A stretch of 64,000 nt of DNA. Source: Candidatus Nealsonbacteria bacterium (GTDB taxonomy: Bacteria > Patescibacteriota > Minisyncoccia > Minisyncoccales > RBG-13-36-15). Of the stretch, positions 1-64,000 are shown in pieces. Every line of letters starts with the position of its first letter. The first letter of the stretch is position 1. Below the pieces are notes generated by a model. That model saw only the letters and a program-made list of their open reading frames with translations, had not been told where the DNA came from and made no database searches. Made by a program: the position numbers and the translations under genes. The stretch spans positions 128,334-192,333 of the forward strand of contig DRFQ01000009.1 in the NCBI GenBank assembly GCA_011050465.1, written 5' to 3'.

Positions 1-84
1 GCGACTGATTATGTAATTCTTTTGTAAATTAAAAAGCACCATAGATTGGTTTCTACGGCGCTAGAAAGATTTATAGGAAGAAGG

Positions 85-357
85 TTATTCTATATCAACA
101 ATTTTAGCAATTTTTTGAGAACTATCAAAGCGTCTGATCCGTTTTGTTCTAAATCGAACAACACCTTCTTTTGAAGCATAGAGAGTGTCATCTCTGCCTC
201 GTCTGACATTTTTACCGGGAATAAATTTGGTGCCTCGCTGACGAATAATTATCATTCCAGGTCTGGCTAATTGTCCATCAGAAAGCTTCACTCCCAGATA
301 TTTTGGCAGAGAATCTCTCCCTAATTTTGTTGCGCCTGCTGATTTAGTCTTTGCCAT
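85..357 (-). CDS. rpmA: 50S ribosomal protein bL27
   Basis: Track ORF 85..438 trimmed to the internal ATG (cat at 355-357). [16 protein letters not shown] and [18 protein letters not shown] match the bL27 signature regions. Confidence 0.9.
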
Positions 358-440
358 ATTTACTGCGTAAATATGGTAACCCCTCGCTAATTTTGCCGTT
401 GTAAATTTAGTGATGGGGTGGCCATACCTTATTCTCATCT

Positions 441-602
441 ATGTTATCAAGTATCCCGCAATTTGTCAAAAACCATCAAGATGATATAATTTTACTAATT
501 GGTGTTATTTTAATATCTTTGCTTTCTTTTGCTGCGGGCTACATATCAGGCGCCTTGCCAGAAAAAGAACTCATTCAATTTGAAGAGACGCAAAATTCAT
601 GA
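441..602 (+). CDS. possible 53-aa single-TM peptide upstream of uppS
   Basis: Below the track cutoff. MLSSIPQFVKNHQDDIILLIGVILISLLSFAAGYISGALPEKELIQFEETQNS has one hydrophobic helix, and its stop overlaps the uppS ATG (ATGA). Against it: no SD, and a TTGTCA-N16-TATAAT promoter-like site (463-490) lies inside it. Confidence 0.2.
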   Translation: MLSSIPQFVKNHQDDIILLIGVILISLLSFAAGYISGALPEKELIQFEETQNS

Positions 603-1288
603 AAGAAATTCCATATCACATTGGCATTATCATTGATGGTAATCGAAGGTGGGCCAAAAATAAAAGTTTGCCCTTTCTTGAGGGACATCGGCGGGGATTA
701 GAAAAAGTAAAAAAGATAGGGAGGTGGTGCAAAAAAAAGGGAATTAAGATTCTTACTCTATTTGCCTTTTCAACCGAAAATTGGAATAGGCCTAAAATTG
801 AAGTTAGCTATTTAATGAAGCTAATAATACAGGCCTTGTCTCAAAAAAATATCAAAGAAATCGATGAAGACGGTATTCGCATTAAAATTATTGGCCAAAA
901 AGAAAGACTATCTTCTCGACTGCAGGAAATAATAAAAAAGGCCGAAGCAACGACCCGAAACAACAGAGAAGGGATTTTAAATATTGCTTTAAATTATGGC
1001 GGGAAAGCCGAAATTGTGGAAGCTGTTAAAAAAATTATTAAAAAAAGAGTTCCATTTCATAAAATTAGCGAAAAATTAATTGAGGCAAACCTTTGGACTT
1101 CGGGCGAGCCTCATCCCGATCTGATTATTAGAACAGGAGGAGAAGAGCGTCTTTCGAATTTTTTAATCTGGCAGACAGCCTATTCCGAACTTTATTTTTC
1201 AAAGAAATATTGGCCGGATTTCACCGAGGAAGATTTAGACGAAATTTTGGAAGATTATTCTCATCGCCAAAGAAGGTTTGGGAAATAG
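599..1288 (+). CDS. uppS: undecaprenyl-diphosphate synthase (cis-isoprenyl transferase)
   Basis: GIIIDGNRRWA, FAFSTENWNRP and RTGGEERLSNFLIWQTAYSE motifs. Confidence 0.92.
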   Translation: MKEIPYHIGIIIDGNRRWAKNKSLPFLEGHRRGLEKVKKIGRWCKKKGIKILTLFAFSTENWNRPKIEVSYLMKLIIQALSQKNIKEIDEDGIRIKIIGQKERLSSRLQEIIKKAEATTRNNREGILNIALNYGGKAEIVEAVKKIIKKRVPFHKISEKLIEANLWTSGEPHPDLIIRTGGEERLSNFLIWQTAYSELYFSKKYWPDFTEEDLDEILEDYSHRQRRFGK

Positions 1289-1398
1289 GATAACGATCAT
1301 AGCCGTAAAGACAGTAGCTAATTAGGAACTACCTTTATGGCTTTTTTGTTTCCGAAATCTTGTCTTAGATAAAACTAAATTAAAATGGAGAAAGATAT

Positions 1399-1698
1399 AT
1401 GAAATTTATTATAGAAAGACCAGAAGAAAATATTGTAAACTTAGCCAGAAAATTAGGGTATATACCAAAAGATATAACAGGGGGAGAGTTTAATCTTGTA
1501 AGACCGCTTCGGGGCAGAGAATATCCAAGATTCCATCTTTATCTAAAGGAAGACAAAGGAAGGGGCGTTCTTTTGTTTAGTCTACACTTAGATCAAAAGA
1601 AGCCATCTTATACCGGTACTCCAGCTCACGGCGGAGAGTATGAAGGAGAAGTGGTTGAAAAAGAAAGAGAAAGAATAAAGGAAATTATTGGAGAATAA
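1399..1698 (+). CDS. hypothetical protein (99 aa)
   Basis: Clean ORF with GGAGAAAG upstream, followed by the hairpin terminator at 1723-1767. Confidence 0.5.
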   Translation: MKFIIERPEENIVNLARKLGYIPKDITGGEFNLVRPLRGREYPRFHLYLKEDKGRGVLLFSLHLDQKKPSYTGTPAHGGEYEGEVVEKERERIKEIIGE

Positions 1699-1722
1699 AT
1701 AACTTTCTCTTGCGGCGGGCTT

Positions 1723-1767
1723 GCCCACCTAAATTTCGAAGAAACTTAGGCGGGCTTGTTTTTTTGA
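1723..1767 (+). terminator. intrinsic terminator; short relative of the hairpin inside the 75-bp inverted repeats
   Basis: GCCCACCTAAATTTCGAAGAAACTTAGGCGGGC followed by a T-run. The flanks GGGCTTGCCC...CTTAGGCGGGCTTG match 41165-41213. Confidence 0.65.
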
Positions 1768-1827
1768 TAGAAATTTTATAAAATAGTTCTAGTATCTTTT
1801 ACAACCAAAGAAGGAGGAAAAGACAAA

Positions 1828-2010
1828 ATGCGGACTAGTCTTGAATGGATAGGTAAAATAATCAAATGGACAATTAAAGCAATTGAGATTTTTCTCGCTG
1901 CCATTGTGGCAATTTTGTTTATCTGTCTGTCTATAAGCGTCATTCCAATCGTAGGAACACTATATTTTGTTTCAACAATCCGTCGTGGATATCATGGAAT
2001 TTGTAAATAA
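1828..2010 (+). CDS. small membrane protein (60 aa)
   Basis: AAGGAGG lies about 8 nt upstream, and the protein has a long hydrophobic segment. Confidence 0.5.
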   Translation: MRTSLEWIGKIIKWTIKAIEIFLAAIVAILFICLSISVIPIVGTLYFVSTIRRGYHGICK

Positions 2011-2053
2011 GAAAAGATAAGTTTTTTGTGTATAGGTAGAAGGTGAGCCAAAC

Positions 2054-2371
2054 ATGGTAGAGGAAATAAATAACCATTTTTATTCTGGTAGAACTCTGAC
2101 GCCCGATGAACTGGAAATAATGAGATTCGTAAGGGATAAAAATCAATTGGAACGATACATATCCCAGCCGGATGGTTCTTATAAATGCCGATGTGGTAAA
2201 ATAATTCTAGCAGTTCACGTTATTTATCCTATTTTAGACGAATTACTCCCAATAATAGGAATAGACAATCATCTCTGTGAAGAAGTCCCATATTGTCCTA
2301 ATTGTGAAGAAAGACCAAAATCTTACGGTCCTCTTATTGATCCAAGGAATCATCCTAAAGGACGCAATTAA
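2054..2371 (+). CDS. zinc-ribbon protein, paralog of 41284..41568
   Basis: YKCRCGKIIL...CEEVPYCPNCEERP aligns with CYTHTCGTEIL...CEYEMVPYCPKCENKP. Confidence 0.6.
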   Translation: MVEEINNHFYSGRTLTPDELEIMRFVRDKNQLERYISQPDGSYKCRCGKIILAVHVIYPILDELLPIIGIDNHLCEEVPYCPNCEERPKSYGPLIDPRNHPKGRN

Positions 2372-2421
2372 TCGAGCGTCCTTTTTTATTTCACTAGAAT
2401 AAAAAAGATATACAAAAAAGC

Positions 2422-2449
2422 TTGACATTCTTTTATGATTTGATATAAT
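2422..2449 (+). promoter_or_regulatory. sigma70-type promoter
   Basis: TTGACA-N16-(TGa)TATAAT, then AAAGGAGGTGG SD and the ATG at 2477. Confidence 0.6.
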
Positions 2450-2476
2450 TTAAGAAGTCGGAAAGGAGGTGGCGAA

Positions 2477-2674
2477 ATGGTTCTGATGAGTACGGAACCA
2501 GTACGGGAGGTACCGGCCGGAAACGGACTTACTTCAACAGAGCAGTTGAAGATTCACATAGGTGAAGCCAATTTACTCGGAATTCATCCGAGGAGACTCG
2601 AAAAGATCTTGGCAATTGAATCAATCCGAGGAAAGATCGTTCGACTCCGACGATGGATCGCTGATAATTGGTGA
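2477..2674 (+). CDS. hypothetical protein (65 aa)
   Basis: Has its own consensus promoter, strong SD and terminator. Confidence 0.55.
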   Translation: MVLMSTEPVREVPAGNGLTSTEQLKIHIGEANLLGIHPRRLEKILAIESIRGKIVRLRRWIADNW

Positions 2675-2693
2675 ATAAGCCATCGCCTCCTAG

Positions 2694-2744
2694 CCCCCAG
2701 AGATCGCATCGCGTTGACGCAATCTCTGGGGGCTCATTTTTTTT
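2694..2744 (+). terminator. intrinsic terminator
   Basis: CCCCCAGAGAT...ATCTCTGGGGG stem followed by CTCATTTTTTTT. Confidence 0.8.
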
Positions 2745-2838
2745 GAGTGATTTACGTCCGTATAAAACTTCATATGGGGCAAGGTTTTTTGTTTACATTG
2801 AATCTGCCTGCAATAAGCTTGTCGAATTTGTCGAATGT

Positions 2839-2861
2839 GCTTGCCCTGAGTTTGTCGAGGG
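2839..2861. repeat. GC-rich mini-repeat copy (CTTGCCCTGAGYTTGTCGARGGG family)
   Basis: GCTTGCCCTGAGTTTGTCGAGGG, intergenic. Confidence 0.7.
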
Positions 2862-2882
2862 AGTAGAATGAGAGGAATATAA

Positions 2883-3162
2883 TACAAAGAAATTCTGAAA
2901 AAACTAAAATCACTCTCTAACAAAAAGGCGGTGGCCGGAATGTCGCGATTCGGGATTAATCCGAAAAATACTTTGGGTATTTCTGTTTATATTATATGAG
3001 GTATCGCAAAGAAAATTGGGAAAAGAAATATAAATTTGAACAGGAAAGCAATTAAGGCAGCCGGAGATTCAGAGAATAGATTCAAAAAGCGCCAAATGGA
3101 TAGCTTCTGATGCAATCAGAGAGTTAACAAGTAAAGCAGTTCAAAAAAGACTGCGTAAATAA
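2883..3162 (+). pseudogene. remnant of a DNA alkylation repair (AlkD-like HEAT-repeat) protein
   Basis: YKEILKKLKSLSNKKAVAGMSRFGINPKNTLGISVYII ends at a stop (2997-2999). In another frame, AKWIASDAIRELTSKAVQKRLRK ends at the trxA ATG. No start codon, and the middle of the gene is missing. Confidence 0.55.
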
Positions 3163-3476
3163 TGTTGGAATTTAATAGTCAAAATTTTGAAGAAGAAGTT
3201 TTAAGAAACGGAAAGCTGGTTTTAGTCAATTTCTGGAGGCCGGGATGTAAACCTTGTTTAGTGATTGAACCTATCATTGAAGAAGTGGCTAAAAAGTTTG
3301 AGGGTAGGGTAGAGGTTGGAAATTTTAATATAATGGAGAATCCTGAAATTGCCCAGAAATATAAAATTCCAGCGACCCCCACTCTTATCATTTTTAAAAA
3401 CGGGAAACCGATAGAAAAAGCAGTCGGCTTACGTCTCAAGCAAGTTTTAATCGATAAGATTAATTCACTATTATAA
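3162..3476 (+). CDS. trxA: thioredoxin
   Basis: FWRPGCKPC active-site CxxC, PTLIIFKNGKP, about 104 aa. Confidence 0.9.
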   Translation: MLEFNSQNFEEEVLRNGKLVLVNFWRPGCKPCLVIEPIIEEVAKKFEGRVEVGNFNIMENPEIAQKYKIPATPTLIIFKNGKPIEKAVGLRLKQVLIDKINSLL

Positions 3477-3552
3477 ATTCTACAAAAGTTCCATTTGGTA
3501 CTAAAATTTATTAACGGTTTTTATTTTTTTATAAACCTGATATAATTAAGCT

Positions 3553-3990
3553 ATGAAACACTATCCTTTAATCAGAACAATTTATCTCTATCTTTTTGCC
3601 TTGCTTGGTTTGGTGCTTTTGATTATCGGCGGAGTTCGCTTTGTTGATATGGGACTTAGGGCCTTTGTTTTTACTAAAGCCGAAGAAGAACAAAGACTTC
3701 TCCGCAAAGAGCCGCCTTATATGCCTTATTCGATTCAAAAAATTGAGGAGCTTCAAGAAAATGAGGAAAGGCTGTCTGAAGAAGAAAAAGCTGCCATTGG
3801 GCAATGGCTGACAGATTACAAAGACTGGCAGGAAAGAAGATCAAAAATTGATTATCTCACATCCAAAAGGCATCGGGATGCTTCTGTTAACTTAGCTTTG
3901 ATTTTAGTTGGTTTGCCCTTATATCTCTATCATTGGAGAATTATTAGGAAGGAGACAAAAAACAGAGAGGAAACCCAAACGGCTGCTTAA
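3553..3990 (+). CDS. membrane protein (2 TM, 145 aa)
   Basis: N- and C-terminal hydrophobic helices flank a charged coiled segment. Confidence 0.6.
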   Translation: MKHYPLIRTIYLYLFALLGLVLLIIGGVRFVDMGLRAFVFTKAEEEQRLLRKEPPYMPYSIQKIEELQENEERLSEEEKAAIGQWLTDYKDWQERRSKIDYLTSKRHRDASVNLALILVGLPLYLYHWRIIRKETKNREETQTAA

Positions 3991-4011
3991 TCGGGAAATT
4001 AAAAAATCAAT

Positions 4012-4923
4012 ATGAAAAGAGGAGTATATAAACGATGTAAGGGAAAATTAGACTCTTGTAAAGGTAAATCAATAAAAATATTGGGTATTTCGAGCGGGAA
4101 AAGAAGCTCACTTGAATGTGCAAGAGAAAATCCCGTAAGTTTGTATTACCTAAACCTTACTTTGAAAGCAGCGAGAAGGAAGGGGGCAGAAACACGGTTA
4201 ATTGATCTGAGAGATTTGAAAATTGGCGCCTGCAAGGAATGTTACAGTACTTGTCCTGCCCAGTGCCGATTTAATGAGAAAACAAATCAGTGCGATTGCT
4301 ATGCTTTCCAGAATGATTATATGTTTATCGATGAAAAAACGGCATTACCAATAGAAGAAGCATATGATAAGGTCAGTAAGAAAGAATTCTTTGAAATTTT
4401 TCGTGACGAAGGAAGATTCGCAGAAAAAGATGATATGTGGCAGGTTTACAAGGCAATGAGAGAGGCTGATGGAATTATTTTTGCGACCTCAACCAATTAT
4501 TATGGCCGGCCAGCTTTGTTGCAGACCATGATTTCAAGGCTTTGCGCTCTTGATGGAGGAGTGGAGGAGCTTTGGGGCGACGGGAAAAATCTGAAGAATT
4601 CCATATCCTATTCAAAAAATCCAAAAGCAAAATATAAACAAAGACTTTATGGCAAATGGACAGCTTTTATTAACTGCAGCAAAGAAGGCGACAGTGTGAC
4701 TCCTAATCTAATGAAAGCTTGTTCTATGATGGGAATGAAAATACTGCAACTAGGAGTTGCCTATAGGGTGAATTGGTATGACGATCCAACCCACAGAACA
4801 GATACCAGAGAATCAAAGAAAGATGAATACACATTGTCATTGGTGAAACATATCGGGGAAGAAATAGTAGAACAGATTAAAAAAAGTTCGAGAACTTACG
4901 GAATTTATTCTAGGATGGTTTAG
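4012..4923 (+). CDS. flavodoxin-fold / iron-sulfur flavoprotein-like reductase
   Basis: ILGISSG..., a Cys cluster CKECYSTCPAQC, and ADGIIFATSTNYYGRPALLQ, typical of NADPH-dependent FMN reductase-like proteins. Confidence 0.55.
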   Translation: MKRGVYKRCKGKLDSCKGKSIKILGISSGKRSSLECARENPVSLYYLNLTLKAARRKGAETRLIDLRDLKIGACKECYSTCPAQCRFNEKTNQCDCYAFQNDYMFIDEKTALPIEEAYDKVSKKEFFEIFRDEGRFAEKDDMWQVYKAMREADGIIFATSTNYYGRPALLQTMISRLCALDGGVEELWGDGKNLKNSISYSKNPKAKYKQRLYGKWTAFINCSKEGDSVTPNLMKACSMMGMKILQLGVAYRVNWYDDPTHRTDTRESKKDEYTLSLVKHIGEEIVEQIKKSSRTYGIYSRMV

Positions 4924-4946
4924 GGTATAATAGTTATGTTATATTG

Positions 4947-5486
4947 ATGAAGAAATTTATTCTCTTTTCGGGAATATTAATAATAGTTCTGGTTGTCGTC
5001 ATTATAGTTTGGAATGGCAAAGAAGCTGAGGAGTCCTTCATTGCCGTGAATAGTTTTGAAGAATGTTTAGCCCGAGGATATCCGGCTTTGGAATCTTATC
5101 CACGCCAGTGTAAAACAGACGGCAGAACATTCGTTGAAGATATAGGCAACGAGTTAGAAAAATTAGATCTCATTTTAATCAACAGTCCCCGGCCAAATGC
5201 CAAAATTAAAAGCCCCCTTGAGATTATGGGGCAGGCCAGGGGATACTGGTTTTTTGAGGGTGATTTCCCGGTGCAATTAGAAGATGGAAATGGCAAAGAA
5301 TTAGCTACAACTACAGCCCAAGCTTTTTCTGAATGGATGACAGATAAGTTTGTGCCATTTGAAGCTACTTTGGAATTTCAGAAACCTACAACAAATAGGG
5401 GAGTGTTAATCTTAGAAAAAGACAACCCTTCTGGTTTGCCGGAAAACGCCGACGAGTTAAGAGTCCCTGTGTACTTTGCTGATTAA
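4947..5486 (+). CDS. Gmad2 immunoglobulin-like domain protein (secreted)
   Basis: Signal anchor. GQARGYWFFEGDFPVQLEDGNG...FVPFEATLEF...ILEKDNPSGLPEN pattern. ATG at 4947 follows the track TTG. Confidence 0.65.
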   Translation: MKKFILFSGILIIVLVVVIIVWNGKEAEESFIAVNSFEECLARGYPALESYPRQCKTDGRTFVEDIGNELEKLDLILINSPRPNAKIKSPLEIMGQARGYWFFEGDFPVQLEDGNGKELATTTAQAFSEWMTDKFVPFEATLEFQKPTTNRGVLILEKDNPSGLPENADELRVPVYFAD

Positions 5487-5488
5487 TA

Positions 5489-5501
5489 TTGTGCGACATT
5501 T
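5489..5501 (+). repeat. TTGTGCGACATTT 13-mer copy
   Basis: The same 13-mer occurs at 25500-25512 and, reverse-complemented, at 36940-36952. Confidence 0.8.
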
Positions 5502-5597
5502 ATAGATTTGCTTTGTTAATTTTATTGTGTTAAAAAAAACATAAAAGGTCGAACGCTATTAAAGGGAAAATATATTATTGAAACAAGATACATAAAA

Positions 5598-6836
5598 ATG
5601 AAAAAAGTTATAGGAATTGGCATTGGCATATTGTTTATACTTAGTATTTTTGTTGTGCCTATTGTGGCAGAAGCAAAAAAGGCAAGCATAGCTGAATTGC
5701 AGGTCTTGATTGAACAATTACAGCAACAGATCGAAGAATTAGAAGCAAAGATAGCGGAATTTCAACAATCAAAAGCAGAAGTGAAAGAAGCAGGAAAGGA
5801 AGTTAAAACAACGCTCAGGTTTATCCGACAACTACAATGGGGTATGACCGGCGAAGACGTGGAATTACTGCAAGAAATATTAAAAACAGACCCTGAAATT
5901 TATCCTGAAGGATTGGTTACGGGATACTTCGGTCCTTTAACTTATAACGCCGTAAAGAAATTTCAAAGAGCAGCGGGTATTGAACAGGCTGGCCGGGTCG
6001 GACCAAAGACGCTGTCTAAAATAAATGAATTACTCATAGAAGGCGTTGGTAGTTCAGGGAAAGTACCGCCAGGATTATTAATTGCACCTGGAATTAGAAA
6101 AAAACTTGGCTATATACCCGCAGTACCATCTGGGCAAGAACTTCCTCCAGGTATAAGTAAAAAATTAGATGAAGAAGAAGAAGAGGAGGAGGAGGAGGAT
6201 GTCACACCACCTCTAATTTCTGGATTATCCGCAATTGAGACGACAACTAATTCGACAATGATTACCTGGGTTACCGATGAAGAAGCAGATAGTAAGGTTT
6301 GGCATAGCGAATCAACTCCGGTTGATACAGAAGGGCCAGATCCGACTGTAAGCGATTCTGAATTGGTATTAGAACACAGCTTGGCGATATTTGATTTAGT
6401 CCCAGACACCACCTACTATTATGTTGTTTCTTCTACTGATGATGCAGATAATGTCACGACTTCAAGTGAATCTTCTTTCATAACTCTAGAGGAAGACACA
6501 ACAGCCCCTGTTGCCGTAACTGATCTTTCTGCTTTAAATGAGACAACTTCGTCAATCGATCTTTCCTGGACCGCTCCCGGAGATGACGGAAACACAGGAA
6601 CTGCTGCAAGTTATGATGTTCGTTACTCAACATCAGAAATTACTTCAGATAATTGGTCCTCTGCGACCCAGGCAACAGAAGAGCCAACCCCATCAGTTGC
6701 TGGTGCAACAGAATCAATGACAATATCAGGATTATCTGCAGAAACCACTTATCACTTTGCACTTAAAACTTCAGATGAAGTCCCCAACGAATCAAGTCTT
6801 TCTAATGTACCAAGTTTGGCGACATCGTCAGAGTAA
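5598..6836 (+). CDS. secreted peptidoglycan-binding protein with FN3-like repeats
   Basis: Signal peptide and coiled coil. PG_binding_1-like GEDVELLQEIL...GYFGPLTYNAVKKFQ. Poly-Glu linker, then two FN3-like modules (IDLSWTAPGDDG). Confidence 0.75.
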   Translation: MKKVIGIGIGILFILSIFVVPIVAEAKKASIAELQVLIEQLQQQIEELEAKIAEFQQSKAEVKEAGKEVKTTLRFIRQLQWGMTGEDVELLQEILKTDPEIYPEGLVTGYFGPLTYNAVKKFQRAAGIEQAGRVGPKTLSKINELLIEGVGSSGKVPPGLLIAPGIRKKLGYIPAVPSGQELPPGISKKLDEEEEEEEEEDVTPPLISGLSAIETTTNSTMITWVTDEEADSKVWHSESTPVDTEGPDPTVSDSELVLEHSLAIFDLVPDTTYYYVVSSTDDADNVTTSSESSFITLEEDTTAPVAVTDLSALNETTSSIDLSWTAPGDDGNTGTAASYDVRYSTSEITSDNWSSATQATEEPTPSVAGATESMTISGLSAETTYHFALKTSDEVPNESSLSNVPSLATSSE

Positions 6837-6914
6837 ATTAGACGAAATAGTGTCATAAAAAAAACCGTTAGGCCCGCTTGCCGGTGAGGCAGGGAATAGA
6901 CCTTAACGGTTTTT

Positions 6915-7871
6915 TTATTCTTTTAGATTTTTGCCGCTGTGAAACTTGCGATGAATATCACGGAGACGTTTATTTGTTACATGGGTATATACTTGGGTTG
7001 TAACAATATTTCTATGGCCCAAAAACTCCTGAATGCTTCTTAAATCAACGCCCTGGCTTAACAGATCTGTAGCGTAAGAATGCCGAAGGGTGTGGGGGGT
7101 AGTAAAAACGGGGACACCGGCCAATACGGCGTATTTTTTTACGATTCTCTCTATGGACCGAGGCGTTAAACGACTCTCTGCATCTTTTCTGGCCCTATAA
7201 TGAATAAATAAGGCCTTTTCTTTGTCTTTTCGGGTATCCAGATATTTTTTAATCCAGGACAGAGCCCTTTCTGAAAAATAGACTGTTCTGGGATGGCTTC
7301 CTTTGCCAATAATACTAAGTTCTAAATCCTTCTTATCTCTTATATTAACAAATTGCTCTTGGTTAAGGGCAACTAATTCAGCTATTCTTAGGCCTGTTGA
7401 GAAAAAGGACTCTAAAATAGCCTTATCCCTTAAGCCAATAGTGTCTTTTAACTTGGGAGTTGTTAAAAGCTTCTCAATTTGCTCCAAATTAAGGAATTTT
7501 ACGGTTTTTTCCTTGCTGGCTGTCTTTGGAAGACCTATTTTATCTGCGGGGAGTGAAGCTATGTCTTTAGCTGTAAAATAGCCCAGAAGGGCTCTCAGGG
7601 CGATTAAATAGTAGTTCTGGGTGACTTTCTTGAGAGACTGGCCCTTATTGCCCTGAAATCTGGAAAGATAAAGTCTATAAGTCCAGATATCGTCAGCAGT
7701 CAATTCATGGGGTCTCAAATCCGCCTTTTTGGCTCCCTTAAGCCACGAAACAAACTTCCCAAGGTAATGCTTATAATTTTCCTGGGTTTTGTCTGCTAAA
7801 CCTTTTTCAACTTCGCAATAATCTAAAAAATCGGGAATATGTTTTAAAATTGGTTTATCTGATTGTTTCAT
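6915..7871 (-). CDS. tyrosine site-specific recombinase (XerC/D-like)
   Basis: C-terminal HTLRHSYATDLL...LGHRNIVTTQVYTHV (R-H-R-Y catalytic pattern) and an N-terminal SAM-like domain. Confidence 0.9.
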   Translation of the reverse strand: MKQSDKPILKHIPDFLDYCEVEKGLADKTQENYKHYLGKFVSWLKGAKKADLRPHELTADDIWTYRLYLSRFQGNKGQSLKKVTQNYYLIALRALLGYFTAKDIASLPADKIGLPKTASKEKTVKFLNLEQIEKLLTTPKLKDTIGLRDKAILESFFSTGLRIAELVALNQEQFVNIRDKKDLELSIIGKGSHPRTVYFSERALSWIKKYLDTRKDKEKALFIHYRARKDAESRLTPRSIERIVKKYAVLAGVPVFTTPHTLRHSYATDLLSQGVDLRSIQEFLGHRNIVTTQVYTHVTNKRLRDIHRKFHSGKNLKE

Positions 7872-8119
7872 ATCGCAATAGATTAACCGGCATTATTAGA
7901 GGAGTTTTTTAAGCCCGTATAATAATGTCGCTTTACCTACATTGTGCGACTATCTCTACCTCTATAATAAACGGGGCAAAAGGCCTTGTCAAGTGCTCCC
8001 CTATAGGTTTATATATAAAGTATTTTAGAAACAAAAAGTCAGCTTAATAAGCTGACCTTGATCCTCCTCTTTTCTTTACGACGTCGAGATATATTTGACA
8101 TTGTTTTTGGGTCCAATCG

Positions 8120-8431
8120 CTAGCGAGAAAAAAAGAAGATGCGCCAGATACAGTCTTCAATTGTAACAAGAAATTCATTTTCACGAGGATAGTCTTTCTT
8201 GAATAAACGCTTTACTCGAATATAATGAACCTCTGTTATTTCATCGTTTCTGAAATGACCCTTTTTTTTGGAATTGATTACTCTTCGTGCTTTTCTTAAT
8301 GCCTTTGCCTTACTGTTTGGAGCCTGGAATTTGCAGTAAATAACTAGTATGGTAGAGATTCGAACTCGACCGTCAGTATATGGCTGGACATAAACGCCAT
8401 TACAAAGAACTTCTGCCTGCCACCATCTCAT
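8120..8431 (-). CDS. hypothetical protein (103 aa), cassette gene
   Basis: AAAGGAGGCAAAG SD; own promoter at 8494-8522; terminator hairpin GTCAGCTTATTAAGCTGAC at about 8038-8056. Confidence 0.5.
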   Translation of the reverse strand: MRWWQAEVLCNGVYVQPYTDGRVRISTILVIYCKFQAPNSKAKALRKARRVINSKKKGHFRNDEITEVHYIRVKRLFKKDYPRENEFLVTIEDCIWRIFFFSR

Positions 8432-8493
8432 GGACTTTGCCTCCTTTTGGGACAGCTTTATTCAATTTTTTAGGTACGGTCCTCCTTTTTGTT

Positions 8494-8522
8494 AAACTAC
8501 CCTTTTATAAGAAAGAAATCAA
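8494..8522 (-). promoter_or_regulatory. promoter (CCTCGGGCTTGA family)
   Basis: Minus strand reads CCTCGGGCTTGATT-N17-TAGTTT. Confidence 0.4.
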
Positions 8523-8588
8523 GCCCGAGGTAATATGTTCTTTAAAAACAAAAAGGCGGTGCGTAGCACCGCTTTGAAAATTGCCTCC

Positions 8589-9056
8589 TTATCCGATTAG
8601 TACTCCTATGTTTTCAAGAGATTGGATAGCTGCCAGGAAAACTTCATACGGCATATAGCTCATAGATGGTGAAAGTATTCTGACCTCGTTGTCTTGAAGT
8701 TCAATGCCAATGAAGTATAGTTCTTGGTCTGGTATTAATACATCTTCGGTCTCTTTTTCTATGCCACTGAATTTATAAAGTATTCGTCCATAATAGGAGA
8801 ATCCATTTCGGGGTACTGTAATCTTTGGCAGGAGTTGATGCCTACCTATAACATCCTTAACCGCAGCCATGTCGGTCGGGTTATCTGTTTTTGGCAGAAG
8901 AATATACAGAATTCCTTTTTCCAATGAATCGACTGGACCCCTTGCGAATGTTTCATCGTATGATATCCTCGCGTCCGAAAGCCCTCTATAATAGAGAACC
9001 CAACCTTTTCCAGTAATAGCCTGGAAGATTTCTTGGGCTTGTTGGTCCATAGCCAA
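8589..9056 (-). CDS. hypothetical protein (155 aa), cassette gene
   Basis: GGAGGTATTGG SD; own promoter at 9112-9139. Confidence 0.55.
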   Translation of the reverse strand: MAMDQQAQEIFQAITGKGWVLYYRGLSDARISYDETFARGPVDSLEKGILYILLPKTDNPTDMAAVKDVIGRHQLLPKITVPRNGFSYYGRILYKFSGIEKETEDVLIPDQELYFIGIELQDNEVRILSPSMSYMPYEVFLAAIQSLENIGVLIG

Positions 9057-9111
9057 TACCTCCTTTTCCAGCTCTAATCTTTCTTTTGAAGGAACTATTC
9101 ATCCTAAAAAT

Positions 9112-9139
9112 AGTCTAATGCTTTCAAATAATAAGTCAA
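9112..9139 (-). promoter_or_regulatory. promoter (CCTCGGRCTTGACTTAT...TAGACTATT family)
   Basis: Minus strand reads CCTCGGACTTGACT-N16-TAGACT. Confidence 0.6.
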
Positions 9140-9224
9140 GTCCGAGGCATCATTTGGAAACAAAAAGGCCCGCTTTTCGGCAGGCATCTAATGATATTCC
9201 TTCATAAAAGAGCAAGCTAATAAA

Positions 9225-9527
9225 TTAATCAAACGACGCAGACGGTCCTCTTTCTGAGTTTATAACAAACTGTACCATGGCTTGAAGGTGGCGAAAGTTA
9301 GTTCTATCATAAACTCCAATGCCAATAGGTCGACCACCAGACCACCAAAATACTTGGTGTCTTCCAATGCCATTAGTCGAACCCTTATATGTCCATGTTC
9401 CCCTTCTTGTATTAATTTCTACTTCCTCTGGCGCCCTTTTTTGTAAACTAATGAAACTATGGTTATTTGGAACAGGCGCAAGAAAAACTAAGTTCCTTCT
9501 CTTGTACTTCACTCTGGGAGTCGACAT
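9225..9527 (-). CDS. hypothetical protein (100 aa), cassette gene
   Basis: AAGGAGGGGAAGG SD; promoter at 9564-9591; terminator at 9160-9190. Confidence 0.5.
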   Translation of the reverse strand: MSTPRVKYKRRNLVFLAPVPNNHSFISLQKRAPEEVEINTRRGTWTYKGSTNGIGRHQVFWWSGGRPIGIGVYDRTNFRHLQAMVQFVINSERGPSASFD

Positions 9528-9563
9528 CCTTCCCCTCCTTGTCTTGGTAATGCTGCTAAGAAT

Positions 9564-9591
9564 AGTCTACAAAATATTCGATATAAGTCAA
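9564..9591 (-). promoter_or_regulatory. promoter (same family as 9112-9139)
   Basis: Minus strand reads CCTCGGGCTTGACT-N16-TAGACT. Confidence 0.6.
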
Positions 9592-9609
9592 GCCCGAGGC
9601 AACCACAAA

Positions 9610-9800
9610 ACAAAAAGCCGAGGACACAATTTGGATTGGATTAACCAGAACTCGGGTTGTCCCCAGCCTTGGAGAATGGCATCGTACTTCGTGGGTTTAC
9701 CACCAGTAAGCTTTACCCCCTCCTTGATGGATGGGGTTGGTTGGCCAGGGTTGACGCGAGGGTTCGGCTCTAATCTTACTGACTTCCCAACCTCATCCGT
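9610..9800 (-). ncRNA. candidate about 190-nt structured transcript (motif X, copy 1)
   Basis: Consensus promoter at 9806-9834 and a hairpin plus T-run at about 9610-9660. No plausible start codon. The 5' end is homologous to the leader at 43876-44023. Confidence 0.35.
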
Positions 9801-9805
9801 CTTCA

Positions 9806-9834
9806 ATTTTAATTTAAACTTAATTTTTTGTCAA
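9806..9834 (-). promoter_or_regulatory. consensus promoter of the motif-X transcript
   Basis: Minus strand reads TTGACA-N17-TAAAAT. Confidence 0.6.
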
Positions 9835-10034
9835 TAAAAAAAATGTTTGGAAAAAATAAAAATTGTTCAGCGATAATTTCTTTTAAAGTTAATAAACAAA
9901 CTATTAGTCCCCTACCCTGTCTCGCCTTGGTTTTGGAACAATTTTCCAATAATTAAACCAATAAGACTATAGTTTTTTCCGCTAACTCTTTAGTCTTACC
10001 TGTCAAAAAAATAGGTACTTTAAAAGAGGTTTAT

Positions 10035-11222
10035 TCAGAAAGAGTTCCTAGCTTCTTCTTCTTTGCCAGCTATTAAAGATAGTTCGTCTATCGTGGGTTT
10101 TTTCAAATATAAATTACCAGCTTCTCTATAGAGATTAGCGGCATTTTGATAGCCATTCCTTTCCAAAAATTTTGCAAATTCCAAACGGCCTACCGCCATT
10201 TCCCCGAGGAAGAAAGAATTCAGAGCTTCTCCTATTTCGAAAGCAGCATTCTCGGATATCTCTCTGTTCCAGGCCATTATCTCTTTTATTGATTTTCTTT
10301 TAGCTTTATCTTTAAGATAAAGCATCCAATAAGGACCAAGCTTGTGGCCCTCCATCTGAGGATTAGCACCATTTTCCCAAGCTTCTAAAAAGTTTTTGTA
10401 TGAAGCTGGCATATTTTTTATGGCTAAATCAGGGTCGTCAGGATCATTAATATAAACATAATTCTCATCATAACCAGTAACGATCATAAAGTGAGAGGCA
10501 TGAAATTTTTCCCATGCCCAGCTAGGAGAAATTTTGGCAAAATCATCGGTAACATAATAAAGATCTAAATGAACCAAAACTGGTTTGTCAGAGGAGATTA
10601 TACTTTTTAAATAGCGGGTAGCTTCTTCCTTATTACTAAAATATTTAACTTCTTTAGCGCTTTCCTTAAAATTAAATTGAGTTGGAGGTTCTGATCCAGC
10701 TGGAGGCGGAGGTGGTGGCGGAGGTGGTGGTGAAGTGCCAGGTGGTGGCGGAGGTGGTGGCGGTGGCAAATGATTGATTGAATCTTTGCCTCCAGACAAA
10801 AGTCCTAGTCCAAAATTATAGCCAAGGTTTTCGGCTCCAGTTATAATAGAATTTCCTTGGAAATCATTCGTTAAGCCAATAAAAGGAACAACATTTTTAG
10901 CTGTTACTCCAATCCCAGAATAGGCAACGATTTCAGTGAAATCTAAATCTGGATCATCAAATAAAGCCAACATCGCAAAAGCTCCAAGATAACATAAACC
11001 CGGCCCCTCTTCGGTTTCTTTTTCTTTTAGAACTTCCCCAGCAAAAACTCTTGAAACATTTAATTGGTAAGCCTGAGGAATAACTTTTTCCTTTTCCTCT
11101 AAAGAAGGTTCTTCTTCTGGGGCTGTCTCTTCTTCGGGAACAGAAATATTTTTCCACACAAAAAACCCTCCTACACCTAAGCCGATTAAAATTATTAAAA
11201 TGATTGAAATTTTGGTTTTCAT
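10035..11222 (-). CDS. secreted C39-like (BtrH/DUF4872-like) cysteine peptidase domain protein with a poly-Pro linker
   Basis: Signal anchor, GLCYLGAFAM (Cys), PPPPPPPPPPGTSPPPPPPPPPP linker, and HFMIVTGYDENYVYINDP (His). Confidence 0.6.
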   Translation of the reverse strand: MKTKISIILIILIGLGVGGFFVWKNISVPEEETAPEEEPSLEEKEKVIPQAYQLNVSRVFAGEVLKEKETEEGPGLCYLGAFAMLALFDDPDLDFTEIVAYSGIGVTAKNVVPFIGLTNDFQGNSIITGAENLGYNFGLGLLSGGKDSINHLPPPPPPPPPGTSPPPPPPPPPPAGSEPPTQFNFKESAKEVKYFSNKEEATRYLKSIISSDKPVLVHLDLYYVTDDFAKISPSWAWEKFHASHFMIVTGYDENYVYINDPDDPDLAIKNMPASYKNFLEAWENGANPQMEGHKLGPYWMLYLKDKAKRKSIKEIMAWNREISENAAFEIGEALNSFFLGEMAVGRLEFAKFLERNGYQNAANLYREAGNLYLKKPTIDELSLIAGKEEEARNSF

Positions 11223-11275
11223 TACCTTATTTTACTAAAAAACCGTCAGTCCCCTACTCCAACAGTTTGAGATAT

Positions 11276-11644
11276 TTAGTAATTTTTATATCTTCGTTCG
11301 TTAGTTTTATAACCGGTATCTGACGACCAAAAAAGAAATAATCTTTTTTTAAATCCACCTTTCTTTTTATTGCTTTCTTTTTGCGCTCTTTTTATCTGTT
11401 GGCTTGTAATTCCTTTAAATCTCTTTATTTCCTGAATAACATCTAAAACATCAGCCAACTCTGAAATTAACTTCTTTTTGGTTTTTGCTGCGAGCAAGCC
11501 ATCTGATTCCTCGCCTACTTTCTTTATAAGCTCTTTTTCAAATTCTTTTACCTTTAATTTTTTTATTTTAAAGTCTCCCCCGCTCTTTTTAATCTTTTCG
11601 GGAATTTTATCGCGAATTAGTTTGTTGTAGTAAATTCTTTTCAT
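11276..11644 (-). CDS. MazG-like / phosphoribosyl-ATP pyrophosphohydrolase-like NTP pyrophosphatase
   Basis: YNKLIRDKIPEKI N-terminus and the EESDGLL...ELADVLDVI helix pattern. Confidence 0.65.
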   Translation of the reverse strand: MKRIYYNKLIRDKIPEKIKKSGGDFKIKKLKVKEFEKELIKKVGEESDGLLAAKTKKKLISELADVLDVIQEIKRFKGITSQQIKRAQKESNKKKGGFKKRLFLFWSSDTGYKTNERRYKNY

Positions 11645-11799
11645 ACCCCATTTTTGTTTTATATTTTTAAATCAATAGGATTTCAAATAACATAATTAAA
11701 GAACCAAAAATAAGAGAAATTAAGATTACCATCCACCATTTTATTTTCTTATTAAGCAAACTCATATTTTTTCACGCTTTCATTAACTCTAAGAAAAGA

Positions 11800-12531
11800 T
11801 TATTCTGGCAGCCGAAGCCTGACAAAAGCCTCAGCAAAACGAAACCCTTCTTTCTTGCCAAACTCACCCGCTCTGTCTTTAATTCTCTTTTCCAAATTTT
11901 TGAAGTTCCCTATCTGGGATTTATGAACCATTAAAGCTTTAATTTTGATATCCATAGTTGCGGTCACGTCAATAAAGTAGTTGGCATCTTCTATTAAAAA
12001 GGTAGTAATAAATAACTCTTTTACTTTATGGGGCTGAAGTCCTGTTTTTTTGTGCTCGGGAAACGAGAGGCTGTCTCTGGCCAAAGGATAAGTAGCATCT
12101 AAAACAGCTTCTCCTATTGCCCGATGATCAGAGTGGTTAATAAAACCATATTCTTTGTAATAATAATGAACGGGGTTCATAGTAAAAACAAAATTTGGTT
12201 TATATCGCCTGATAAAACGAACTACCCTCTCTTTTAGTTCAATGTTGGGAACCAATTCTCCATCGTGATAATCCAGGAAGTGAACCTCTGCCACGCCCAG
12301 AATTTTAGCTGCCTCTATCTGTTCAGCTCTCCTTATCTCTCCCAGCTCCTCCGGGGTAATATTTTCATCGCTACTCCCCCTCTGACCGGAGGTGGCGATT
12401 AAATAGATGACCTTGGATCCTTCTTTTGTCGCTTTGGCAACGGTTGCTCCACAGACGAAATCATTGTCATCAGGATGGGCGCCAACTACCATTATTGTTT
12501 TATTTTTGAAATTAATTTCATTCATATTCAA
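11800..12531 (-). CDS. PIG-L/LmbE family deacetylase
   Basis: VVGAHPDDNDF and HSDH motifs. Confidence 0.85.
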   Translation of the reverse strand: MNMNEINFKNKTIMVVGAHPDDNDFVCGATVAKATKEGSKVIYLIATSGQRGSSDENITPEELGEIRRAEQIEAAKILGVAEVHFLDYHDGELVPNIELKERVVRFIRRYKPNFVFTMNPVHYYYKEYGFINHSDHRAIGEAVLDATYPLARDSLSFPEHKKTGLQPHKVKELFITTFLIEDANYFIDVTATMDIKIKALMVHKSQIGNFKNLEKRIKDRAGEFGKKEGFRFAEAFVRLRLPE

Positions 12532-13723
12532 TTAATAAACCGAGAATATTAAATGTTTTAACTAAGAAAGATTTGGCATCAGCCAAACTCATACTCCTAT
12601 TGGCACTTAAAGTTTTTTTGGCTAACTCCGCCAAAACGCTAATTGCTTTCTTGGTATCAAAATCATTGTTCATTGCTTCAAAAAATCTCTTTTCATAGCT
12701 CTTCACATTAAATGTTCTACCTGTGCCGGAAGATAAAAACCAAACCCTTTTAAATAAATCAGCAAGCCTTTCCGCTTTTTGAAGGTCCTGTTTATAAAAC
12801 TCCCAAACTGAACGATAATGATGAGAAAGAAGCAGAAGCCTTATCGTGTTAGCGCTATATATTTTCCGTAAATCATCAATTAAAATTAAGTTCCCCAAAG
12901 ACTTGCTCATTTTTTTTCTTCGATAGCGCAGCATTCCAGTATGCAGCCAATATCTGACAAATGGCTGGCCGGTTGCTTTCTCCGACTGGGCGATTGAACT
13001 TTCGTGATGAGGAAAAATCAAATCAGACCCTCCCCCATAAATATCAATTGTTTCGCCGAGGTATTTTTGTGACATAGCGCTGCATTCGATATGCCAACCC
13101 GGCCTTCCTTCGCCCCAGGGAGAAGGCCAAAAGGGTTCTTTGGGTTTTTGGGCTTGCCAAAGAACAAAATCAAGGGGATTTTTCTTGTTGGGATCATTTG
13201 GGTTATTGCCCCGTTCATTGGCAATGAGCAGCATTTTCTTTTTCGAGAGTTTGCTCAGCTTTCCGTATTCCTTATCTTTCTTAATTGAAAAGTAAACATT
13301 TCCTTTTCTTTCATAGGCAAAGCCATTCTTCTGAAGCTTTTTAACTATTTCTATCATTTCTTTGATGTGATCAGTAGCTCGAGGATAAAAATCAGGTTGG
13401 AGGTTGTTGAGCCATTTCATTTCTTCCAGAAATTTTTGAGAATTATTTCTAACCACTTCCCTCCAATTCTTCCTCAACTTAGCAGATTCTTTCAGGATAT
13501 CATCATCAATATCTGTCAGATTTTGCACATAGATAACCTTATAACCAAGAAACTTTAAATATCTGATTACCACGTCAAAAAAAACGTAAGTGAAAGCATG
13601 CCCTAAATGGGTAACGTCATAGGGGGTAATGCCGCAAACATAAATGCCTGTTCTTTTATTGGAATTTTGCCGAAAGACTTCTCTTTTTCTTGTTTGCGAA
13701 TTAAAGATTTTCAGTCCTTTCAT
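12518..13723 (-). CDS. cysS: cysteine--tRNA ligase (short form)
   Basis: THLGHAFTY (HIGH-type) and KMSKSLGN motifs. Confidence 0.92.
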
Positions 13724-13739
13724 AACATTAACAAGCTTT

Positions 13740-14027
13740 TTATTTTATTATCTCTTTTTCGTATTCGGGAAAATATTTACTAATCACGTTGAGGTTAAAC
13801 TCTCTAAGGATTGATTCTTTCGGTTCCCTTTCAAGCAAGAATTCAAAAGATTTTCTTACAAGTTCTTCCGGCGTGAGCTGACCGTGTGCTTGCCCTGAGC
13901 TTGTCGAAGGGGTTAATTTTTCCCAATATTCTTTATCAAGCGTTACTGCATATTCAATGTCATCAATCCCAACCAAAAAATTCCATCCACTCTCAATTTG
14001 TTCCTTTTTTTTAATTTCAACATCCAT
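13740..14027 (-). CDS. hypothetical protein (95 aa) carrying an in-frame GC-rich mini-repeat
   Basis: The PSTSSGQAHGQ segment is encoded by repeat copy 13888-13912. TAGAAT-N6-ATG start context. Confidence 0.5.
   Translation of the reverse strand: MDVEIKKKEQIESGWNFLVGIDDIEYAVTLDKEYWEKLTPSTSSGQAHGQLTPEELVRKSFEFLLEREPKESILREFNLNVISKYFPEYEKEIIK
13888..13912. repeat. GC-rich mini-repeat copy
   Basis: GCTTGCCCTGAGCTTGTCGAAGGGG, inside the ORF. Confidence 0.75.
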
Positions 14028-14104
14028 TTTTAAATTCTACCAGAAAACCGCTTTTTTGGCACTGTTAATCCCCCACTCTATCTTGATTAAAAAAACTTTT
14101 CCAC

Positions 14105-14133
14105 TTGACATGCTTTTATGAATTTGTTATTAA
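14105..14133 (+). promoter_or_regulatory. promoter of the orphan small transcript
   Basis: TTGACA-N17-TATTAA. Confidence 0.45.
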
Positions 14134-14139
14134 ATAAGC

Positions 14140-14256
14140 AGTACACTAAGTTAAATAATGAGCCGCATGGCTCACCAAATGGTGGAAGCGTAGAGAAACC
14201 TCTTTCTCTCCTCCCCATCCTCAACAGGGTTTTTTCGGAAACCCTTCTTTTTTTTA
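14140..14256 (+). ncRNA. candidate CU-rich small RNA (about 115 nt)
   Basis: Promoter, GAGCCGCATGGCTC hairpin, CCTCTTTCTCTCCTCCCC tract, then GGGTTT-TTTCGG-AAACCC plus a T-run. No + strand gene lies downstream. Confidence 0.3.
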
Positions 14257-14260
14257 TTAA

Positions 14261-14294
14261 AACAAAGAGGCCAGCTCAGCTGGCCTCTTTGTTT
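14261..14294. terminator. bidirectional hairpin terminator
   Basis: AAACAAAGAGGCCAGCTCAGCTGGCCTCTTTGTTT. Confidence 0.75.
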
Positions 14295-14347
14295 ATGAAT
14301 TAGAAATGTCCTTTCTACGCCTTTTGTGATTCCCTCTTCTATTTTAG

Positions 14348-14785
14348 TTAATAATCTAATTTATTGATCCAATCCGGAACTTCGGCATCGGTGACGGCAT
14401 CATATTGCGGCGTATATGGTTTGATATCAAGAATTGGGGTATCTTTGACAACATCGAGACCTTGTACGGTTACAACATTATCTTTAATGCCGATAATCTT
14501 TACTGTTGAGACGCCAATCGGGTTTGGTCGCTGGGCACAGCGACAGGCAAAAATTCCGACTTCTGGCACCTCGCCCACTTTATCTTGCGGTACATGGCGG
14601 ATATCGCAAGTTTTAACTTCGTGCATCCAATAAATCACGATAAGATGAGAATAATCCTCCAATCCCTTCAAAGCTTTTTGATATTTCTCATCAATAACCA
14701 AATCAGTAGCCACCTTATCCCATGATCCAAAATGTTGCTTTTCCTGGTTTTTAGCAAAGCCAATCGGCTTTAATTTAATTTCCAT
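14348..14785 (-). CDS. trmO: tRNA methyltransferase TrmO/TsaA (YaeB family)
   Basis: RPNPIGVSTVKI and LDIKPY motifs. Confidence 0.85.
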   Translation of the reverse strand: MEIKLKPIGFAKNQEKQHFGSWDKVATDLVIDEKYQKALKGLEDYSHLIVIYWMHEVKTCDIRHVPQDKVGEVPEVGIFACRCAQRPNPIGVSTVKIIGIKDNVVTVQGLDVVKDTPILDIKPYTPQYDAVTDAEVPDWINKLDY

Positions 14786-14800
14786 AAATTTATTCTAACA

Positions 14801-14825
14801 AAAAATCGCCGTTTAGGCGATTTTT
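14801..14825. terminator. AATCGCC-loop-GGCGATT hairpin fused to a downstream -10 box
   Basis: AAAAATCGCCGTTTAGGCGATTTTT lies directly after the stop at 14827, then TGtTAGAAT-N6-ATG of trmO. Confidence 0.7.
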
Positions 14826-14826
14826 A

Positions 14827-15627
14827 TTAAGTTTTTACTGAAATACCAATCTCTATCGCTCTTTTAATTTGCGGTAATTCCCAGGGATCGATATCTTTGA
14901 GCGAATTACCATTAAAACTCTGGATTATTTTTATACCTTCGACATCAATAGCAACTCTGTCAGTTGAAGCTAAAATCAAACCTGGCTCGCGAACCTCACC
15001 CTCGGCAGGTCCTTTAGTAATGAAACACTTTCTTGCGTCCATAATAACCAAATCGGGATTGATTATTTTATTTAGTTCAGCTACTTTTTCCTGGAGATGC
15101 CTTGTGTGAAGACGAATACGCTGGATTGGTTTCATAAAGCCAACAGAAAGCTTTAAACTGCCGGTAAATTCAGCATAAGAATGGGTTTTTAAATTAGGAA
15201 GGAATATTAACTTATCAGCTCGATCTAAAAATTCGGTTACCGAAACGTTTTTTAGATACTTTCCGCCCGGTATCTTTTTATTTACCCACTTCCGTTCTTC
15301 AAAGACATAAATCCGGGGAGGCCGCTTCATCTTTTCCAAATCAAAAATTTTAAGCTTTTCCATTACTTTGCGAGTATTTAAACTCATGGTCGCAGAATCA
15401 CCAATCATTACTATTTTAACCCCACAATCATAAACCAACTCAACCACAGCTTTTATAAATTCCGGATCAGAAGAAGCCGGAAAGGGGTCGGTAGTATTAA
15501 AATTGGGCTTTAATAAAACCACCTCTCCGGGCTTGATAAATCGCTTAAAACCACCAATTGAATTCACCGATTCTAAAATAGACTTTTTTAAATCGTCTCC
15601 AATTTTTACTTTTGATACTTTTTCCAT
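14827..15627 (-). CDS. DUF362 domain protein
   Basis: Overall DUF362-like pattern (KPN...D, HxxxxxTGxLK); assigned from memory of the family. Confidence 0.65.
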   Translation of the reverse strand: MEKVSKVKIGDDLKKSILESVNSIGGFKRFIKPGEVVLLKPNFNTTDPFPASSDPEFIKAVVELVYDCGVKIVMIGDSATMSLNTRKVMEKLKIFDLEKMKRPPRIYVFEERKWVNKKIPGGKYLKNVSVTEFLDRADKLIFLPNLKTHSYAEFTGSLKLSVGFMKPIQRIRLHTRHLQEKVAELNKIINPDLVIMDARKCFITKGPAEGEVREPGLILASTDRVAIDVEGIKIIQSFNGNSLKDIDPWELPQIKRAIEIGISVKT

Positions 15628-15635
15628 ATCTTTAA

Positions 15636-16127
15636 TTAATTAGAATATTGGAAATAAAGCTGGCTGCCATTCCATCCGGAACTATCAGCTTTTAAAACGC
15701 CTGTTCCTCCTCCTGGCGTGGGAACCGTAATCGCTAAAGTTACGGGTTCTGAAGAACTTTCAAGATTTGCGTAAAGGGCACATTTGCCATCTGTTGTCAC
15801 GGTATAAATATATTTTGATTCGGCTTCAGTGCCTGTTTTAGGATCTTTGGGTATATTTGAAAGAAATTTACTATATTGAGGATACTTGGCAAGAATTTCA
15901 TTTACCAGCGGAATAAGGTCGTATTCTCCTTCTCCCCCGTCTGGCAGGTAGCAAGAAAACACTAAGAACTTTCCGAGTTGAGAGATTTCTGCTTTTCGTC
16001 TTACATCCTGAGCTTTCCCTCGTACATTAACAAGGAATACCAACGTAATTGATGCTAAAATTCCGATAATAGCAATAACAACCAATAATTCAATTAAAGA
16101 AAATCCTTGTTTTTTACGACAAATCAT
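15636..16127 (-). CDS. type IV pilin-like protein (prepilin N-terminal methylation motif)
   Basis: [19 protein letters not shown]. Confidence 0.85.
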
Positions 16128-16133
16128 ATCAAT

Positions 16134-16949
16134 TTATTCTATCCTATTAAAGGAAATTGCAGAAAGAGAAACCACGATTAATGTAAATGAAAGAAAAATA
16201 AGAAGACTGATAGAAAAAGTTAGTGATTGTCCGAAAATCGTAGTGGAAAAAGATTGAATAATTTCTTTCGATATATCTTCTCCGCTAAAAATTATATGTC
16301 TTAAAATATTAACTCCATAAGTAAGTGGATTAAATTGTGCAAGTCCAGCAAGCCACGCTGGCACTCCCTGTAGAGGAAATAGAGCTCCGCTAAGAAAAAA
16401 CATCGGCATCATAATAAACTGCATAACCATTGGAAAGCTTTCCGTACTCTTCATTTGCGAAGCTAAAAGTACGCCCAATGAACTCATTCCAAAAGCAATA
16501 AGGAACATTGCTGGAAATAATATAATTATAGTTAAAAAAGATATTTTTATTCCAATTAACGGCGTTAAAAGAAGCATTAAGGAAGCTTGAATAGTGGCAG
16601 TAGTGGCCCCACCAAGAATTTTGCCTATAACTATTGAAGTGCGAGAAATGGGAGCCACAAAAAATTCTTTAGAAAATCCGAATTCCCTATCATAAACAAT
16701 AGTTAGAGCTCCAAATATTGAAGAAAATAAAATAATCATTGCTAAAATTCCCGGAAAAATAAAATTAATGTAGTTAAAGCTTTCTGTTCCTGATGGAGCA
16801 AAGCTTAGCGAAGCAGAAATTCCAGATCCTAAAATCACAAGCCATAAAATCGGCATTATCAGACTAGAAACTGATCTTATCCAATTTCTCCAATATCTTA
16901 TAATCTCCCTTAGCCAAATGATATAAATTGCTTTAAGTTCGTGTTTCAT
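16134..16949 (-). CDS. ABC-2 type transporter permease
   Basis: Six hydrophobic segments; adjacent to the ATPase. Confidence 0.85.
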   Translation of the reverse strand: MKHELKAIYIIWLREIIRYWRNWIRSVSSLIMPILWLVILGSGISASLSFAPSGTESFNYINFIFPGILAMIILFSSIFGALTIVYDREFGFSKEFFVAPISRTSIVIGKILGGATTATIQASLMLLLTPLIGIKISFLTIIILFPAMFLIAFGMSSLGVLLASQMKSTESFPMVMQFIMMPMFFLSGALFPLQGVPAWLAGLAQFNPLTYGVNILRHIIFSGEDISKEIIQSFSTTIFGQSLTFSISLLIFLSFTLIVVSLSAISFNRIE

Positions 16950-16955
16950 ATTAGT

Positions 16956-17750
16956 TTAACGATTCCTAAGTTTTAGATCCTGACGTATTTTTTCTTTAGC
17001 GTCATAAGTTTCTTCATCACGAAAATCCCGACCAGTAATCTTTAAAAACATATCGTTCATCGTTTCTGTTCCAGTCGCTTTTTTAAGTTGTTCTGGAGTA
17101 TCAAGAACTATAATCTTTCCGTGATCAATAATAGCGACTCTGGTGCAATTTTCCGCCTCTTCCATTGAATGAGTGGTTAAAAAGATAGTCATTTTGTGTT
17201 CTTTCTGAATTTTGAAAACATAATCCCAGATATGAGTTCGAGTTTGGGGATCAAGCCCAAGCGTTGGTTCATCAAGAAATAAAATTCTAGGCTCATGAAG
17301 AAGACCCCTGGCAACTTCAAGTCGTCTTTTCATTCCCCCAGAAAACTTTTTCACAATAGTATTTTCCCTGCCTTGAAGCCCAACCATTTCTAAAAGTTCT
17401 TTTGATTTCTTTTTCGTTTTAGGACCAGGAATATTATATAACATAGCGTGAAATTTCAAATTTTCCCAGGCAGTAAGTTCAAGATCTAAAGAAGGATCTT
17501 GAAAAACAATTCCAAAACATCGCCTCGCGTTATTAGGATCTGAAACAACATTAAATCCAGCAAGAATTGCTGTTCCCTTGGTAGGCTTTAGTTGGGTTGT
17601 AAGTATATTAATAGTTGTTGTTTTGCCGGCTCCATTTGGCCCCAAAAAACCAAAAATTTCTCCCTCTTTGACTTCAAAAGAAATATCATTAACCGCCAAA
17701 AAACTATTAAATTTTTTGGTAAGATTTTCAACTTTAATGATTGAATCCAT
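16956..17750 (-). CDS. ABC transporter ATP-binding protein
   Basis: GPNGAGKTT Walker A, FSGGMKRRLEVA signature, LFLDEPT Walker B. Confidence 0.93.
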   Translation of the reverse strand: MDSIIKVENLTKKFNSFLAVNDISFEVKEGEIFGFLGPNGAGKTTTINILTTQLKPTKGTAILAGFNVVSDPNNARRCFGIVFQDPSLDLELTAWENLKFHAMLYNIPGPKTKKKSKELLEMVGLQGRENTIVKKFSGGMKRRLEVARGLLHEPRILFLDEPTLGLDPQTRTHIWDYVFKIQKEHKMTIFLTTHSMEEAENCTRVAIIDHGKIIVLDTPEQLKKATGTETMNDMFLKITGRDFRDEETYDAKEKIRQDLKLRNR

Positions 17751-17769
17751 AGTAATATTTATTCTATCT

Positions 17770-17808
17770 TTAATTACGGAATAATTACAGGGAATGAAAT
17801 GACCGGTT
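17770..17808. repeat. TTAATTACGRARTAATTACAGGGAA...TGACYGGTT element
   Basis: Upstream of the ABC operon. Two more tandem copies sit upstream of pyrB. Confidence 0.75.
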
Positions 17809-17811
17809 TGT

Positions 17812-17836
17812 AAAAATCGCCCTTCAGGCGATTTTT
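17812..17836 (-). terminator. AATCGCC-loop-GGCGATT hairpin terminator
   Basis: AAAATCGCCCTTCAGGCGATTTTT after the stop at 17841. Confidence 0.7.
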
Positions 17837-17840
17837 GGGA

Positions 17841-18125
17841 TCATAACCGGTTGAACGCTTTTCGCAGTTCAACCTTTGCTTGCTCAAGGATTTTTTTCCT
17901 TTTTGACGGCAAATTTTTTCCTGCCCGGTTAATGTAGAAATTAAGCATAGACATTGCTGATTGAAAAGGTTCAGCTTTGCGGCGACAGCTTATTTCCGCC
18001 GACAGTTTTAATGACCTTGCAATACGCTTCGGATTTTTCCAGGTAAATACGTTGCGATCCAAATCTAAAGCATTGCTGTATTTTGTCACATATCCAGACC
18101 AATACTTTTTACTCTTTCTTCTCAT
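17841..18125 (-). CDS. DUF3175 family protein
   Basis: SAMSMLNFYINRAGKNL and RKKILEQAKVELRK pattern. Confidence 0.65.
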   Translation of the reverse strand: MRRKSKKYWSGYVTKYSNALDLDRNVFTWKNPKRIARSLKLSAEISCRRKAEPFQSAMSMLNFYINRAGKNLPSKRKKILEQAKVELRKAFNRL

Positions 18126-18144
18126 AGATTTATTCTATTTTAAC

Positions 18145-18170
18145 AAAAAATCGCCCGAATGGCGATTTTG
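18145..18170 (-). terminator. AATCGCC-loop-GGCGATT hairpin terminator
   Basis: AAAAAATCGCCCGAATGGCGATTTT, then TAGAAT-N6-ATG of the DUF3175 gene. Confidence 0.7.
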
Positions 18171-18220
18171 TGGTTGTAGCTAAATCCTCCTTTTTTAGAC
18201 GGGACGTAGGAATACTCTAA

Positions 18221-18337
18221 TTATTTCGGCTTTTTGCCGTGTCTTTGTTTTGGTGAAATCTTTTTCCTGTGCCTTTTTAGAAATCTGCGGCGTCTCGTCC
18301 GGTTTCGATTTCTATTTGGGTTGTGCGAATTTTTCAT
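18221..18337 (-). CDS. possible 38-aa highly basic peptide
   Basis: Below the track cutoff. MKNSHNPNRNRNRTRRRRFLKRHRKKISPKQRHGKKPK. No SD; family not recognised. Confidence 0.25.
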   Translation of the reverse strand: MKNSHNPNRNRNRTRRRRFLKRHRKKISPKQRHGKKPK

Positions 18338-18363
18338 ATTTTTTACAGATTAATAAATTAATA

Positions 18364-18867
18364 TTATGGGATTTCTAATTGGTTAGTTATCCAGCTAATA
18401 CATTTCGGAATATAAATGTCTCTAATATGTTTTTCTAATTTTCCTCCTGAGCAAAAAAAGATATTGTCAATTTTAAAAAATTCAGGATACTTTTTGCATG
18501 TCTCTTCTTTGATTTTCATTTCTTCCTGGACTGCCTTTGTTCCACTCTCCTTCAACCTCCTTTCCCACTCTTCTTCTAATTTATTATACTTTTCATCACA
18601 CCACGATTGAAATGGCGACCTATAATCCATCAGGCCTCCTTCTATTATTTCTTGCATTAATTCCTCAGCATTCTTCAATTTTTCTTGAAGCTCAGCCATT
18701 CTCTGAGATTCTTCTTTTGTAATAGTTCTTGGTTTTTGAAAAACATCAGAGATACTGGCCGTAGAAGAAGTAAATATGTCCAGCTGGTACACAATAATCC
18801 CTAAAAGTATAATGGTAGCTAAAGTTGCTATTATGAATGGAATTTTAGTAAAATTTCGTTGTTCCAT
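18364..18867 (-). CDS. membrane-anchored hypothetical protein (167 aa)
   Basis: N-terminal TM helix and a charged coiled region. Confidence 0.55.
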   Translation of the reverse strand: MEQRNFTKIPFIIATLATIILLGIIVYQLDIFTSSTASISDVFQKPRTITKEESQRMAELQEKLKNAEELMQEIIEGGLMDYRSPFQSWCDEKYNKLEEEWERRLKESGTKAVQEEMKIKEETCKKYPEFFKIDNIFFCSGGKLEKHIRDIYIPKCISWITNQLEIP

Positions 18868-19102
18868 TTCATTTTATGTTTTTTTATTATCCTCTACTCC
18901 CTCGGGCATAGTCCCATGGGACTCACGACGGTTTTTATACCTTTTGAAACCCTTAATAGAGTTTAGATCGTCTTTATCTATTATCTTCCCCTCGAGATTC
19001 TTAACACAACAGGGTATCCTAACGCCATGCGGGGCTTGGACGACGTTAGAACCTGGTATTTGGAGAATTGTGAGGGAGGTAAGGGTGTCGGTTTTAACTC
19101 CT

Positions 19103-19717
19103 TTAGCTATCTAATCTTAGGAAAGGGAGCATCTTTTCGATTCGTAAAACCAATTCATCTTTAGTAAATTGCGTAATGTCAATGACGTGATGGGCATATT
19201 GTTTCGTTGGCTCAAGGTATTGATTATACATAGGACGGAGTATTTTTTCAATGTATTCCTCATAATGCTCATCTCGTAGTTTTGTTCTTCGTTGGTTACG
19301 AATCTCCTCTGGAGCGTCACAATAGAGCATAAGGTCGAGGAATTCTCTAACTTCTGGTTTATAGAACGTTAAATATCCTTCAAGTATAATAACAGCTTTT
19401 GGCTGAATCTCCATTGGCACTCTTTTCTTTTTATGTGCGTAGTCTGGGTTTAGTCTTTCGTCGCACCACGTAAACACCGTAATCGTCTCACCATTTTTTA
19501 GTGTATTGAGGTCGTGTATTAATTCCTCAAAATCAATTGCTTCAGGATGGTCCCAGTTTTCAAACCCGTGGAGTATGGGGATTTCTCCACTCTTTTTCTG
19601 ATAATCATCAAAGTGAAGAACGCTGATTTGTTTAGGATATTTATCCATAAGTGCGAATGCGAGCGTTGATTTTCCAGTTCCTGAACCCCCAGCTATGCCT
19701 AGAAAAAATGAAGTCAT
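19103..19717 (-). CDS. uridine kinase-like P-loop kinase
   Basis: GIAGGSGTGKSTLA Walker A and overall Udk/PRK-like length. Confidence 0.7.
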   Translation of the reverse strand: MTSFFLGIAGGSGTGKSTLAFALMDKYPKQISVLHFDDYQKKSGEIPILHGFENWDHPEAIDFEELIHDLNTLKNGETITVFTWCDERLNPDYAHKKKRVPMEIQPKAVIILEGYLTFYKPEVREFLDLMLYCDAPEEIRNQRRTKLRDEHYEEYIEKILRPMYNQYLEPTKQYAHHVIDITQFTKDELVLRIEKMLPFLRLDS

Positions 19718-19738
19718 AGTGTCATTTTATTAAAGAGT

Positions 19739-20296
19739 TTACCATTTTTCCCAATGAATGTTGTTTTCTTTGAATTTGTCTTTTGGCGGTTGGTTTTTTT
19801 TAACCGGCACGCCAATCGGAATAACATTTAAAGGAATAACATATTCAGGAACTCCTAGAATTTTCTGAACATTTTTAACTAATGCCTCGGCGGGAAAAAT
19901 CGCAGTCCAAACCGCGCCATAGCCCAAAGCATGCGCGGCTAATAAAATATTTTCTGAGGCGGCTGAGCAGTCCTGAACCCAAAAATCTTTGAGTAACGAC
20001 TTTATCACCACTTTAAGCACAAGATTTAAAAGCTTTGATTTGTCGGGTAAACCGCAAACCACAATGGCCGCGCCGGCTTTTGAAAGCATTTTGGCGTAAG
20101 GCAGCTTTTCACAAAGTGCGTCTAAAGTTTCCCGCTTAGTCACAACGACAAATGACCAGGGCTGTTGATTAACGGCCGATGGCGCCGACATCGCTGCTTT
20201 TAATATCGTCAACAAATCCTCTTTTTTAACTTCATTCCCCGTGAATTCCCGGATGCTATGGCGAGTAAGAATATTTTTTAGAGCTTCGTTTTCCAT
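19739..20296 (-). CDS. nitroreductase family protein
   Basis: RHSIREF, APSAVNQQPW and GAVW pattern. Confidence 0.85.
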   Translation of the reverse strand: MENEALKNILTRHSIREFTGNEVKKEDLLTILKAAMSAPSAVNQQPWSFVVVTKRETLDALCEKLPYAKMLSKAGAAIVVCGLPDKSKLLNLVLKVVIKSLLKDFWVQDCSAASENILLAAHALGYGAVWTAIFPAEALVKNVQKILGVPEYVIPLNVIPIGVPVKKNQPPKDKFKENNIHWEKW

Positions 20297-20517
20297 AAAA
20301 TATTAAACGTGATTATTTAATTTTTATCACATTTTTTAATTTTTTCTTTCATAAATTTTCTTTACCCATATACCTATTTTGGGTAGTGGTTGGCTCAACT
20401 TCCCTTGTCCGTCCGAAGCCCAAAGGGCGAAGAAGGAGGCCTGCCCTGAATCGACTGATTCCGGAGCCTAAATTCCTGCCCCGTAGTTCTGCCTCAGGCG
20501 GATACTGCTGGGGTTAG

Positions 20518-21144
20518 TTATTTATTTTTACCGTCAATGACAATTAAAGCATGGAAATCTTGATATAATCGAAAATCTTTTCTTAGTTTCTGTTCGAATA
20601 GTTTTTGCAAAAATGCGTAGGATAAATCCTTGGCCAGGCTTCGTTTTTGAACTAAGCGTCGAGTATACTCATCGATGACAAAAACTGGTTTATCTAAAGC
20701 ATAAAGTAAAATGCTGTCAGATGTTTCCGGACCAATGCCTTTTAATGTTAATAATTGTTCCCTCAACTCCTTAAGTTTTGCTTTTTTCATTCTTTCCGAA
20801 TCACTATAATTATTAAGAATAAATTCTGCCAGATAAAAAAGATAATCTCCTTTGACCTGGTAAAATCCCGATGGTTTGATTAAAGGTGCTAGCTTTTTAG
20901 CACCTAATTTATAAATATTTTTTAAAGAATTTATCTTCGTTCTCTTTAAATTATTTAAAGCTAATTCTACATTTTTCCAGTTCGTTCTTTGGGTTAAAAT
21001 CGCGCCAATCATCACTTCTTCTCTTTCTTTTCTGGTTTTAGGTCTTTTACACCAAAGAACCCATTGTCCTTTAGGTAACCCGTATTTTCTTTTCAACTCT
21101 TTGTATAATTTCTCAAAAGCATTCATTCTCAATTTTAAGTTCAA
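20518..21144 (-). CDS. HhH-GPD (endonuclease III-like) DNA glycosylase domain protein
   Basis: LLTLKGIGPETSDSILLYALDKPVFVIDEYTRR. An alternative start at 21126 (MNAFEKL) is possible. Confidence 0.8.
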   Translation of the reverse strand: MNLKLRMNAFEKLYKELKRKYGLPKGQWVLWCKRPKTRKEREEVMIGAILTQRTNWKNVELALNNLKRTKINSLKNIYKLGAKKLAPLIKPSGFYQVKGDYLFYLAEFILNNYSDSERMKKAKLKELREQLLTLKGIGPETSDSILLYALDKPVFVIDEYTRRLVQKRSLAKDLSYAFLQKLFEQKLRKDFRLYQDFHALIVIDGKNK

Positions 21145-21182
21145 CTTCGGCTTTTTCGTCCGTAGCCTTGGCGTAGGATGAG

Positions 21183-21416
21183 CTAAATTCTAGACTTGGG
21201 ATCCTTGCCGACTTCGCAGTAGTACTGATTTTTAAAACGGTTAATTTTCCAAACTATACATTTTGAACAAATACAGCCTCGTTTATCTGTCGGGTATTCA
21301 CTTTTTCCGTATTCGCAATAAACTTTTGGATCTTTTTTGCCGGGGTAGCTCGGGCATCTGCTGCAAATACAAAAAGGCGAAGTTGTATTCCGAATAAGTT
21401 TTTTGAATAAATTCAT
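21183..21416 (-). CDS. Cys-rich small protein (DUF2769-like)
   Basis: CICSRCPSY...CEYG...CICSKC pattern. Confidence 0.5.
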   Translation of the reverse strand: MNLFKKLIRNTTSPFCICSRCPSYPGKKDPKVYCEYGKSEYPTDKRGCICSKCIVWKINRFKNQYYCEVGKDPKSRI

Positions 21417-21423
21417 TTTATTA

Positions 21424-21451
21424 ACATTCTCATATTCTCAAGAATGTTGGA
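21424..21451. promoter_or_regulatory. candidate ArsR operator copy A
   Basis: ACATTCTCATATTCTCAAGAATGTTGGA with inverted repeat ATATTC-TCAA-GAATGT. Spans the ArsR stop and the gap before the ATG at 21416. Confidence 0.4.
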
Positions 21452-21743
21452 AGGTTATAATAAAATTGCAGAACACTTTACCATAAGGCGACAGTGTATG
21501 AATAACCATACGACCCTGATATTTTTTATTTAGAAGCCCAGCTTGGACTAACCGACGAGTATGTTCGGAAATTGTTTTAATATTGCACTCAAGCGCTTCA
21601 GCAATTCCTTCAAGAGTAATCCCCTCTGACTCGCCGACTAAAATAAGGATGGCTATTCTCCGATGGTTAGCCACGCCCTTAAAATGCCTTTCCAATTGCT
21701 TTGCTGTTTTTGCTATTTTTGCTGTTTTTGTCGTTTTTGCCAT
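21438..21743 (-). CDS. ArsR-family winged-helix transcriptional regulator
   Basis: ANHRRIAILILV...ISEHTRRLVQAGLL. Start moved to ATG 21743 (TATAAT-N7-ATG). Confidence 0.8.
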   Translation of the reverse strand: MAKTTKTAKIAKTAKQLERHFKGVANHRRIAILILVGESEGITLEGIAEALECNIKTISEHTRRLVQAGLLNKKYQGRMVIHTLSPYGKVFCNFIITFQHS

Positions 21744-21772
21744 AATCTTCATTATATTAACACGATATCATG

Positions 21773-21800
21773 ACATTCTTATATTCTCAAGAATATTGGA
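21773..21800. promoter_or_regulatory. candidate ArsR operator copy B
   Basis: ACATTCTTATATTCTCAAGAATATTGGA with a perfect ATATTC-TCAA-GAATAT inverted repeat, just upstream of the ArsR promoter. Confidence 0.45.
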
Positions 21801-21821
21801 ATAATTTAACTTATTTGGTGG

Positions 21822-22388
21822 TTATTTTTTTAATTTAATATCATAGATAATATTTTCTAACTTCCTTAAATTTCTTTCTGTTTCATCATATTTTTGCCTC
21901 AGTTTGCCCTGAAAACCAACCTTGGTAAGTTCTTGGACAATATTCTCCACTGTTCTTTGATATGAAATTAATTCTTTAAGATTTTTAGGGCTGGCTATAG
22001 TTATTGCTCTCCTTACTAGCTCGCCGGTAAAATCGCAAATTCCCGAAATAAATTCTTTAGGTTCTACTTTGATAAACTTAGAAGTTTTTTTCTTGGATTT
22101 GGTTAGAAAATTATAGAAAGTTATCGCCTCGATGTATTCTTCCACTGCTTCTTTATAGAAATTTTGATTTAATAAATCTTTGTGCTGCTCAACGACTTCA
22201 TTAATTAATTGAAATCGGTCCTCTATATTTTTAAACGTCTTTTCACTCTCTTTAATATTTTCTCTACGCAATAAAGCAATTACTTTTTTAGAATTTGCCC
22301 TAATTTCATTAGAAAGTTTTTGGATTCCATATAATAAATCCTGATTTTCTTGATACTCTTTGATTAATTTCCTTAATATATTATTCAT
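21822..22388 (-). CDS. translin-like family protein
   Basis: Helical protein with GICDFTGELVRRAI (the D..GEL.R pattern of translin-like proteins). Confidence 0.45.
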   Translation of the reverse strand: MNNILRKLIKEYQENQDLLYGIQKLSNEIRANSKKVIALLRRENIKESEKTFKNIEDRFQLINEVVEQHKDLLNQNFYKEAVEEYIEAITFYNFLTKSKKKTSKFIKVEPKEFISGICDFTGELVRRAITIASPKNLKELISYQRTVENIVQELTKVGFQGKLRQKYDETERNLRKLENIIYDIKLKK

Positions 22389-22551
22389 AATTCTCTTTCT
22401 TACCCCAGCACCAGAACGAAGTTCGGTGCTGGGGTAAATGTTTTATGTTTTAAGTGATGTTTCCTTTCTATATTCTACCAAAAAAACCATCAGTTCCCTA
22501 CTTTGTCCTTTCGAGGGACGGACGATATTAGGACCTGTTTGATAAGAAAAT

Positions 22552-22893
22552 TTATTTAAATCTTACTGCGATTAATCCAAATTTCTTAATTTTTTCTTGA
22601 TAACCCGGAAAACAATAATAAACAGCTTTCATTTCTTTTAAAGAAGAAATTTGAGGCATTACTTTCTTAATATCTAAGTTTTTTGCCATATTATCAATGC
22701 TTTTAAAATGTTTTACTTCTATCACCTCTTTATTGAACTTTTCTTTATCGCACAAAAAAACTAAAGTATCTCCCTTTTTTATATTGCGGAATTTAATTGT
22801 AGCTGCACGAGTTTCTATGGTTTTTAATCCCTTTTTAATGTCATCAAAAATTCCCTTATCTATTTTTCTGAATCTTAGTATATGTTTTTTCAT
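22552..22893 (-). CDS. ASCH domain protein
   Basis: FDDIKKGLKTIETRAAT...IKKGDTLVF pattern. Confidence 0.6.
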   Translation of the reverse strand: MKKHILRFRKIDKGIFDDIKKGLKTIETRAATIKFRNIKKGDTLVFLCDKEKFNKEVIEVKHFKSIDNMAKNLDIKKVMPQISSLKEMKAVYYCFPGYQEKIKKFGLIAVRFK

Positions 22894-22931
22894 ACTTCAA
22901 CTCTACTAAAAAACCGCCTTTTATACGATTT

Positions 22932-23717
22932 TTAATTATGGGTTGCTATTCCTCGAACTTCAATATTCTCTGAAGAGATAATATTCTTGCATTCCTGAAT
23001 GAATTTTAGAAATTTCTTCCTATCTTTTAAAATATTATAACTTTTAGGAAATTTTTCTTTTAATATGTCCATGAATTCTTTTCCGGCCCCTCTTACGTTA
23101 ATCATTTCAAAAAAATAATAATCAACGAATTTTTTCGTTTTCTCAATTACATCTTTTAAGTTTATTAAACCTGGAATTATAGGGCTGACAAAGGCATAGG
23201 TTTTAAATCCCTCTTCTTTAAGATTCTTTAAAGTATTAATTCTCCTTTCATTTGAGGTCGAAAATGGCTCAAAGATGCGTTTTGTCTCGCCATCAAAACT
23301 ATTTATCGTTAAGCCAATTTCAATATTTTTAAATTTTTTGAAGATATCTATATCTCGTAAAACTAAATCTGATTTTGTTTGAATAGAAAGCTTTATTTTT
23401 TTGTCTAAATTCTCCAAAATTCTCTTGGTTAGTTTCAAGTCTTTCTCAATTGGTTGATAGGGGTCAGTAATAGAACTCATATAGACCCAACCGTCTACAT
23501 ACTTCCCTTTTACTAATTCTGGAGCGTTTATCTTTATTTCAATCCAAGTCCCCCACTTTCCGTAATTGGGCGGCCGCCATTTAGATATAAATTTGGCATA
23601 GCAATAAAGGCAGGCATGTTGGCATCCAACATATTGATTGATTGCCCACTTTACTCCCGGCAGTTTGCTTCTAGTAAAAATTGATTTCGCTTTTACCTTA
23701 ATTAATTTAATTTTCAT
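22932..23717 (-). CDS. radical SAM protein (SplB-like DNA repair photolyase family)
   Basis: Canonical VGCQHACLYCYA (Cx3Cx2C). Confidence 0.8.
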   Translation of the reverse strand: MKIKLIKVKAKSIFTRSKLPGVKWAINQYVGCQHACLYCYAKFISKWRPPNYGKWGTWIEIKINAPELVKGKYVDGWVYMSSITDPYQPIEKDLKLTKRILENLDKKIKLSIQTKSDLVLRDIDIFKKFKNIEIGLTINSFDGETKRIFEPFSTSNERRINTLKNLKEEGFKTYAFVSPIIPGLINLKDVIEKTKKFVDYYFFEMINVRGAGKEFMDILKEKFPKSYNILKDRKKFLKFIQECKNIISSENIEVRGIATHN

Positions 23718-23799
23718 ATTTCTACTCTATCAAAAAATCGCCCTCGGCCATAGCTCTACGGGCAAGGCCTTCTTGGCGACTTCTTATTTCCCTACCCTG

Positions 23800-24729
23800 C
23801 TATTCACTATTAAAAATCAACCGTAAAAGAGCCATTCTAATATATAACCCATTTTGGGCTTGCCTGAAATATACAGCTCTTTTATCATTATCTACCTCGG
23901 GAGAAATTTCGTTTACTCTTGGTAATGGATGCATTATTATTGTATTTTCTTTAAGTTGATTTACAATTTTTTTATCAATTATATAAGCGTCTTTTGCCTG
24001 TTCATACTCTTGTTTAGACTTAAATCGCTCTTTCTGAATTCTTGTAATATATAAGACGTCTATTTTATCTAAAACTTCATTTAAATTTGTTAATTCTTCA
24101 AATTCTATTTCCTTTTGTGTTAAATAGTCCTTATCCTTTTCAGGAAGTTTTAATTGAGTCGGCGAAATGAGATAAACCTTCACTCCTCTATACAGAGCAA
24201 GCAGATAAATTAAAGAATGTATTGTTCTGCCATATAATAAATCACCAATCAAAGCTATTTTTAGATTATCAATTTTCCCGAACTCCTTTTGGATCGTGTA
24301 TAGGTCTAATAATGCTTGGGTGGGGTGTTCTCCAATTCCATCTCCTGCGTTTATTATAGGCACAGATGAAATTCCTGAAGCAATTTTCGCTGAACCTTCT
24401 TCATAATGCCTTAGGACGATTGCATCAACATATCCACTTATTACTTTAATCGTATCCTGAAGCGTTTCTCCTTTTGTAACCGACGAGAAATGAGAGGCAC
24501 TTTCTGTGGTTATCACATCTCCACCAAGTTTATGCATTGCGGATTCAAAAGAAAATCTTGTTCTTGTGCTTGGTTCATAGAATACTGTCGCTAAAATCTT
24601 CCCTTTTAAAGAATCTTGTAACTTATTTGCCTTATCGTTTTTTTTCATTTCATCTGCAAGCTGAAAAATCTTATCTAAAATGTTCGTATCTAAAAATTGT
24701 TTCACGCTAATTATATGCTTGAACCGCAT
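23800..24729 (-). CDS. pyrB: aspartate carbamoyltransferase catalytic subunit
   Basis: STRTRFSFE, HPTQALLD and HPLPR motifs. Confidence 0.93.
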   Translation of the reverse strand: MRFKHIISVKQFLDTNILDKIFQLADEMKKNDKANKLQDSLKGKILATVFYEPSTRTRFSFESAMHKLGGDVITTESASHFSSVTKGETLQDTIKVISGYVDAIVLRHYEEGSAKIASGISSVPIINAGDGIGEHPTQALLDLYTIQKEFGKIDNLKIALIGDLLYGRTIHSLIYLLALYRGVKVYLISPTQLKLPEKDKDYLTQKEIEFEELTNLNEVLDKIDVLYITRIQKERFKSKQEYEQAKDAYIIDKKIVNQLKENTIIMHPLPRVNEISPEVDNDKRAVYFRQAQNGLYIRMALLRLIFNSE

Positions 24730-24744
24730 ATTTTTATTCTATCG

Positions 24745-24831
24745 TTAATTACGAAATAATTACAGGGAAGAGCGAAGCGATGACTGGTTTACTTAATTAC
24801 GAAGTAATTACAGGGAACGCAGTGACCGGTT
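24745..24831. repeat. two tandem TTAATTACGAARTAATTACAGGGAA...TGACYGGTT elements
   Basis: Copies at 24745-24789 and 24793-24831, upstream of the pyrB TAGAAT-N6-ATG. Confidence 0.8.
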
Positions 24832-24869
24832 CGAAAAAATCGCTGTTTAGGCGATTAAATTTTCTTTAT

Positions 24870-24888
24870 CCTGAGCTTGTCGAACGGG
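24870..24888. repeat. GC-rich mini-repeat (partial copy)
   Basis: CCTGAGCTTGTCGAACGGG. Confidence 0.6.
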
Positions 24889-24907
24889 CTCCTCTGGCTG
24901 GACGTAT

Positions 24908-25462
24908 TTACAATCCAAGATCTTTATTAATTTTTTGCATTGCTTGAAGTCCAGTTTTAACAAATTCCTCTAACTTTATATCAAGTAATCCTTCGGATTG
25001 CTTAATAATTTCCCTATTTATCCCCCTGGCAAAAGCCTTCTCTTTAAAACGGTTTAAAACATTTTCTACAGTTAAATCTGTTATTTTTTTTGATGGTAAA
25101 ACTAATGTTGCCGCGACAATCAAACCAGTTAAAGGATCAATCGTAAAAAGGGCCTTGTCCATTGGAGCTTCTGGCTGAATCCCGTGAATTTCATTATGAA
25201 CCTTTACTGCCTGGCAAATTTCTTTACTTAATCCTGCCTCTTCAAGCATTTGAGCTCCAACTAAAGAATGCTTATTTGGATCATCTTTAGTTTTTTCATA
25301 ATCAATGTCGTGTAATAATCCGGCTATCCCCCATTGATCCTCATTTTCTCCAAGTTGGCGAGCCAAAGCCCGCATTACAGCTTCTACTGCCAAGCAATGC
25401 TTAATTAAATTTTGATTATCAAGATTTTGTTTTAATAATTCTAAAGCTTGATCTCTGTTCAT
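24908..25462 (-). CDS. HD-domain phosphohydrolase
   Basis: HCLAVE...LLHDIDYE. Confidence 0.85.
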   Translation of the reverse strand: MNRDQALELLKQNLDNQNLIKHCLAVEAVMRALARQLGENEDQWGIAGLLHDIDYEKTKDDPNKHSLVGAQMLEEAGLSKEICQAVKVHNEIHGIQPEAPMDKALFTIDPLTGLIVAATLVLPSKKITDLTVENVLNRFKEKAFARGINREIIKQSEGLLDIKLEEFVKTGLQAMQKINKDLGL

Positions 25463-25498
25463 GTTTTACTCTTAACGGCTCCACGACGCTTTTTATAC

Positions 25499-25512
25499 CT
25501 TGTGCGACATTT
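25499..25512 (+). repeat. left copy of the 14-bp inverted repeat CTTGTGCGACATTT
   Basis: Its exact reverse complement lies at 36940-36953. Confidence 0.85.
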
Positions 25513-25560
25513 GGTTTTAAACAAAATCTTCCTGGCCACATGGGATTATGCTAGAACATT

Positions 25561-27534
25561 TTATTCTAAATAGTCCTTGATCCATTCGATAAGAGTGGGG
25601 GGATCTTTCTTTTGGCTATAAATATATAGTTTTTTCTTTACTCGCGTGATAGACACTATAAATTGGCACAAAAGTTCATTTGTCACCTTGTCTTCATTAA
25701 AATTTACGAGAAAAACATAATCCGCACTAAGCCCTTTTGATCCCAGCGGATTAACAATCTTAATAGAAATATCTTTGTGACCCTCTTTACGAACGTTACT
25801 TCCCTTTATTTCCTTTTTTAATTTATTAAAAGCAATTTCAGAAGGATTATAACTAAACTGATTGAGGATAAATTTTCTTTCCTCATCGTTTATTTTTATG
25901 TTGTCATTAATCTTCTTTAATATTTTTAATACTTTCTTAATCTCACTTTGAATAGTTTTGGGTAATAGACTTCTAAAAACATCTTGTTCTGATTTGCTCT
26001 TCACGATGATTCTTTTAAATTCGGCTGATTTCATCTTGTCCTTAGACAGGATTCTCCAACCAAGATTGCGATCACTGTCCTTTAAAAGAAGCTCGTACCC
26101 CTCCATTTTGATATCATCTTTTCTTTTATTCTGAATATTCCTAAAACCTTTCTCGCGAAGATAATTTTCCATTTCATCTTTTTGCTTAGGAGATCCATGT
26201 GCACAAATTATTAATACAGAAAAATTTCTATCTCGTTCAAAAATCTCCTTAATATCCTTATCAATAAAGAAATCTACCCTCTGTACTTCTCCCCTATAAG
26301 AGATGTTTTGGTATTTTTTAGATATTGCATCTTTTTCTTCTGAACAAAAATACTCAAATCTTTTAGGAATCCTTTTTTTTAGAAATCCCCCTTTCTCGGC
26401 CTTAGATATGAGAGTATTAACAGAATCTATTATTACTTTTGGACAACGAGAACAAAAAGGAAGGGAACGATAAAAATAATTACTTTTAAAATTAAGGCAT
26501 CTAGAACGTATTTCTTCTGGATAAGCGTTTTTAAAATCATAAAGTGATTGATCGTCATCACCAACTATCAGAATCGGGCTTTCATCAGCTAATAAATCTA
26601 ACAATTTTATTTCTAACTTATTAAAATCTTGGAATTCGTCGATTAATATTTGAGAATATTGAGGTATTTCTTTTTTGTCTTTTTCGAAATGCTTTATTAA
26701 ATCGTAGACAGCACAACTCGGACCAATACAGTCATAGTATTTTCTTCTTTTAAAATAAAAAGCTAAAGCTTTAGAATTATTTCTATCCAATAAGTCATTA
26801 AAAATATCCTTAAAGGAAATCTTTCTCCCCTCGATAATATTAAAGTCCTCGCTTATAACATCCGCTATTTGCATAAAAACTTCGGGTTTCTCTGTGGAGC
26901 CTGGGAATAATTCATTCATAACAAAGCTATGCAATGTCCTTACATCGGCCAACTGTCCTAACCCAAACTTTAAATCATTCACTAATTCATTAATGAAGGT
27001 CATGATAAGGTTGTTATCATTTTCTTTCTTTTTACAAACCTTCTCAAACAAGAAAGTTTTTCCTGTTCCGGGCCCGGCCGCAACAACTATTTTAGGTTTA
27101 CTTGATATAATTATTTCATCGGTATGTATTTTTCTTTCTGCTTGATATAAAATTCTTCTCGAAACTTCAGGAGTAAGCCTACTTATAGTTTCTTTAAAAG
27201 TAAACCAATTTCCTTTCTTCTCTACTTTCTGTTCTTTTATTTTTTCACTTTCTGGCACTTCAGATAAATAGAAAAGAAAAAAGTGTATTGTCCTTGAAAT
27301 AGCAGAATCATCTTGATCTACTCTACCAATTTCTCCTTTGCATTCTATGTGGGCATAACCTGTTTTGTGCCTAATACTCTTTATGGCAGTTCCTTCTATG
27401 TTTATCAGATCGGTGTCGCATTTGACTCTGTCACCAATGAGTGACCACTCGTTATTACTTTTTCTCTGAATCAAATAATATTTTCCGTCACTAGGAGACC
27501 AAAGAACACTGACTATAAAAAACTCTTTCTTCAT
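25561..27534 (-). CDS. Nudix-like N-terminal domain fused to a UvrD/PcrA-type SF1 helicase
   Basis: First about 130 aa: Nudix-fold-like with a degenerate box (GDRVKCDTDLINIEGTAIKSIRHKTGY). Then AAGPGTGKTF (motif I), ILIDEFQDFN (II) and IVGDDDQSLY (III). Confidence 0.8.
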   Translation of the reverse strand: MKKEFFIVSVLWSPSDGKYYLIQRKSNNEWSLIGDRVKCDTDLINIEGTAIKSIRHKTGYAHIECKGEIGRVDQDDSAISRTIHFFLFYLSEVPESEKIKEQKVEKKGNWFTFKETISRLTPEVSRRILYQAERKIHTDEIIISSKPKIVVAAGPGTGKTFLFEKVCKKKENDNNLIMTFINELVNDLKFGLGQLADVRTLHSFVMNELFPGSTEKPEVFMQIADVISEDFNIIEGRKISFKDIFNDLLDRNNSKALAFYFKRRKYYDCIGPSCAVYDLIKHFEKDKKEIPQYSQILIDEFQDFNKLEIKLLDLLADESPILIVGDDDQSLYDFKNAYPEEIRSRCLNFKSNYFYRSLPFCSRCPKVIIDSVNTLISKAEKGGFLKKRIPKRFEYFCSEEKDAISKKYQNISYRGEVQRVDFFIDKDIKEIFERDRNFSVLIICAHGSPKQKDEMENYLREKGFRNIQNKRKDDIKMEGYELLLKDSDRNLGWRILSKDKMKSAEFKRIIVKSKSEQDVFRSLLPKTIQSEIKKVLKILKKINDNIKINDEERKFILNQFSYNPSEIAFNKLKKEIKGSNVRKEGHKDISIKIVNPLGSKGLSADYVFLVNFNEDKVTNELLCQFIVSITRVKKKLYIYSQKKDPPTLIEWIKDYLE

Positions 27535-27539
27535 ATGTT

Positions 27540-28193
27540 TTAATTACGAGATTTTCCTGTACGGGTTCTATAATAACACCACTTACAGTTGTTTGGGTCT
27601 TCTTTCGGAGTAGATCCATTTAGAAGTGCAGAAACCGCTGATATAAAAGAATAAAACCCCTTCATATCTTCCTTTATTTCAAACCAATGTGGCTTTGTCT
27701 TAAAAATAACATCATCTCCAGGAAATAAAATTTCCTCTGGACTTATAGCAACAACACCCATTTTACTCACCTTCCTTGGAGAACCAATTTCTGGATTTTC
27801 TAAAGAAAATTTGTATGCGTGTAATTGAGGAAAAAACTTGTTAAGTTTATCTTCACCAGGATTGGTTATCTTAAAGTCAATAACCGCATGCGTTCCATCC
27901 TCTAAACGAGAAACTATATCAAACCTACCGCTAATATAACAATCATCTGTAGGAGGTATGGGTTTTGATTTCAGAAATCCTTCCTTTACTTCAATTTTTC
28001 CTGCTGGCAATCCAGAATTAATCTCTCTTAAATCCATCCCAATAATCGCGTTTTGCAACAACGAATTCATTTTTGTAAAAACTCCTGGCATTCCTATCGA
28101 TGGAAGAGATACGCCATATTTTATCTTTTGGTAATAACAATACTTACAATCCTCGTAAAGATACTTAAAGTCAGATGGACTTAATTTAAACAT
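27540..28193 (-). CDS. Cas4/RecB-like PD-(D/E)xK nuclease with four Cys
   Basis: CKYC near the N-terminus, GRFD, VIDFK, QLHAYKF and C-terminal CKWC. Confidence 0.8.
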   Translation of the reverse strand: MFKLSPSDFKYLYEDCKYCYYQKIKYGVSLPSIGMPGVFTKMNSLLQNAIIGMDLREINSGLPAGKIEVKEGFLKSKPIPPTDDCYISGRFDIVSRLEDGTHAVIDFKITNPGEDKLNKFFPQLHAYKFSLENPEIGSPRKVSKMGVVAISPEEILFPGDDVIFKTKPHWFEIKEDMKGFYSFISAVSALLNGSTPKEDPNNCKWCYYRTRTGKSRN

Positions 28194-28225
28194 AATTTTA
28201 TTTCTTAATTAATTCTTTAACTTTG

Positions 28226-28504
28226 TTATTCTCCAAATCCAGCGCGCTTCATTTTCTCATTAATCGTTCTTTTCTCGCCCGGCAACCGCACCTTCACTAC
28301 TGGACGACCATATGATTTTCCTATCTCCTGAATATAAACCTGCTCTTCCTCTATCATTTCCCTTAATATCTCTTTCGCTTTCTTATAACCTCTTTGACCT
28401 TTTTCTGGCGCATATACTTCAGCAAGGCGATAAAATTGTCCTCTCGGGCCCTGAAAAGTATCTCCATCGCGAACTTTTTTAACGGTGATTTTTTTCATAG
28501 CCAA
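28226..28504 (-). CDS. miniature SNase (thermonuclease)-like protein
   Basis: KVRDGDTF...YRLAEVYAPE resembles the DGDT...RL.GIDTPE core, but the protein is only 92 aa and the catalytic set is incomplete. Confidence 0.4.
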   Translation of the reverse strand: MAMKKITVKKVRDGDTFQGPRGQFYRLAEVYAPEKGQRGYKKAKEILREMIEEEQVYIQEIGKSYGRPVVKVRLPGEKRTINEKMKRAGFGE

Positions 28505-28620
28505 TTATTAACTTTGGTTAATTATATCTTCGACCTTATATTTTATACCAAACAAAAAAAGGGGTCAAACCCTTTCTTAAGTTAAATTTCCCTCGACTTT
28601 GAGCTAAATTTTAGTTATTT

Positions 28621-29001
28621 TTACTCTCGGCTATACCATTCGTCTTCCTCGGATATTTTTGAAGGATAAAAATCGAGTTGTTCTGCCGGAATACTTAATT
28701 TAAACGCACCGAAGGCACGTGCTTCCTGCCAGGTGGATTTGTTATTAGGATCGATATTAAAAACTTTATCTTTAAAAATCACAATTAAATCTTTTCCCTC
28801 ATCATAAATGTGAAAATAATCAGGTCTATCCCCTATCATTGCATTCTGAATTTCTTTTATAGCGTCTTCTACCGGTTCTGTAATTTCAACGATATGCAAA
28901 TGCCAATTCTGCCTTTCTGAGAACTTCGTTCTAAGAATTCTATAATTCTCTAAAATTCTTGGATTTTCTAAGCTTTCCTCAATGATTATAGAGTGATACA
29001 T
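28621..29001 (-). CDS. hypothetical protein (126 aa)
   Basis: GAGGGA SD; sits in an operon with Dam. Confidence 0.5.
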   Translation of the reverse strand: MYHSIIIEESLENPRILENYRILRTKFSERQNWHLHIVEITEPVEDAIKEIQNAMIGDRPDYFHIYDEGKDLIVIFKDKVFNIDPNNKSTWQEARAFGAFKLSIPAEQLDFYPSKISEEDEWYSRE

Positions 29002-29041
29002 AAATTTCCCTCAATTTCGGGCTAAATTTTGATTAAAATAA

Positions 29042-29887
29042 CTATCGAGCTGCAGTTTTCGCTCTTGAGATTGAATCAGAAAAAATCATCAACTCGCGAG
29101 CCTTTCTAATCTTGCAAGAATCATAGACACTATACTTCAAACTAAGGCGTTTTCTCATCCTGTCGGGATAAAATTCTCTGATTTTTTTTACTTCATCGTA
29201 AGTCAATACCCAATTATAGTTAGTATTTGTATTTAATAAATCGGCGAGTTTCTTGTGATCATCCTCTTTATAGTGATTGAGATATAACATTGCACCCTTT
29301 TTAAAATATGGGGGATCTAAGTAAATAAAAGTGTTATTTCTATTTAAATATCTTCTCGTAAGTTGTATTCCATCTTTATTTAATACTGAAATACGGTCTT
29401 GAAATTTCCCAATCTTGCGAACCCGTAAAGCCAGTTTTTTCTTATTGTATCGCATATTTATTTTGTACGGACCGTCTTGATTCTTTCCCCCAATCGGCCC
29501 CGCATTCATTACGCCAGATCTATTAGTTCGATTAAGGAAAAAAGTGGCGAACCCTTTTTCAAAAATATTGGCATTCTTATTTAAATAAATTTGCTTTTGT
29601 TTTTTCCATTCAGTAATAGTCACTGGAGTCGTTATAATTTTCTGCGCAAATCGTTCTGAATTCTGGGTTACTGATTTCCAAAATGCATAAATCGTTTTGT
29701 CTAGATCATTTATGACTATTTGCCTGACCCTATTGTCAAACAACAAAGTTAAGGCTACCCCTGCGCCACCCGCATAAGGTTCGACGTAGGTCGGTTTATC
29801 CAAACCAATGGCAACCAAAATTCTTTTAAGCTCGTCTGCTAAAAATGTTTTACCTCCGGGATATCTTAATGGAGAATAAAATTCCAT
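29042..29887 (-). CDS. Dam-family (D12 class) N6-adenine DNA methyltransferase
   Basis: RYPGGK N-terminal motif and IYLDPPY catalytic motif. Confidence 0.9.
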   Translation of the reverse strand: MEFYSPLRYPGGKTFLADELKRILVAIGLDKPTYVEPYAGGAGVALTLLFDNRVRQIVINDLDKTIYAFWKSVTQNSERFAQKIITTPVTITEWKKQKQIYLNKNANIFEKGFATFFLNRTNRSGVMNAGPIGGKNQDGPYKINMRYNKKKLALRVRKIGKFQDRISVLNKDGIQLTRRYLNRNNTFIYLDPPYFKKGAMLYLNHYKEDDHKKLADLLNTNTNYNWVLTYDEVKKIREFYPDRMRKRLSLKYSVYDSCKIRKARELMIFSDSISRAKTAAR

Positions 29888-29894
29888 ATATAAA

Positions 29895-31331
29895 TCACCC
29901 TCTATTAATAATAAGAGATACTTTGATGTTCTTCAGTCTATCGTGGGTAAATGCTCTTTCTAGGGTAGAGTGTTTTTTAATCTTTTTTTCAGGATCATAG
30001 ATAAAGAAATAGATTCTTTTACAATCCGGACGTCTACTGTACTTAACTAAATCATCGTTCAATTCTTTCTCGATATTTTTTCTTATGCTTTTGTCGCCAC
30101 CTTTTCTTTTAAGAGTTGTTTTTACTTCAATAATAGTGCCGTTATCAAGAAGCAAGAAATCGCCTCTTGATGGCGAAGCTCCGTCTGAAGGATTCCATAC
30201 TTCATTCTCTACATCATCAAAAAACATAGTTAAAAGTGCGTGTAATAAATCTTGTACGTCATATTCATCGCCCATATTCAATGTTTCTCTATTCTTATAT
30301 CTATCTTTCAATTGTTCAGCAACAGCATCAAAATGGATTAAAACATGATCGACTATCTCTACCGCCTCTTGGAGTGGATACTTAACTGAGTTCCGTCGTC
30401 TTCTCAGTTTTAGACTTGGAATATTAGGACTTCTTCTTTTGCTTTTCTTTTTTTTCCGTAGCTTCGTTTTAGGAAACTTGATAGGATCTATTTTAGAAAA
30501 TACATTATCTAATAAATAATCTTTTGTAGCTTGTGCGGGTATCTTTTTCTCTCCAACAATATATGGGAGTAATTTCTTCAGATTACTTTCAGCATTTTTT
30601 CTATTTTTAAAGATGATATTCCCTTTATCGTCGATTAAATAATCAATTAGTTTTTTACCGTTTGCGCTTATAATTAACCTTTCAATTGTATTAAATCCTG
30701 TTTTGAGTAACTCCTCTTCTTTTTTTGCGCCCTCAACCTGGTCTAAAATGTATTCGTAGAAATATAATTTGCCTAACTCGTCTTTAAACTTTGCAGTAGT
30801 AGTCCCATATTCCTTAGAGGCGGAATCAACAGTATATTCACCCCCGTCTATCAAATTTCTGTACATTCTTAATCTCTGTAGAACTTGCCACGGTTTTAAG
30901 AGTTGGTTTACGTGAATATCCCAAATTTCCTTTTCTGCTTCTTTACGCGAGGGCGCAATAGTAATCTTTACACTTTTAAGTTGTCTTTTATTAAGAATCT
31001 TACCTAAACCTTCTAATTCCTTTTTGTTCCGTGCACCAGGGGCGAGTTTAGGATTTAATAGCAACTGACAAGCAGCTAATCTCCTATTTCCATCTAATAC
31101 AATTGATTCCCCATTTTCTTCACAAATAATAGCCACAGCGCTCCTGTGGTAACCATTATTAGCAATACTTCTAGCTATCATCATTACACCTTCTTTTTCT
31201 AAAAGATAATTACGTACTTGATTGACATCTTTTAATTCTTTTACGTGTTTTGGCACCCGAGGATTTTGCAAATCCAAGCTTAGTTCACTTATAGATACTT
31301 TTTTATCACGCCATTGTTTTTTTGCATCCAT
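29895..31331 (-). CDS. ParB/Srx-like N-terminal domain fused to a C-terminal PD-(D/E)xK-like nuclease domain
   Basis: IVLDGNRRLAA (ParB-N). C-terminus has DEYDVQD...RGDFLLLDNGTIIEVK (D...ExK). Confidence 0.65.
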   Translation of the reverse strand: MDAKKQWRDKKVSISELSLDLQNPRVPKHVKELKDVNQVRNYLLEKEGVMMIARSIANNGYHRSAVAIICEENGESIVLDGNRRLAACQLLLNPKLAPGARNKKELEGLGKILNKRQLKSVKITIAPSRKEAEKEIWDIHVNQLLKPWQVLQRLRMYRNLIDGGEYTVDSASKEYGTTTAKFKDELGKLYFYEYILDQVEGAKKEEELLKTGFNTIERLIISANGKKLIDYLIDDKGNIIFKNRKNAESNLKKLLPYIVGEKKIPAQATKDYLLDNVFSKIDPIKFPKTKLRKKKKSKRRSPNIPSLKLRRRRNSVKYPLQEAVEIVDHVLIHFDAVAEQLKDRYKNRETLNMGDEYDVQDLLHALLTMFFDDVENEVWNPSDGASPSRGDFLLLDNGTIIEVKTTLKRKGGDKSIRKNIEKELNDDLVKYSRRPDCKRIYFFIYDPEKKIKKHSTLERAFTHDRLKNIKVSLIINRG

Positions 31332-31359
31332 ATAATTATATTTTAATTTTATCTATCAA

Positions 31360-31530
31360 TTAACTCTTCAAGTTTTTACGATTCATGTGATAACGCATTT
31401 GTTCTCTGGTTCTCATGGTTTTTTCATCGGCAATATCAACCTTACCACATTTTGGGCATTTTTCCTTACAAACAGGACAATAAAACTCTCCGCACTTCTT
31501 ACATTTTATTTGCATAAATTGATGTGGCAT
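31360..31530 (-). CDS. 56-aa zinc-ribbon protein (below the track cutoff)
   Basis: MPHQFMQIKCKKCGEFYCPVCKEKCPKCGKVD... has three CxxC pairs. It lies 28 nt upstream of the ParB-fusion gene. No clear SD. Confidence 0.4.
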   Translation of the reverse strand: MPHQFMQIKCKKCGEFYCPVCKEKCPKCGKVDIADEKTMRTREQMRYHMNRKNLKS

Positions 31531-31592
31531 ATTGAGCTGAATTTGTCGCTTTTTGTGCCTTGCGCGACGTTTTTAGGCTAAATTTTAGTTAT

Positions 31593-31883
31593 TTATACAC
31601 TCAAACCAGCTTCTTTTCTAAAGGCTGGACGACTACATGCTAAAGAAGGGCTATATTTATAGGCCTTCAGGTGATGTTCAATGACTTCTTCTTTATTTTT
31701 TTCAAACCCGCCATATCCCAATAGCTTTTTAACAGCCAATTCTTCTAAAGATGAAGCAATTTTCCTTTGTATGGTCCAATTTACATTGTATTTTTTCCAA
31801 AGACTGACATCCTTCCATTTAAAAAATTCAAATTCTTCTTTTGTAAGCCGCGGGAATTTGTAGTTATACTTAGCAATTTTCAT
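31593..31883 (-). CDS. hypothetical protein (96 aa)
   Basis: 14-nt gap after the upstream gene. Confidence 0.5.
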   Translation of the reverse strand: MKIAKYNYKFPRLTKEEFEFFKWKDVSLWKKYNVNWTIQRKIASSLEELAVKKLLGYGGFEKNKEEVIEHHLKAYKYSPSLACSRPAFRKEAGLSV

Positions 31884-31897
31884 AAATTTGAGTTATT

Positions 31898-32842
31898 TTA
31901 GCCTAAACGTCGAATATACTCTTTGAAAGCTCTCTCTAAACGAATCATTGCATCAATCATTTTGTCTTGTAATTTCTCCCAATTTTCTTTATCGTTCAAT
32001 CCTTTCCCCTTAAATTTAATAGAAATTCGGGACGCACGAGCATTATCTAATCTTTCCCAATTTAGTCTTCCCTTAAACTTTTTTTCAATTTGATTCTTAT
32101 GTTTATATAATTTATCGAAACGAATTTTATTAATATTTGGCTTTATATAATCCTTACCTTTATCAAAATATATTTCACAACCACCGTATTTTTTTGTTAT
32201 TACGTAGCTGTAAATTATCCCTTGTTTGCCAGCACCGGTCCCAATCCAAGAATAAATACCGGGAGTAATATTTGAATGTAAAGATGTCTTTCCTTTAGCT
32301 TTTTCTAAAAGTGCTGTCCAAAATTCTTTTCTTAAAATGTGTCTTTTAGCATATTCCTTTTTCTTTTTACCAATAGTCTCAGACCCTTCTGATGGCCCGG
32401 CGATAATGGAAAATTTGGCAGCCGGATTGGAATTTCCTATTTTGTATGCTTCTATTTGTACTAAATAAAAAGCTGTCTCTGGGCCAAATTCATTCAACCA
32501 GTCAATTGCTCTTTCGTGCTCCTGCCTAGGGTTACTTGATATCCAGATAGCAATTTTTGCATCTAAATTTGCTAGATAAGTTAAAATTTTACCCAAATGT
32601 TCATGGTTTGTTTTCTCTAATTGATTTTCTATAACTACTTTCTGTCCGTTTTCGTCTTCTGCAATGATATCCACAGAAAAAGAACCCGCGTCACCTTCTC
32701 TGTCAATGGCTGTTAAATCCATATCTAATTCTTCTCCCAAAATTTCAATGTTATCGAAAAGCCAAGAGGTGAAATCTCTAGCTTCATTCTTCCAAACTTC
32801 CCTTAAAGGAACTTTTTTTATTCTTTCTATATGCTTTTTCAT
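31898..32842 (-). CDS. DUF4268-type protein with an N-terminal PD-(D/E)xK-like module
   Basis: FSVDIIAEDENGQKVVIENQLEKTNHEHLGKILTY pattern. Confidence 0.65.
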   Translation of the reverse strand: MKKHIERIKKVPLREVWKNEARDFTSWLFDNIEILGEELDMDLTAIDREGDAGSFSVDIIAEDENGQKVVIENQLEKTNHEHLGKILTYLANLDAKIAIWISSNPRQEHERAIDWLNEFGPETAFYLVQIEAYKIGNSNPAAKFSIIAGPSEGSETIGKKKKEYAKRHILRKEFWTALLEKAKGKTSLHSNITPGIYSWIGTGAGKQGIIYSYVITKKYGGCEIYFDKGKDYIKPNINKIRFDKLYKHKNQIEKKFKGRLNWERLDNARASRISIKFKGKGLNDKENWEKLQDKMIDAMIRLERAFKEYIRRLG

Positions 32843-32878
32843 GATTTTATTTCTAAATTAATTCTTCGATTTTTTCTT

Positions 32879-33736
32879 CTAAGCCGGGCAGTAATTTGAA
32901 AGCACTTTCTTATAACTATTCGTGTAGTTTTCGCTCTTTCTGAAATATTTTCTATCAACTGTCCCTTCTTTTATGTGATATTCTATCCCTTTCTCCTCGC
33001 AGAATTTTATAACTCTGTAGGCGCAATCATTGTAGAATGTTTTGTAACTATCAAAATAAGTAGTCAAGGCATTATAATTCCATCTACCGAAAACTATTTT
33101 ATCGACAAAAGCTATTTTTTCCAATATTTTGGTTAGATCCTGTTCAATAAGGTTAGGCGTAGGATAAGGTTCCATACTTACCCAAGTTTTCAAACCTTTA
33201 TTATGTAAGAACTTAAGGGTTTTTACTCTTTTTTCTATCGACACAGCGAATGGCTCTTTACTTCTTCTGAATTTTTCAGACAAAGTGATTATAGTCGAAC
33301 CGTATTCATTATCCCTGCCGTAAATATTTTTTTTAGTCAAAATTTTAGGATATATACCTTTACTTATAGTTACCACTTTTATATTGTCTTCATTCAATCT
33401 TTTGATAATTTCTAAGCTAAGATCTACTACTTCTTTTTGTTTATACATAAAAGGGTCTGTCGAAAAACACAAGTAGACATATTTTATATCTTTTTTATAT
33501 TTCGGAATTTCTAGATCTAATAATTCTAAGGCGTTGCTAACAATTTTAGGTCTTATCCATTCTTTGTAATTTTTAATGATCCCACACCTTTTTTTCATCA
33601 GCATTGCATAGCAAGGATAAGTACACCCATGAGAACATCCCTCAACGTGATTAATGCAATAATCAGCGTATTCTACCCCGCTTTTATATAAAAGAGATTT
33701 TCTAATGATTCTCTGCATACTATTATTATATATCAA
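32879..33736 (-). CDS. radical-SAM-like protein with a non-canonical Cx3Cx3C motif
   Basis: INHVEGCSHGCTYPCYAM, versus the canonical Cx3Cx2C in the paralog 22932..23717. Overlaps the upstream gene by 11 nt. Confidence 0.65.
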   Translation of the reverse strand: MIYNNSMQRIIRKSLLYKSGVEYADYCINHVEGCSHGCTYPCYAMLMKKRCGIIKNYKEWIRPKIVSNALELLDLEIPKYKKDIKYVYLCFSTDPFMYKQKEVVDLSLEIIKRLNEDNIKVVTISKGIYPKILTKKNIYGRDNEYGSTIITLSEKFRRSKEPFAVSIEKRVKTLKFLHNKGLKTWVSMEPYPTPNLIEQDLTKILEKIAFVDKIVFGRWNYNALTTYFDSYKTFYNDCAYRVIKFCEEKGIEYHIKEGTVDRKYFRKSENYTNSYKKVLSNYCPA

Positions 33737-34616
33737 AAAGAGCCTTCTGTGGATTTCTCGCCCTGAAGACTTTGGTTTTTTTCTCCCAGAATTCGATCCC
33801 CCTTTCGTGTTTACTGAATAAAATTAAATAATATAAGGAGGTGTTTTTAATATTTTTAAATATGACCAGTGACGGACTCGAGAAATAACCCAAACCTTTT
33901 ATCATATCGATATAATTCTTACATAAATTTCTGATATTTATTTCTTTACTATTTCCCCAGGTTTTTTTATTAGCAATGTCTTTCCATCCAGGATGGAACT
34001 TATCTAATTTCTTAGAATTTAATTTTCTAATTAAGGCAGCAGAAACCGCTCTTTCAACAGAAGCTATTGGGTAATTCACTATTAAGTCTATCTTCCTTTT
34101 TGCTAATTGTTTGTAAGAACTGAAATGAAATTGCAAACTGTCGGGATCTATAACGGCTAAACTTAAAGAATTATCAGAAATAGATTTTTTTATAATGTTT
34201 CCTATAGCCAAATTACAGTCTTCGTTATAATATTCTACACTGTTTTTTTCTTTTGCTCTTTGTTTTAAGCTGTTTATACAGACTGGATTTTTGTCTATTA
34301 AAAAATATTTTGTAAATTTATTCTTTAAATTTATTGCCTCTAGGCAGGTTCCATCTATTTCTTTTAATCCCTCTCTAATAATACACTTTCCTGGGCCCGA
34401 AAATAAATCTATATAATAAAGTTTTGGCCATTTCTTTTTCATCGCCCCCGAAAAAATATCAATGAAATATTTCAAATGTTCAATTTTATCCTTTGACCAA
34501 TAACCGGAACAACGCAAAGCCAACCCGTCATTTTTAGATTTATATTTTTGACATATTCCATCGTTATTATTTACGCAATTACCGTTTTTATAAAACTTAC
34601 ATTTTTTCATAATCAA
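33726..34616 (-). CDS. TcmP-like (three-Cys-motif partner protein) candidate
   Basis: YWSKDKIEHLKYFIDIF...KLYYIDLFSGPGKC fits the remembered W.x.K...L..Y...Y(I/V)D.F(A/S)G.G pattern. Has an extra Cys-rich N-terminus. Confidence 0.55.
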   Translation of the reverse strand: MIMKKCKFYKNGNCVNNNDGICQKYKSKNDGLALRCSGYWSKDKIEHLKYFIDIFSGAMKKKWPKLYYIDLFSGPGKCIIREGLKEIDGTCLEAINLKNKFTKYFLIDKNPVCINSLKQRAKEKNSVEYYNEDCNLAIGNIIKKSISDNSLSLAVIDPDSLQFHFSSYKQLAKRKIDLIVNYPIASVERAVSAALIRKLNSKKLDKFHPGWKDIANKKTWGNSKEINIRNLCKNYIDMIKGLGYFSSPSLVIFKNIKNTSLYYLILFSKHERGIEFWEKKTKVFRARNPQKALFDI

Positions 34617-34688
34617 AAAACCGTCCTAATGAGTGACCTCTACTCTGTTCAATTTTCTGTAATTTAATTTTCTTCATTTTCCATAATT

Positions 34689-35777
34689 TTATTTTCCAGA
34701 TTTAGTTCGATTGTCTTGTTTACACAACATCTGGCAATTCTCTGAAATAGTTTTTCCACCTTCATGCCAAGGCTTTATGTGGTCAGCTTCCATTTCTTCT
34801 ATTTCGAAATACTTCTTGCATTTTGTGCAGACACCTTTTTGTCTCTCATACGCCTCTCGTTTCATTTTGTCAGTAAACGCGCGTATTGAGAGATATTTTT
34901 CTTGTCTAGTCAATACATAAGGGTAAATGCCTGGTTTTTTCGTTACGTCTTCATCTTGCATTAATTCAGCAATCTCGGTTTCTAGTTTATCGACACTTAG
35001 TTTTTTGTCTTTGAATTGATTGTATGGTTCACCCCATTGCACGCTCTTCATCTCTCTGCGATAATTCGTGAAAGTCTTCCTCACCCACGCTATTACATTT
35101 TGGAAATAGTCCCACAGCTCGTCGGCATTCATGTATTGTTGGTGTTTGGCCATGTAATCTTCAATTTTTCCATAGTTGATCCACGAAAGAACAGTTTCCA
35201 AATATTCTTGTCGGATTGGTTTACCGCTGACTAATTGCCCACCGTCATTTGCCAGCAGATACGCAGCGCAGTTTGTTTTGCTAAATTTTAATTTAGCGTC
35301 GGAGAGCCATGGTCCAGTGTAAACTGCATTCCTCAGTTCTTGGTCGGTCAGTTTTTCACCGGCGATATTGATAATTCTAAACCAATCAAGGCGTTCTTTG
35401 TCTGTGCCCTCGCAGATGTAAATCATGAGCTTATAATCCAAAATCTGTTTTTTTTCTTCGCCAGTTAAGTTGTGGAAATAGAGATTATCCAGTGAAAAAT
35501 CTCCGTTCACATATTGCCCAATGCTAATGGTGCGCTGTTGACCATCAAGCATCTCAAAACAATTTTTGTTTTTCAACCAATACATTACATTGAGTGGAAA
35601 ATTCTTGCGTATGGATTCGATAACTTCTTTGCGTTGTTTATCGTTATAGATAAATTCACGTTGATATTTTGGGCGAATATCGAGTTTATCACCATAAGCC
35701 ACAACACCTTCTTCGGCACTGTCTTTGTAGTCCTCGATCACTTCGCGTATTGAAATTTGGTGTAGTTTAATTTTCAT
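34689..35777 (-). CDS. DUF262 (GmrSD N-terminal, ParB-like) domain fused to an HNH endonuclease
   Basis: IRPKYQREF and LDGQQRT (DUF262). C-terminal CTKCKK...ADHIKPWHEGGKT...NCQMLCKQDNRTK (HNH). Confidence 0.85.
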   Translation of the reverse strand: MKIKLHQISIREVIEDYKDSAEEGVVAYGDKLDIRPKYQREFIYNDKQRKEVIESIRKNFPLNVMYWLKNKNCFEMLDGQQRTISIGQYVNGDFSLDNLYFHNLTGEEKKQILDYKLMIYICEGTDKERLDWFRIINIAGEKLTDQELRNAVYTGPWLSDAKLKFSKTNCAAYLLANDGGQLVSGKPIRQEYLETVLSWINYGKIEDYMAKHQQYMNADELWDYFQNVIAWVRKTFTNYRREMKSVQWGEPYNQFKDKKLSVDKLETEIAELMQDEDVTKKPGIYPYVLTRQEKYLSIRAFTDKMKREAYERQKGVCTKCKKYFEIEEMEADHIKPWHEGGKTISENCQMLCKQDNRTKSGK

Positions 35778-35786
35778 ACTAATTCT

Positions 35787-36830
35787 TTATTTTTTATTTT
35801 TAATTAAAATGCGCGCGTAGATTTCTTTGCCGTCTATCGTAAACCTTTTTCCGTAATTTGGATTGTCTTCGACATACCTGTCTATGCCGATAATCTCAAA
35901 CTGCTTGGGATTATATTTATCAACAAATGTAATTGGAACACCCATTACACCTTTGTAGTCCATTGGAATATCAACATACCGATTTATATTGATAGCATCA
36001 TAGTCGTCATACTTGGGATATTCTTCTGAGCTGTACTTTTTATACAAAGTAAGTTCTTCGTGACGTTTTGTTGTATCAAGATTTGTAAACCACGCGATAT
36101 TGCCCATGCTAAAATATTTCACACCATCTTCAATTTTTATTCTCGACTCAGTTTGTATGTCATAGTTCTCGGGAACTTGAAACCACTTTGTGCCGCCATT
36201 GTCATATCCAAGCCATAACCTATTTTCTTTAATTAGTTTGAAAATTTCTTTGTACGTAATGGCGTTTTGATTACCAAGGATCAAAAACTTTCTGTTGTAT
36301 TCCATAAGTTGCTCAACGTATTCACGAAATAGTGAAAACGGGGGGTTTGTTACCACTATATCAGCTCGTTTGAGCAGTTCTGTGCACTCATCGCTTCGAA
36401 AATCACCTTCTCTATTTAAGGGGGTTGCGGTGTTTTTGTCGTGCTTTAGTAAATACTTTACATCGTCGAGGTTTACCGCACCATCGCCGTCGATATCCGA
36501 CACTTCTTTGATTTCGATTTTGAACGGCTCCTTGCCCGTCGGCTTTAGTCCTTCCACCTCAAACAGTGGCAATTGCCCGCCGGCAATCGGCGATTTAACA
36601 TAACTCGTAGTGATGAGTTTTGTTAACCCCAGCGCGTTGAAATTAGCAGCAAAATACTTAAAGAAGTTGCTCTCGAACGGATCATCGCAGTTACAGTACA
36701 CAACTTTACCACGGAATTGGTCCTTGTAGTGCTTCGCCTCTTTTTCAATATCAGAAAGCTGCGTATAAAACTCGTCTTTCTTTGCTTTGTTTGCTCTAAG
36801 GAAAGATGTATTTAAAGATTTAGTTTTCAT
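35787..36830 (-). CDS. EcoRI-methylase-like N6-adenine DNA methyltransferase
   Basis: DEFYTQLSDIEKE...YCNCDDPFESNFFKYF and DIVVTNPPFSLFREY. Confidence 0.8.
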   Translation of the reverse strand: MKTKSLNTSFLRANKAKKDEFYTQLSDIEKEAKHYKDQFRGKVVYCNCDDPFESNFFKYFAANFNALGLTKLITTSYVKSPIAGGQLPLFEVEGLKPTGKEPFKIEIKEVSDIDGDGAVNLDDVKYLLKHDKNTATPLNREGDFRSDECTELLKRADIVVTNPPFSLFREYVEQLMEYNRKFLILGNQNAITYKEIFKLIKENRLWLGYDNGGTKWFQVPENYDIQTESRIKIEDGVKYFSMGNIAWFTNLDTTKRHEELTLYKKYSSEEYPKYDDYDAININRYVDIPMDYKGVMGVPITFVDKYNPKQFEIIGIDRYVEDNPNYGKRFTIDGKEIYARILIKNKK

Positions 36831-36905
36831 AAGGTTATTTTAATTAATCTACCTTAATTTTGCCACTTTTGGATTATTTTGTCTATTTATCAAAGATCTA
36901 AATAC

Positions 36906-36935
36906 TCGACATTTGTCGACATTTGTCGACATTTT
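36906..36935. repeat. three 10-bp-phased TGTCGACA palindromes (iteron/operator-like)
   Basis: TCGACATTTGTCGACATTTGTCGACATTTT, 76-105 bp upstream of the methylase ATG. Confidence 0.8.
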
Positions 36936-36939
36936 CTTG

Positions 36940-36953
36940 AAATGTCGCACAAG
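36940..36953 (-). repeat. right copy of the 14-bp inverted repeat
   Basis: Plus strand reads AAATGTCGCACAAG, the reverse complement of 25499-25512. Confidence 0.85.
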
Positions 36954-36994
36954 ATGCGTTATGCGACGCACATCATGATTATACGTATCAGGGA

Positions 36995-37027
36995 AACAAA
37001 AAAGGCCTCTGGCTGGTGCCTGAGGCT
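36995..37027 (-). terminator. T1-family terminator (cassette a)
   Basis: Minus strand reads GCCTCAGGCACCAGCCAGAGGCC plus a T-run. The 30 nt at 36999-37028 are identical to 37464-37493. Confidence 0.8.
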
Positions 37028-37040
37028 AAGGAATTCTTGA

Positions 37041-37388
37041 TTAGAGGGCTGCGAAAAGTTCTTTTAGTGCAGGAAGCTCCTCTTTGCAAATAGTAAGGTG
37101 TCGAGATGGCCATCCGCCAAAACTCATTTTTGATTTATTCCCTATCAATAGTCTGTAATAGTATTCTTCTTCTACTAATCGTGCTACCCTTGGTGCTTTT
37201 TCTGTTGCTATGGAGCCTCTAAGCCGAACTTCTCCTACGATTCTTGTTTTATTTCCCCTTTCCTTTTCCATTTTTGGGTCTACTCTACGAATAGTCTCAA
37301 CGAAAGCTGAAATCGAGTGTGTTCCGCTTCTTCTTCTGGCAGAACGACGAGCACTTAGAACTATTGCACTTGTTGTTCTTTTTGCCAT
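37041..37388 (-). CDS. hypothetical protein (115 aa), cassette a
   Basis: Track ORF trimmed: the -10 box sits at 37432-37437, and GGAGGTGAAAACAATG gives MAKRTTSAIV... Confidence 0.55.
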   Translation of the reverse strand: MAKRTTSAIVLSARRSARRRSGTHSISAFVETIRRVDPKMEKERGNKTRIVGEVRLRGSIATEKAPRVARLVEEEYYYRLLIGNKSKMSFGGWPSRHLTICKEELPALKELFAAL

Positions 37389-37431
37389 TGTTTTCACCTC
37401 CACAGGTTGTATAAGAGCTATTTGATACTTC

Positions 37432-37460
37432 ACCCTATTACATCCTTAGTTTTTTGTCAA
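37432..37460 (-). promoter_or_regulatory. P1-family promoter (cassette a)
   Basis: Minus strand reads TTGACAAAAAACTAAGGATGTAATAGGGT. Confidence 0.65.
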
Positions 37461-37462
37461 AA

Positions 37463-37491
37463 CAAAAAGGCCTCTGGCTGGTGCCTGAGGC
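37463..37491 (-). terminator. T1-family terminator (cassette b)
   Basis: Identical hairpin to cassette a. Its T-run runs straight into the -35 of promoter a. Confidence 0.8.
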
Positions 37492-37534
37492 TATGGAAAG
37501 AACAAAAAAACCTTGTATTGTATGTGAAGGTTCT

Positions 37535-37777
37535 TTAATACCCCGTCGTAAAAATTGTAATCGTTATAAAAAACGATAATAATACATATAGTAAAATGAA
37601 GGTTCTCTTGCCTTCTTGCAACCAAAAGGTGAACGAGGCTATCCACATACTAACTGCCATAATAAAATGCAAGAAAATGGAACCAAAAAAGATATTTAAC
37701 ATACTCATAACAACCACAAAAAAAATAATTCTTAGGGCGATACTTCTCTTCTCTATACTTTGATCCATTGTCCTCAT
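37535..37777 (-). CDS. small membrane protein (80 aa, 3 TM), cassette b
   Basis: Hydrophobic throughout; own promoter and terminator. Confidence 0.55.
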   Translation of the reverse strand: MRTMDQSIEKRSIALRIIFFVVVMSMLNIFFGSIFLHFIMAVSMWIASFTFWLQEGKRTFILLYVLLSFFITITIFTTGY

Positions 37778-37813
37778 TTCCTAGTTTGGAACGAACTAAC
37801 GAAGAACTGCTTA

Positions 37814-37842
37814 ACTCTATTACAACCTTAGTTATTTGTCAA
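37814..37842 (-). promoter_or_regulatory. P1-family promoter (cassette b)
   Basis: Minus strand reads TTGACAAATAACTAAGGTTGTAATAGAGT. Confidence 0.65.
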
Positions 37843-37843
37843 A

Positions 37844-37867
37844 CCCTTCGATAAACTCAGGGTAAAC
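37844..37867. repeat. GC-rich mini-repeat copy (inverted orientation)
   Basis: CCCTTCGATAAACTCAGGGTAAAC, wedged between terminator c and promoter b. Confidence 0.6.
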
Positions 37868-37900
37868 AAAAAGGCCTCGATGCTCTGCTGAGCCGAGGCT
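37866..37900 (-). terminator. terminator (cassette c)
   Basis: Minus strand reads GCCTCGGCTCAGCAGAGCATCGAGGCC plus TTTTTGTTT. Confidence 0.7.
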
Positions 37901-37917
37901 TGTACAGAATATGTCTC

Positions 37918-38235
37918 TTAGTTCAAAAGTTTTTGAAGATCTTCTCCTTGTAGAACTTGCCGTTGACCTTCTGTTGGCTCAAAAGTTAGCTGTTCTGAAA
38001 CCCAGATAAATAGGGATCCTCTTTGAAGAAATCTTTCTCTTTGAAGAAAAATAAATCTTCCCTTTGGAGTTACGATCGAGACCTCACGGTTACAAAGATC
38101 GCTTGGTATTCCAAAGGGATCGCCGAACGTTACAACTTGAAGATCAGAAAGACTCAAAGCAATATTGTTGGTTGCTGCCAGTTTTTCTGCGGCTTTCATC
38201 TCTTCTGAAATTTCGGTTAGGTCGATTCTGTCCAC
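37918..38235 (-). CDS. hypothetical protein (105 aa), cassette c
   Basis: GTG start 6 nt after AAGGAGG. Confidence 0.55.
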   Translation of the reverse strand: MDRIDLTEISEEMKAAEKLAATNNIALSLSDLQVVTFGDPFGIPSDLCNREVSIVTPKGRFIFLQRERFLQRGSLFIWVSEQLTFEPTEGQRQVLQGEDLQKLLN

Positions 38236-38282
38236 GTTTCCCCTCCTTATTTAGGAATGAATGAACTAATTAACGATTTTTA

Positions 38283-38311
38283 ATTATATTACATCCTTAG
38301 TTATTTGTCAA
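38283..38311 (-). promoter_or_regulatory. P1-family promoter (cassette c)
   Basis: Minus strand reads TTGACAAATAACTAAGGATGTAATATAAT. Confidence 0.7.
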
Positions 38312-38451
38312 CTCAAAATAGCCCTATTTTTGGAAAAAATCAAATTCCTTCCCCACCCCGCCTATCGATATCTGTCTACCGACAAATCCACAAAAAATAC
38401 CATAGCGGGAACAAGCTAAAAAATTATTAGGGCTTTAACGACGTGCAACCG

Positions 38452-38480
38452 TTGACAAATCACTAAAAATATAATATGGT
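38452..38480 (+). promoter_or_regulatory. P1-family promoter (cassette d)
   Basis: TTGACAAATCACTAAAAATATAATATGGT. The 5'UTR (CTTATACAACGGAGGTAAAAACAATG) is homologous to that of cassette a. Confidence 0.65.
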
Positions 38481-38522
38481 TAGATATCAATAGATAGCCC
38501 TTATACAACGGAGGTAAAAACA

Positions 38523-38717
38523 ATGAAAGGAAGCGAAGTAGTAGGAAAGTGCCCACACTGTGGAGGAGACATTATTGACCGAAAAAAGCTCGTGGGTATA
38601 GTTGCCATTTTGATGCAAAGTCCGACACCAGAACTGGCTGTTGAAAAAATAACAGAGAATGAAAAGCCATATTTCTGCGGCGATTGTAGTGAGGAATTCG
38701 ACACTGTTCCGTCGTAA
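38523..38717 (+). CDS. zinc-ribbon protein (64 aa), cassette d
   Basis: CPHCGG...CGDC. Confidence 0.6.
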   Translation: MKGSEVVGKCPHCGGDIIDRKKLVGIVAILMQSPTPELAVEKITENEKPYFCGDCSEEFDTVPS

Positions 38718-38742
38718 CCGATTAGAGAGCTTTCGTTCATAT

Positions 38743-38776
38743 CCTCAGGCGCAAGCCAGAGGCCTTTTTTGTTTTT
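38743..38776 (+). terminator. T1-family terminator (cassette d)
   Basis: CCTCAGGCGCAAGCCAGAGGCC plus TTTTTTGTTTTT. Confidence 0.8.
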
Positions 38777-38847
38777 CTCTTGATCCCCTACCACTTTTTA
38801 TCTTTTATGTTTACATTCTATCTCAAACCTAAAAAAGTGGTGGGGGG

Positions 38848-38875
38848 TTGACTAAAGCTGTAGAAGAATTATCAT
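38848..38875 (+). promoter_or_regulatory. promoter of structured element copy 1
   Basis: GGTGGGGGGTTGACT-N16-TATCAT, about 85% identical to 44487-44520 on the minus strand. Confidence 0.6.
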
Positions 38876-38881
38876 TAACTC

Positions 38882-39079
38882 AGGAGAGAGGAGGTGGTCG
38901 CTTTTACCTTCGCGAACAACCCAGGCTGGGGCGGCCTGGGACGAATGACCTCCCTCTGGTCATTGGTCACTTTCTCTCTCCTATCAACTCTTTACAGTTC
39001 TTTCTACGACAAGCTCTTTGGGACGTATGTCCCACATCGCAGGGCCACCACCAACAACAACATCGGTGGCCTTTTTTTT
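38882..39079 (+). ncRNA. structured non-coding element, copy 1 (about 200 nt)
   Basis: 15-bp closing helix GGAGAGAGGAGGTGG / CCACTTTCTCTCTCC. Inner hairpins CCCAGGC/GCCTGGG and AATGACC/GGTCATT. 3' hairpin TGGGAC-GTAT-GTCCCA, then terminator GGCCACC...GGTGGCC plus T8. Confidence 0.5.
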
Positions 39080-39106
39080 GACAAATCATTAAGGATGTAA
39101 TATGGT
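39078..39106 (+). promoter_or_regulatory. P1-family promoter
   Basis: TTGACAAATCATTAAGGATGTAATATGGT; its -35 overlaps the preceding T-run. Confidence 0.65.
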
Positions 39107-39151
39107 TAAGTAGCAATAAACAGCACATTCCCAAGAAGAAGGGAATCAAAG

Positions 39152-39550
39152 ATGGCTCAAAGCCCATCGGAAATAGAAAAGAAAACCCGCCTTAAAGAAT
39201 TATGGATGTTACTATTTGGTAACCCAATCAATCTAACTGACCCCGAGATTGAAAGATTACTTGAGTCTGAAAAAGAACTTAGAACAATTTTGCATTTTAC
39301 CTACAGTGGATTTCCCCATCAGATAGAAAGAGTAAAAAAACATCATGCCAAAAAGAAAGAGCTATCTGAACTGCCTACAGAGAAGTTGGTGGAAATGAAA
39401 TGTGCGATAGAAGAAAATAGACTGGCTGTTCTTAGGTCAACCAACGAGGAAGAACTTTCAGATTCATTCTTTGAGGCTCCTCCCATTGACTCCAATGAAC
39501 ACATCCTGAATGAGATTCTAAAAGAACGGGGTGTTGACTGGCGAAAATAG
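39152..39550 (+). CDS. hypothetical protein (132 aa), cassette e
   Basis: Own P1 promoter and terminator. Confidence 0.55.
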   Translation: MAQSPSEIEKKTRLKELWMLLFGNPINLTDPEIERLLESEKELRTILHFTYSGFPHQIERVKKHHAKKKELSELPTEKLVEMKCAIEENRLAVLRSTNEEELSDSFFEAPPIDSNEHILNEILKERGVDWRK

Positions 39551-39588
39551 AAAGATTCTTAAACAGGCAATCCCGATTCGATATATAA

Positions 39589-39622
39589 GCCTCTGGCTCA
39601 CGCTAAGAGGCCTTTTTGTTTT
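39589..39622 (+). terminator. T1-like terminator (cassette e)
   Basis: GCCTCTGGCTCACGCTAAGAGGCC plus TTTTTGTTTT. Confidence 0.75.
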
Positions 39623-39720
39623 CCGGCTTGCCTCGGGCTTGAATTCTTTTATTTAACATGATAGGCTAAAAATCCAAACATAGCACCTTTACAGCTTAGA
39701 CCGAAAAGGGGGTAAGAAAA

Positions 39721-40293
39721 GTGAAATACCTCTTGTTGCTTTATCTAATCCAGCCCTACATAGATGTTTTCATTGGCGAAGAACCGCCCGACGTAAAGAA
39801 AAAATTTGCTGCCCTCTATAAAAAGATTGTGCGAGAAAGATATCCAGGGTTCCAAGTAGTTTGTGTATTTTTTTCTAAACCAAGCGAAAAAAAAGAACCT
39901 GACCTTTCTCAGAAGTGGGATATTTTTTCACTTGAAGAAAGCTATACTATAGAGGCCTGTGGAGTAACATTCGCTGATCATTGTGATAATCAAACATATC
40001 CCAAAGAAAACGACATTCTTGAATTATGTCCTGGCCCAATTGATGAATTGATTGTTAGCGGATTCCATTTTTCTGATTGCGTAGAAAAAATTGCCAAGTT
40101 TGCCCACAAGCAAGGCATTCAAGTTTTTGTAGATGAAGATCTAACAGAATTATTCTTTTATGGAATAAAAATGGGAGTTCCAATTTCTCGTGAAGCAAGC
40201 ATAAGAAGAACAAAAAAGTTGTTCAGAGAAAGTTTGCTTCTGGATTTTGTGCGCGAAAACCGTAAAGGGAGACCATGGCTGGTCCAGCTTTAA
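39721..40293 (+). CDS. hypothetical protein (190 aa), weak isochorismatase/cysteine-hydrolase-like C-terminal pattern
   Basis: GTG start after AAGGGGG. LIVSGFHFSDCVEKIAKFAHKQGIQVFVDEDL resembles the isochorismatase-fold core. Promoter CCTCGGGCTTGAAT at about 39633-39670. Confidence 0.5.
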   Translation: MKYLLLLYLIQPYIDVFIGEEPPDVKKKFAALYKKIVRERYPGFQVVCVFFSKPSEKKEPDLSQKWDIFSLEESYTIEACGVTFADHCDNQTYPKENDILELCPGPIDELIVSGFHFSDCVEKIAKFAHKQGIQVFVDEDLTELFFYGIKMGVPISREASIRRTKKLFRESLLLDFVRENRKGRPWLVQL

Positions 40294-40493
40294 GCTGAGT
40301 CACCAATACGACTTGGCTTTTTTTGTTCTTAATGACCAATAGTAGCTCGCCGTTTGTAACCTAAGAAGCCATGGATAATGGTCTGCTAATCTCTCGACTC
40401 CGCTCAGGGTGGTAAGCCTATCGAACCATTGGCTTAAGTTTGAGATGGAGGCAAGGATTTAATGCCCGAGAGTTGTTGCCCCTCGTGAAAAAC

Positions 40494-40522
40494 TTGACAA
40501 ATTCAAAGTATGGGAGTATAAT
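40494..40522 (+). promoter_or_regulatory. consensus promoter of structured element copy 2
   Basis: TTGACA-N17-TATAAT. Confidence 0.65.
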
Positions 40523-40528
40523 GCTATT

Positions 40529-40797
40529 ATTGACTGATATTCGTTCTTTTTGAAAAAATGTTGTCAGCTATTCAGCAAATTGTTCATCTGAAAAGGTGGT
40601 CAGCTTGCTGGACAGATGAAAGGAGACGTTCGCCAATAGCCCAAGATGGTGGAGCTGTCGCAGGCGCCGGCCAGCTTGGGCGCACTAGATCAACCAGATC
40701 ATCCGCGCGTATACCTGCCATCTGTTCGGCACAGCACTTTTCGAGGACTTATGTCCTCACCTATAGGGTCACCCATAACAACAACGGTGGCCCTTTT
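40529..40797 (+). ncRNA. candidate non-coding transcript sharing the 3' module of copy 1
   Basis: GAGGAC-TTAT-GTCCTC hairpin plus GGGTCACC..AACAACAAC..GGTGGCCC terminator. There are two compensatory changes relative to 39019-39071. Confidence 0.35.
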
Positions 40798-40829
40798 ACT
40801 TTCTACCTATCTTTTAGATGGGTTTTTGT

Positions 40830-40858
40830 TTGACAAATAACTAGAAATGTAATAATAT
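40830..40858 (+). promoter_or_regulatory. P1-family promoter
   Basis: TTGACAAATAACTAGAAATGTAATAATAT. Confidence 0.6.
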
Positions 40859-40903
40859 CGAATTAAATAGTACATTTGTCGCCATAACGACAAGGAGGTA
40901 GTA

Positions 40904-41083
40904 ATGGCGAACGAGATTTTATTATGCGGCGGCGCAGTTTTACAAGGCGTCGAGAGAGCGGTTGATGAGGGGGGTGAGGATCTTGTTGTCACCCTAGAAA
41001 ATGTAGGGACAGTTCTTGTTCCTAAAGGGAATATAGCAAAGATTGACATACTAATAGAAACCGAAGAAGAACCCGACGAATAA
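40904..41083 (+). CDS. hypothetical acidic protein (59 aa, below the track cutoff), cassette f
   Basis: AAGGAGGTAGTAATG. MANEILLCGGAVLQGVERAVDEGGEDLVVTLENVGTVLVPKGNIAKIDILIETEEEPDE. Terminator at 41124-41151. Confidence 0.55.
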   Translation: MANEILLCGGAVLQGVERAVDEGGEDLVVTLENVGTVLVPKGNIAKIDILIETEEEPDE

Positions 41084-41123
41084 ATAATTTCTAGTTCTTT
41101 ACTTACTATTCAATCCTTCTTCA

Positions 41124-41151
41124 AGGTCTCGCTCAGAGACCTTTTTGTTTT
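41124..41151 (+). terminator. intrinsic terminator (cassette f)
   Basis: AGGTCTC-GCTCA-GAGACCT plus TTTTGTTTT. Confidence 0.75.
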
Positions 41152-41171
41152 CAAAAGGAGTTATTGGGCTT

Positions 41172-41246
41172 GCCCTCCCAAATTCGCCGCAGAGGCGAAC
41201 TTAGGCGGGCTTGACTTATTTATTGAGGTTGTTATGATATAAAATC
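41172..41246 (+). repeat. 75-bp inverted repeat, left arm (hairpin plus promoter)
   Basis: GCCCTCCCAAATTCGCCGCAGAGGCGAACTTAGGCGGGCTTGACTTATTTATTGAGGTTGTTATGATATAAAATC. 74/75 identical to the reverse complement of 45285-45359. Confidence 0.9.
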
Positions 41247-41283
41247 GTAGAGGAAGGACAGCACTTTCAAGGAGGTTAAAAAG

Positions 41284-41568
41284 GTGGCAGAGACAACCGA
41301 AAACAAACGGCAAAGTGGACAAGTCAAAGATGGAAAATGGTTGGTGCTAACCGAGAGTACTAGAAAGCCAGACAAGTGCTATACACATACCTGTGGCACA
41401 GAAATTTTAGGCGAAAAAATAGCTCATCCTGTTTGGGATGGTCCGACTCCACTTTCTGGACACGGTCAGTGCGAATATGAAATGGTTCCTTATTGTCCAA
41501 AATGCGAAAATAAACCAAACCCTCAAGGGGTGCCGATAACTCCCAAGGGTAGCCATCGTAATCTTTGA
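41284..41568 (+). CDS. zinc-ribbon protein, paralog of 2054..2371
   Basis: GTG start 8 nt after AAGGAGG; shared C..CG..IL...VPYCP.CE..P pattern. Confidence 0.6.
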   Translation: MAETTENKRQSGQVKDGKWLVLTESTRKPDKCYTHTCGTEILGEKIAHPVWDGPTPLSGHGQCEYEMVPYCPKCENKPNPQGVPITPKGSHRNL

Positions 41569-41752
41569 CCTAATTACTTTATAGGTTCTTGGTAGAAGTT
41601 CTTTTAATTAATCCGATATAAACCGCAATCCGGCTCAAGGTCCTCCCGACACTCGTCAGGAGGCTTTTTTATTTCCCCGATACGCTCACAGGACAGAAAC
41701 TAAAAAAAACGGCACGAAATTATCGTACCGACCAAAACAGCAACACGTATTT

Positions 41753-42724
41753 TTAATGTACCTGCTTTTGCCTGATTATTTCCCGCAATACTCCCTCAAC
41801 TAATTTCAGGCTTTTTTCGTCTATTATAGAGACAGCCAGCACTTCTTTTCCTGTTTTTTTGAGGAGGGCCATTTTCTTTTTAATGTCTTTTTCGGGCAGT
41901 AAGTCGGTTTTGGTCAGAAAAACGTATTCCGGCTTTAATAAAAGCTCCTTATTGTAAACCTCAAGTTCATTCCTGATGGTTTTGTAGTCTGCCAAAGGAT
42001 CTTGGGATTCAGACGAAATAAAATGGAAAAGGATTTTTGTTCTTTCAATGTGCCGAAGGAATTTAATGCCTAAACCCTTGCCTAAAGAAGCTCCCTCAAT
42101 AAGGCCCGGGACGTCAGCCAAAACGAGCCCGTAATAAACTCCCAAGTTGGGATTCAGGGTCGTAAAAAGATAATTAGCCACTTTACTTTTAGCCTTGGTC
42201 AGCTCGTTTAATAAACTGGATTTACCGACATTCGGCAAGCCGACAAACCCAACATCAGCTATCATCTTCAATTCCAATCTCAATTCGTATTCCTGCCCCA
42301 AAGAACCTTCTTCAAATTCCCTGGGAGTCGTATTAATAGATGATCTAAATTTAAAGTTGCCCCGCCCTCCTTTGCCGCCTTCAGCCATCAATGAACGCTG
42401 CCCTACAAAAACAATTTCTGAATCCTGTTTCAAGAACAAATTATGAATGACCGTACCCACGGGTACCTTTAAGAAAAGGTCTTTACCGTCTGCGCCGTCG
42501 TTGAATCCCTTTTTGCCGTTTTCCCCATTTTCAGCTGACAGTTCTTTTTTGTAGCGAAATTGATTCAAAACACTTAGATCAGAAACCCCTTCAAGATAAA
42601 CACTGCCTCCCCGACCGCCGTCCCCACCGGTAGGCCCGAGAGTCATTTTAACCTTACTGAAAGCCACGGCCCCCCTGCCGCCGTCACCAGCTTTCACCCT
42701 AATTTTGACGTCGTCAATCAGCAT
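41753..42724 (-). CDS. obg: GTPase Obg
   Basis: Gly-rich Obg fold (GGDGGRGG, GGKGGRGN) and GLPNVGKSS G1 motif. Confidence 0.93.
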   Translation of the reverse strand: MLIDDVKIRVKAGDGGRGAVAFSKVKMTLGPTGGDGGRGGSVYLEGVSDLSVLNQFRYKKELSAENGENGKKGFNDGADGKDLFLKVPVGTVIHNLFLKQDSEIVFVGQRSLMAEGGKGGRGNFKFRSSINTTPREFEEGSLGQEYELRLELKMIADVGFVGLPNVGKSSLLNELTKAKSKVANYLFTTLNPNLGVYYGLVLADVPGLIEGASLGKGLGIKFLRHIERTKILFHFISSESQDPLADYKTIRNELEVYNKELLLKPEYVFLTKTDLLPEKDIKKKMALLKKTGKEVLAVSIIDEKSLKLVEGVLREIIRQKQVH

Positions 42725-42898
42725 ATTATTTAATTATTTTGCGCGTGGACTATAAAGCAACCTTATAATATCATATAATCCATAGATGCTAGAAGCCCAT
42801 ACATCTGGCATAGATTGTACGCTTTTTCATATAGCCTTATCCTGGATTTTTACTTGCTTTTTTATATATTTTTCCTATAATTAAAACGGAAGACAAAA

Positions 42899-43117
42899 AT
42901 GACAATAGAAACTATTTTTGATATTATAGGTTCCATCTCTTTCTTGATTATCGCAATATTTATCTGTGTCACATTTTACTATTTAATTAAAATCCTTAGA
43001 GATATTTCAAAAATAACCTACCGATTTCGCGAAAAAAGTGAGCAATTTGCAGGTTTAATTACAGCTCTAATAGCAATGCTTAAAAAGACAATAATCGGCA
43101 GAAAAAAAAGAAAATAA
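42899..43117 (+). CDS. small membrane protein (72 aa)
   Basis: One TM helix followed by an amphipathic helix. Confidence 0.5.
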   Translation: MTIETIFDIIGSISFLIIAIFICVTFYYLIKILRDISKITYRFREKSEQFAGLITALIAMLKKTIIGRKKRK

Positions 43118-43137
43118 TAAATATAAATATTAACAAT

Positions 43138-43470
43138 ATGACAGTCCAAAAAACCACAAAAAAAGGAACAGGCAAAAAAATATTGGCAGCCGCGATTTTG
43201 GGTGTGCTTGCCGGAATGCTGTTAGCTCCCAAGGCTGGCAAAAAACTAAGGAAGGATCTGAAAAATATTGCCCAAAAGATGGAGAAGGAGATAATTCGAC
43301 AGGCCGGAAGAACCAAGAAGCTAACTCAAGGAAAATATGAAGATATTGTGGAAACGATGGTCAATTCTTATACCAAGGCGAAAAAGATTAAAAAAGAGGA
43401 TGTGAAAGCGATAACCAGGAACCTCAAAAAAATCTGGATTGACTTGGTAAAGAAGATAAAATCGAGATAA
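43138..43470 (+). CDS. YtxH-like protein
   Basis: ILGVLAGMLLAPKAGKKLRKDLK. Confidence 0.7.
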   Translation: MTVQKTTKKGTGKKILAAAILGVLAGMLLAPKAGKKLRKDLKNIAQKMEKEIIRQAGRTKKLTQGKYEDIVETMVNSYTKAKKIKKEDVKAITRNLKKIWIDLVKKIKSR

Positions 43471-43510
43471 GCTTCGTGCAATTAATGGTTGATTTTTTAC
43501 CCCAGCGTGC

Positions 43511-43538
43511 GTCACGCTGGGTTTTTTCTTGCTCTTCT
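43511..43538 (+). terminator. intrinsic terminator
   Basis: CCCAGCGTG-CGT-CACGCTGGG plus TTTTTTC. Confidence 0.8.
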
Positions 43539-43632
43539 CCTATTTTTAGAAAAAGACGAATTTGTTCAATGGGACAAAAAAAAGCTCGCCGGAATGGCGA
43601 GTTTTAAAACGCAAAATTAACTAAGGTACTAT

Positions 43633-43875
43633 TCATAGACAAAAATAGCTGCCCAGACCATTACTCCAAGGGATGTAAATACTGTACTTTATCTTTCCTA
43701 ATCCATCGCAATACACACATTGGCTAAAGATACATTCAGGACAATTATCAGGCACGCCGCTGCGTTCGCAGCTTACATTTAATCTACCTGTACCGTTACA
43801 CATTATGCAAGGTTTTCCGCGCCAGTTCTTTAAAAACGTTGTAATAGCCTTCAATATATTCCTTATTGCCGTCAT
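43633..43875 (-). CDS. DnaJ-type CxxCxGxG zinc-finger protein (80 aa)
   Basis: CIMCNGTGRL and CVYCDGLGKI. Start moved to the ATG 8 nt after GGAGG. Confidence 0.6.
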   Translation of the reverse strand: MTAIRNILKAITTFLKNWRGKPCIMCNGTGRLNVSCERSGVPDNCPECIFSQCVYCDGLGKIKYSIYIPWSNGLGSYFCL

Positions 43876-44023
43876 ATTCTCCACCTCCAAGTTGGGAATG
43901 TACTGATTTCCTTGTCCCGTAGTAGAGAAAAATCTCGTTCAGGGGTTTGAAAGGATGAAGTTGGTTGGTCGCCACGGATAAACCTTACTGCCTATTCGAT
44001 TCCTTGACCTTCCAACCCCATCC
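43876..44023 (-). ncRNA. structured 5' leader (motif X, copy 2)
   Basis: GCGGATGGGGTTGGAAGGTCA...GCGACCAACCAACTTCATCC is homologous to 9700-9800 on the minus strand. Confidence 0.4.
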
Positions 44024-44029
44024 GCATTC

Positions 44030-44058
44030 AATTTATCTTTAATCTGGACGATTGTCAA
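44030..44058 (-). promoter_or_regulatory. consensus promoter
   Basis: Minus strand reads TTGACA-N17-TAAATT. Confidence 0.6.
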
Positions 44059-44135
44059 TATAAAAAGCCCGAAAAACATTTTATGTGGAGGCAAAACATT
44101 TCTTTGGAAACAAAAAACCCGCGTTAGAGACGGAG

Positions 44136-44171
44136 CAAAAATAGTAAGAGCTCATCTTATGATGAGCTCTT
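44136..44171 (-). terminator. intrinsic terminator
   Basis: AAGAGCTCATC-ATAA-GATGAGCTCTT plus ACTATTTTT on the minus strand. Confidence 0.8.
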
Positions 44172-44307
44172 GAGCAATGTGCCCTTGTGCGTCTTCCGGC
44201 TGTTCTCCAACCGGAGCTTCTGCATAAAGAGTTGCAAGCAAAGGAAGGTGAAGAAGACATGGATCCTTCCTAATCAGTTCTATGATTTTCTTGAAAACAT
44301 TTATCAA
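44152..44307 (-). CDS. possible 51-aa protein downstream of structured element copy 3
   Basis: TTG start 9 nt after AGGAGG. (M)INVFKKIIELIRKDPCLLHLPLLATLYAEAPVGEQPEDAQGHIAQELIIR. The stop lies inside the terminator stem. Confidence 0.3.
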   Translation of the reverse strand: MINVFKKIIELIRKDPCLLHLPLLATLYAEAPVGEQPEDAQGHIAQELIIR

Positions 44308-44351
44308 TTCGGTTTACCTCCTTTCCTGCAATCATTCTTAAAAGAACTAGT

Positions 44352-44480
44352 AGGAGAGAGAAAGTGGCAGGGTTATGGGGGGAACACAGCAGGTCACGTG
44401 CGTTCCCGTGGCACCTTGGGTGAAGGTGATAGCTCTCTCTCCGCGTGAAGAGGGAGGTCAAGAACCACCTTCTCTCTCCC
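44352..44480 (-). ncRNA. structured non-coding element, copy 3 (acts as a 5' leader)
   Basis: 15-bp helix GGAGAGAGAAGGTGG / CCACTTTCTCTCTCC encloses a divergent 97-nt core with GGGAAC/GTTCCC and CACCTT/AAGGTG hairpins. Confidence 0.45.
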
Positions 44481-44486
44481 AAGTTA

Positions 44487-44514
44487 ATTATAGCTCTTCT
44501 ACATTTTTAGTCAA
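44487..44514 (-). promoter_or_regulatory. promoter of structured element copy 3
   Basis: Minus strand reads GGTGGGGTTGACT-N16-TATAAT. Confidence 0.65.
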
Positions 44515-44688
44515 CCCCACCACCAATCCTAGGTTAGTCTATTGAACTTACAACGACTTAAGCCGATAGGCGGCTTCGCCTTATGGCTTTTTTAAATTCA
44601 TCATGCCTTGGCTGGGACTGGTGGGGGGCCAAGAAACAAACAAAAAGGCCTCTTGGCATAAGCCAGAGGCTATAAAAAGATTGGTTTT

Positions 44689-45207
44689 TCAATGATTCAC
44701 CGCTCTTAACGTTTCCTCTTCTAATCTAGAGATAAGATCTTGATTAGCGTTAAAAAAGTAGCGATGTGTCCTTCCTTCTTTTTCTATGCGAATCAAATTT
44801 GCTCTCCGAAGATTACCCACCATTCCCCAAACAGACCTTCTGGTTAAGTATCTTGCTTCGGCAATATCTTTTATGGTACAGCCAGGGTTTTTTATAATAT
44901 AAAGCAGAGTGAAACCTTCTGTGGTGAAAAATTGGCGTTCGGGAGAATTATTGTCTGCATTTTGTATAATATCTAAAGGGTTACGGCTGGCAGAGTGATA
45001 GTGTTTTCTACCTATTTTTTCAAAAGATATATATTCCCCTTGAATTAAGAGACATGTATGGTCAAAAAATCCCCAGACAGTTCGTCTGGTCAAACCCAAG
45101 GCATCGCCAATCTGAGAAACTGTTGGTTCTTCTCCTTTTTGATTTTTTTGTCTAATAAAAAAGTAAACCGAACCAACGGTTGACAGAAGCCGAATATCTT
45201 CTCCCAT
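44689..45207 (-). CDS. tandem winged-helix (HTH) DNA-binding protein
   Basis: Two repeats: VSQIGDALGLTRRTVWGFF and IKDIAEARYLTRRSVWGMVGNL. Confidence 0.7.
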   Translation of the reverse strand: MGEDIRLLSTVGSVYFFIRQKNQKGEEPTVSQIGDALGLTRRTVWGFFDHTCLLIQGEYISFEKIGRKHYHSASRNPLDIIQNADNNSPERQFFTTEGFTLLYIIKNPGCTIKDIAEARYLTRRSVWGMVGNLRRANLIRIEKEGRTHRYFFNANQDLISRLEEETLRAVNH

Positions 45208-45284
45208 CGTTCTCTCCTTTCCTTGTTCGCCTTTTTCGCAGCTACTCTCTATTCAATTAGGAAGGTACAGACCCTCCTGCCTAT

Positions 45285-45359
45285 GATTTTATATCTTAAC
45301 AACCTCAATAAATAAGTCAAGCCCGCCTAAGTTCGCCTCTGCGGCGAATTTGGGAGGGC
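45285..45359 (-). repeat. 75-bp inverted repeat, right arm
   Basis: Reverse complement of 41172-41246 with one mismatch in the -10 box (TAAGAT versus TATGAT). Confidence 0.9.
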
Positions 45360-45375
45360 AAATTTAAGAAACCCT

Positions 45376-45831
45376 TTATTTCCTTATCCAGCCTTTTAGT
45401 CTTTCCCAGAAGTTTTTGCCGGCTTTGGAAACTTCTTCTTTTATTTCCTGCTTTTCTTTTTCTAACTCCCTGGGTATTGCTTCTTTTCTTTTTTCCACTT
45501 CTTTATTAAAAATACCAAAAATCTTTTGCCATATCCAATCAACCTTGGGCCAGATTTTAGAATCCCAGATGTCTATGAACCAATTCGCCATTCTTTGCCA
45601 AATCTCTACAGCTTGCTGCCAAACTCCCTTTACGGCCCTTGGTAAAGGTTCAATGATTTTTTTAACAAAAGACCAAACTTCCTCAAAAGTCTCTGGCACC
45701 TTCGGCGACTGCTTTACGTCTTGAGCCAAAGCGAAACTTGGCAGGAGTAAACTAAAAACAAAAAACAAAAAACAAAAAACAAGGAACGGGGAGCGAGACT
45801 CATTATTGATTATTCTTTGTTCTTTATTCAT
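45376..45831 (-). CDS. secreted/membrane-anchored hypothetical protein (151 aa)
   Basis: N-terminal hydrophobic segment; Trp-rich helical body. Confidence 0.55.
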   Translation of the reverse strand: MNKEQRIINNESRSPFLVFCFLFFVFSLLLPSFALAQDVKQSPKVPETFEEVWSFVKKIIEPLPRAVKGVWQQAVEIWQRMANWFIDIWDSKIWPKVDWIWQKIFGIFNKEVEKRKEAIPRELEKEKQEIKEEVSKAGKNFWERLKGWIRK

Positions 45832-45910
45832 TATTTTCTATTTATTAATTTTTTTGCTTCTTCCAAAGCACCAAGCACATAAAATGTTAGTTATGTGCTT
45901 CGGCGCTCGG

Positions 45911-47464
45911 TCAAGCACATAATATATTATGTGCTCTGATTATTCTTTTTAGAGTTTTTTCTTTTCCTAAAACCTCGGCAATCTCAAAGGGAGACGCCGA
46001 AGCCTCTTTACCGGTTAAAGCTACTCTGAAAGGCCAGAGCATGTATCCCCTGTCCCCCGCCTTCTCTGCTTCCGGCATAATTTGCTTTTCTAAATTTTCT
46101 TTATCCCAGTCTTCTGTTTTAATTTTAGATATTATCTTCTCTAATTTATCAAGGGATTTTCTTATTTCTTTATCCGATGCTTCTTTCCACCTTAAAAGAC
46201 CTTTTTGATATTCTAATTTATCTTTAAAGAAAAAGCTAGTAAAATCTACAATTTCTGATATTTTTTTCAGTCTTTCTTGATAAATAGCAATAATTTTTTC
46301 CAGATAATTTAACTCAATAATCTCTCCTGTCTCTTTAATTTTATATTTTGGTTTTTTTTCTTCAAAAAGTTTTAATTTTTCCGGATTATCCGGACTGCCC
46401 GGATTACCAGGATTATTTTTTAGTGCCTTAATAAACCCAGCCTCAATTAAATAAGGCAGGCAGATTTTAGTTAATCTTTCAATAGATTTTTGGCGGATAT
46501 AAAATCCATTTAGAAAATCCAATCTTTTGATATTAAAAATTGCCCCTCCTTTTTGACATTTCTCAAGCGAAAATTCTTTAATCAGAGACTGCATTGAATA
46601 AATTTCTCTCTCAATTCCCGGATTCCAACCCAAGAAAGCCATAAAATTAACCAGGGTTTCGGGCAGATACCCTTCTTTTCTATATTCTGTAACAGCCACT
46701 GCTCCATGTCTCTTGCTTAATTTAGCTCTGTCGGGCCCAAGAATTAATGGTAAATGAACATATTTTGGCTGAGAAAAATTTAAAGCCCCTTGAAGCAGAA
46801 TCTGTTTTGGTGTGTTGGGCAGAAGATCTTCACCTCTAATGATATAAGTTATTTTCATTTCGTAGTCATCAACCACTACAACAAAATTATACAAAGGGTG
46901 AGATAAATCTTTTGCGATAATAAAATCTCCAATTAAACCAGAATCAAATTCTATCTGCCCGCGGATAAGATCTTGAAAGACAATTTTCTTAACCGGCACT
47001 TTAAACCGAATAACAGATTTTTTGCCTTCGGCTAAATACTTCTTTGTTTCTTTTCCAGTCAATTGACGGCATTTTCCATCGTATAGTGGGGGCTGGCCAA
47101 TCGACATTCGATATTGCCTTTGAGCCTCTAACTCTTCTTCCGAACAGAAACAATGGTAAGCTTTTTCTTCTTTTAAAAGTTCCTCTAAGTATTTGGCATA
47201 AATGTCCAGCCTTTCTGACTGGCGGTAGGGTCCCTCTGACCATTCAATGCCCAACCATTTCAAACTGTCCAAAATCTCTTTTTCAAATCTGGGATTTGAT
47301 TTTGCGAAATCTGTATCTTCAATCCTTAGAATAAAACTGCCTTTATTCTTTTTCGCAAAAAGATAATTAAAAAGAGCGGTTTTAGCTCCCCCAATATGTA
47401 AAAATCCTGTGGGAGCCGGAGCGAATCTTACCCGGATTTCATTTTCTAAACTTTTTTCAGGCAT
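45911..47464 (-). CDS. gltX: glutamate--tRNA ligase
   Basis: RFAPAPTGFLHIGGAKTA (HIGH) and KLSKRHG (KMSKS). Start trimmed to MPEKS at 47464, so it no longer overlaps murG. Confidence 0.93.
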   Translation of the reverse strand: MPEKSLENEIRVRFAPAPTGFLHIGGAKTALFNYLFAKKNKGSFILRIEDTDFAKSNPRFEKEILDSLKWLGIEWSEGPYRQSERLDIYAKYLEELLKEEKAYHCFCSEEELEAQRQYRMSIGQPPLYDGKCRQLTGKETKKYLAEGKKSVIRFKVPVKKIVFQDLIRGQIEFDSGLIGDFIIAKDLSHPLYNFVVVVDDYEMKITYIIRGEDLLPNTPKQILLQGALNFSQPKYVHLPLILGPDRAKLSKRHGAVAVTEYRKEGYLPETLVNFMAFLGWNPGIEREIYSMQSLIKEFSLEKCQKGGAIFNIKRLDFLNGFYIRQKSIERLTKICLPYLIEAGFIKALKNNPGNPGSPDNPEKLKLFEEKKPKYKIKETGEIIELNYLEKIIAIYQERLKKISEIVDFTSFFFKDKLEYQKGLLRWKEASDKEIRKSLDKLEKIISKIKTEDWDKENLEKQIMPEAEKAGDRGYMLWPFRVALTGKEASASPFEIAEVLGKEKTLKRIIRAHNILCA

Positions 47465-47474
47465 AGTTTCATTT

Positions 47475-48623
47475 TCAACCCAATAAATAACTAACGATAC
47501 TTTGAGCAATTTTTTTTGCAGCTTCTGGCCGAGAAAATCTTATCGCTTCTTCTTTCATTTTTTCTAAATTTTCTGGATGAGAGAATAAAGAATTTAATCT
47601 ATCAAGAAAAAAATGGGGAGTTAAATTGGCCTCTTCGATTATTAAAGTTGCTCCTGTTTTGGCATAGACTTGAGCGTTCTTGGCCTGATGATTCTGGGCA
47701 GCTTCTGGTAAAGGAACTAAGATACTGGGTTTTCCGAAGGCCGATATCTCAAAGATACTACTTGACCCTGATCTGCAGATTACCAAATCACAGGCTTTGT
47801 AAGCATGTTTTATTTCTCCTTCTCTTAAGAAAGGATAGAGATGATAATATTCTTGTTGTTCTTTTTTTATCACAATATTAGCTTCAGCCCGAACCTGTTT
47901 GAAATTTTTGTCGCCGCATTGATGAATAATTTCAAAATCATTTAGAAGTTGAGGCAAAATATTCAAAACCAAATCATTAATTCGCCGGGCTCCCTGGCTT
48001 CCACCCAAAATTAAAATTAAAGGCCTGTTTTTTTCTGCCCTTAGTTTAAAAACTTTTTTAGCTTCATTTACAGAACCATCTAAAAGTTCTCTTCTTATCG
48101 GATTGCTTACTAAGGCTGTTTTTGAAAGCGGGAAATACTCGGTTTTCGGGAAAGAAACGAAAATTAATGAGGAAAACCGGCTTAAAATCCTATTAGAGAG
48201 ACCGGGAATTACGTCTGATTCGTGAAGAAAAATTGGGACTCCTAGAATCCAACTCGTCAAAACAGGGGGCAAAGATCCATAGCCGCCTTTACTGAAAATA
48301 AGGTCTGGAGATAAAAAGAAAATATAGAAAAAAGACTGAAAGATGCCTATTGGAATTTTAAAGAAAATATCTATAAAGTTTTGGACCAAAGCATCTGCAT
48401 CAAGATATCTTCTAAATTTTCCAGCATAGATTGATTTTATCTTAATTCCTTCTTGAGAAAGGAAAATTTCCCCAAAAGGGTCTCTTGGGCCAATATAAAA
48501 TAATTTTAGTTTTGTTTTAGATTGTTCGGGAGCGGAGATCTGAAGTTTTTTTATTTCTCGGGCAACAGCTATTATTGGAAAAATATGGCCACCAGTCCCG
48601 CCCCCGGTAAAAAGTATCTTCAT
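47475..48623 (-). CDS. murG: UDP-GlcNAc:lipid I N-acetylglucosamine transferase
   Basis: TGGGTGGHIFP and a GGSQGA-type motif (LGGSQGARRIN). Confidence 0.92.
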   Translation of the reverse strand: MKILFTGGGTGGHIFPIIAVAREIKKLQISAPEQSKTKLKLFYIGPRDPFGEIFLSQEGIKIKSIYAGKFRRYLDADALVQNFIDIFFKIPIGIFQSFFYIFFLSPDLIFSKGGYGSLPPVLTSWILGVPIFLHESDVIPGLSNRILSRFSSLIFVSFPKTEYFPLSKTALVSNPIRRELLDGSVNEAKKVFKLRAEKNRPLILILGGSQGARRINDLVLNILPQLLNDFEIIHQCGDKNFKQVRAEANIVIKKEQQEYYHLYPFLREGEIKHAYKACDLVICRSGSSSIFEISAFGKPSILVPLPEAAQNHQAKNAQVYAKTGATLIIEEANLTPHFFLDRLNSLFSHPENLEKMKEEAIRFSRPEAAKKIAQSIVSYLLG

Positions 48624-48705
48624 AAATTCCTACGAATTACGCTGTCGCATTGAGCGACTCCCCGGAGGGTTAATTAATACGAATATACGAATAGAGGATG
48701 AACGA

Positions 48706-48831
48706 GGCAACAAGTTCTCAAAGTAGCTTTTATTACTCCAAAATTGCTTCGCAATTTTGGAGGCCTCGTGTGGTCTCCAAATCGCGAAAGCGATTTGGAG
48801 TTGTAGTTCGGTACTTTGAGACTTCGTTGCC
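48706..48831. other. three-way-junction-forming intergenic element between ftsW and murG
   Basis: Outer helix GGCAACAAGTTCTCAAAGTA / TACTTTGAGACTTCGTTGCC encloses hairpins CTCCAAAATTGC-TTC-GCAATTTTGGAG and CTCCAAATCGC-GAAA-GCGATTTGGAG. Confidence 0.5.
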
Positions 48832-48837
48832 GAGTAA

Positions 48838-49950
48838 TCATGTGTTTTTCGAAATATTTAACAATATCCCTACTCCAATTAATTCAGCTATTAAGTGTGA
48901 ACCACCATAACTGACAAACGGCAAAGGAATGCCGGTTAAGGGCAGAATGCCTATCATTGCTCCCATGTTCACGAAAGCCTGAATACTAATCCAAGAAACA
49001 ATACCTAAGGCGGCTAGTTGAGAAAATTTATCTGGAGCTTTTTTTAAAATCTTAAATCCTCGCCAGACAAAAAACAGAAAAAGAGAAATCAAAATGATGA
49101 CCCCGATAAATCCCCCCTCTTCAGCAAATATGGCAAAGATTGAATCTCCAATTGATTGAGGTAAAAAACCAAATTTCTGACGGGAAAGACCCAACCCTAG
49201 ACCGAAAATTCCTCCTGATCCTATTGCGATCAGCGCTTGTTTTATCTGATAACCTTTTCCTAAAGGATCAATTTCTGGGTTAACAAAGACCAAAAAGCGC
49301 GACAATCTATAGGGGGCGATTTTTATTAAGGCAAAAAGTAATCCTATGCCCATTGAGATTATAAGAGCTGTATGCCAAAGGGGGGTCCCTGCGGCAAAAT
49401 ACATCAAGAGAGCAACCGCAAAGATTATTCCTAAAGTTCCAATATTGGGCTGAAAAATTAAAAATATGCTTAGAATTCCGATTATAACCAGAAAAGCTCC
49501 CAATATTATATTAAATTCTTTTTGTTTTCTTTGTCGAAAAGCGGAAGGATTAGCTATGCTGGAGAACCAAGCAGCTAAATAAAGAATAAAGCTAACTTTC
49601 AAAAATTCAGCCGGTTGAAGAGAAAGAGGCCCTAGATTAATCCAGCGAGATGCTCCTCCCGCCTGAAGACCAATTTTAGGAGCAAAAACCAATCCCAGAA
49701 TTATTAAATTTATTATGAATAGAGTAAAAGCCCATTTTTTAAGAAAAGATAGTGGGATTTTAAAAGCTAAAAAAGCCAAAATTAATCCTGGGATTAAACC
49801 ATAACTTATCTGATGAAACCAATAATAGGTCGGGTAATCAAACTTTTCTTGAGAAAGAACAGCCGAAACACTAACTAAAATTAGAACGCCCAGACTTATT
49901 AAAATGGCTAGTGTGCCGATTAAAGGATAGTCGGGTGGATGAGTTTTCAT
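48838..49950 (-). CDS. ftsW: SEDS-family peptidoglycan glycosyltransferase FtsW/RodA
   Basis: About 10 TM segments, GASRWINLG, LPFVSYGGS, and dcw context. Confidence 0.9.
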   Translation of the reverse strand: MKTHPPDYPLIGTLAILISLGVLILVSVSAVLSQEKFDYPTYYWFHQISYGLIPGLILAFLAFKIPLSFLKKWAFTLFIINLIILGLVFAPKIGLQAGGASRWINLGPLSLQPAEFLKVSFILYLAAWFSSIANPSAFRQRKQKEFNIILGAFLVIIGILSIFLIFQPNIGTLGIIFAVALLMYFAAGTPLWHTALIISMGIGLLFALIKIAPYRLSRFLVFVNPEIDPLGKGYQIKQALIAIGSGGIFGLGLGLSRQKFGFLPQSIGDSIFAIFAEEGGFIGVIILISLFLFFVWRGFKILKKAPDKFSQLAALGIVSWISIQAFVNMGAMIGILPLTGIPLPFVSYGGSHLIAELIGVGILLNISKNT

Positions 49951-51302
49951 AATTTTCTTACGGCTTTATTGAATTGTTCTCCCCGGTCAAATTCGTTATT
50001 AAAAAAATTAAAACTGGCTGCAGCAGGTGACAAAAGTATTATGTCTCCCCTATCGGCTGTCTTCGAAGCTGTCTTTACTGCTTTTTTCATCGAGTCGACT
50101 TTTGGAGTAATTGATAACGAAGATTTCTTCGCTGTTTCTAAAGCCTTAAGTTCTTTTTTAATTTTAAAAGAAGCTGTTCCGGGAAGAAGAATTAAATGAT
50201 CTACTCTTTTTAAAATTTCTTTAGCTAAGTTTTTATAGTTCAGTTTTTTATCCTGACCGCCGGCAATCAAGATAATTTTTGATTTAGGAAATCTTTCGGA
50301 GAGCATTCTAAGCGTTAAAACTACGGCCTCTGGTATGGTGGCTGTGGTATCGTTGAAATATCTTACTCCTTGAACCCGGGCAATAAATTCCTCTCTGCCT
50401 GAAATTCCTTTGAAACTTTTTAATACTTTTTTGATATTCTTTAAGGGAATTTTATATATTTTAGCTACCGACAAGGCAGCTAAAATATTGGAAATATTAT
50501 GTTCTCCTTTGATATTTAAATTTCCAATAGTTTTTTTTAAATCTTTAGATATTTTTCTTTTTGAGAAATAATCAACTTTTGATTTCGCCAATTTAGAAAA
50601 TTTCCTAACAGTTAAATTATCATAATTCAAAAGAAGAATATCTTTTGGCTTTTGAAAAAGGAAAATTATTTTTTTTGAATTGATATAATTTTCAAAGCTC
50701 TTATGCCGATTCAAATGATCAGGATAAATATTGGTAATTAAGGCTACTTTCGGGCTTTTTCTGTGTTTTTTTAGCCCTTCTAACTGCCAACTTGAAAGCT
50801 CAAGAACTACCTTGCTTTTATTAGTTATCTTTTCTAAAGACTCAAGGGGTGAAGTCCCGATATTGCCAGCCAAAATAATATTTGGATATTTACTCTTTAG
50901 AAGTCGGTAGATTAAAGTAACAACTGTCGATTTGCCTTTGGTGCCGGTAACCCCAATAATGGGAGCCGAACAAAGTTTAAAAAAGATGCCAATATCAGTT
51001 TCTATTGGAATGTTATTTTTTTTGGCAATTTTGAGATAAGGGGAATCGTCTGGTACACCCGGATTTTTGATGATTAAGTCAACTTCGACAAAGTCTCTGG
51101 GTCTGTGTTTCCCTAAAACCAATTTTGCAGGCAACCCTTTTATTTTTTTTAAAGAGCTTTCCAGCTCTTTTCTTGTCTTTAAATCAGTAACCAGAACCTT
51201 GGCTTCGGCCTTCACTAAGAATTTCACCGTTCCCACTCCTCCGCCAATAATTCCTAATCCCATCACTGTCGCTTTTTTTCCTTTGAAATCACTTAGCTTC
51301 AT
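49947..51302 (-). CDS. murD: UDP-N-acetylmuramoylalanine--D-glutamate ligase
   Basis: VMGLGIIGGG and GVTGTKGKST. Confidence 0.92.
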   Translation of the reverse strand: MKLSDFKGKKATVMGLGIIGGGVGTVKFLVKAEAKVLVTDLKTRKELESSLKKIKGLPAKLVLGKHRPRDFVEVDLIIKNPGVPDDSPYLKIAKKNNIPIETDIGIFFKLCSAPIIGVTGTKGKSTVVTLIYRLLKSKYPNIILAGNIGTSPLESLEKITNKSKVVLELSSWQLEGLKKHRKSPKVALITNIYPDHLNRHKSFENYINSKKIIFLFQKPKDILLLNYDNLTVRKFSKLAKSKVDYFSKRKISKDLKKTIGNLNIKGEHNISNILAALSVAKIYKIPLKNIKKVLKSFKGISGREEFIARVQGVRYFNDTTATIPEAVVLTLRMLSERFPKSKIILIAGGQDKKLNYKNLAKEILKRVDHLILLPGTASFKIKKELKALETAKKSSLSITPKVDSMKKAVKTASKTADRGDIILLSPAAASFNFFNNEFDRGEQFNKAVRKL

Positions 51303-51473
51303 TCTAATTACAAGATAACATAAATTTTCAACAAAAAATAGGTTTTAAAAACGAAAAGAGCCCTGCTGGTGTAGTACCTTGCCGGGACTCTTGCGTATCC
51401 TTTTAAACCTGCCCTGCCGTGGATCAGGTGAGACATCCGTCCGTTGAACGAATTGTCCGGGATATTTGAGGAG

Positions 51474-52550
51474 CTAACCGAGCAAACGAACAGTAACTCC
51501 CATAATAGCCAGAACTACCCCAATAATCCAAAACCGCATTGTTACTTTATAAGGAGGCCAGCCCTTGGCTTCAAAGTGATGATGAATTGGAGTGCAAAGC
51601 CAGATTTTTTTCTTCCGAAATTTCTTAGATAAAAGCTGTAAAATTACAGAGCCAGATTCTAAAACTAAAAGTCCTCCAATGATCGGTAAAACAAGCACCG
51701 AATCTGTTAAGAAGGCCACCACAGCCAAGGTAGTAGTTAACCCCAACATTCCGGTTTCTCCCATATAAAATCTGGCAGGAGGGATATTGAACCACAAAAA
51801 AGCAAAAATAGCGCCCGCGATTACTGCCGAGAAAGCAGCTAAATCGAATTTCCCTTGAGCAAAAGCAATAAGCGAAAAAGCACCGAAAATTGAAGCAAAA
51901 ACTCCTCCAGCCAAACCATCTAAGCCATCAATCACTCCGCCAGACCAGGAAGCCAATATAACAATAATAAAAAGAGGAATGTACCAGAGTCCGATAGTAA
52001 TATCTCCTACAAAAGGAATATGAAGAGTGTCCCAACCAAGTTTAAAGTAAAACCACCAAGCCCCTATCAAGCCAATAAAGATAACCAGCAAGAGCCGTTT
52101 AGTAAAAGTGATCCCTCCAGCGACATATTTTCCCTTGCCAAAAACTTGAAAAATATCATCAAAGAAACCCAGAATAGAGGCCGTAACCAAGGTAAACAGA
52201 GGCAGCCAGGTTTCGGGACGAGATAAGAAATTCAACTTCTGAGCCCAAAAATTGTCAAAAAATCTGGAAATTGCAAAAAATGAAACTGCCATTAAAAGAC
52301 AGGTTACCCAGATTAAAAGCCCTCCAAGCCGAGGAACTTTTGTTTCTCGTTCTTTATGAAGTTTTAAAAAGACAGGAGCTTCTTCGCCGGTAATTGTTTT
52401 TTCTCTTGCTTCTTTGCGCCAGAGCTTATATTTATATAAAAAATGGGTTAGAAGGGGGGTTAAGGCCATAGCTATTACAAAAGCTGTGGCCGTCAATACA
52501 AAAATCTTAACTATATTTAAGAGTAAAAAAATATCTTGATTAAAAAGCAT
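51474..52550 (-). CDS. mraY: phospho-N-acetylmuramoyl-pentapeptide transferase
   Basis: 10 TM, DGLDGLAGG and HHHFE motifs. Confidence 0.93.
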   Translation of the reverse strand: MLFNQDIFLLLNIVKIFVLTATAFVIAMALTPLLTHFLYKYKLWRKEAREKTITGEEAPVFLKLHKERETKVPRLGGLLIWVTCLLMAVSFFAISRFFDNFWAQKLNFLSRPETWLPLFTLVTASILGFFDDIFQVFGKGKYVAGGITFTKRLLLVIFIGLIGAWWFYFKLGWDTLHIPFVGDITIGLWYIPLFIIVILASWSGGVIDGLDGLAGGVFASIFGAFSLIAFAQGKFDLAAFSAVIAGAIFAFLWFNIPPARFYMGETGMLGLTTTLAVVAFLTDSVLVLPIIGGLLVLESGSVILQLLSKKFRKKKIWLCTPIHHHFEAKGWPPYKVTMRFWIIGVVLAIMGVTVRLLG

Positions 52551-52558
52551 AATATTTC

Positions 52559-53467
52559 CTACCGGACATAATTTATCAGTTTCTTCATATCTTCAAAACG
52601 ATTATCTGATCTTAAAATAACATTTATAAAAATATTTTCTGTTCTTTTATCTTTAAGAACCAAAATTAAGCAGCCTTTTGCTTCTAGAGTATAACCTGTT
52701 TTACCACCAATTATTTCCGGGAATTCGTTGATGATTTCATTAGTAGTTAGAAGTTGATGATGAAAAACACCATCCAGATCATAAAGTTCAAACTCCGGAT
52801 TTACGGTAATCTCCCAGATTTCTGGTCTTTTATCCAGTAAATACCTGGCAAACTTTACTAAGTCTTGAACGGTTGAGTGATTTTCAGAATCGTAGCCTGC
52901 AGGATCTGTAAAATAAGTATTTTTTAAACCCAGATATTCAGCTTCGATATTCATTAAATCCACAAAAGCTTCTTTGCTCATTAATTCTGAAAGCGCATAA
53001 GCTGAATCATTGCTCGATTCAATGAGTGTAATGTATAGAAGGTTTTCTACTGATAATCTTTCCCCTACTTTGAGTTGGCCGAAATCTTCCGGTTGGGCGA
53101 CAGCTTCCTTGCTAATTCTTGCCATTTCAGAAGAATCATAATATTCCAGAGCAACAAAAGCTGTCATCAATTTAGTTAAAGAGGCAATCGGCAAAATTTC
53201 ATCAGAATTTTTCTCAAAAATAATCTTTTCATTACCTTGTTTGTCAATCTTAACCGAAATAACAGATTTAGCCTCAATCTCTGGGGTTTCTTTGTCCAGA
53301 TTCCTGGAAACTTGAAGATTGATTTGGGCCAATAATGGTTGGGAAGACAAACGATAAACTTCAGAAAATAAAAAATCTTCAAGATTGTCAGTCAAAATAT
53401 TCATGCCTGCCCAAATAAATATACTAGCCGAAAAAGCTATGAAAAAAAACTTTAAATTTCTACTCAT
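52559..53467 (-). CDS. serine-type D-Ala-D-Ala carboxypeptidase (PBP5 family)
   Basis: SLTKLMT (SxxK), SSND (SxN) and KTGYT (KTG). Confidence 0.87.
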   Translation of the reverse strand: MSRNLKFFFIAFSASIFIWAGMNILTDNLEDFLFSEVYRLSSQPLLAQINLQVSRNLDKETPEIEAKSVISVKIDKQGNEKIIFEKNSDEILPIASLTKLMTAFVALEYYDSSEMARISKEAVAQPEDFGQLKVGERLSVENLLYITLIESSNDSAYALSELMSKEAFVDLMNIEAEYLGLKNTYFTDPAGYDSENHSTVQDLVKFARYLLDKRPEIWEITVNPEFELYDLDGVFHHQLLTTNEIINEFPEIIGGKTGYTLEAKGCLILVLKDKRTENIFINVILRSDNRFEDMKKLINYVR

Positions 53468-53490
53468 AGAATATTCCCTCCTTTGCGATA

Positions 53491-54939
53491 TTATTTCTTC
53501 TTTCTTATTTCGATATGCAACTCTCTTAATTGTTCTTTTTCAACCTCTGACGGTACTCCCATCATTGGGTCTCTGGAGTCTCCTGTCTTTGGAAATGCCA
53601 TCGTTTCCCGAATATTCTTTTCATTTCTTAAAATCATCAATAATCTTTCCAATCCCAGGGCTATACCGCCGTGAGGAGGTACCCCATACTCAAAAGCTCT
53701 AAGTAGATGGCCAAATTTCTCTTTTATTTCTGGTTTTTTGTGACCCATTACTTCAAAAATTACTTCAAGTATTTCTGGTCGGTAAGATCTTAAGCTTCCC
53801 CCGCCAATTTCAGCGCCATTCAAAACAAAATCATACTGAAAAGCCAAAACTTTTTCGGGGTCTGCTTTAATTTTCCTGATATCATTTTCTTTAGGACGGG
53901 TAAATGGATGGTGACAAGCTACCCACCTTTTATCGTTCTTTGACCATTCAAACATCGGAAAGTCATAAACTATGACAAAAGCCAGTTCCTCTGAATTTTT
54001 TTTATTTTTTCTTAAATCTGGCCTGTCGGTCTTGTATTTTTTTATTACTTCTTTATAAGTTAATTTTGGGAAGGGAATTTTTAGAATTCTCTTTTCTGGA
54101 AAAGTTTTTCTAACTATATGAATATAAAGATTCTCAATCAATTTTAAAATATCCTTTTGTTCAATAAACGACATCTCAATATCTATCTGGGTAAATTCTG
54201 CCTGGCGGTCGGCCCGAGGGTCTTCATCTCTAAAACATCTGGCTATTTGAAAATATTTTTCAATTCCGCCAACTATTAAAAGCTGCTTGTATTGCTGAGG
54301 GCTTTGAGGCAAGGCATAGAATCTCCCGGGCTGTAATCTCGAAGGAACTAGAAAATCTCTTGCCCCTTCTGGGGTAGATTTGGTTAAAATCGGCGTTTCA
54401 ACTTCAATAAAATCTTCATTAAATAGAAATTCCCTCGTTGCCTGAATTACTCTTTGTCGAGAGATTAAATTCTCTTTCATTCTTTCTCTTCTTAAATCTA
54501 AATAACGGTATTTTAATCTTTTTTCTTCTGAAATTTCGTAACCGGAAGTTTCAATAGAAAAAGGTAAGGTTTTAGCTTTTGAAAAAACTTCTAACCTTTC
54601 GGGTTTGAATTCAACCTGGCCGGTTTCAATTTTGGGATTTACCATTCCAGGTGGCCTCTTTTGAACTTTACCCTCTATACCAATCACCCACTCTGATCTC
54701 AAGCTTTTTGCCAGCTCATAGAGATTCTCTTGTCTGGGGTCTTGCCCTGAGCCATTCGGTACTGAGCTCATGGCCGAAGTGCTTGTCGAAGGGGTAAAAA
54801 TTACTTGTAAAAAACCCGACCTGTCTCTTAGATCAACAAAAATGATTTTACCGTGAGATCTCACGGTATTAATCCAACCTGCAACTTTTACCTTTTTCCC
54901 TAAGTATTTTGGAGTTTCTTTGTTAAGAATTCTTTTCAT
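53491..54939 (-). CDS. aspS: aspartate--tRNA ligase (compact type) with an in-frame repeat-encoded insertion
   Basis: FRDEDPRADRQAEFTQIDIEMSF (motif 2) and GGIALGLERL (motif 3). Start at ATG 54939 (TATAAT-N6-ATG). Confidence 0.92.
   Translation of the reverse strand: MKRILNKETPKYLGKKVKVAGWINTVRSHGKIIFVDLRDRSGFLQVIFTPSTSTSAMSSVPNGSGQDPRQENLYELAKSLRSEWVIGIEGKVQKRPPGMVNPKIETGQVEFKPERLEVFSKAKTLPFSIETSGYEISEEKRLKYRYLDLRRERMKENLISRQRVIQATREFLFNEDFIEVETPILTKSTPEGARDFLVPSRLQPGRFYALPQSPQQYKQLLIVGGIEKYFQIARCFRDEDPRADRQAEFTQIDIEMSFIEQKDILKLIENLYIHIVRKTFPEKRILKIPFPKLTYKEVIKKYKTDRPDLRKNKKNSEELAFVIVYDFPMFEWSKNDKRWVACHHPFTRPKENDIRKIKADPEKVLAFQYDFVLNGAEIGGGSLRSYRPEILEVIFEVMGHKKPEIKEKFGHLLRAFEYGVPPHGGIALGLERLLMILRNEKNIRETMAFPKTGDSRDPMMGVPSEVEKEQLRELHIEIRKKK
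54741..54794. repeat. GC-rich mini-repeat, split copy with a nested 29-nt insert, inside aspS
   Basis: CTTGCCCTGAG-[CCATTCGGTACTGAGCTCATGGCCGAAGT]-GCTTGTCGAAGGGG encodes PSTSTSAMSSVPNGSGQ on the coding strand. Confidence 0.75.
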
Positions 54940-55054
54940 TGGCTCATTATAACGCAAGATTTTTGGGATATCAAGCATGATTTACCGGTAAAAAGAGCGC
55001 CTTTTGACGCTCTTTTTTGTTTATTTTATATAAAAACTAAGGCTCAGGTAAAGT

Positions 55055-55513
55055 CTATAGGAATTTCTTTCTTTTTGAATAATCTTCTTCCCCTTTTATG
55101 CCGAGTTCTCTGGCAACCTTTGGATCGATATTGGTTGTAAAGAGTTTTTTAATTTCTTCTGGTTGGACCCATTTAATTTCGGCTACCTCGTGGGGTTCTG
55201 AAGGCTTGGCAATGGATTTTGGTTTAATTAACCTGCAGTAATGATACACAATAAAAACATCAAAGTGAGGATGAGATCTTAAAGATATTTCTTTAATCGA
55301 TTCAACGTCATAGCCGGTCTCGGCCAATATCTCTCTTTTAACGCATTCTGTTCTGGTCTCTTTTAGTTTTTGTCTGCCCCCGGGAAAAGCCCAGGTTAAA
55401 ATCGAACCGTCGTTGCCGGTTTCTTGTATAACTCGGCGGATTATCAAAACCTCTTTCCTGTTATTAGCAACTACTCCCAAATTAATAAAATCTTCAATTT
55501 CTAAATCTTCCAT
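55055..55513 (-). CDS. Nudix hydrolase
   Basis: GGRQKLKETRTECVKREILAETGY (Nudix box). Confidence 0.87.
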   Translation of the reverse strand: MEDLEIEDFINLGVVANNRKEVLIIRRVIQETGNDGSILTWAFPGGRQKLKETRTECVKREILAETGYDVESIKEISLRSHPHFDVFIVYHYCRLIKPKSIAKPSEPHEVAEIKWVQPEEIKKLFTTNIDPKVARELGIKGEEDYSKRKKFL

Positions 55514-55556
55514 AATTTAGTTTACCCCGTACTTTTACAAGCAAAAAGTGCGGGGT

Positions 55557-57107
55557 CTATTTTTCTCTTTCTAAAATAAAGTCTGCCAGTTTTTTCAAGG
55601 TAGTATTCCATTCGTTCTTCGGCAGAATATCCAAAGAATCTTTTGCTTTTTGAACAAATTTCTTGCCCAACCGATAAGCTTTCTGCCTGCTATTTGTTTC
55701 TCTGATTAATTGTATTGCTTTTTTAACATCCTTTTTATTAATTCTATTTTTTTTTATTATTTTAAAAAGTTTATTTTTACCGGCCGTATTCAGTTCTTTT
55801 AGGGATAAAAGAATAACGATATTCCCTCCCTTTCTTTCTTCAATGTCTTTACCTACCTTTTTGCCAAAAGATTTTTCTTTTCCAAAGATATCTAAAATAT
55901 CGTCTTGAATTTGAAAAGCCATCCCAAAGTTAAAACCATATTTCTTTAAGGCCTCTGTCTCTTTCTTTTTAGCTCCAGCTACTATTCCTCCCAATTCACA
56001 GCAAGTCCGGAACAAAGAGGCTGTTTTTTCACCGATCATCTTAAAATAATCTTTTTCAGTAATTTTTCGATAACGATTCTTTACAACATAAAGCTCGTTT
56101 TCTCTGCCTGATTTTTCAAATAAAATATCTAATATCTCTCCCCCCATAACAATCTTTAAGGTTTTAGCTAAAAGCTCAGATATCAGAGCTGATTTTTTGG
56201 ATTTACCTGTTGTCTGGAAAATAGCAGCTGAATAATTTACTCCTATACATTCGGCAATAGATTTTCCAAATTTTGCCCAAGTGGTTGGCTTTCCCCGTCT
56301 TAAATTACTGTTATCAATTATATCGTCAACAATTAAAGTCATATTGTGTAAAATTTCCAGGCTGGCGGCAGGATATAAAACATCTTTTAATTTTCCGCCA
56401 AGCATCTTACAGGAAATTATAGCCAAGGCCGGTCTTAGTCTTTTTCCGCCAGTTGAAATCTGATAACTGACAATTTTTTTAAATTTTTTATCAACATTAG
56501 AAACCAAAACTCTTTCAATGGCAGGATTAACAGTCTTTGTGAGTTTAATTAGAATCGAATTCAACTTTTTTTTATCTATTTTTTCACCTAAAATATTCTT
56601 CTTTTTCAAATATATTCTGAAACCAATCTTTAGCCAGGGAGTATATTTTCTAGGACTATTTTCAATATCTTTTTGAAGCCCGGGAACATCCAACCATTTC
56701 CAATCAGCAATCTCTTCGGGATTAGGTTTAATCTTTTTTTTGTTATATTCTCCCACTAACAAAGCGCATACTTCGTTTTCTGATCCTGTATTCTTATATT
56801 GAGCCTGATATTGGAATTTATCTATTAGTCTAAGAGGGCAAGTCAATCTTAACTCTTTTTTAAGCCTCTTCTCTCCCGTCCTCTCATAATTCTCATCCTT
56901 GAAAGGATGGCTGCTGCAGGCATTATCCCAGAATAAAGGCCAAAGTCTTTTAAATTTACTTCTTCTGGAAAGTAAAATTTGCCCTTTGTTATTAAAAATT
57001 AAAATGGAAAAACCCCGATGCAAGATCCCATTATTGTCATGACATTTTTCTTTGTCCTCGGTTCCTATAATCTCGTCTCTTTTGTTTACAATTAATATTT
57101 TTGCCAT
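55557..57107 (-). CDS. fusion of type-1 isopentenyl-diphosphate isomerase and polyprenyl diphosphate synthase
   Basis: N-terminus: LHRGFSILIFN...WDNACSSHP (IDI-1). C-terminus: LIVDDIIDN (FARM) and FQIQDDILD (SARM). Confidence 0.85.
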   Translation of the reverse strand: MAKILIVNKRDEIIGTEDKEKCHDNNGILHRGFSILIFNNKGQILLSRRSKFKRLWPLFWDNACSSHPFKDENYERTGEKRLKKELRLTCPLRLIDKFQYQAQYKNTGSENEVCALLVGEYNKKKIKPNPEEIADWKWLDVPGLQKDIENSPRKYTPWLKIGFRIYLKKKNILGEKIDKKKLNSILIKLTKTVNPAIERVLVSNVDKKFKKIVSYQISTGGKRLRPALAIISCKMLGGKLKDVLYPAASLEILHNMTLIVDDIIDNSNLRRGKPTTWAKFGKSIAECIGVNYSAAIFQTTGKSKKSALISELLAKTLKIVMGGEILDILFEKSGRENELYVVKNRYRKITEKDYFKMIGEKTASLFRTCCELGGIVAGAKKKETEALKKYGFNFGMAFQIQDDILDIFGKEKSFGKKVGKDIEERKGGNIVILLSLKELNTAGKNKLFKIIKKNRINKKDVKKAIQLIRETNSRQKAYRLGKKFVQKAKDSLDILPKNEWNTTLKKLADFILEREK

Positions 57108-57244
57108 AAAGCTGTTGTCTAATTTATCTTAGCAATTTACCGCGTATTTTGAAAGCCAAAGTGCGGAATTGGTTGGAAAAATAAAAAGAGGACCTCAGGG
57201 TCCTCTTTAGCCAAAACGCGCAATTATTTTCTTCTCCTTTTTTG

Positions 57245-57379
57245 TTAAAGGATTTTCTTTGGTTTTTCTTGCTTATTGTGATTTCCTACAAATAAAAGAC
57301 ACAAGAAATATCCTCCAAGGAAACCTATTACTATTCCGATCCAAAAATTACTATGGTCTTTTTTCGGCTTCGAGTTCAA
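57245..57379 (-). CDS. possible 44-aa single-TM peptide
   Basis: TTG start 5 nt after AAAGGAGGG. (M)NSKPKKDHSNFWIGIVIGFLGGYFLCLLFVGNHNKQEKPKKIL. Confidence 0.3.
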   Translation of the reverse strand: MNSKPKKDHSNFWIGIVIGFLGGYFLCLLFVGNHNKQEKPKKIL

Positions 57380-57447
57380 TTTAGCCCTCCTTTCCTTTTG
57401 TCCGTTGTCCTCCCTAATGAGCTATTTCAACCATCCTTAAAAGAAAG

Positions 57448-57523
57448 TTGACCCCGTAGAAAAATTTTGACTAATTGTTTGCTTTGCTGTTCCGCAGCAG
57501 TCAAAATTTCTCTACGGGGTCAA
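57448..57523. repeat. 25-bp-arm inverted repeat with a 26-nt loop
   Basis: TTGACCCCGTAGAAAAATTTTGACT ... AGTCAAAATTTCTCTACGGGGTCAA (24/25), followed by a C9 run. Confidence 0.85.
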
Positions 57524-57553
57524 TCCCCCCCCCACACTGATAAAACGCAATAC

Positions 57554-57676
57554 TTATTCTTTTTCCTCTCCTGCTTTATTCTCAATACCGGCTTTAACTC
57601 CTTTTTGGCGATACCGCCAGTAACCGAGCGAAACAACGATAACTACTAAAACAAAAATAATTAATGGCAAATCCAT
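57554..57676 (-). CDS. possible 40-aa single-TM peptide
   Basis: MDLPLIIFVLVVIVVSLGYWRYRQKGVKAGIENKAGEEKE. Confidence 0.35.
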   Translation of the reverse strand: MDLPLIIFVLVVIVVSLGYWRYRQKGVKAGIENKAGEEKE

Positions 57677-57704
57677 AAAATTCGTTTATTTATTAATCTA
57701 TTTT

Positions 57705-57854
57705 TTAAATTGTTGGAGGCTCTGAAGGCTGCTGAGGAAATTCTGGGCCCTTAGGCGTTCTCCCTTTTCTCTTGACTATCAGAAAATAAACCACTATTGC
57801 AATTATGACCAACGCTATGATTATTCCAATAATAGGAGTAATAAGTTCTACCAT
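57705..57854 (-). CDS. small single-TM protein (49 aa)
   Basis: Track ORF trimmed from its TTG to ATG 57854. MVELITPIIGIIIALVIIAIVVYFLIVKRKGR... Confidence 0.4.
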   Translation of the reverse strand: MVELITPIIGIIIALVIIAIVVYFLIVKRKGRTPKGPEFPQQPSEPPTI

Positions 57855-58019
57855 GTTTAACGTTTTACCCAAATTTTTGCTTTCAGATAAAAACTTGGAC
57901 TTAATTGACAAAATAAATCAACCTTTATTCTATTCTCTCTTTATTATTAGAGGCTGTCAACTCCTTTAAAGTAACTACAGCTCTGTTTTTTTGAACTTTA
58001 TTGTCTGGAGAAAAAGTTC

Positions 58020-59393
58020 TTAGAATTTATTAACTAATGTATAAATATCGCCTGCGCCCATTATTAAAATAATATCTTCCGGTTTTACTTTTTTTCTTAA
58101 AAATTGAGGTATTTTCCGGAAATTTTCAATAAAGTGGGCACTCTCCCCTCTTTTTTTAAGGGAACTGGCTAATTTTTTTATGCTCACTTTTTTTGAAATT
58201 TTTTTTGTCTCACGACCGGCTACATCATAGACTGCGGTTAAAATAATTTCATCTGCTAAATCGAAAGCTTTAACAAATTCATTAAAAAAATAATAAGTCC
58301 TTTGATATTGGTGAGGCTGAAAAATAACCCAGATTTTCCGCTTTCTAAACTTTTCTCTGGCAGCTTTCAGAGTGGCTCTAATCTCTGTTGGATGATGAGC
58401 GTAATCCGAAATGATTGTTAATTTCCGTCCGTCAAAATCTGTTTGTATAACCTCGAAACGTCGCCAGGCCCCATTATATTCTGACAACGCTTCGTAAGCA
58501 ATCTTATCTGAGACTTTCAGCACCCTGGCAACGGCCAAGGCAGCTAAAGCGTTAGAGACGTTATGGTCTCCGAAAACTTTCAGAGTCTTTTTCATTTTTT
58601 TTGCTTCTTTTTGTTTAAGCGAATAGAAAATATTTGGCTTCCTGTTCTTTGTCGCTAATCGATAAACATTCTCATCATTTCTGTTGGATACCAAGATTCC
58701 ATCTTCTGGCAAACGACTGATATATTTTTTGTAAGTTCTAAGGATATGGGTTAGATTTTTGAAATAATCAAGATGTTCTCTTTCAATGTTGGTTAAAACA
58801 ATAATTTTGGGAAAATAATTTAAAAAAGAAGCCTGCCATTCATCGGCTTCAATGACTAAATATTTATCTATCTGGCGAGAAACCGACCTGCCCCGTAGCT
58901 CGCCGGAGGCGATGGTATGGGGAGGTTTTCCTCCGGGGAATTGGCCCATTCTAAAATTACTGTTGCCAAATTCTTTCAACTTTGTTCCTAAAATTACGGT
59001 AGGATTTAAACCTGCTTTAATTAAAATTAAAGCAATCATTGCTACGGTTGTGCTTTTGCCGTGGGTGCCGGAAACAGCTATTGTAAAATATCCTTTCGTA
59101 ATCTCGCCTAGGGCTCGAGGATAAGACTTAGTTTTTAATTTATAGCTCTTGGCTTTTAGTAATTCTGGATTATTCGAGCTCACAGCCGGGCTATAAATTA
59201 CCAAATCAATATCTTTTGAAATATTTGTTTCTTTGTGCTTGCCGATGTAAATTTTAACCCTCTGTTTTCTCAAAAAGTCTGTAATTTCTGAAGAAACCAA
59301 ATCAGAGCCGGTAACTGTGTCTCCTTTTTTCAGGAAATATTGAGCCAACGCCGAAACACCGATACCCCCAATGCCAATAAAATGAACTTTCAT
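58020..59393 (-). CDS. murC: UDP-N-acetylmuramate--L-alanine ligase
   Basis: HFIGIGGIGVSALA and VSGTHGKSTT. Confidence 0.92.
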   Translation of the reverse strand: MKVHFIGIGGIGVSALAQYFLKKGDTVTGSDLVSSEITDFLRKQRVKIYIGKHKETNISKDIDLVIYSPAVSSNNPELLKAKSYKLKTKSYPRALGEITKGYFTIAVSGTHGKSTTVAMIALILIKAGLNPTVILGTKLKEFGNSNFRMGQFPGGKPPHTIASGELRGRSVSRQIDKYLVIEADEWQASFLNYFPKIIVLTNIEREHLDYFKNLTHILRTYKKYISRLPEDGILVSNRNDENVYRLATKNRKPNIFYSLKQKEAKKMKKTLKVFGDHNVSNALAALAVARVLKVSDKIAYEALSEYNGAWRRFEVIQTDFDGRKLTIISDYAHHPTEIRATLKAAREKFRKRKIWVIFQPHQYQRTYYFFNEFVKAFDLADEIILTAVYDVAGRETKKISKKVSIKKLASSLKKRGESAHFIENFRKIPQFLRKKVKPEDIILIMGAGDIYTLVNKF

Positions 59394-59410
59394 AGGTTAT
59401 AAGTTAAAAA

Positions 59411-59983
59411 TCATGATTTTAGCGGACAGGCTTCTAAGATAATATATTCTGCCCCTCCCCTCTTTAATCGGCTTTCCATTACTTCAATCGACCTAACTTC
59501 AAAGCTTAAGGAAAGTTCTTCTTCTACCGTTATTCTCTCTTCTGGCTCAATCTGACACCATTCCCATTGCCTTATTCTTCCTAAAGTAATATGAGGTGAA
59601 AATGCCCGAATGTCTGTTTTAAGATGATTTAGATTAGGCATTGTTAATAGCTCTTTTTCTAAATTATCTTTCAGCTTGGCTAATTCTAAAGATTTTTCGC
59701 CTAAAATCCAGACCATTCGCGGTGGAGTTTTTCCCGGAGGACCATAACAAACTTCTTTTAATTTTATTGAAAAAGGAGCAGTTCTTTGAACTATTTCTTT
59801 AGTAGTTTTGCATACTTCTGCTATTTCTTCGTCTTTAAGGTGACCAAGAAAAATTAAAGTAATGTGTAAATTGTCCTTCTTCACCCAACGGATTGGCAAA
59901 TTTCCCAATCTTTTCTGCTGGGCTAAGAATTGTTCTTTAATGTCTTTTGGCAGGTTGACTGCTATGAAAATTCGATGGATCAT
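59411..59983 (-). CDS. thpR: RNA 2',3'-cyclic phosphodiesterase (2H family, LigT/ThpR)
   Basis: Two HxT motifs: HITLIFLG and HITLGR. Confidence 0.87.
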   Translation of the reverse strand: MIHRIFIAVNLPKDIKEQFLAQQKRLGNLPIRWVKKDNLHITLIFLGHLKDEEIAEVCKTTKEIVQRTAPFSIKLKEVCYGPPGKTPPRMVWILGEKSLELAKLKDNLEKELLTMPNLNHLKTDIRAFSPHITLGRIRQWEWCQIEPEERITVEEELSLSFEVRSIEVMESRLKRGGAEYIILEACPLKS

Positions 59984-60204
59984 GTCTTTATATCTTTATT
60001 TTTACCTTTAAATTATACCTTATCTATGTTAAAATTAAAATAGTTAGAGCAGAAAGACCATGGATTATGGAGGAAGATCTATTATATAAAAACCTAAGTA
60101 AAAAAAATGGTTCAGAAGAGAAAATTATCTTAAAACTACTCAAGGTCGTAAATTTTTAAAATTATTGGAATAGAAAAATTCTATTCGAAATTCCTCTACT
60201 GGGT

Positions 60205-60873
60205 ATGGCCAATAAAGAGCTTGTTAAAATATTCAATGAAATCGCCAAGCTTTTGGAAGTAAAAGGGACGGCTTTTAAACCGGCGGCTTATCGTCGAGCG
60301 GCCAAAGCCCTGGAAAATTTGGAAAAAGATATTTCTTTGATTTATAAGGAAAAAGGTATTAAAGGTATTAAGAAAATAACCAGGATTGGAGAAAGTACTG
60401 CCAAGAAAATTGAAGAATACTTGAAAAAGGGGAAAATTAGATATTTTGAAGAGTTAAAAGAGGAAACTGCTATTCGGCAGATTATTACTCATTATTTCGA
60501 AACTAAAGGTCTTTCTTTGAAGGAACTTAAAAAAAACGCCAAAAAGAAAAAAATAATTTACTCAAGATTTACCAGACCGGCCAAACAACTCTTGGAATTG
60601 GCAGGTTCTGTAAAAAAAGCAAAAGAAGCTATTAGTAAAGTCGCTCAATGGGCAACATCAAGAAATTTAGATTATGCCATTGAAACCGTTTTTAAAAAAT
60701 GGCTGGAATTGGACAAATTAAAACCAAAAGAAATAGTCAAGAAGCCCTATTTCCAAGAAAACCCTATGGTTTGGTCAGAGACCAAAAGGAAATGGTATGT
60801 CATTGATGAAGGCGGGAATTGGTTAGAATTTGCCGGGAAAGAATCGGAAGTTGAGTGGCGAATTGTAAAATAA
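60205..60873 (+). CDS. helix-hairpin-helix protein resembling the PolX N-terminal (8-kDa/fingers) region
   Basis: NKELVKIFNEIAKLLEVKG..FKPAAYRRAAKALE...ITRIGESTAKKIEEYL. No polymerase palm domain. Confidence 0.55.
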   Translation: MANKELVKIFNEIAKLLEVKGTAFKPAAYRRAAKALENLEKDISLIYKEKGIKGIKKITRIGESTAKKIEEYLKKGKIRYFEELKEETAIRQIITHYFETKGLSLKELKKNAKKKKIIYSRFTRPAKQLLELAGSVKKAKEAISKVAQWATSRNLDYAIETVFKKWLELDKLKPKEIVKKPYFQENPMVWSETKRKWYVIDEGGNWLEFAGKESEVEWRIVK

Positions 60874-60899
60874 CCTCCTAATTAGTGATAATGTTTAGT

Positions 60900-61859
60900 A
60901 TGACCAGTAAACCAAAAATTATTTTTATTGGAACTCCTAAGTTTGGGGCAATTATTTTGGATGGATTGATTCAAGATAATCTTAAACCTGTTTTAGTGGT
61001 AACGGCTCCCGACAAACCGGTTGGCCGGAAACAGATTTTAACTCCTTCGCCAGTAAAAGTTCTGGCAGAAAAATATGAAATTTCAGTTTTACAGCCAAAA
61101 AAGCTATTAACGGTCGCAAGGGAACTATCGGCAGTAAATCCCGATCTAATCATTGTTGCGGCTTACGGACAGATTCTTTCAAAAGAAATTTTAGAAATAC
61201 CAAAATATGGCTCTCTAAATCTTCACCCTTCCCTACTCCCTCGCTGGCGAGGAGCTTCTCCTGTTCAATCTACAATTCTGGCCGGAGATAAAGAAACGGG
61301 AACAACAATAATACTAATGAATAACAAAATGGACCATGGGCCAATTATAGCCGGCGGAAAATTAAGAATAAAAAACGAGAAATGGACTTATAGAAAACTG
61401 GAGGAAGAATTAGCTAATTTAGGGGCAGAACTATTGATAAAAACTATTCCAAAATGGATAAAAGAAGAAATAAAGCCCGCCGTCCAAAATGAAGCTGATG
61501 CAACTTATACTAAAATTATAAGAAAAGAGGACGGAAGAATTGATTGGAAAAAACCAGCTCAAGAAATTGAGAGGCAGATTAGAGCTTTCGAAAAATGGCC
61601 GGGAAGTTTCTGTTTCTGGCCAAAAAATGGTCAAAACATAAGATTTAAAATCCTAAAAGCTGAAACTCTGATACAGAGCTCTCATGGTCCATTTGGCGCC
61701 TTGGGAAAAACTTTTCAGGCTTCTAATAATAAAATTGCCGTTCAAACTGGTAAAGATTTTCTGATTATTGAAGAACTGCAGCCCGAAAGTAAAAAACCTC
61801 AAAGATCGGAAGATTTTTTAAGAGGTCATCCTGATTTTGTCGGAATAATATTAGAATAA
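60900..61859 (+). CDS. fmt: methionyl-tRNA formyltransferase
   Basis: IIFIGTPKFG and NLHPSLLPRWRGASPV. The track ORF begins at GTG 60885; ATG 60900 fits the family N-terminus. Confidence 0.92.
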   Translation: MTSKPKIIFIGTPKFGAIILDGLIQDNLKPVLVVTAPDKPVGRKQILTPSPVKVLAEKYEISVLQPKKLLTVARELSAVNPDLIIVAAYGQILSKEILEIPKYGSLNLHPSLLPRWRGASPVQSTILAGDKETGTTIILMNNKMDHGPIIAGGKLRIKNEKWTYRKLEEELANLGAELLIKTIPKWIKEEIKPAVQNEADATYTKIIRKEDGRIDWKKPAQEIERQIRAFEKWPGSFCFWPKNGQNIRFKILKAETLIQSSHGPFGALGKTFQASNNKIAVQTGKDFLIIEELQPESKKPQRSEDFLRGHPDFVGIILE

Positions 61860-61861
61860 TT

Positions 61862-62521
61862 ATGTTAACATACGCTGATTTAAAAAAAGGAGTGAAAATT
61901 ATTCTTCAAGGAGAGCCTTATGAAATTTTGGAAGCTCAGCCTCTAAAGAAAGCTCAGCGAAGAGTGATAATCCAAACTAGAATTAAAAATCTTATTACCG
62001 GCAATGTTATTTCCAGAAACTTTCATCAAAACGAAACTGCCGAAGAAGCCAATCTTTCAAAAACTGAAGTAAAGTTCTTATTTTCGAAAGAAGAGAGAAA
62101 ACAAGGTTCTGGCAAAGACAGGTTCTTATTTTCGAAAGAAGAGAGAAAACAAGGTTCTGGCACTTCGTCTTCCGAGAAGGTGAATCGCCATCGATATTTC
62201 TTTTGCGAGAAAGATAATCCTGCCAAACGTTTTGATTTAACTAAAACACAAATAGGCCCACAGGCTCAGTTCTTAAAACCGAACCAAGTTGTCAGCACAA
62301 TAATTTTCGAGGACAAAGTCATTAGTGTTTCCTTACCGATAAAAATTCAACTAAAAATTATTGAAGCTCCGCCGGGTATAAAAGGCAATAGATCACAGCC
62401 AGGAACCAAAATAGCAACCATAGAAACTGGGGCTAAAATAAATGTTCCTCTTTTTATTAAAGAAGGTGATATTATTGAAATAAATACAGAAACCGGAGAA
62501 TATGTGAAAAGAATTAATTAA
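61862..62521 (+). CDS. efp: elongation factor P with an internal duplication-derived insertion
   Basis: YADLKKG..I..GEPYEILEA N-terminus and C-terminal VPLFIKEGDIIEINTETGEYVKR. 219 aa versus about 185 typical. Confidence 0.9.
   Translation: MLTYADLKKGVKIILQGEPYEILEAQPLKKAQRRVIIQTRIKNLITGNVISRNFHQNETAEEANLSKTEVKFLFSKEERKQGSGKDRFLFSKEERKQGSGTSSSEKVNRHRYFFCEKDNPAKRFDLTKTQIGPQAQFLKPNQVVSTIIFEDKVISVSLPIKIQLKIIEAPPGIKGNRSQPGTKIATIETGAKINVPLFIKEGDIIEINTETGEYVKRIN
62074..62162 (+). repeat. 48-bp tandem duplication inside efp
   Basis: GTTCTTATTTTCGAAAGAAGAGAGAAAACAAGGTTCTGGCA occurs at 62074 and again at 62122 (41 nt identical). It encodes FLFSKEERKQGSG twice. Confidence 0.95.
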
Positions 62522-62581
62522 AAAATATTTTCTTTCTCGTATAAAACAAAAAGTGGTCCAGATATGGACCACTTTAATAAT

Positions 62582-63583
62582 TTAGTAACAAATTCCTTCC
62601 AATTGTTCCTTGGGAAGTATGCCCCCGGCGACAATGGTATCTGCGCCGCCGTAGTAGACATAGATGTCATCTCCCCCGGTATCTACCGCTGCGCAACAGA
62701 AGCATACGTTGGGCACGCATCCAGTAGTTTCGTATTCTTCGGTGGGCCACAAAATGGGCTCAGGATGAATATAGTTTACCTTGGTTGGATCGTGTAGATC
62801 CAAAACCGCGAATCCGAGGCTGTATACCACCCTCTCCACATCATAACGACTCTCTTTGCTAGAAGTATTAATTAGCAATAACCACCCCTTTGGAGTTTTG
62901 ATTGGTGGAGAGGCAATGCTAATTTTCCAGGGCTTAATTTCGTTGCGTGGATTTGGATATAATTCTTCTGATTTAATAAGAATCTGACCATCCGGCCAGT
63001 TGTTATTAAGGTTGAGGTCTTCATTCCTTGAAATCCAGATATGTGGATACGTTCTGTGAAGCAAAAATGCGCAATTCCCTATTGGTTCAGGGAAGACCAC
63101 AGTATTCCTGTCTACTCGATTAAAAGAAAAACCTACCCATTCATATTCAAAGAAGTCTCTTGTTCTGAAAATTCCCACTCGCACATTGTCAGATTTGGCA
63201 GTGGCAGATTTGACGGCGGTAAAGATATAATACCATCCGTCGACCCATTGAATGATTCTCGGATCTTCAATTCCCCGTGCACAGTATTGATTAAAGCCAC
63301 TTCTTAATACCGGCTCATCATGGATAGACCAGTTTTTTCCGTCCTCACTCAAGGCCAGCCCAATATCAGAATATTGGTGGTCCTTGCGAGAAGTGGCTCT
63401 AAATAACATTTTATAAAAACCATCTTTATCATCTTTGATTACGCCGCAATTAAATACGGCGACTTTCATCCAGGAACTATTTGGATCAGGAACTATCAGG
63501 GGATTGTGAGAAAACCTCTTAATCTGAATTTTTTTGGTGTATGTCCCGCTTCTTTTTGGACGAGAAACCTCAGGAGTTACCAT
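62582..63583 (-). CDS. GH130-like glycoside phosphorylase/hydrolase (DUF377-type beta-propeller)
   Basis: NPLIVP..., AVFNCGVI, GIEDPRI and YYGGADT pattern. Confidence 0.7.
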   Translation of the reverse strand: MVTPEVSRPKRSGTYTKKIQIKRFSHNPLIVPDPNSSWMKVAVFNCGVIKDDKDGFYKMLFRATSRKDHQYSDIGLALSEDGKNWSIHDEPVLRSGFNQYCARGIEDPRIIQWVDGWYYIFTAVKSATAKSDNVRVGIFRTRDFFEYEWVGFSFNRVDRNTVVFPEPIGNCAFLLHRTYPHIWISRNEDLNLNNNWPDGQILIKSEELYPNPRNEIKPWKISIASPPIKTPKGWLLLINTSSKESRYDVERVVYSLGFAVLDLHDPTKVNYIHPEPILWPTEEYETTGCVPNVCFCCAAVDTGGDDIYVYYGGADTIVAGGILPKEQLEGICY

Positions 63584-63785
63584 GTTCCATTCCTTTCCTC
63601 ACTGTTGTTTCTTGCGTTTCGTGCAGAATATTCAATTATTAACGAACACTCCCCCTTTAGTATGATGACGCAGGGAAATTCACCTTATTACACTTACGAC
63701 ATAACATATTTTAAAAAATATGTCAATATTAAAATTGTCTTTTCAAATAAAAATCGCCAATTTGGCACTAACCCCGCAGGGAAAC

Positions 63786-64000
63786 TTATTTTTCCTTTAG
63801 CCACACCACCGCCTTTTTTTTGGAATTAAAGAATCCCGTCCTTGGCAATTTGCCGGACAGTTTTACTATCAAATACGCCACCGTTCTGTAGAAAGGATTC
63901 AGTCCAATACAAGCAATCTTATTTACTTGTTGTTTGGCTATCATCTTTATATAACGTTCCTGCTCTCTGGGTGACATGGGTTTAAACTTTTTAATACGAG
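63786..64000 (-). CDS. STAS/SpoIIAA-like protein, 5'-truncated by the window edge
   Basis: The reading frame stays open to position 64000. The C-terminal FFNSKKKAVVWLKE pattern is typical of DUF3478/STAS proteins. Confidence 0.35.
   Translation of the reverse strand, partial: RIKKFKPMSPREQERYIKMIAKQQVNKIACIGLNPFYRTVAYLIVKLSGKLPRTGFFNSKKKAVVWLKEK

Follow-up and report, generated by a model that had tools for sequence, protein, structure and literature searches.

A 4-kb segment containing obg in a Candidatus Nealsonbacteria genome is bracketed by inverted repeats that each pair a hairpin with an inward-facing predicted promoter, raising the question of whether these repeats invert the segment or place two genes under one control. 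Our analysis supports a shared promoter and not inversion: the 75-nt repeat probably comprises two unrelated modules lying side by side at both segment ends, rather than one functional element.

The inverted repeat and the segment it brackets

Direct comparison of the left arm (41172-41246, plus strand) with the reverse complement of the right arm (45285-45359, minus strand) gives 74 identities over 75 positions, and the layout of each arm, an imperfect hairpin followed by TTGACT, 16 nt and then TATGAT or TAAGAT, agrees with the original prediction. The sole mismatch falls in the -10 box, as had been noticed, at the third hexamer base (41235, T; 45296, A). A repeat search extends the arms to 41154-41250 and 45281-45377 (97 nt, 91% complementarity), the longest inverted repeat of the window, by which we mean the whole 64-kb stretch of DNA analyzed; the outer 18 nt past the 75-mer retain 61% identity. 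Allowing up to three mismatches, neither the 29-nt hairpin core nor the 32-nt promoter part is found in the window outside the two arms; 100 shuffles gave an expectation of 0. Identity between the arms ends about 7 nt past the -10 box, close to where transcription would be expected to start.

The gene content first read from the segment is borne out: it encodes Obg (323 aa; 41753-42724, minus strand), a YtxH-like protein, a 72-aa membrane protein and an 85-aa CxxCxGxG protein, and includes a long ORF-less stretch. The left arm precedes a 94-aa Zn-ribbon gene (41284-41568, plus strand), whose product has no Pfam family and whose leader (41247-41283) is conserved with its ortholog in the genome L069. 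The right arm precedes a gene for a 172-aa tandem winged-helix (HTH) protein (44689-45207, minus strand) with MarR_2 and HTH_24 matches, modeled by AF2 as two winged helices and a C-terminal helix. This fold is also similar to that of ScpB, a protein that does not act as a transcription factor. The HTH leader contains ATAGGCAGGAGGG, and the protein appears rare, a word-filtered search having returned three related HTH protein clusters only. Upstream of the right arm lies a murG-gltX-151aa operon.

Could the arms be recombination sites across which the segment flips, whether as a programmed switch or through frequent RecA-mediated inversion? The arms, at 75 bp of near-perfect inverted homology, are longer than homologous recombination generally requires, and Logan short-k assemblies (L006, L074, L075) break exactly at the arms; because they break there, they carry no orientation information. 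However, the contigs crossing both arms (91, 362, 259, 20 and 28 kb), from Loki's Castle assemblies and the independent, 99.9%-identical strain L004, are all in the parental orientation, and none of the 10 contigs bearing the Zn-ribbon gene places it beside the 151-aa/gltX side. This evidence comes from assembled contigs, so that minority inverted molecules could escape it, and from about two independent samples plus one related species: most of the long contigs (L001, L002, L003, L065) agree at 99.99-100% over 15-16.5 kb and apparently re-assemble related marine-sediment data from Loki's Castle. A metagenome scan that looked for the recombinant junction had next to no power. The right junction keeps its synteny in a related species, L063, where the HTH protein shows 64% identity. 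No recombinase of any kind, invertase and resolvase included, is encoded within 8 kb to either side of the segment; the sole one in the window is an XerC/D-like tyrosine recombinase (6915-7871), 33 kb away in conserved housekeeping synteny with uppS/L27, as in L069. The right arm is, moreover, split by 496 nt in L004. Since the arms are near-identical and direct the same promoter inward, inversion would alter no promoter-gene wiring: both genes would keep an equivalent promoter and no phenotype would switch. We therefore consider an invertible segment improbable, with RecA-type inversion over 75 bp being physically possible but amounting to no programmed switch and having no expected regulatory effect.

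It is less probable still, indeed very unlikely, that obg and its neighbors ride on a composite transposon or a mobile islet with the arms as its terminal inverted repeats. A discrete 4-kb block bounded by inverted repeats is what such an islet would look like, and Zn-ribbon orthologs do occupy differing neighborhoods among other genomes. Yet no transposase is present in or beside the block, obg is a core gene, and the repeat ends fall at the transcription start, with no synteny break there. L063, which is without the repeat, keeps HTH beside YtxH and retains the 151-aa/HTH junction, and searches of phage, plasmid and viral collections with the arms gave zero matches.

The hairpin as a dispersed palindromic element

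The first module (41172-41210 and 45321-45359) is a 39-nt hairpin, a copy of a dispersed palindromic element that we name PPE. The left-arm copy (41164-41218, plus strand) has the core GCCCTCCCAAATTCGCC-GCAGA-GGCGAACTTAGGCGGGC with CTTG on either side, scores 47.7 bits against covariance model R1 on the minus strand and 24.4 bits on the plus strand, and has fold energies of -24 kcal/mol (sense strand) and -29 kcal/mol (antisense strand). Its right-arm counterpart (45313-45367, minus strand) scores 47.0 bits. The two are mutually identical, with a private apical stem (variant stem TTCGCC-GCAGA-GGCGAA). A shorter relative of the hairpin, originally placed at 1723-1767, proved to be a genuine third copy (1715-1763, plus strand; 46.5 bits) with a different apical stem and, following it, the T-run TTGTTTTTTT, which is terminator-like. 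Downstream of this copy lie a 60-aa membrane gene and a second Zn-ribbon gene (2054-2371), whose paralogy to the first was confirmed at 30% identity (E = 2e-13).

Model R1 finds only these three copies in the window. Each Zn-ribbon paralog has one of them upstream, and two of the three, identical in sequence, flank the obg segment. This placement is unlike random dispersal, and so leaves room for a local functional link or for duplication of the arm as a whole.

Placement also bears on predicted terminator function, for which PPE copies at the 3′ ends of genes can be suited. The right-arm PPE begins 14 nt past the 151-aa stop codon and offers the sole candidate terminator hairpin there, and in L004 it occupies the same position, followed by a T-richer tail; probably, then, it also terminates or insulates the murG-gltX-151aa operon. 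The left PPE would be redundant in this respect because a canonical intrinsic terminator, found by consensus scan (41123-41143, plus strand), lies just upstream. Between that terminator and the left arm is a stretch we call flank A (CCTTTTTGTTTTCAAAAGGAGTTATTG; 41140-41166, plus strand). The left outer flank contains AAAGGAGTTATTGGGCTT.

Beyond the window, a degenerate pattern search (GCCCGCCTAAGTT and AATTTNGGNGGGC separated by 4-20 nt) found 56 sites at 54 loci in about 45 species-level Patescibacteria MAGs, spanning Yanofsky-, Yonath-, Taylor-, Nealson-, Taga- and Niyogibacteria and Minisyncoccia, and model R1 adds copies within pattern-positive loci, up to three per 8 kb. The apical stem covaries, with two pairs showing 16 and 11 double compensatory changes, and private apical stems are common to copies of one genome (L023/L025/L046 and L015, as in both arms here). 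Exact 4-nt direct repeats (CAAG, CCAG, CTGG or CTTG) flank 17 of 58 copies. The sites are intergenic, often at 3′ gene ends, but also in frame inside genes such as grpE, and 18 of the 56 lie well inside open frames of at least 600 nt. In GrpE, the insert A[HR]QNFxKQNLGGQA follows DDLE[RK]A in about 20 of 120 close homologs; a 75%-identical homolog is without it, the difference amounting to 36 nt at the DNA level. The PPE family is, to our minds, the by-product of greater interest.

The predicted promoter module and its second copy

The second module is a predicted sigma-70-type promoter. Before the Zn-ribbon gene it comprises TTGACT, the 16-nt spacer TATTTATTGAGGTTGT and a TG-extended -10 box, TATGAT (41211-41238, plus strand); before the HTH gene, a consensus scan places TTGACT-16-TAAGAT, with TG before the -10 box, at 45293-45320 (minus strand). 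The promoter halves are identical at 40 of 41 positions upstream of two unrelated genes. The proposal that a regulatory module had been duplicated is thus upheld, and comparison with relatives suggests its direction. The HTH ortholog of L063 keeps the -35 box, spacer and extended -10 box (TTGAAT-TATTTATGAGGATTGT-TAGTAT) together with a conserved leader, which marks the HTH gene as the promoter's native site; no PPE is found at this promoter. The Zn-ribbon ortholog of L069 has the same Zn-ribbon leader, but a different spacer and a plain terminator, and again no PPE. Some similarity between the L069 and arm promoters (about 27 of 41 positions) reflects a clade-wide promoter consensus.

Strain L004 separates the two modules. 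A 496-nt cassette, encoding a 108-aa purL N-terminal fragment and found also in L005 and L007, parts the hairpin from the HTH promoter on the right arm, with CCTCGGGCTTGAC in place of the adjoining hairpin; the 75-nt repeat is thus no single functional unit, and perfect 75-nt matches are limited to strains in which the right-arm hairpin and promoter abut. The window and L004 differ by an indel with CGGGCTTG direct repeats at its edges. Two opposing pointers bear on its direction: the outgroup L063 is without the cassette, but the cassette end bears a flank A homolog. This 3′ end of the cassette, preceding the HTH promoter, is the only relative of flank A (25 of 27 positions), and the homology shows that the duplicated promoter unit reaches beyond the PPE insertion point. 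The original prediction had also allowed that the repeat might be a generic dispersed element with no special link to this segment. The hairpin half is indeed a generic, dispersed element, separable in L004 and present in about 45 other Patescibacteria MAGs, whereas the promoter half is specific to the two genes.

Set against the two-module reading is the possibility that hairpin and promoter cooperate as one functional cassette of 75-97 nt, duplicated whole to bring two genes into one regulon, in which the winged-helix protein might, for instance, use the hairpin as its operator, activator site or attenuator. That the arm PPEs share their private stem, that the outer 18 nt retain similarity, that the hairpin adjoins the -35 box in both arms, and that the Zn-ribbon paralog has the third PPE in its vicinity are all in keeping with such a cassette. 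Nonetheless, the hairpin family occurs in some 45 other species, whereas the HTH protein appears confined to few, and PPE is also found inside coding regions; the HTH promoters of L004 and L063 and the Zn-ribbon promoter of L069, moreover, do without an adjoining hairpin. We regard a single cassette as unlikely, if less so than inversion.

The sequences thus support two modules with one shared promoter. In essence, a promoter native to the HTH gene would have been copied to drive the Zn-ribbon gene, placing both under the same transcriptional control. Control would most likely fall to the winged-helix protein itself, which may bind the conserved spacer as a predicted operator, forming an autoregulated two-promoter regulon. 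PPE, presumably mobile, adjoins the -35 region at its CTTG (cTTGAC), and because it has CTTG on both flanks, the -35 hexamer is left intact.

Comparison with known systems

Invertons such as fimS, hin and the Bacteroides capsule promoters resemble the obg segment in that inverted repeats bracket DNA and promoters are involved. They hold a promoter between short inverted repeats beside a dedicated recombinase, whereas here near-identical promoters lie within the repeats and face inward from both sides, with no adjacent recombinase and one orientation. Integron attC sites, for example the Vibrio cholerae repeats, share with PPE an imperfect palindrome in which unpaired or mismatched conserved positions confer strand polarity, and one strain has a gene cassette beside PPE. 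PPE differs in lacking RYYYAAC/GTTRRRY core sites at its ends, in its length (37-40 nt against at least 57 nt), and in having no cassette array, no IntI nearby and copies inside ORFs. The 11-mer CTTAGGCGGGC, presumably part of the V. cholerae repeat (VCR), appears in a paper on integron attC x attI1 recombination and in another on V. cholerae genomic fingerprinting; we regard this match as chance.

REP/BIME elements (repetitive extragenic palindromes) of Proteobacteria, mobilized by RAYT transposases, are likewise imperfect palindromes (20-40 nt) with many dispersed copies, frequent at 3′ gene ends, with conserved stem asymmetry and possible roles as terminator or mRNA-stabilizing hairpins. 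PPE is without the GTAG/CGTC head given as a REP feature in PMC3733652. It also differs in that about a third of copies lie within ORFs and in that one sequence spans many orders, REP being species-specific.

The promoter half has its own parallels in Correia-type MITEs of Neisseria and in mobile promoters, whose propagation in prokaryotes Matus-Garcia and colleagues are said to have described in 2012: a near-identical promoter stands before non-homologous genes of one genome, identity stops at the transcription start, and a small repeat adjoins the -35 box. Unlike these, it has two copies only in 64 kb, and unlike promoter-bearing MITEs, the promoter lies outside PPE, the two being separable in L004. 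For PPE itself, a further parallel is offered by the Rickettsia palindromic elements (RPE), reportedly described by Ogata and colleagues in 2000 as selfish DNA that enters protein-coding genes without breaking their frame. RPE and PPE alike are palindromic repeats that occupy intergenic DNA and, keeping the reading frame, conserved genes, and close orthologs exist with and without the insert, as for grpE; RPE measure about 100-150 bp and are confined to Rickettsia, whereas PPE measures 37-40 nt, lengthens the protein by about 12 residues and is Parcubacteria-wide.

The inverted repeat and the orientation of the obg segment

The original prediction described a near-perfect inverted repeat of 75 nt around a segment containing obg, and the description holds: 41172-41246 (+) and the reverse complement of 45285-45359 are equal at 74/75 positions, and the one mismatch (41235 T vs 45296 A) falls, as claimed, in the -10 box, at the third hexamer base, giving TATGAT on the left and TAAGAT on the right. 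The match extends to 97 nt at 91% identity (41154-41250 and 45281-45377, with 4030 nt between the arms), and the pair is the longest inverted repeat in the 64-kb window. With up to three mismatches allowed, the hairpin core and the promoter part are each found in the window solely at the two arms, and 100 dinucleotide-preserving shuffles yielded no chance match to either; the repeat is real and statistically secure. A consensus scan predicts the promoters TTGACT-16-TATGAT on the left (41211-41238, +) and TTGACT-16-TAAGAT on the right (45320-45293, -), both with a TG-extended -10. These predicted promoters, of which that of the HTH gene is conserved in the relative L063, match the sigma-70 hexamers at 10/12 and 9/12 positions, have spacing within 16-18 nt, lie upstream of a gene, face inward and are identical at 40/41 positions. 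Identity between the arms stops about 7 nt past the -10 box, about where transcription would be expected to start, and the leaders diverge thereafter.

Positioned as predicted sigma-70-like promoters, and in keeping with the earlier assignment, the left arm precedes the Zn-ribbon gene (41284-41568, +; 94 aa, no Pfam family) and the right arm precedes the tandem winged-helix HTH gene (44689-45207, -; 172 aa, with MarR_2/HTH_24 matches). The segment content was likewise recovered as claimed: obg, a YtxH-like gene, a 72-aa membrane protein, an 85-aa CxxCxGxG protein and an ORF-free stretch. Rfam returned no family at gathering score across the whole window, with chance-level matches on the arm and on 36.8-45.4 kb; a tRNA/tmRNA scan found nothing; and searches of the arm against phage and plasmid collections gave either no match or chance 24-nt promoter-like matches at E = 0.8.

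Several other features of the window were recorded alongside. GC-rich ORF-free stretches lie at 43900-44520 (-), 38844-38898 (+) and 40490-40825 (+), none with an Rfam match. Strong promoters are predicted at 44514->44487 (11/12) and 40494-40522 (12/12), and terminators at 44171-44146, 44134-44118 and 40805-40823. The stretch 44464-44518, with a promoter and 5' end, shares 85% identity with 38844-38898, and these GC-rich stretches, which the original prediction called copies of a structured element, look like a putative family of ~300-nt unknown ncRNAs. The region 36900-45000 is a patchwork of reused regulatory modules, in which a promoter of the type TTGACAAATCA..TAATAT recurs (37436, 37818, 38287, 38452, 39078, 40830), as does the terminator AAACAAAAAGGCCTCTGGC.. 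(36994, 37459, 38740, 39588, 44638). A defence-like cluster at 29042-36830 comprises a D12 adenine methyltransferase (29042-29887), DUF4268 (31898-32842), a GmrSD_N+HNH endonuclease (34689-35777) and an EcoRI-type methyltransferase (35787-36830). Two ORFs contain internal repeats: a 48-nt tandem duplication in efp (62067-62162, 94% identical, within 61862-62521; 219 aa) gives an in-frame 16-residue repeat in elongation factor P, and short tandem GGAGGTGGTGGCG-type repeats at 10679-10762 give a Gly-rich stretch in a 395-aa BtrH_N/Peptidase_C39-like ORF (10035-11222).

Inverted repeats flanking a segment are a feature of invertons, and inversion of the obg segment had been proposed as a possibility. 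Every contig that spans both arms (91, 362, 259, 20 and 28 kb) is in the window orientation; on the ten contigs with the Zn-ribbon gene, that gene is never next to the 151-aa/gltX side; and L063 keeps the right junction. Pfam tables list no recombinase within 8 kb on either side, the sole recombinase among the window ORFs scanned being XerC/D-like (6915-7871), beside uppS and L27 as in L069, the relative with a Zn-ribbon ortholog. Nor would a flip change which promoter drives which gene: because both arms bear the same inward-facing promoter, the products of inversion are equivalent and nothing would switch. Three Logan assemblies end at the arms, where a 75-nt repeat would be expected to interrupt assembly at k = 31. 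An exact scan of metagenome contigs for the recombinant junction gave 0 matches, with almost no power in a collection that barely holds the organism, and a control scan of the same contigs for the 28-nt promoter core matched one contig of 5 kb. Inversion is thus a reading without support, although a rare RecA-mediated flip, which would take reads to see, may still occur. A composite transposon is ruled out by the lack of a transposase and by conservation of the right junction in L063, and GC skew, considered as a record of past inversion, tracks the coding strand only. The result removes the tempting but unsupported idea of an invertible segment carrying the essential GTPase gene obg.

Hairpin and promoter in strains and relatives

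The 75-nt repeat is a mosaic of a duplicated promoter and a copy of PPE, a short palindromic element whose 39-nt hairpin forms the outer half of each arm; on the right arm the two lie flush only in some strains. The identical HTH protein was located on 11 contigs. Over 15-16.5 kb, L001, L002 and L003 match the window at every base (100%), and L065 at all but 2; all four have marine-sediment (Loki's Castle-type) sample names, and from identity and names together we infer that they re-assemble related data and do not count as independent samples. L004 (BAEC19-1), at 99.9% identity, is an independent strain. In L004, L005 and L007, what comes after the right-hand hairpin is another promoter, which drives a 108-aa PurL N-terminal fragment (PF18072); the terminator behind this fragment then leads into ...TTTTTGTTTACAAAGGGAGTTATTGCCTCGGGCTTG|ACTTATTTATTGAGGTTGTTAAGAT, the HTH promoter.

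The PurL-fragment cassette (L004 7387-7882, 496 nt, the variant of window ~45320) brings a promoter and a terminator of its own, lies between CGGGCTTG direct repeats, is absent from the window and has no homolog elsewhere in it. The cassette 3' end is the sole relative (25/27) of the 27 nt before the left arm (41140-41166), and the promoter duplication thus reaches upstream of the PPE site in the left arm. Set side by side, the two resemble a filled site, in the left arm, and an empty one, at the L004 HTH promoter: GTTATTG..GGGCTTG[PPE..CTTG]ACTT vs GTTATTGCCTCGGGCTTGACTT. The evidence on the age of the cassette states points in opposite directions, as the outgroup L063 is without the cassette, yet the cassette end bears the flank homolog. 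Since CCTCGGGCTTGA recurs as a -35-proximal motif at other promoters here (8520, 9589, 39631), the GGGCTTG beside PPE is ordinary promoter sequence in this genome. This motif overlaps the -35 box at 8520-8530 (-), 9589-9599 (-), 39631-39641 (+), L004 7879-7889 and L056 ~1195-1205, always 10-25 nt past the terminator tail TTTTTGTTTT. It seems to be an upstream motif or extended -35 specific to the clade, and resembles the PPE 3' end (GGCGGGCTTG).

The HTH protein is rare, with three homologous clusters in a word-filtered search. A relative with a 64% identical HTH protein (L063/L064) preserves the order of 151-aa gene, HTH gene and, on the opposite strand, YtxH. Upstream of the L063 HTH gene there is no PPE; a plain GC hairpin, CAAGCCCCGC-TAC-GCGGGGCTTG, runs into TTGAAT-TATTTATGAGGATTGT-TAGTAT and a conserved leader hairpin. 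By this comparison the promoter half is native to the HTH gene, and retention of the spacer, TATTTAT(T)GAGG(A/T)TTGT, along with the hexamers hints that the promoter contains an operator. Zn-ribbon proteins of this family form about 25 clusters, and the organism here carries the annotation Candidatus Nealsonbacteria; in three relatives the ortholog sits in unrelated neighbourhoods, with no conserved link to obg, the HTH gene or PPE. The L069 Zn-ribbon leader (GGAGGACAGCACTTTAAAGGAGG) is conserved with that of the window; its promoter has another spacer, and the hairpin upstream of it is a plain terminator. Most simply, a copy of the HTH promoter, together with the flank upstream of it, took the place of the original Zn-ribbon promoter in this lineage, by replacement or overwriting; with that copy in place, both genes would share one control. 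The notion of a duplicated regulatory module is supported for the promoter half; the hairpin half is a copy of a generic Patescibacteria palindromic element.

An AF2 model of the HTH protein (pLDDT 85.6) has two tandem winged helices and a C-terminal helix, with likenesses to MarR/MepR-type repressors per domain and, for the tandem arrangement, to ScpB, ESCRT-II and SarS; the protein may plausibly be a DNA-binding autoregulator. The idea that the hairpin is a specific operator of this protein is ruled out, given that the hairpin is widespread, the protein is rare and L004 separates them. The testable idea that takes the place of the invertible segment is that two small uncharacterised genes, one for a Zn-ribbon protein and one for a rare protein with tandem winged helices, share a promoter. 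Separately, a promoter-leader module, TA(T/C)AATGTTAA(T/C)TAAAAA(G)TAGGA(G/A)(G/A)GA(C/T)AGTTCTTAATA, about 85% conserved between two species, occurs before unrelated genes, each time right after PPE (L004 7390-7450, L056 1255-1320, window 41247-41283, L069 6960-7000), and a diverged AGGA(A/G)GGACAGCACTTT leader is common to Zn-ribbon orthologs.

PPE copies in the window and across Patescibacteria

Scanning the 64-kb window with R1, a covariance model built for PPE, found exactly three copies: the two arms and a third, partial hairpin at 1715-1763, scoring 47.7, 47.0 and 46.5 bits (E about 1e-9). All fit the PPE consensus of an outer stem GCCCGCC / GGCGGGC, an AAGTT/AATTT asymmetric position and a variable apical stem. 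The 46.5-bit copy at 1715-1763 bears out the claim of a shorter hairpin relative near a paralogous Zn-ribbon gene: it has a T-run after it and lies upstream of a 60-aa membrane gene and the paralog (2054-2371; 30% identical to the Zn-ribbon protein, E = 2e-13). An intrinsic terminator is a GC-rich hairpin with a U-tract right behind it: that copy is followed by TTGTTTTTTT; the arm copies are followed by TTGACTTATTTATT, where the terminator scan makes no call. The hairpin on the sense strand has three mismatches (-21 to -24 kcal/mol), and the antisense strand folds better (-29 vs -24 kcal/mol), because the A.C strand is the sense strand of the flanking genes in all three window copies. An antisense RNA function suggested by this asymmetry was dropped, as the G.T/A.C position is family-wide and the antisense here is without transcript context. 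The copies in the arms are a recently duplicated pair. Oddly, of the three copies in the window, two precede Zn-ribbon paralogs; apart from this and the arm duplication, the hairpin has no special tie to the obg segment.

Tracing the hairpin revealed a short palindrome nearly letter-for-letter common to many Parcubacteria lineages. A pattern drawn from the outer stem common to the copies, GCCCGCCTAAGTT-N(4-20)-AATTTNGGNGGGC, matched 56 sites in 54 loci of a species-representative genome collection and gave 0 matches in viral contigs. The hosts are nearly all Patescibacteria/Parcubacteria MAGs (Yanofsky-, Yonath-, Taylor-, Nealson-, Taga- and Niyogibacteria, Minisyncoccia and others). R1 adds further copies in the same loci, up to 3 per 8 kb. 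PPE is 35-42 nt long, and a typical copy reads (CAAG/CCAG/CTGG/CTTG)-CCCGCC-N-AAATTTTGC-NNN-GCAAAACTTAGGCGGG-(same tetranucleotide). The asymmetric position, AAGTT and AATTT on opposite stem arms, pairs G.T on one strand and A.C on the other, and is also present in copies outside the pattern's preselection. The apical stem shows covariation: in 44 copies, its two pairs have 16 and 11 double compensatory changes. Private apical stems are common to copies of one genome (L023/L025/L046, L015 and the two arms here), the pattern expected from within-genome copying. Signs of insertion are the filled and empty orthologous sites in grpE and the exact 4-nt flanking direct repeats, found in 17/58 copies, far above chance; the left arm against the L004 HTH promoter looks like another such filled and empty pair.

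PPE sites include terminators, promoters and in-frame positions inside housekeeping genes. Well inside open frames of at least 600 nt lie 18/56 copies, usually encoding ..LAR(Q/P)NFxxQNLGG(L/Q)A.., and the A.C version is the sense strand in 14 vs 4 long-ORF copies (p = 0.03). In grpE of several Yanofskybacteria, PPE comes after a DDLE(R/K)A motif; A[HR]QNFxKQNLGGQA follows this motif in ~20/120 of the closest GrpE homologs, while in the other homologs, one of them 75% identical, a short AAKEINN-type loop takes its place. Measured against the empty genes, the insertion amounts to 36 nt at the DNA level. The PPE peptide forms a loop after the DDLERA motif of GrpE in L033 (1517-2020, +), a loop in a family-1 glycosyltransferase in L042 (1914-3050, +) and the C-terminal tail of a 164-aa kinase-like protein in L024 (7289-7783, -). 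PPE-encoded peptides such as these will pass as genuine protein sequence in automatic annotation, and spurious peptides such as ..ARQNFAKQNLGGQA.. inside proteins are the concern. Short-k assemblies, for their part, break at PPE-bearing repeats.

PPE and known palindromic elements

The PPE family is the part of this analysis most worth attention, and is new to the literature searched: a full-text search found no described palindromic element of this kind in Patescibacteria, and the hairpin has no Rfam family. A more far-reaching interpretation, which we consider rather improbable as it stands, is that PPE is an undescribed, still active, strand-polar mobile hairpin element common to Parcubacteria that builds regulatory junctions and cassette changes. 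Within that reading, the 37-nt sequence, near-invariant across many orders, the conserved asymmetric position, the CWWG-type flanking duplications and the 14:4 orientation bias in genes would point to a conserved trans-acting enzyme that recognises the folded single strand, in the manner of IS200/IS605-RAYT or attC systems. Insertion at gene ends and at the CTTG of -35 boxes would create portable terminator-promoter junctions, and in-frame insertion would lengthen proteins such as GrpE by about 12 residues. Through the short homologies at the PPE ends (CGGGCTTG), small gene cassettes would be gained and lost, for example between this strain and L004, and such activity would have left the 75-nt inverted repeat around obg as one of its visible products. 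If true, this mobility would bear on regulatory rewiring and on tolerance of protein insertions in minimal genomes.

Integron attC sites have R''/R' core sites RYYYAAC...GTTRRRY, are 57-141 nt long and adjoin a cassette array and intI. PPE contains CTTAGGC/GCCTAAG, but is 37-40 nt long with no G|TT core at its ends, and no integrase was seen; on these grounds an attC-like site is ruled out, and an 11-mer common to PPE and VCR is taken as chance. REP elements, which are RAYT-associated, have a GTAG or CGTC tetranucleotide at the palindrome 5' end and are strictly extragenic. Unlike these, PPE starts (C)NNG-CCCGCC with no GTAG or CGTC head, and is not strictly extragenic, given the copies inside long ORFs; a RAYT (TnpA_REP) gene is not among the window ORFs scanned, in 64 kb of genome. 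Rickettsia palindromic elements, RPE-1 to RPE-8, have consensus lengths of about 100-150 bp and belong to the Rickettsia lineage. PPE resembles them in its in-frame insertion into conserved protein genes, but differs in its length of 35-42 nt and its host range in Patescibacteria. If mobile, PPE would be a Patescibacteria counterpart of REP and RPE elements; it is REP-like in size and RPE-like in its in-frame insertions, with a sequence unusually conserved across orders.

Follow-up and report, generated by a model that had tools for sequence, protein, structure and literature searches.

The aspS gene and its composite insertion

The stretch of DNA analysed here, which we refer to as the window, comprises 64,000 nt from Candidatus Nealsonbacteria with a GC content of 36.5%. 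It contains aspS (53491..54978, minus strand), encoding a bacterial-type aspartyl-tRNA synthetase (AspRS) without the GAD insertion domain, for which the NCBI start is likely to be M13 at 54942, giving a protein of 482 aa. The AspRS of a Candidatus Nealsonbacteria MAG (P0001) is 100% identical to that of the window. The class II core is complete by Pfam, with tRNA-synt_2 (PF00152) matched over positions 1-307 of 308 (E = 6.6e-114), which upholds the claim of an earlier note, made from the sequence alone, that the gene keeps its class II motifs, and the OB-fold anticodon-binding domain is recognised as PF01336 (E = 1e-16). The protein aligns with the AspRS of T. thermophilus (E = 8e-136), and the missing GAD domain is visible as a jump in the alignment from query residue 331 to Thermus residue 417. 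AspRS orthologues from CPR bacteria likewise lack GAD and are mostly about 465 aa in length (range 449-513 aa).

Within aspS lies a composite copy (54740-54794, minus strand) of a G+C-rich mini-repeat, 23-24 nt long, whose consensus is CCCTTCGACAAGCTCAGGGCAAG(C); copy coordinates are quoted throughout for the sense orientation CCCTTCGACAAGCTCAGGGCAAG. The indel in aspS amounts to 54 nt and adds 18 aa (STSTSAMSSVPNGSGQDP) in frame, correcting an earlier figure of about 20 aa, and its edges are ambiguous by a few bases because there is a C-run on both sides. It is composed of a 24-nt outer unit, CCCTTCGACAAG^CTCAGGGCAAGA, with 30 nt nested at the position marked ^. The nested segment (54752-54781, minus strand; sense CACTTCGGCCATGAGCTCAGTACCGAATGG) is an imperfect palindrome, so that the palindromic split reported in the earlier note as 29 nt is real and measures 30 nt. 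Its probable origin is a sister sub-family, CCCTTCGGCCnnGAGCTCAGGGCCGAAnGG, of which it would be a decayed copy, but support for this is only moderate, and the suggestion that it forms a family of its own remains no more than a possibility. A pattern scan of viral contigs for the nested insert gave 25 matches, estimated to be at about chance level, among which were four to five palindromic look-alikes.

The insert has a GC content of 59% compared with 36% in the remaining aspS, in agreement with the claim that the repeat is richer in G+C than its surroundings. It had been placed between N-terminal OB-fold strands, which held in part, as it is found between OB-fold strand beta3 and the following helix. 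In an AlphaFold2 model that is otherwise confident, the insert has a pLDDT below 50 and falls between a strand at 43-48 and a helix at 69-78, and it is predicted to form a disordered surface loop. Solved AspRS structures in the PDB (Thermus, E. coli, Mycobacterium and others) show an 18-19-residue gap exactly at the insert. The alignment of orthologues therefore supports an insertion: the segment is missing from unrelated AspRS, the presence of which there would have refuted the idea.

Among 120 CPR AspRS orthologues, 95 have a compact loop with no insert (FTP-KNE-LY) and 25, about a fifth, have the same loop filled. The empty-site DNA reads TTC ACC CCC AAA and every filled allele has the identical starting base, with insert lengths of 24, 48, 51, 54 and 102 nt, each of them a multiple of three and open in frame. 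Length and sequence vary freely among orthologues; the P0004 allele, for example, has DNA in common with the window only at the 3' end of the insert, and in P0242, an AspRS 94.6% identical to that of the window, all 18 aa are missing. Filled alleles are scattered, requiring 21 parsimony changes for 25 carriers, on a tree made by quick neighbour-joining, and recombination between strains could mimic such mobility. As the loop is filled in about one in five related orthologues, the site is recurrent or uniquely tolerated and not a one-off. CCC microhomology occurs at both junctions, and ACCCC flanks the insert on both sides, out of register with the 54-nt indel.

A first rival explanation is exaptation, whereby the AspRS loop, or an RNA or DNA motif, is now useful, be it as a linker, as a loop that binds a partner or as a signal for regulation or processing. 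In its favour are the inserts in one and the same loop of 25 orthologues, the extreme conservation of the unit across phyla and the frequent position of copies next to terminators and promoters. Against it, an AspRS of 94.6% identity lacks the insert, the insert is free to vary in length and sequence among orthologues and is predicted to be disordered, and copies decay towards AT; we consider this explanation unlikely. The earlier note had left the choice between 'tolerated' and 'exapted'. The former is supported by the disordered-loop position and by a strong bias to one mild reading frame (discussed below), and the latter is unsupported, with copies decaying towards AT and coming and going between strains. 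The aspS gene is intact, and its insert is likely to be harmless. That the insert is kept in mRNA and protein is an inference made without transcript or peptide measurements; the tryptic peptide that would mark its retention is SGFLQVIFTPSTSTSAMSSVPNGSGQDPR.

Copies elsewhere in the window

Five clear copies of the mini-repeat are found in the window, where about zero would be expected by chance, and all five of the sites originally listed exist, with slightly revised coordinates. The 23-mer with up to three mismatches has two matches in the window against 0.00 expected, an 18-mer core has four against 0.02 and a 13-mer core seven against 1.4, and none of the shuffles attains the observed window counts for the 23-mer, 18-mer or 13-mer. 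Copies occur at a density of approximately 1 per 10 kb, and two of the five are coding.

The second coding copy is located in a gene (13740..14027, minus strand) for a conserved small Patescibacteria protein of 95 aa, the family of which has no Pfam match. An exact 23-mer at 13889-13911 (minus strand), which becomes a 24-nt unit at 13888-13911 when an extra C is included, is placed in frame after the codon ACC and encodes PSTSSGQA, where most family members have the compact loop EKLT-GGKI-TPEEL. The reading PSTSSGQAHGQ given for this ORF in the earlier note held, and comparison with 120 homologues assigns only PSTSSGQA to the insert and HGQL to the ancestral loop. No junction microhomology was seen at this insertion. 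The gene of strain L129, otherwise about 99.7% identical, contains a further 24-nt unit in tandem, and that of strain L130 has lost 15 nt at the insertion site.

The intergenic copies differ in their state of preservation. The first (2840-2862, minus strand) has three mismatches, and partial repeats of the TTGTCGAA half (AAGCTTGTCGAATTTGTCGAATGTG) occur before it, at 2814-2838. A decayed copy with four mismatches (24865-24887, minus strand) is found 20 nt past the stop codon of the gene at 24908..25462 and adjoins a terminator-like hairpin (24838-24856). Another decayed copy (37844-37866, plus strand) also has four mismatches, every one of them from GC to AT, the direction of decay of the window copies, and is flanked by a terminator-like hairpin on one side and, on the other, by the -35 box (TTGACA, 37842-37837) of a promoter module that occurs repeatedly. 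Paralogous promoter modules at 37436 and 38287 are without the 22 nt and serve as an empty-site control within the window, in comparison with which the copy at 37844-37866 has no target-site duplication. A possible sixth copy, assigned with low confidence, is a decayed member of the sister sub-family (40400-40429, minus strand), in which 19 of 21 positions are identical between ATGGTTCGATAGGCTTACCAC and the widespread form ATGGTTCGACAGGCTCACCAC.

These copies bear on a second rival, namely that a low-complexity loop has grown in place by slippage and that its resemblance to the repeat is convergent or due to chance. The low complexity of the peptide and the tandem duplication of the 24-nt unit in a sister strain are consistent with this. 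Against it are the identical 23-mer at unrelated window loci, with about zero expected by chance, the presence of the mini-repeat in hundreds of unrelated genomes and the contrast of a 59% GC insert within a 36% GC gene, which together leave slippage very unlikely.

Distribution of the repeat beyond the window

Confinement of the repeat to the window, which would have refuted the original reading of an invasive element, is not what is found, as it is widespread elsewhere. Genome stretches with the exact 22-mer number more than 120 and represent at least 17 phyla, cultured isolates included, and the exact 19-mer is found in more than 120 contigs of a viral collection ranging from 34 to 72% GC. 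A doublet form with the arrangement CCGTTCG-core-spacer-inverted core-CGAACGG is common in other phyla and absent from the window, and a 70-nt version of it is matched in complete Moraxella, Sphingobium and Comamonas plasmids. Neither E. coli nor cultured phages gave a real match to the mini-repeat, and no description of it was found in the literature searched (full text, using DNA strings and six translated peptides).

In low-GC genomes, 21 of 47 copies (~45%) are within long ORFs. The PSTSSGQ frame is used by 15 of these 21 (71%; P = 5e-7 against 1 in 5) and all except one (20/21) are in the sense orientation, and thus both a frame and an orientation are favoured. Histidine-kinase genes of related contigs have sense, in-frame copies, and further hosts of this kind are what we take, from recognised motifs without a family search, to be PNPase, AlaRS, a DnaK-like protein and a second AspRS site.

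The repeat is not limited to protein genes. It is found within an RNase P RNA gene (class A, RF00010), in the P12 region, and in the hairpin loop of an Acido-Lenti-1 RNA (RF01687), where there is a 25-nt repeat insert at a point at which the model has 1 nt; in both cases it overlaps instances of the family as a passenger and is not itself a family member. A relaxed-threshold search also gave a similarity to AaHKsRNA41 (RF02901) of about 30 bits, compared with a threshold of 97. Nothing in the window reaches the Rfam gathering score, and no Rfam family modelling the mini-repeat itself was found.

Short motifs can also become abundant as uptake or recognition signals (USS/DUS, Chi/KOPS), enriched by biased uptake or repair and not by insertion. 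The motif is indeed short and over-represented, a frame bias in genes has also been reported for uptake sequences, and CPR bacteria are believed to rely on taking up DNA. Against this, the copies are indels relative to empty alleles and not substituted native sequence, a single sequence is found across many phyla where uptake signals are lineage-specific, and the density in the window is only about 1 per 10 kb. We therefore regard this explanation as very improbable.

Equally doubtful is the idea that the segments are assembly or library artefacts, or are removed as a mini-intron or by ribosomal bypass. This has no direct support, the nearest considerations being that ribosomal bypass of short G+C-rich inserts is known from a yeast mitochondrion and that ACCCC is found on both flanks of the aspS insert. 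Insert-bearing proteins are, however, present in independent NCBI, JGI, ENA and Logan assemblies, the repeat occurs in cultured isolates and complete plasmids, and decayed copies exist. The coding copies are all multiples of three, free of stops and biased to one frame, which is sensible only if they are translated.

Insertion behaviour, flanks and neighbouring genes

A cyanobacterium and a Bacteroidia genome each have an exact 23-nt insertion in a 7-nt microsatellite that is kept in phase. Neither a target duplication nor junction microhomology was seen in these microsatellite cases, where the insert is 23 nt as compared with 24 nt in genes. Tandem arrays with a 24-nt period and self-nested copies also occur. 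The flanks of the copies have C at -1 (95%) and at +1 (74%) with a weak GA at -3/-2, in part contributed by nested copies, and no conserved target beyond these was found in them. The term 'invasive' in the earlier note is supported by differences in presence and copy number between near-identical strains, by the empty paralogous site, by nesting and tandems and by the exact 23-nt insertions. Insertion was nevertheless not directly observed, and gain of the repeat cannot be distinguished from its precise loss.

Pairing inside the unit is restricted to CCCT/AGGG, a 4-bp stem. The stem extends beside the core by 0.78 nt compared with 0.51 nt in controls, and complementary flanks of at least 6 bp are seen in 6% of copies against 1% of controls. 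Copies with such flanks are interpreted as insertions into pre-existing hairpins. A hairpin with a conserved loop and covarying stem, an idea that came from peptides such as PFVVSLSNHER, was ruled out as a general rule, given a stem enrichment barely above controls.

An all-against-all BLASTP comparison of 4,191 ORFs within 3 kb of ~240 copies identified no mobilising enzyme, autonomous parent or recurrent neighbour gene, and no recurrent transposase was found beside these copies. The only genes to recur near copies are phage or GTA head genes (capsid, portal, terminase, DUF2460), and they do so because the viral collection was built that way.

A rival that we consider less likely but possible is patch-copying, which dispenses with a transposase-like enzyme. 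Template switching at stalled forks, or microhomology-mediated break repair, would duplicate an existing copy as a short patch while DNA is being repaired or replicated, and ordinary horizontal transfer and recombination would spread it between genomes. Consistent with this are the missing target duplication, the lack of an associated enzyme gene near the ~240 copies, the CCC microhomology at both aspS junctions, and a set of sites where forks tend to stall or slippage to occur, namely C-runs, microsatellites, hairpin loops and the interior of existing copies. Against it, microhomology is missing at the junctions in the 95-aa protein gene and the microsatellites, and patch-copying leaves unexplained why one sequence should be copied, letter-perfect, in at least 17 phyla.

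Comparison with known elements

The nearest parallels are provided by Rickettsia palindromic elements (RPEs) and by G+C-rich clusters of mitochondria. RPEs are non-autonomous, are inserted in frame in many unrelated housekeeping genes where they are translated as fold-compatible surface segments, and are also found in intergenic DNA (PMC10969869). The mini-repeat is likewise found in frame in unrelated protein genes, tolerated at the protein surface, as well as between genes. However, RPEs are ~100-150 bp, encode ~30-50 aa, form a long palindromic hairpin and are confined to Rickettsia and relatives, whereas the mini-repeat is 23-24 nt, encodes 8 aa, is barely palindromic and is letter-perfect in at least 17 phyla.

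The mobile G+C-rich clusters of fungal mitochondria are very short inserts in an A+T-rich genome, single or in tandem or merged arrangements, polymorphic between strains and of unknown transposition mechanism (PMC4478555). We compared the yeast GC42 and M-class clusters, the ultra-short invasive elements of Podospora and the double-hairpin elements of Allomyces. The likeness is one of behaviour only, namely short G+C-rich inserts, arrays and presence/absence polymorphism. GC42, which is found mostly between genes, is a hairpin of 42 nt that carries an AG signature at its target site, while the mini-repeat is bacterial, has no real hairpin and no target duplication, and is often coding.

REP, BIME and REPIN elements belong to a similar size class (20-40 nt), and the longer inverted doublet with its spacer, a form absent from the window, has some resemblance to a REPIN. 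The lack of target duplication combined with a preference for hairpins or single strands would fit single-strand 'peel and paste' transposition. REPs, however, lie outside genes, are specific to a species, take the form of imperfect palindromes with GTAG at the 5' end and are mobilised by RAYT (IS200/IS605-like Y1) enzymes, whereas the mini-repeat has no GTAG, 45% of its copies in low-GC genomes are in ORFs, and stems are only weakly enriched; its identity across phyla further argues against REP-like lineage specificity. With MITEs (Correia/NEMIS, ERIC, BOX, RUP) the mini-repeat shares a non-autonomous nature, the possibility of in-frame fusions and an association with promoter- or terminator-like signals. 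A MITE measures 50-500 bp and owes its terminal inverted repeats and target-site duplications to a parent IS, but the ends of the mini-repeat, CCCTTCG... and ...GGGCAAG, are not inverted copies of one another and no target-site duplication is made. It also differs from USS/DUS, which arise by substitution and are lineage-specific, in that its copies are indels and occur in at least 17 phyla.

A model for the spread of an ultra-short repeat

We propose that the aspS segment is most likely an inserted ultra-short interspersed repeat behaving as selfish DNA, and not native AspRS sequence. In this model the mini-repeat entered aspS at the C-run following the last codon (Thr) of OB-fold strand 3, and a 30-nt relative would later have struck the middle of this copy. 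The ribosome would read through, adding 18 residues with a high content of Ser, Thr, Gly, Pro and Gln as a disordered surface loop and leaving the enzyme core untouched. Fresh copies would arrive as the G+C-rich consensus and afterwards decay towards A+T, being gained, lost or duplicated between near-identical strains. Copies would land in protein genes and structured-RNA genes as well as in intergenic spacers, hairpin loops and microsatellites, with selection keeping coding copies only if they are a multiple of three, in sense orientation, in the P-S-T-S-S-G-Q-A frame and in insertion-tolerant loops; because of this filter the AspRS loop and the loop of the 95-aa protein would be filled repeatedly. 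As the unit is too small to encode anything, its copying or movement must depend on an enzyme or repair process that acts in trans and is as yet unidentified. It is inferred, and has not been shown, that this process inserts the unit without target-site duplication, probably into single-stranded or structure-prone DNA. A letter-perfect unit across phyla fits purely neutral selfish DNA poorly, and an unseen function remains possible. The lack of a mobilising enzyme or autonomous parent near the ~240 copies, and the two insert lengths, 23 nt in microsatellites and 24 nt in genes, also weigh against the model.

A bolder reading, offered only as a possibility, is that the 23-mer CCCTTCGACAAGCTCAGGGCAAG is a pan-bacterial mobile element, smaller than any other known and shorter than MITEs by an order of magnitude. 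Under this reading a widespread, unrecognised trans-acting machinery that recognises exactly this sequence would keep it letter-perfect and insert it seamlessly into single-stranded or structured DNA; candidates would be an HUH/Y1-type single-strand transposase, a primase-polymerase or reverse-transcriptase system with a conserved template, or a recombinase. The by-products would be PSTSSGQA linkers, each of 8 residues, in essential proteins, and additional loops in RNAs such as RNase P.

On the evidence, the mini-repeat is likely to be unusually small selfish DNA. If so, 23 nt of selfish DNA can spread across most of the bacterial tree and reach even the tiny, gene-dense CPR genomes, with almost half of its copies inside genes. 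New loops and linkers in essential proteins (aminoacyl-tRNA synthetases, an apparent PNPase and an apparent DnaK-like chaperone) and in RNase P RNA would then have a concrete and datable origin, and the repeat would provide a natural experiment on which protein loops accept insertions. For annotators it would carry the warning that the peptides 'SGQA', 'LSLSKG', 'FDKLRA' and 'LRQAQG' are repeat footprints. The questions raised are which machinery moves 23 nt and what holds the sequence identical across phyla, and they are made testable by cultured carriers such as Sphingopyxis, Citromicrobium and Moraxella.

Insertion of the repeat in aspS

The aspS gene of the window (53491..54978, minus strand) is ordinary and intact, and the interest lies in the element itself, an ultra-short cross-phylum repeat by which essential genes acquire 8-residue linkers. 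The encoded AspRS has a 100% identical counterpart in a Candidatus Nealsonbacteria MAG (Patescibacteria/CPR), and Pfam finds the class II core complete and the OB-fold present. One segment of it is an insertion or indel: solved AspRS structures show a 19-residue gap exactly at TSTSAMSSVPNGSGQDPRQ, with the remainder aligned (E = 8e-136); 95 of the 120 best homologues (all CPR-type, mostly ~465 aa) have the compact loop FTP-KNE-LY; and P0242, a homologue from the same 90% cluster, shares 94.6% identity with it outside the gap and is missing exactly the 18 residues STSTSAMSSVPNGSGQDP. In DNA, empty alleles read TTC ACC CCC AAA, and in all filled alleles examined the insert starts at one common base, following ACY CC, with a length of 24 nt (homologue P0006, CCTTCGACAGGCTCAGAACAGGCT), 48, 51, 54 or 102 nt. 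The window's 54-nt insert has 59% GC in a gene of otherwise 36%, and consists of a minus-strand unit interrupted after CCCTTCGACAAG by a nested 30-nt imperfect palindrome (54752-54781). In an AlphaFold2 model built with 79 homologues (mean pLDDT 80.8) it falls between strand 43-48 and helix 69-78 with pLDDT < 50, and is for these reasons predicted to form a disordered loop where beta3 of the OB-fold meets the helix.

The earlier note had proposed, from sequence alone, a G+C-rich mini-repeat at five sites, inserted in frame into an otherwise conserved aspS and split there by a 29-nt palindrome. This is confirmed with small corrections: the insertion, its G+C richness and the retained core all held, and the nested palindrome is real but of 30 nt. 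Its description of the element as invasive and tolerated is supported; for exaptation there is no evidence.

When the 120 sequences are placed on a neighbour-joining tree built with the insert loop masked, the 25 carriers of the loop insert are scattered and require 21 parsimony changes; within the window's own clade, filled and empty loops alternate. The nearest filled relative, P0004, has only the 3' end of its insert, GGGCAGGATCCC, in common with that of the window. The data do not distinguish repeated gain from precise loss or from allele exchange; each of the three implies a dynamic site. In P0004 (stretch L277, 188-1624) the AspRS loop holds a different 39-nt G+C-rich insert with the hairpin CCCGCTGAAGCGGG.

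As a separate observation, the window AspRS is of bacterial type without the ~110-aa GAD insertion domain, its alignment to Thermus AspRS passing from query residue 331 straight to Thermus residue 417. This absence is common to CPR orthologues (mostly ~465 aa, range 449-513 aa).

Copies in the window

The consensus, in the sense orientation of coding copies, is CCCTTCGACAAGCTCAGGGCAAG. A pattern search of the window (36.5% GC) with shuffled controls gave two matches to the 23-mer with up to three mismatches (0.00 expected), four to an 18-mer core (0.02 expected) and seven to a 13-mer core (1.4 expected). All five sites named in the earlier note carry the repeat, with slightly corrected coordinates: besides the split copy in aspS, there is an exact copy at 13889-13911 (minus) in ORF 13740..14027, one with three mismatches at 2840-2862 (minus), with partial repeats upstream, one with four mismatches at 24865-24887 (minus), and an intergenic one at 37844-37866 (plus) with four mismatches, all GC to AT. 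At 40400-40429 there may be a further, decayed copy that belongs to a sister sub-family, a related form of the repeat. The 37844-37866 copy, one base from a promoter-like TTGACA-17-TAGAGT site, is part of a promoter/terminator module that has two paralogues, at 37436 and 38287. Both paralogues show a clean 22-nt gap when aligned over the copy and thus provide an empty-site control within the window itself. Neither Rfam at gathering score nor ARAGORN found RNA genes in the window.

Repeated promoter/terminator modules (D1-D3) form families in the surrounding region (36900-45400), which has few long ORFs and a higher GC. About 4 kb of it, including an Obg-like GTPase gene (41753..42724), lies between the arms of a 97-nt inverted repeat (41154-41250 versus 45281-45377, 91%).

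Anatomy and insertion sites of the unit

In 129 distinct genome copies, a C precedes CCTTCG... in 95% of cases and follows ...CAAG in 74%, so that the unit is 23-24 nt. Two arrays, (CAACTGT)n of a Microcoleus and (GGATAAA)n of a Bacteroidia genome, regain their 7-nt period once exactly 23 nt are taken out; these two clean cases are therefore 23-nt insertions without target duplication. Tandem arrays are found in one Flavobacteriales and one Anaerolineales MAG, where the period is 24 nt, and in a Deltaproteobacteria MAG, where it is 38 nt (array loci: stretches L146, 249-294; L148, 1684-1729; L178, 4719-4816), and in a Pseudomonadota MAG copies are nested within relatives at TCGA^CAAG.

Copies also lie within RNA genes. 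In a Candidatus Sulfotelmatobacter MAG (L161), two Acido-Lenti-1 RNAs (RF01687; 6668-6737 and 6875-6944) both hold the element in the terminal loop of hairpin 1, as an insert of 25 nt against 1 nt in the model. In another Candidatus Nealsonbacteria MAG (JACPGX010000005; L153, 3154-3521), the 22-mer sits in the P12 region of an RNase P RNA gene, opposite in orientation to coding copies, and the gene with the element scores 114.9 bits (Rfam threshold 100). Complementary flanks of at least 6 bp are found in 6% of copies against 1% of controls, as expected if some copies entered existing hairpin loops; the two kinds of RNA gene above are identifiable hosts of this sort. A hairpin with conserved loop and covarying stem was considered for the element and rejected, as it fell against controls.

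A second coding insertion

ORF 13740..14027 encodes a 95-aa protein of a conserved small Patescibacteria family (2,714 homologues) without a Pfam match. Most members have the loop EKLT-GGKI-TPEEL, and the window protein has EKLT-PSTSSGQA-HGQL-TPEEL, one 24-nt unit inserted after the codon ACC. The earlier note had assigned PSTSSGQAHGQ to the element, which held in part: the inserted unit is PSTSSGQA, and HGQL occupies the position of GGKI. Three near-identical strains differ in this gene at the repeat only, by a second 24-nt unit in tandem (L129, 491-537; CCTTCGACGGGCTCAGGGCAAGCT), a 15-nt deletion within the unit (L130, 137-153) or its rearrangement (L131, 432-470). Many more distant homologues have related inserts in the same loop, such as HSTGSGQAE, RSTSSGQAG and HSTGSRQASSGQAGQ.

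The family (window 13740-14027, minus strand; homologues P0128, P0138, P0139, P0162 and P0182) has a second variable spot, after 'LVEV', with GC-rich-looking inserts such as GPPAGG, GPPRLGEAGE and DSGSGQG. These inserts suggest further mini-repeat families.

Coding copies and selection

Counting was confined to loci below 48% GC, where ORFs are trustworthy; of the 47 copies there, 21 fall within long ORFs. Twenty of these 21 are in sense orientation and 15 use the P-S-T-S-S-G-Q frame (P = 5e-7 against an even spread over five open frames; the sixth has a TGA), a bias that makes sense only if the inserts are translated. Coding copies are filtered by selection, according to frame and loop position, and PSTSSGQA is the most linker-like of the unit's possible peptides. 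The genes concerned include what we take to be PNPase, AlaRS and a DnaK-like protein (judged by motifs alone), a second AspRS site, and, in contigs syntenic with the window, three genes for histidine kinases with recorded Pfam HisKA/HATPase_c matches. In related CPR contigs, paralogous histidine-kinase genes upstream of aspS (L125, 6819; L126, 7856 and 9498) have sense, in-frame copies reading PSxGSGQA.

Spread, mechanism and comparison with known systems

Confinement of the repeat to the window, which would have counted against the earlier note, is excluded. The exact 22-mer occurs in at least 120 stretches of GTDB species genomes and the exact 19-mer core in at least 120 IMG/VR contigs of 34-72% GC. 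The first 80 of the GTDB stretches alone span 17 phyla (Pseudomonadota, Acidobacteriota, Planctomycetota, Bacteroidota, Chloroflexota, Cyanobacteriota, Deinococcota, Spirochaetota, Elusimicrobiota and others), with Patescibacteria making up 20, and cultured isolates with it include Sphingopyxis granuli NBRC 100800, Citromicrobium bathyomarinum, Chakrabartia godavariana and Microcoleus. A 70-nt doublet form is found in complete plasmids of Moraxella osloensis, Sphingobium and Comamonas, in unannotated spacers every time. None of 5,426 complete E. coli genomes contains the repeat, and cultured phages have essentially none of it.

The same unit stands at unrelated loci and in unrelated genomes, its copies turn over at strain level, and they decay toward AT. 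Mobilisation in trans by an unidentified enzyme is inferred; templated patch repair, in which copies would arise without such an enzyme, is a possible alternative. We found no explanation for letter-perfect identity across phyla alongside the decay of single copies.

No Rfam family models the repeat, and no description of its DNA or peptide strings was found in the full-text literature searched, which does not exclude a prior description as most subscription journals were outside the search. It lacks defining features of REPs (extragenic site, GTAG, lineage specificity) and MITEs (terminal inverted repeats, target duplication, size). Its behaviour is like that of Rickettsia palindromic elements, which enter housekeeping genes in frame (PMC10969869), but it lacks their length and palindrome. 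Similar behaviour is also known from mobile G+C clusters in the mitochondria of fungi: these GC-rich inserts are short, lie in AT-rich DNA, occur singly or merged, differ between strains and move by a mechanism that is unknown (PMC4478555).

A comparison of 4,191 ORFs lying no more than 3 kb from ~240 copies showed no recurrent gene families except head proteins of phages or GTAs, and their recurrence reflects the make-up of the viral collection rather than the element. At ~23 IMG/VR loci (e.g. L036, 2196-3332; L075, 573-1865) with HK97-type, GTA-like head modules (capsid, portal, terminase, DUF2460), the repeat lies 3-31 nt from the capsid ORF, and may hold a conserved spacer position there.
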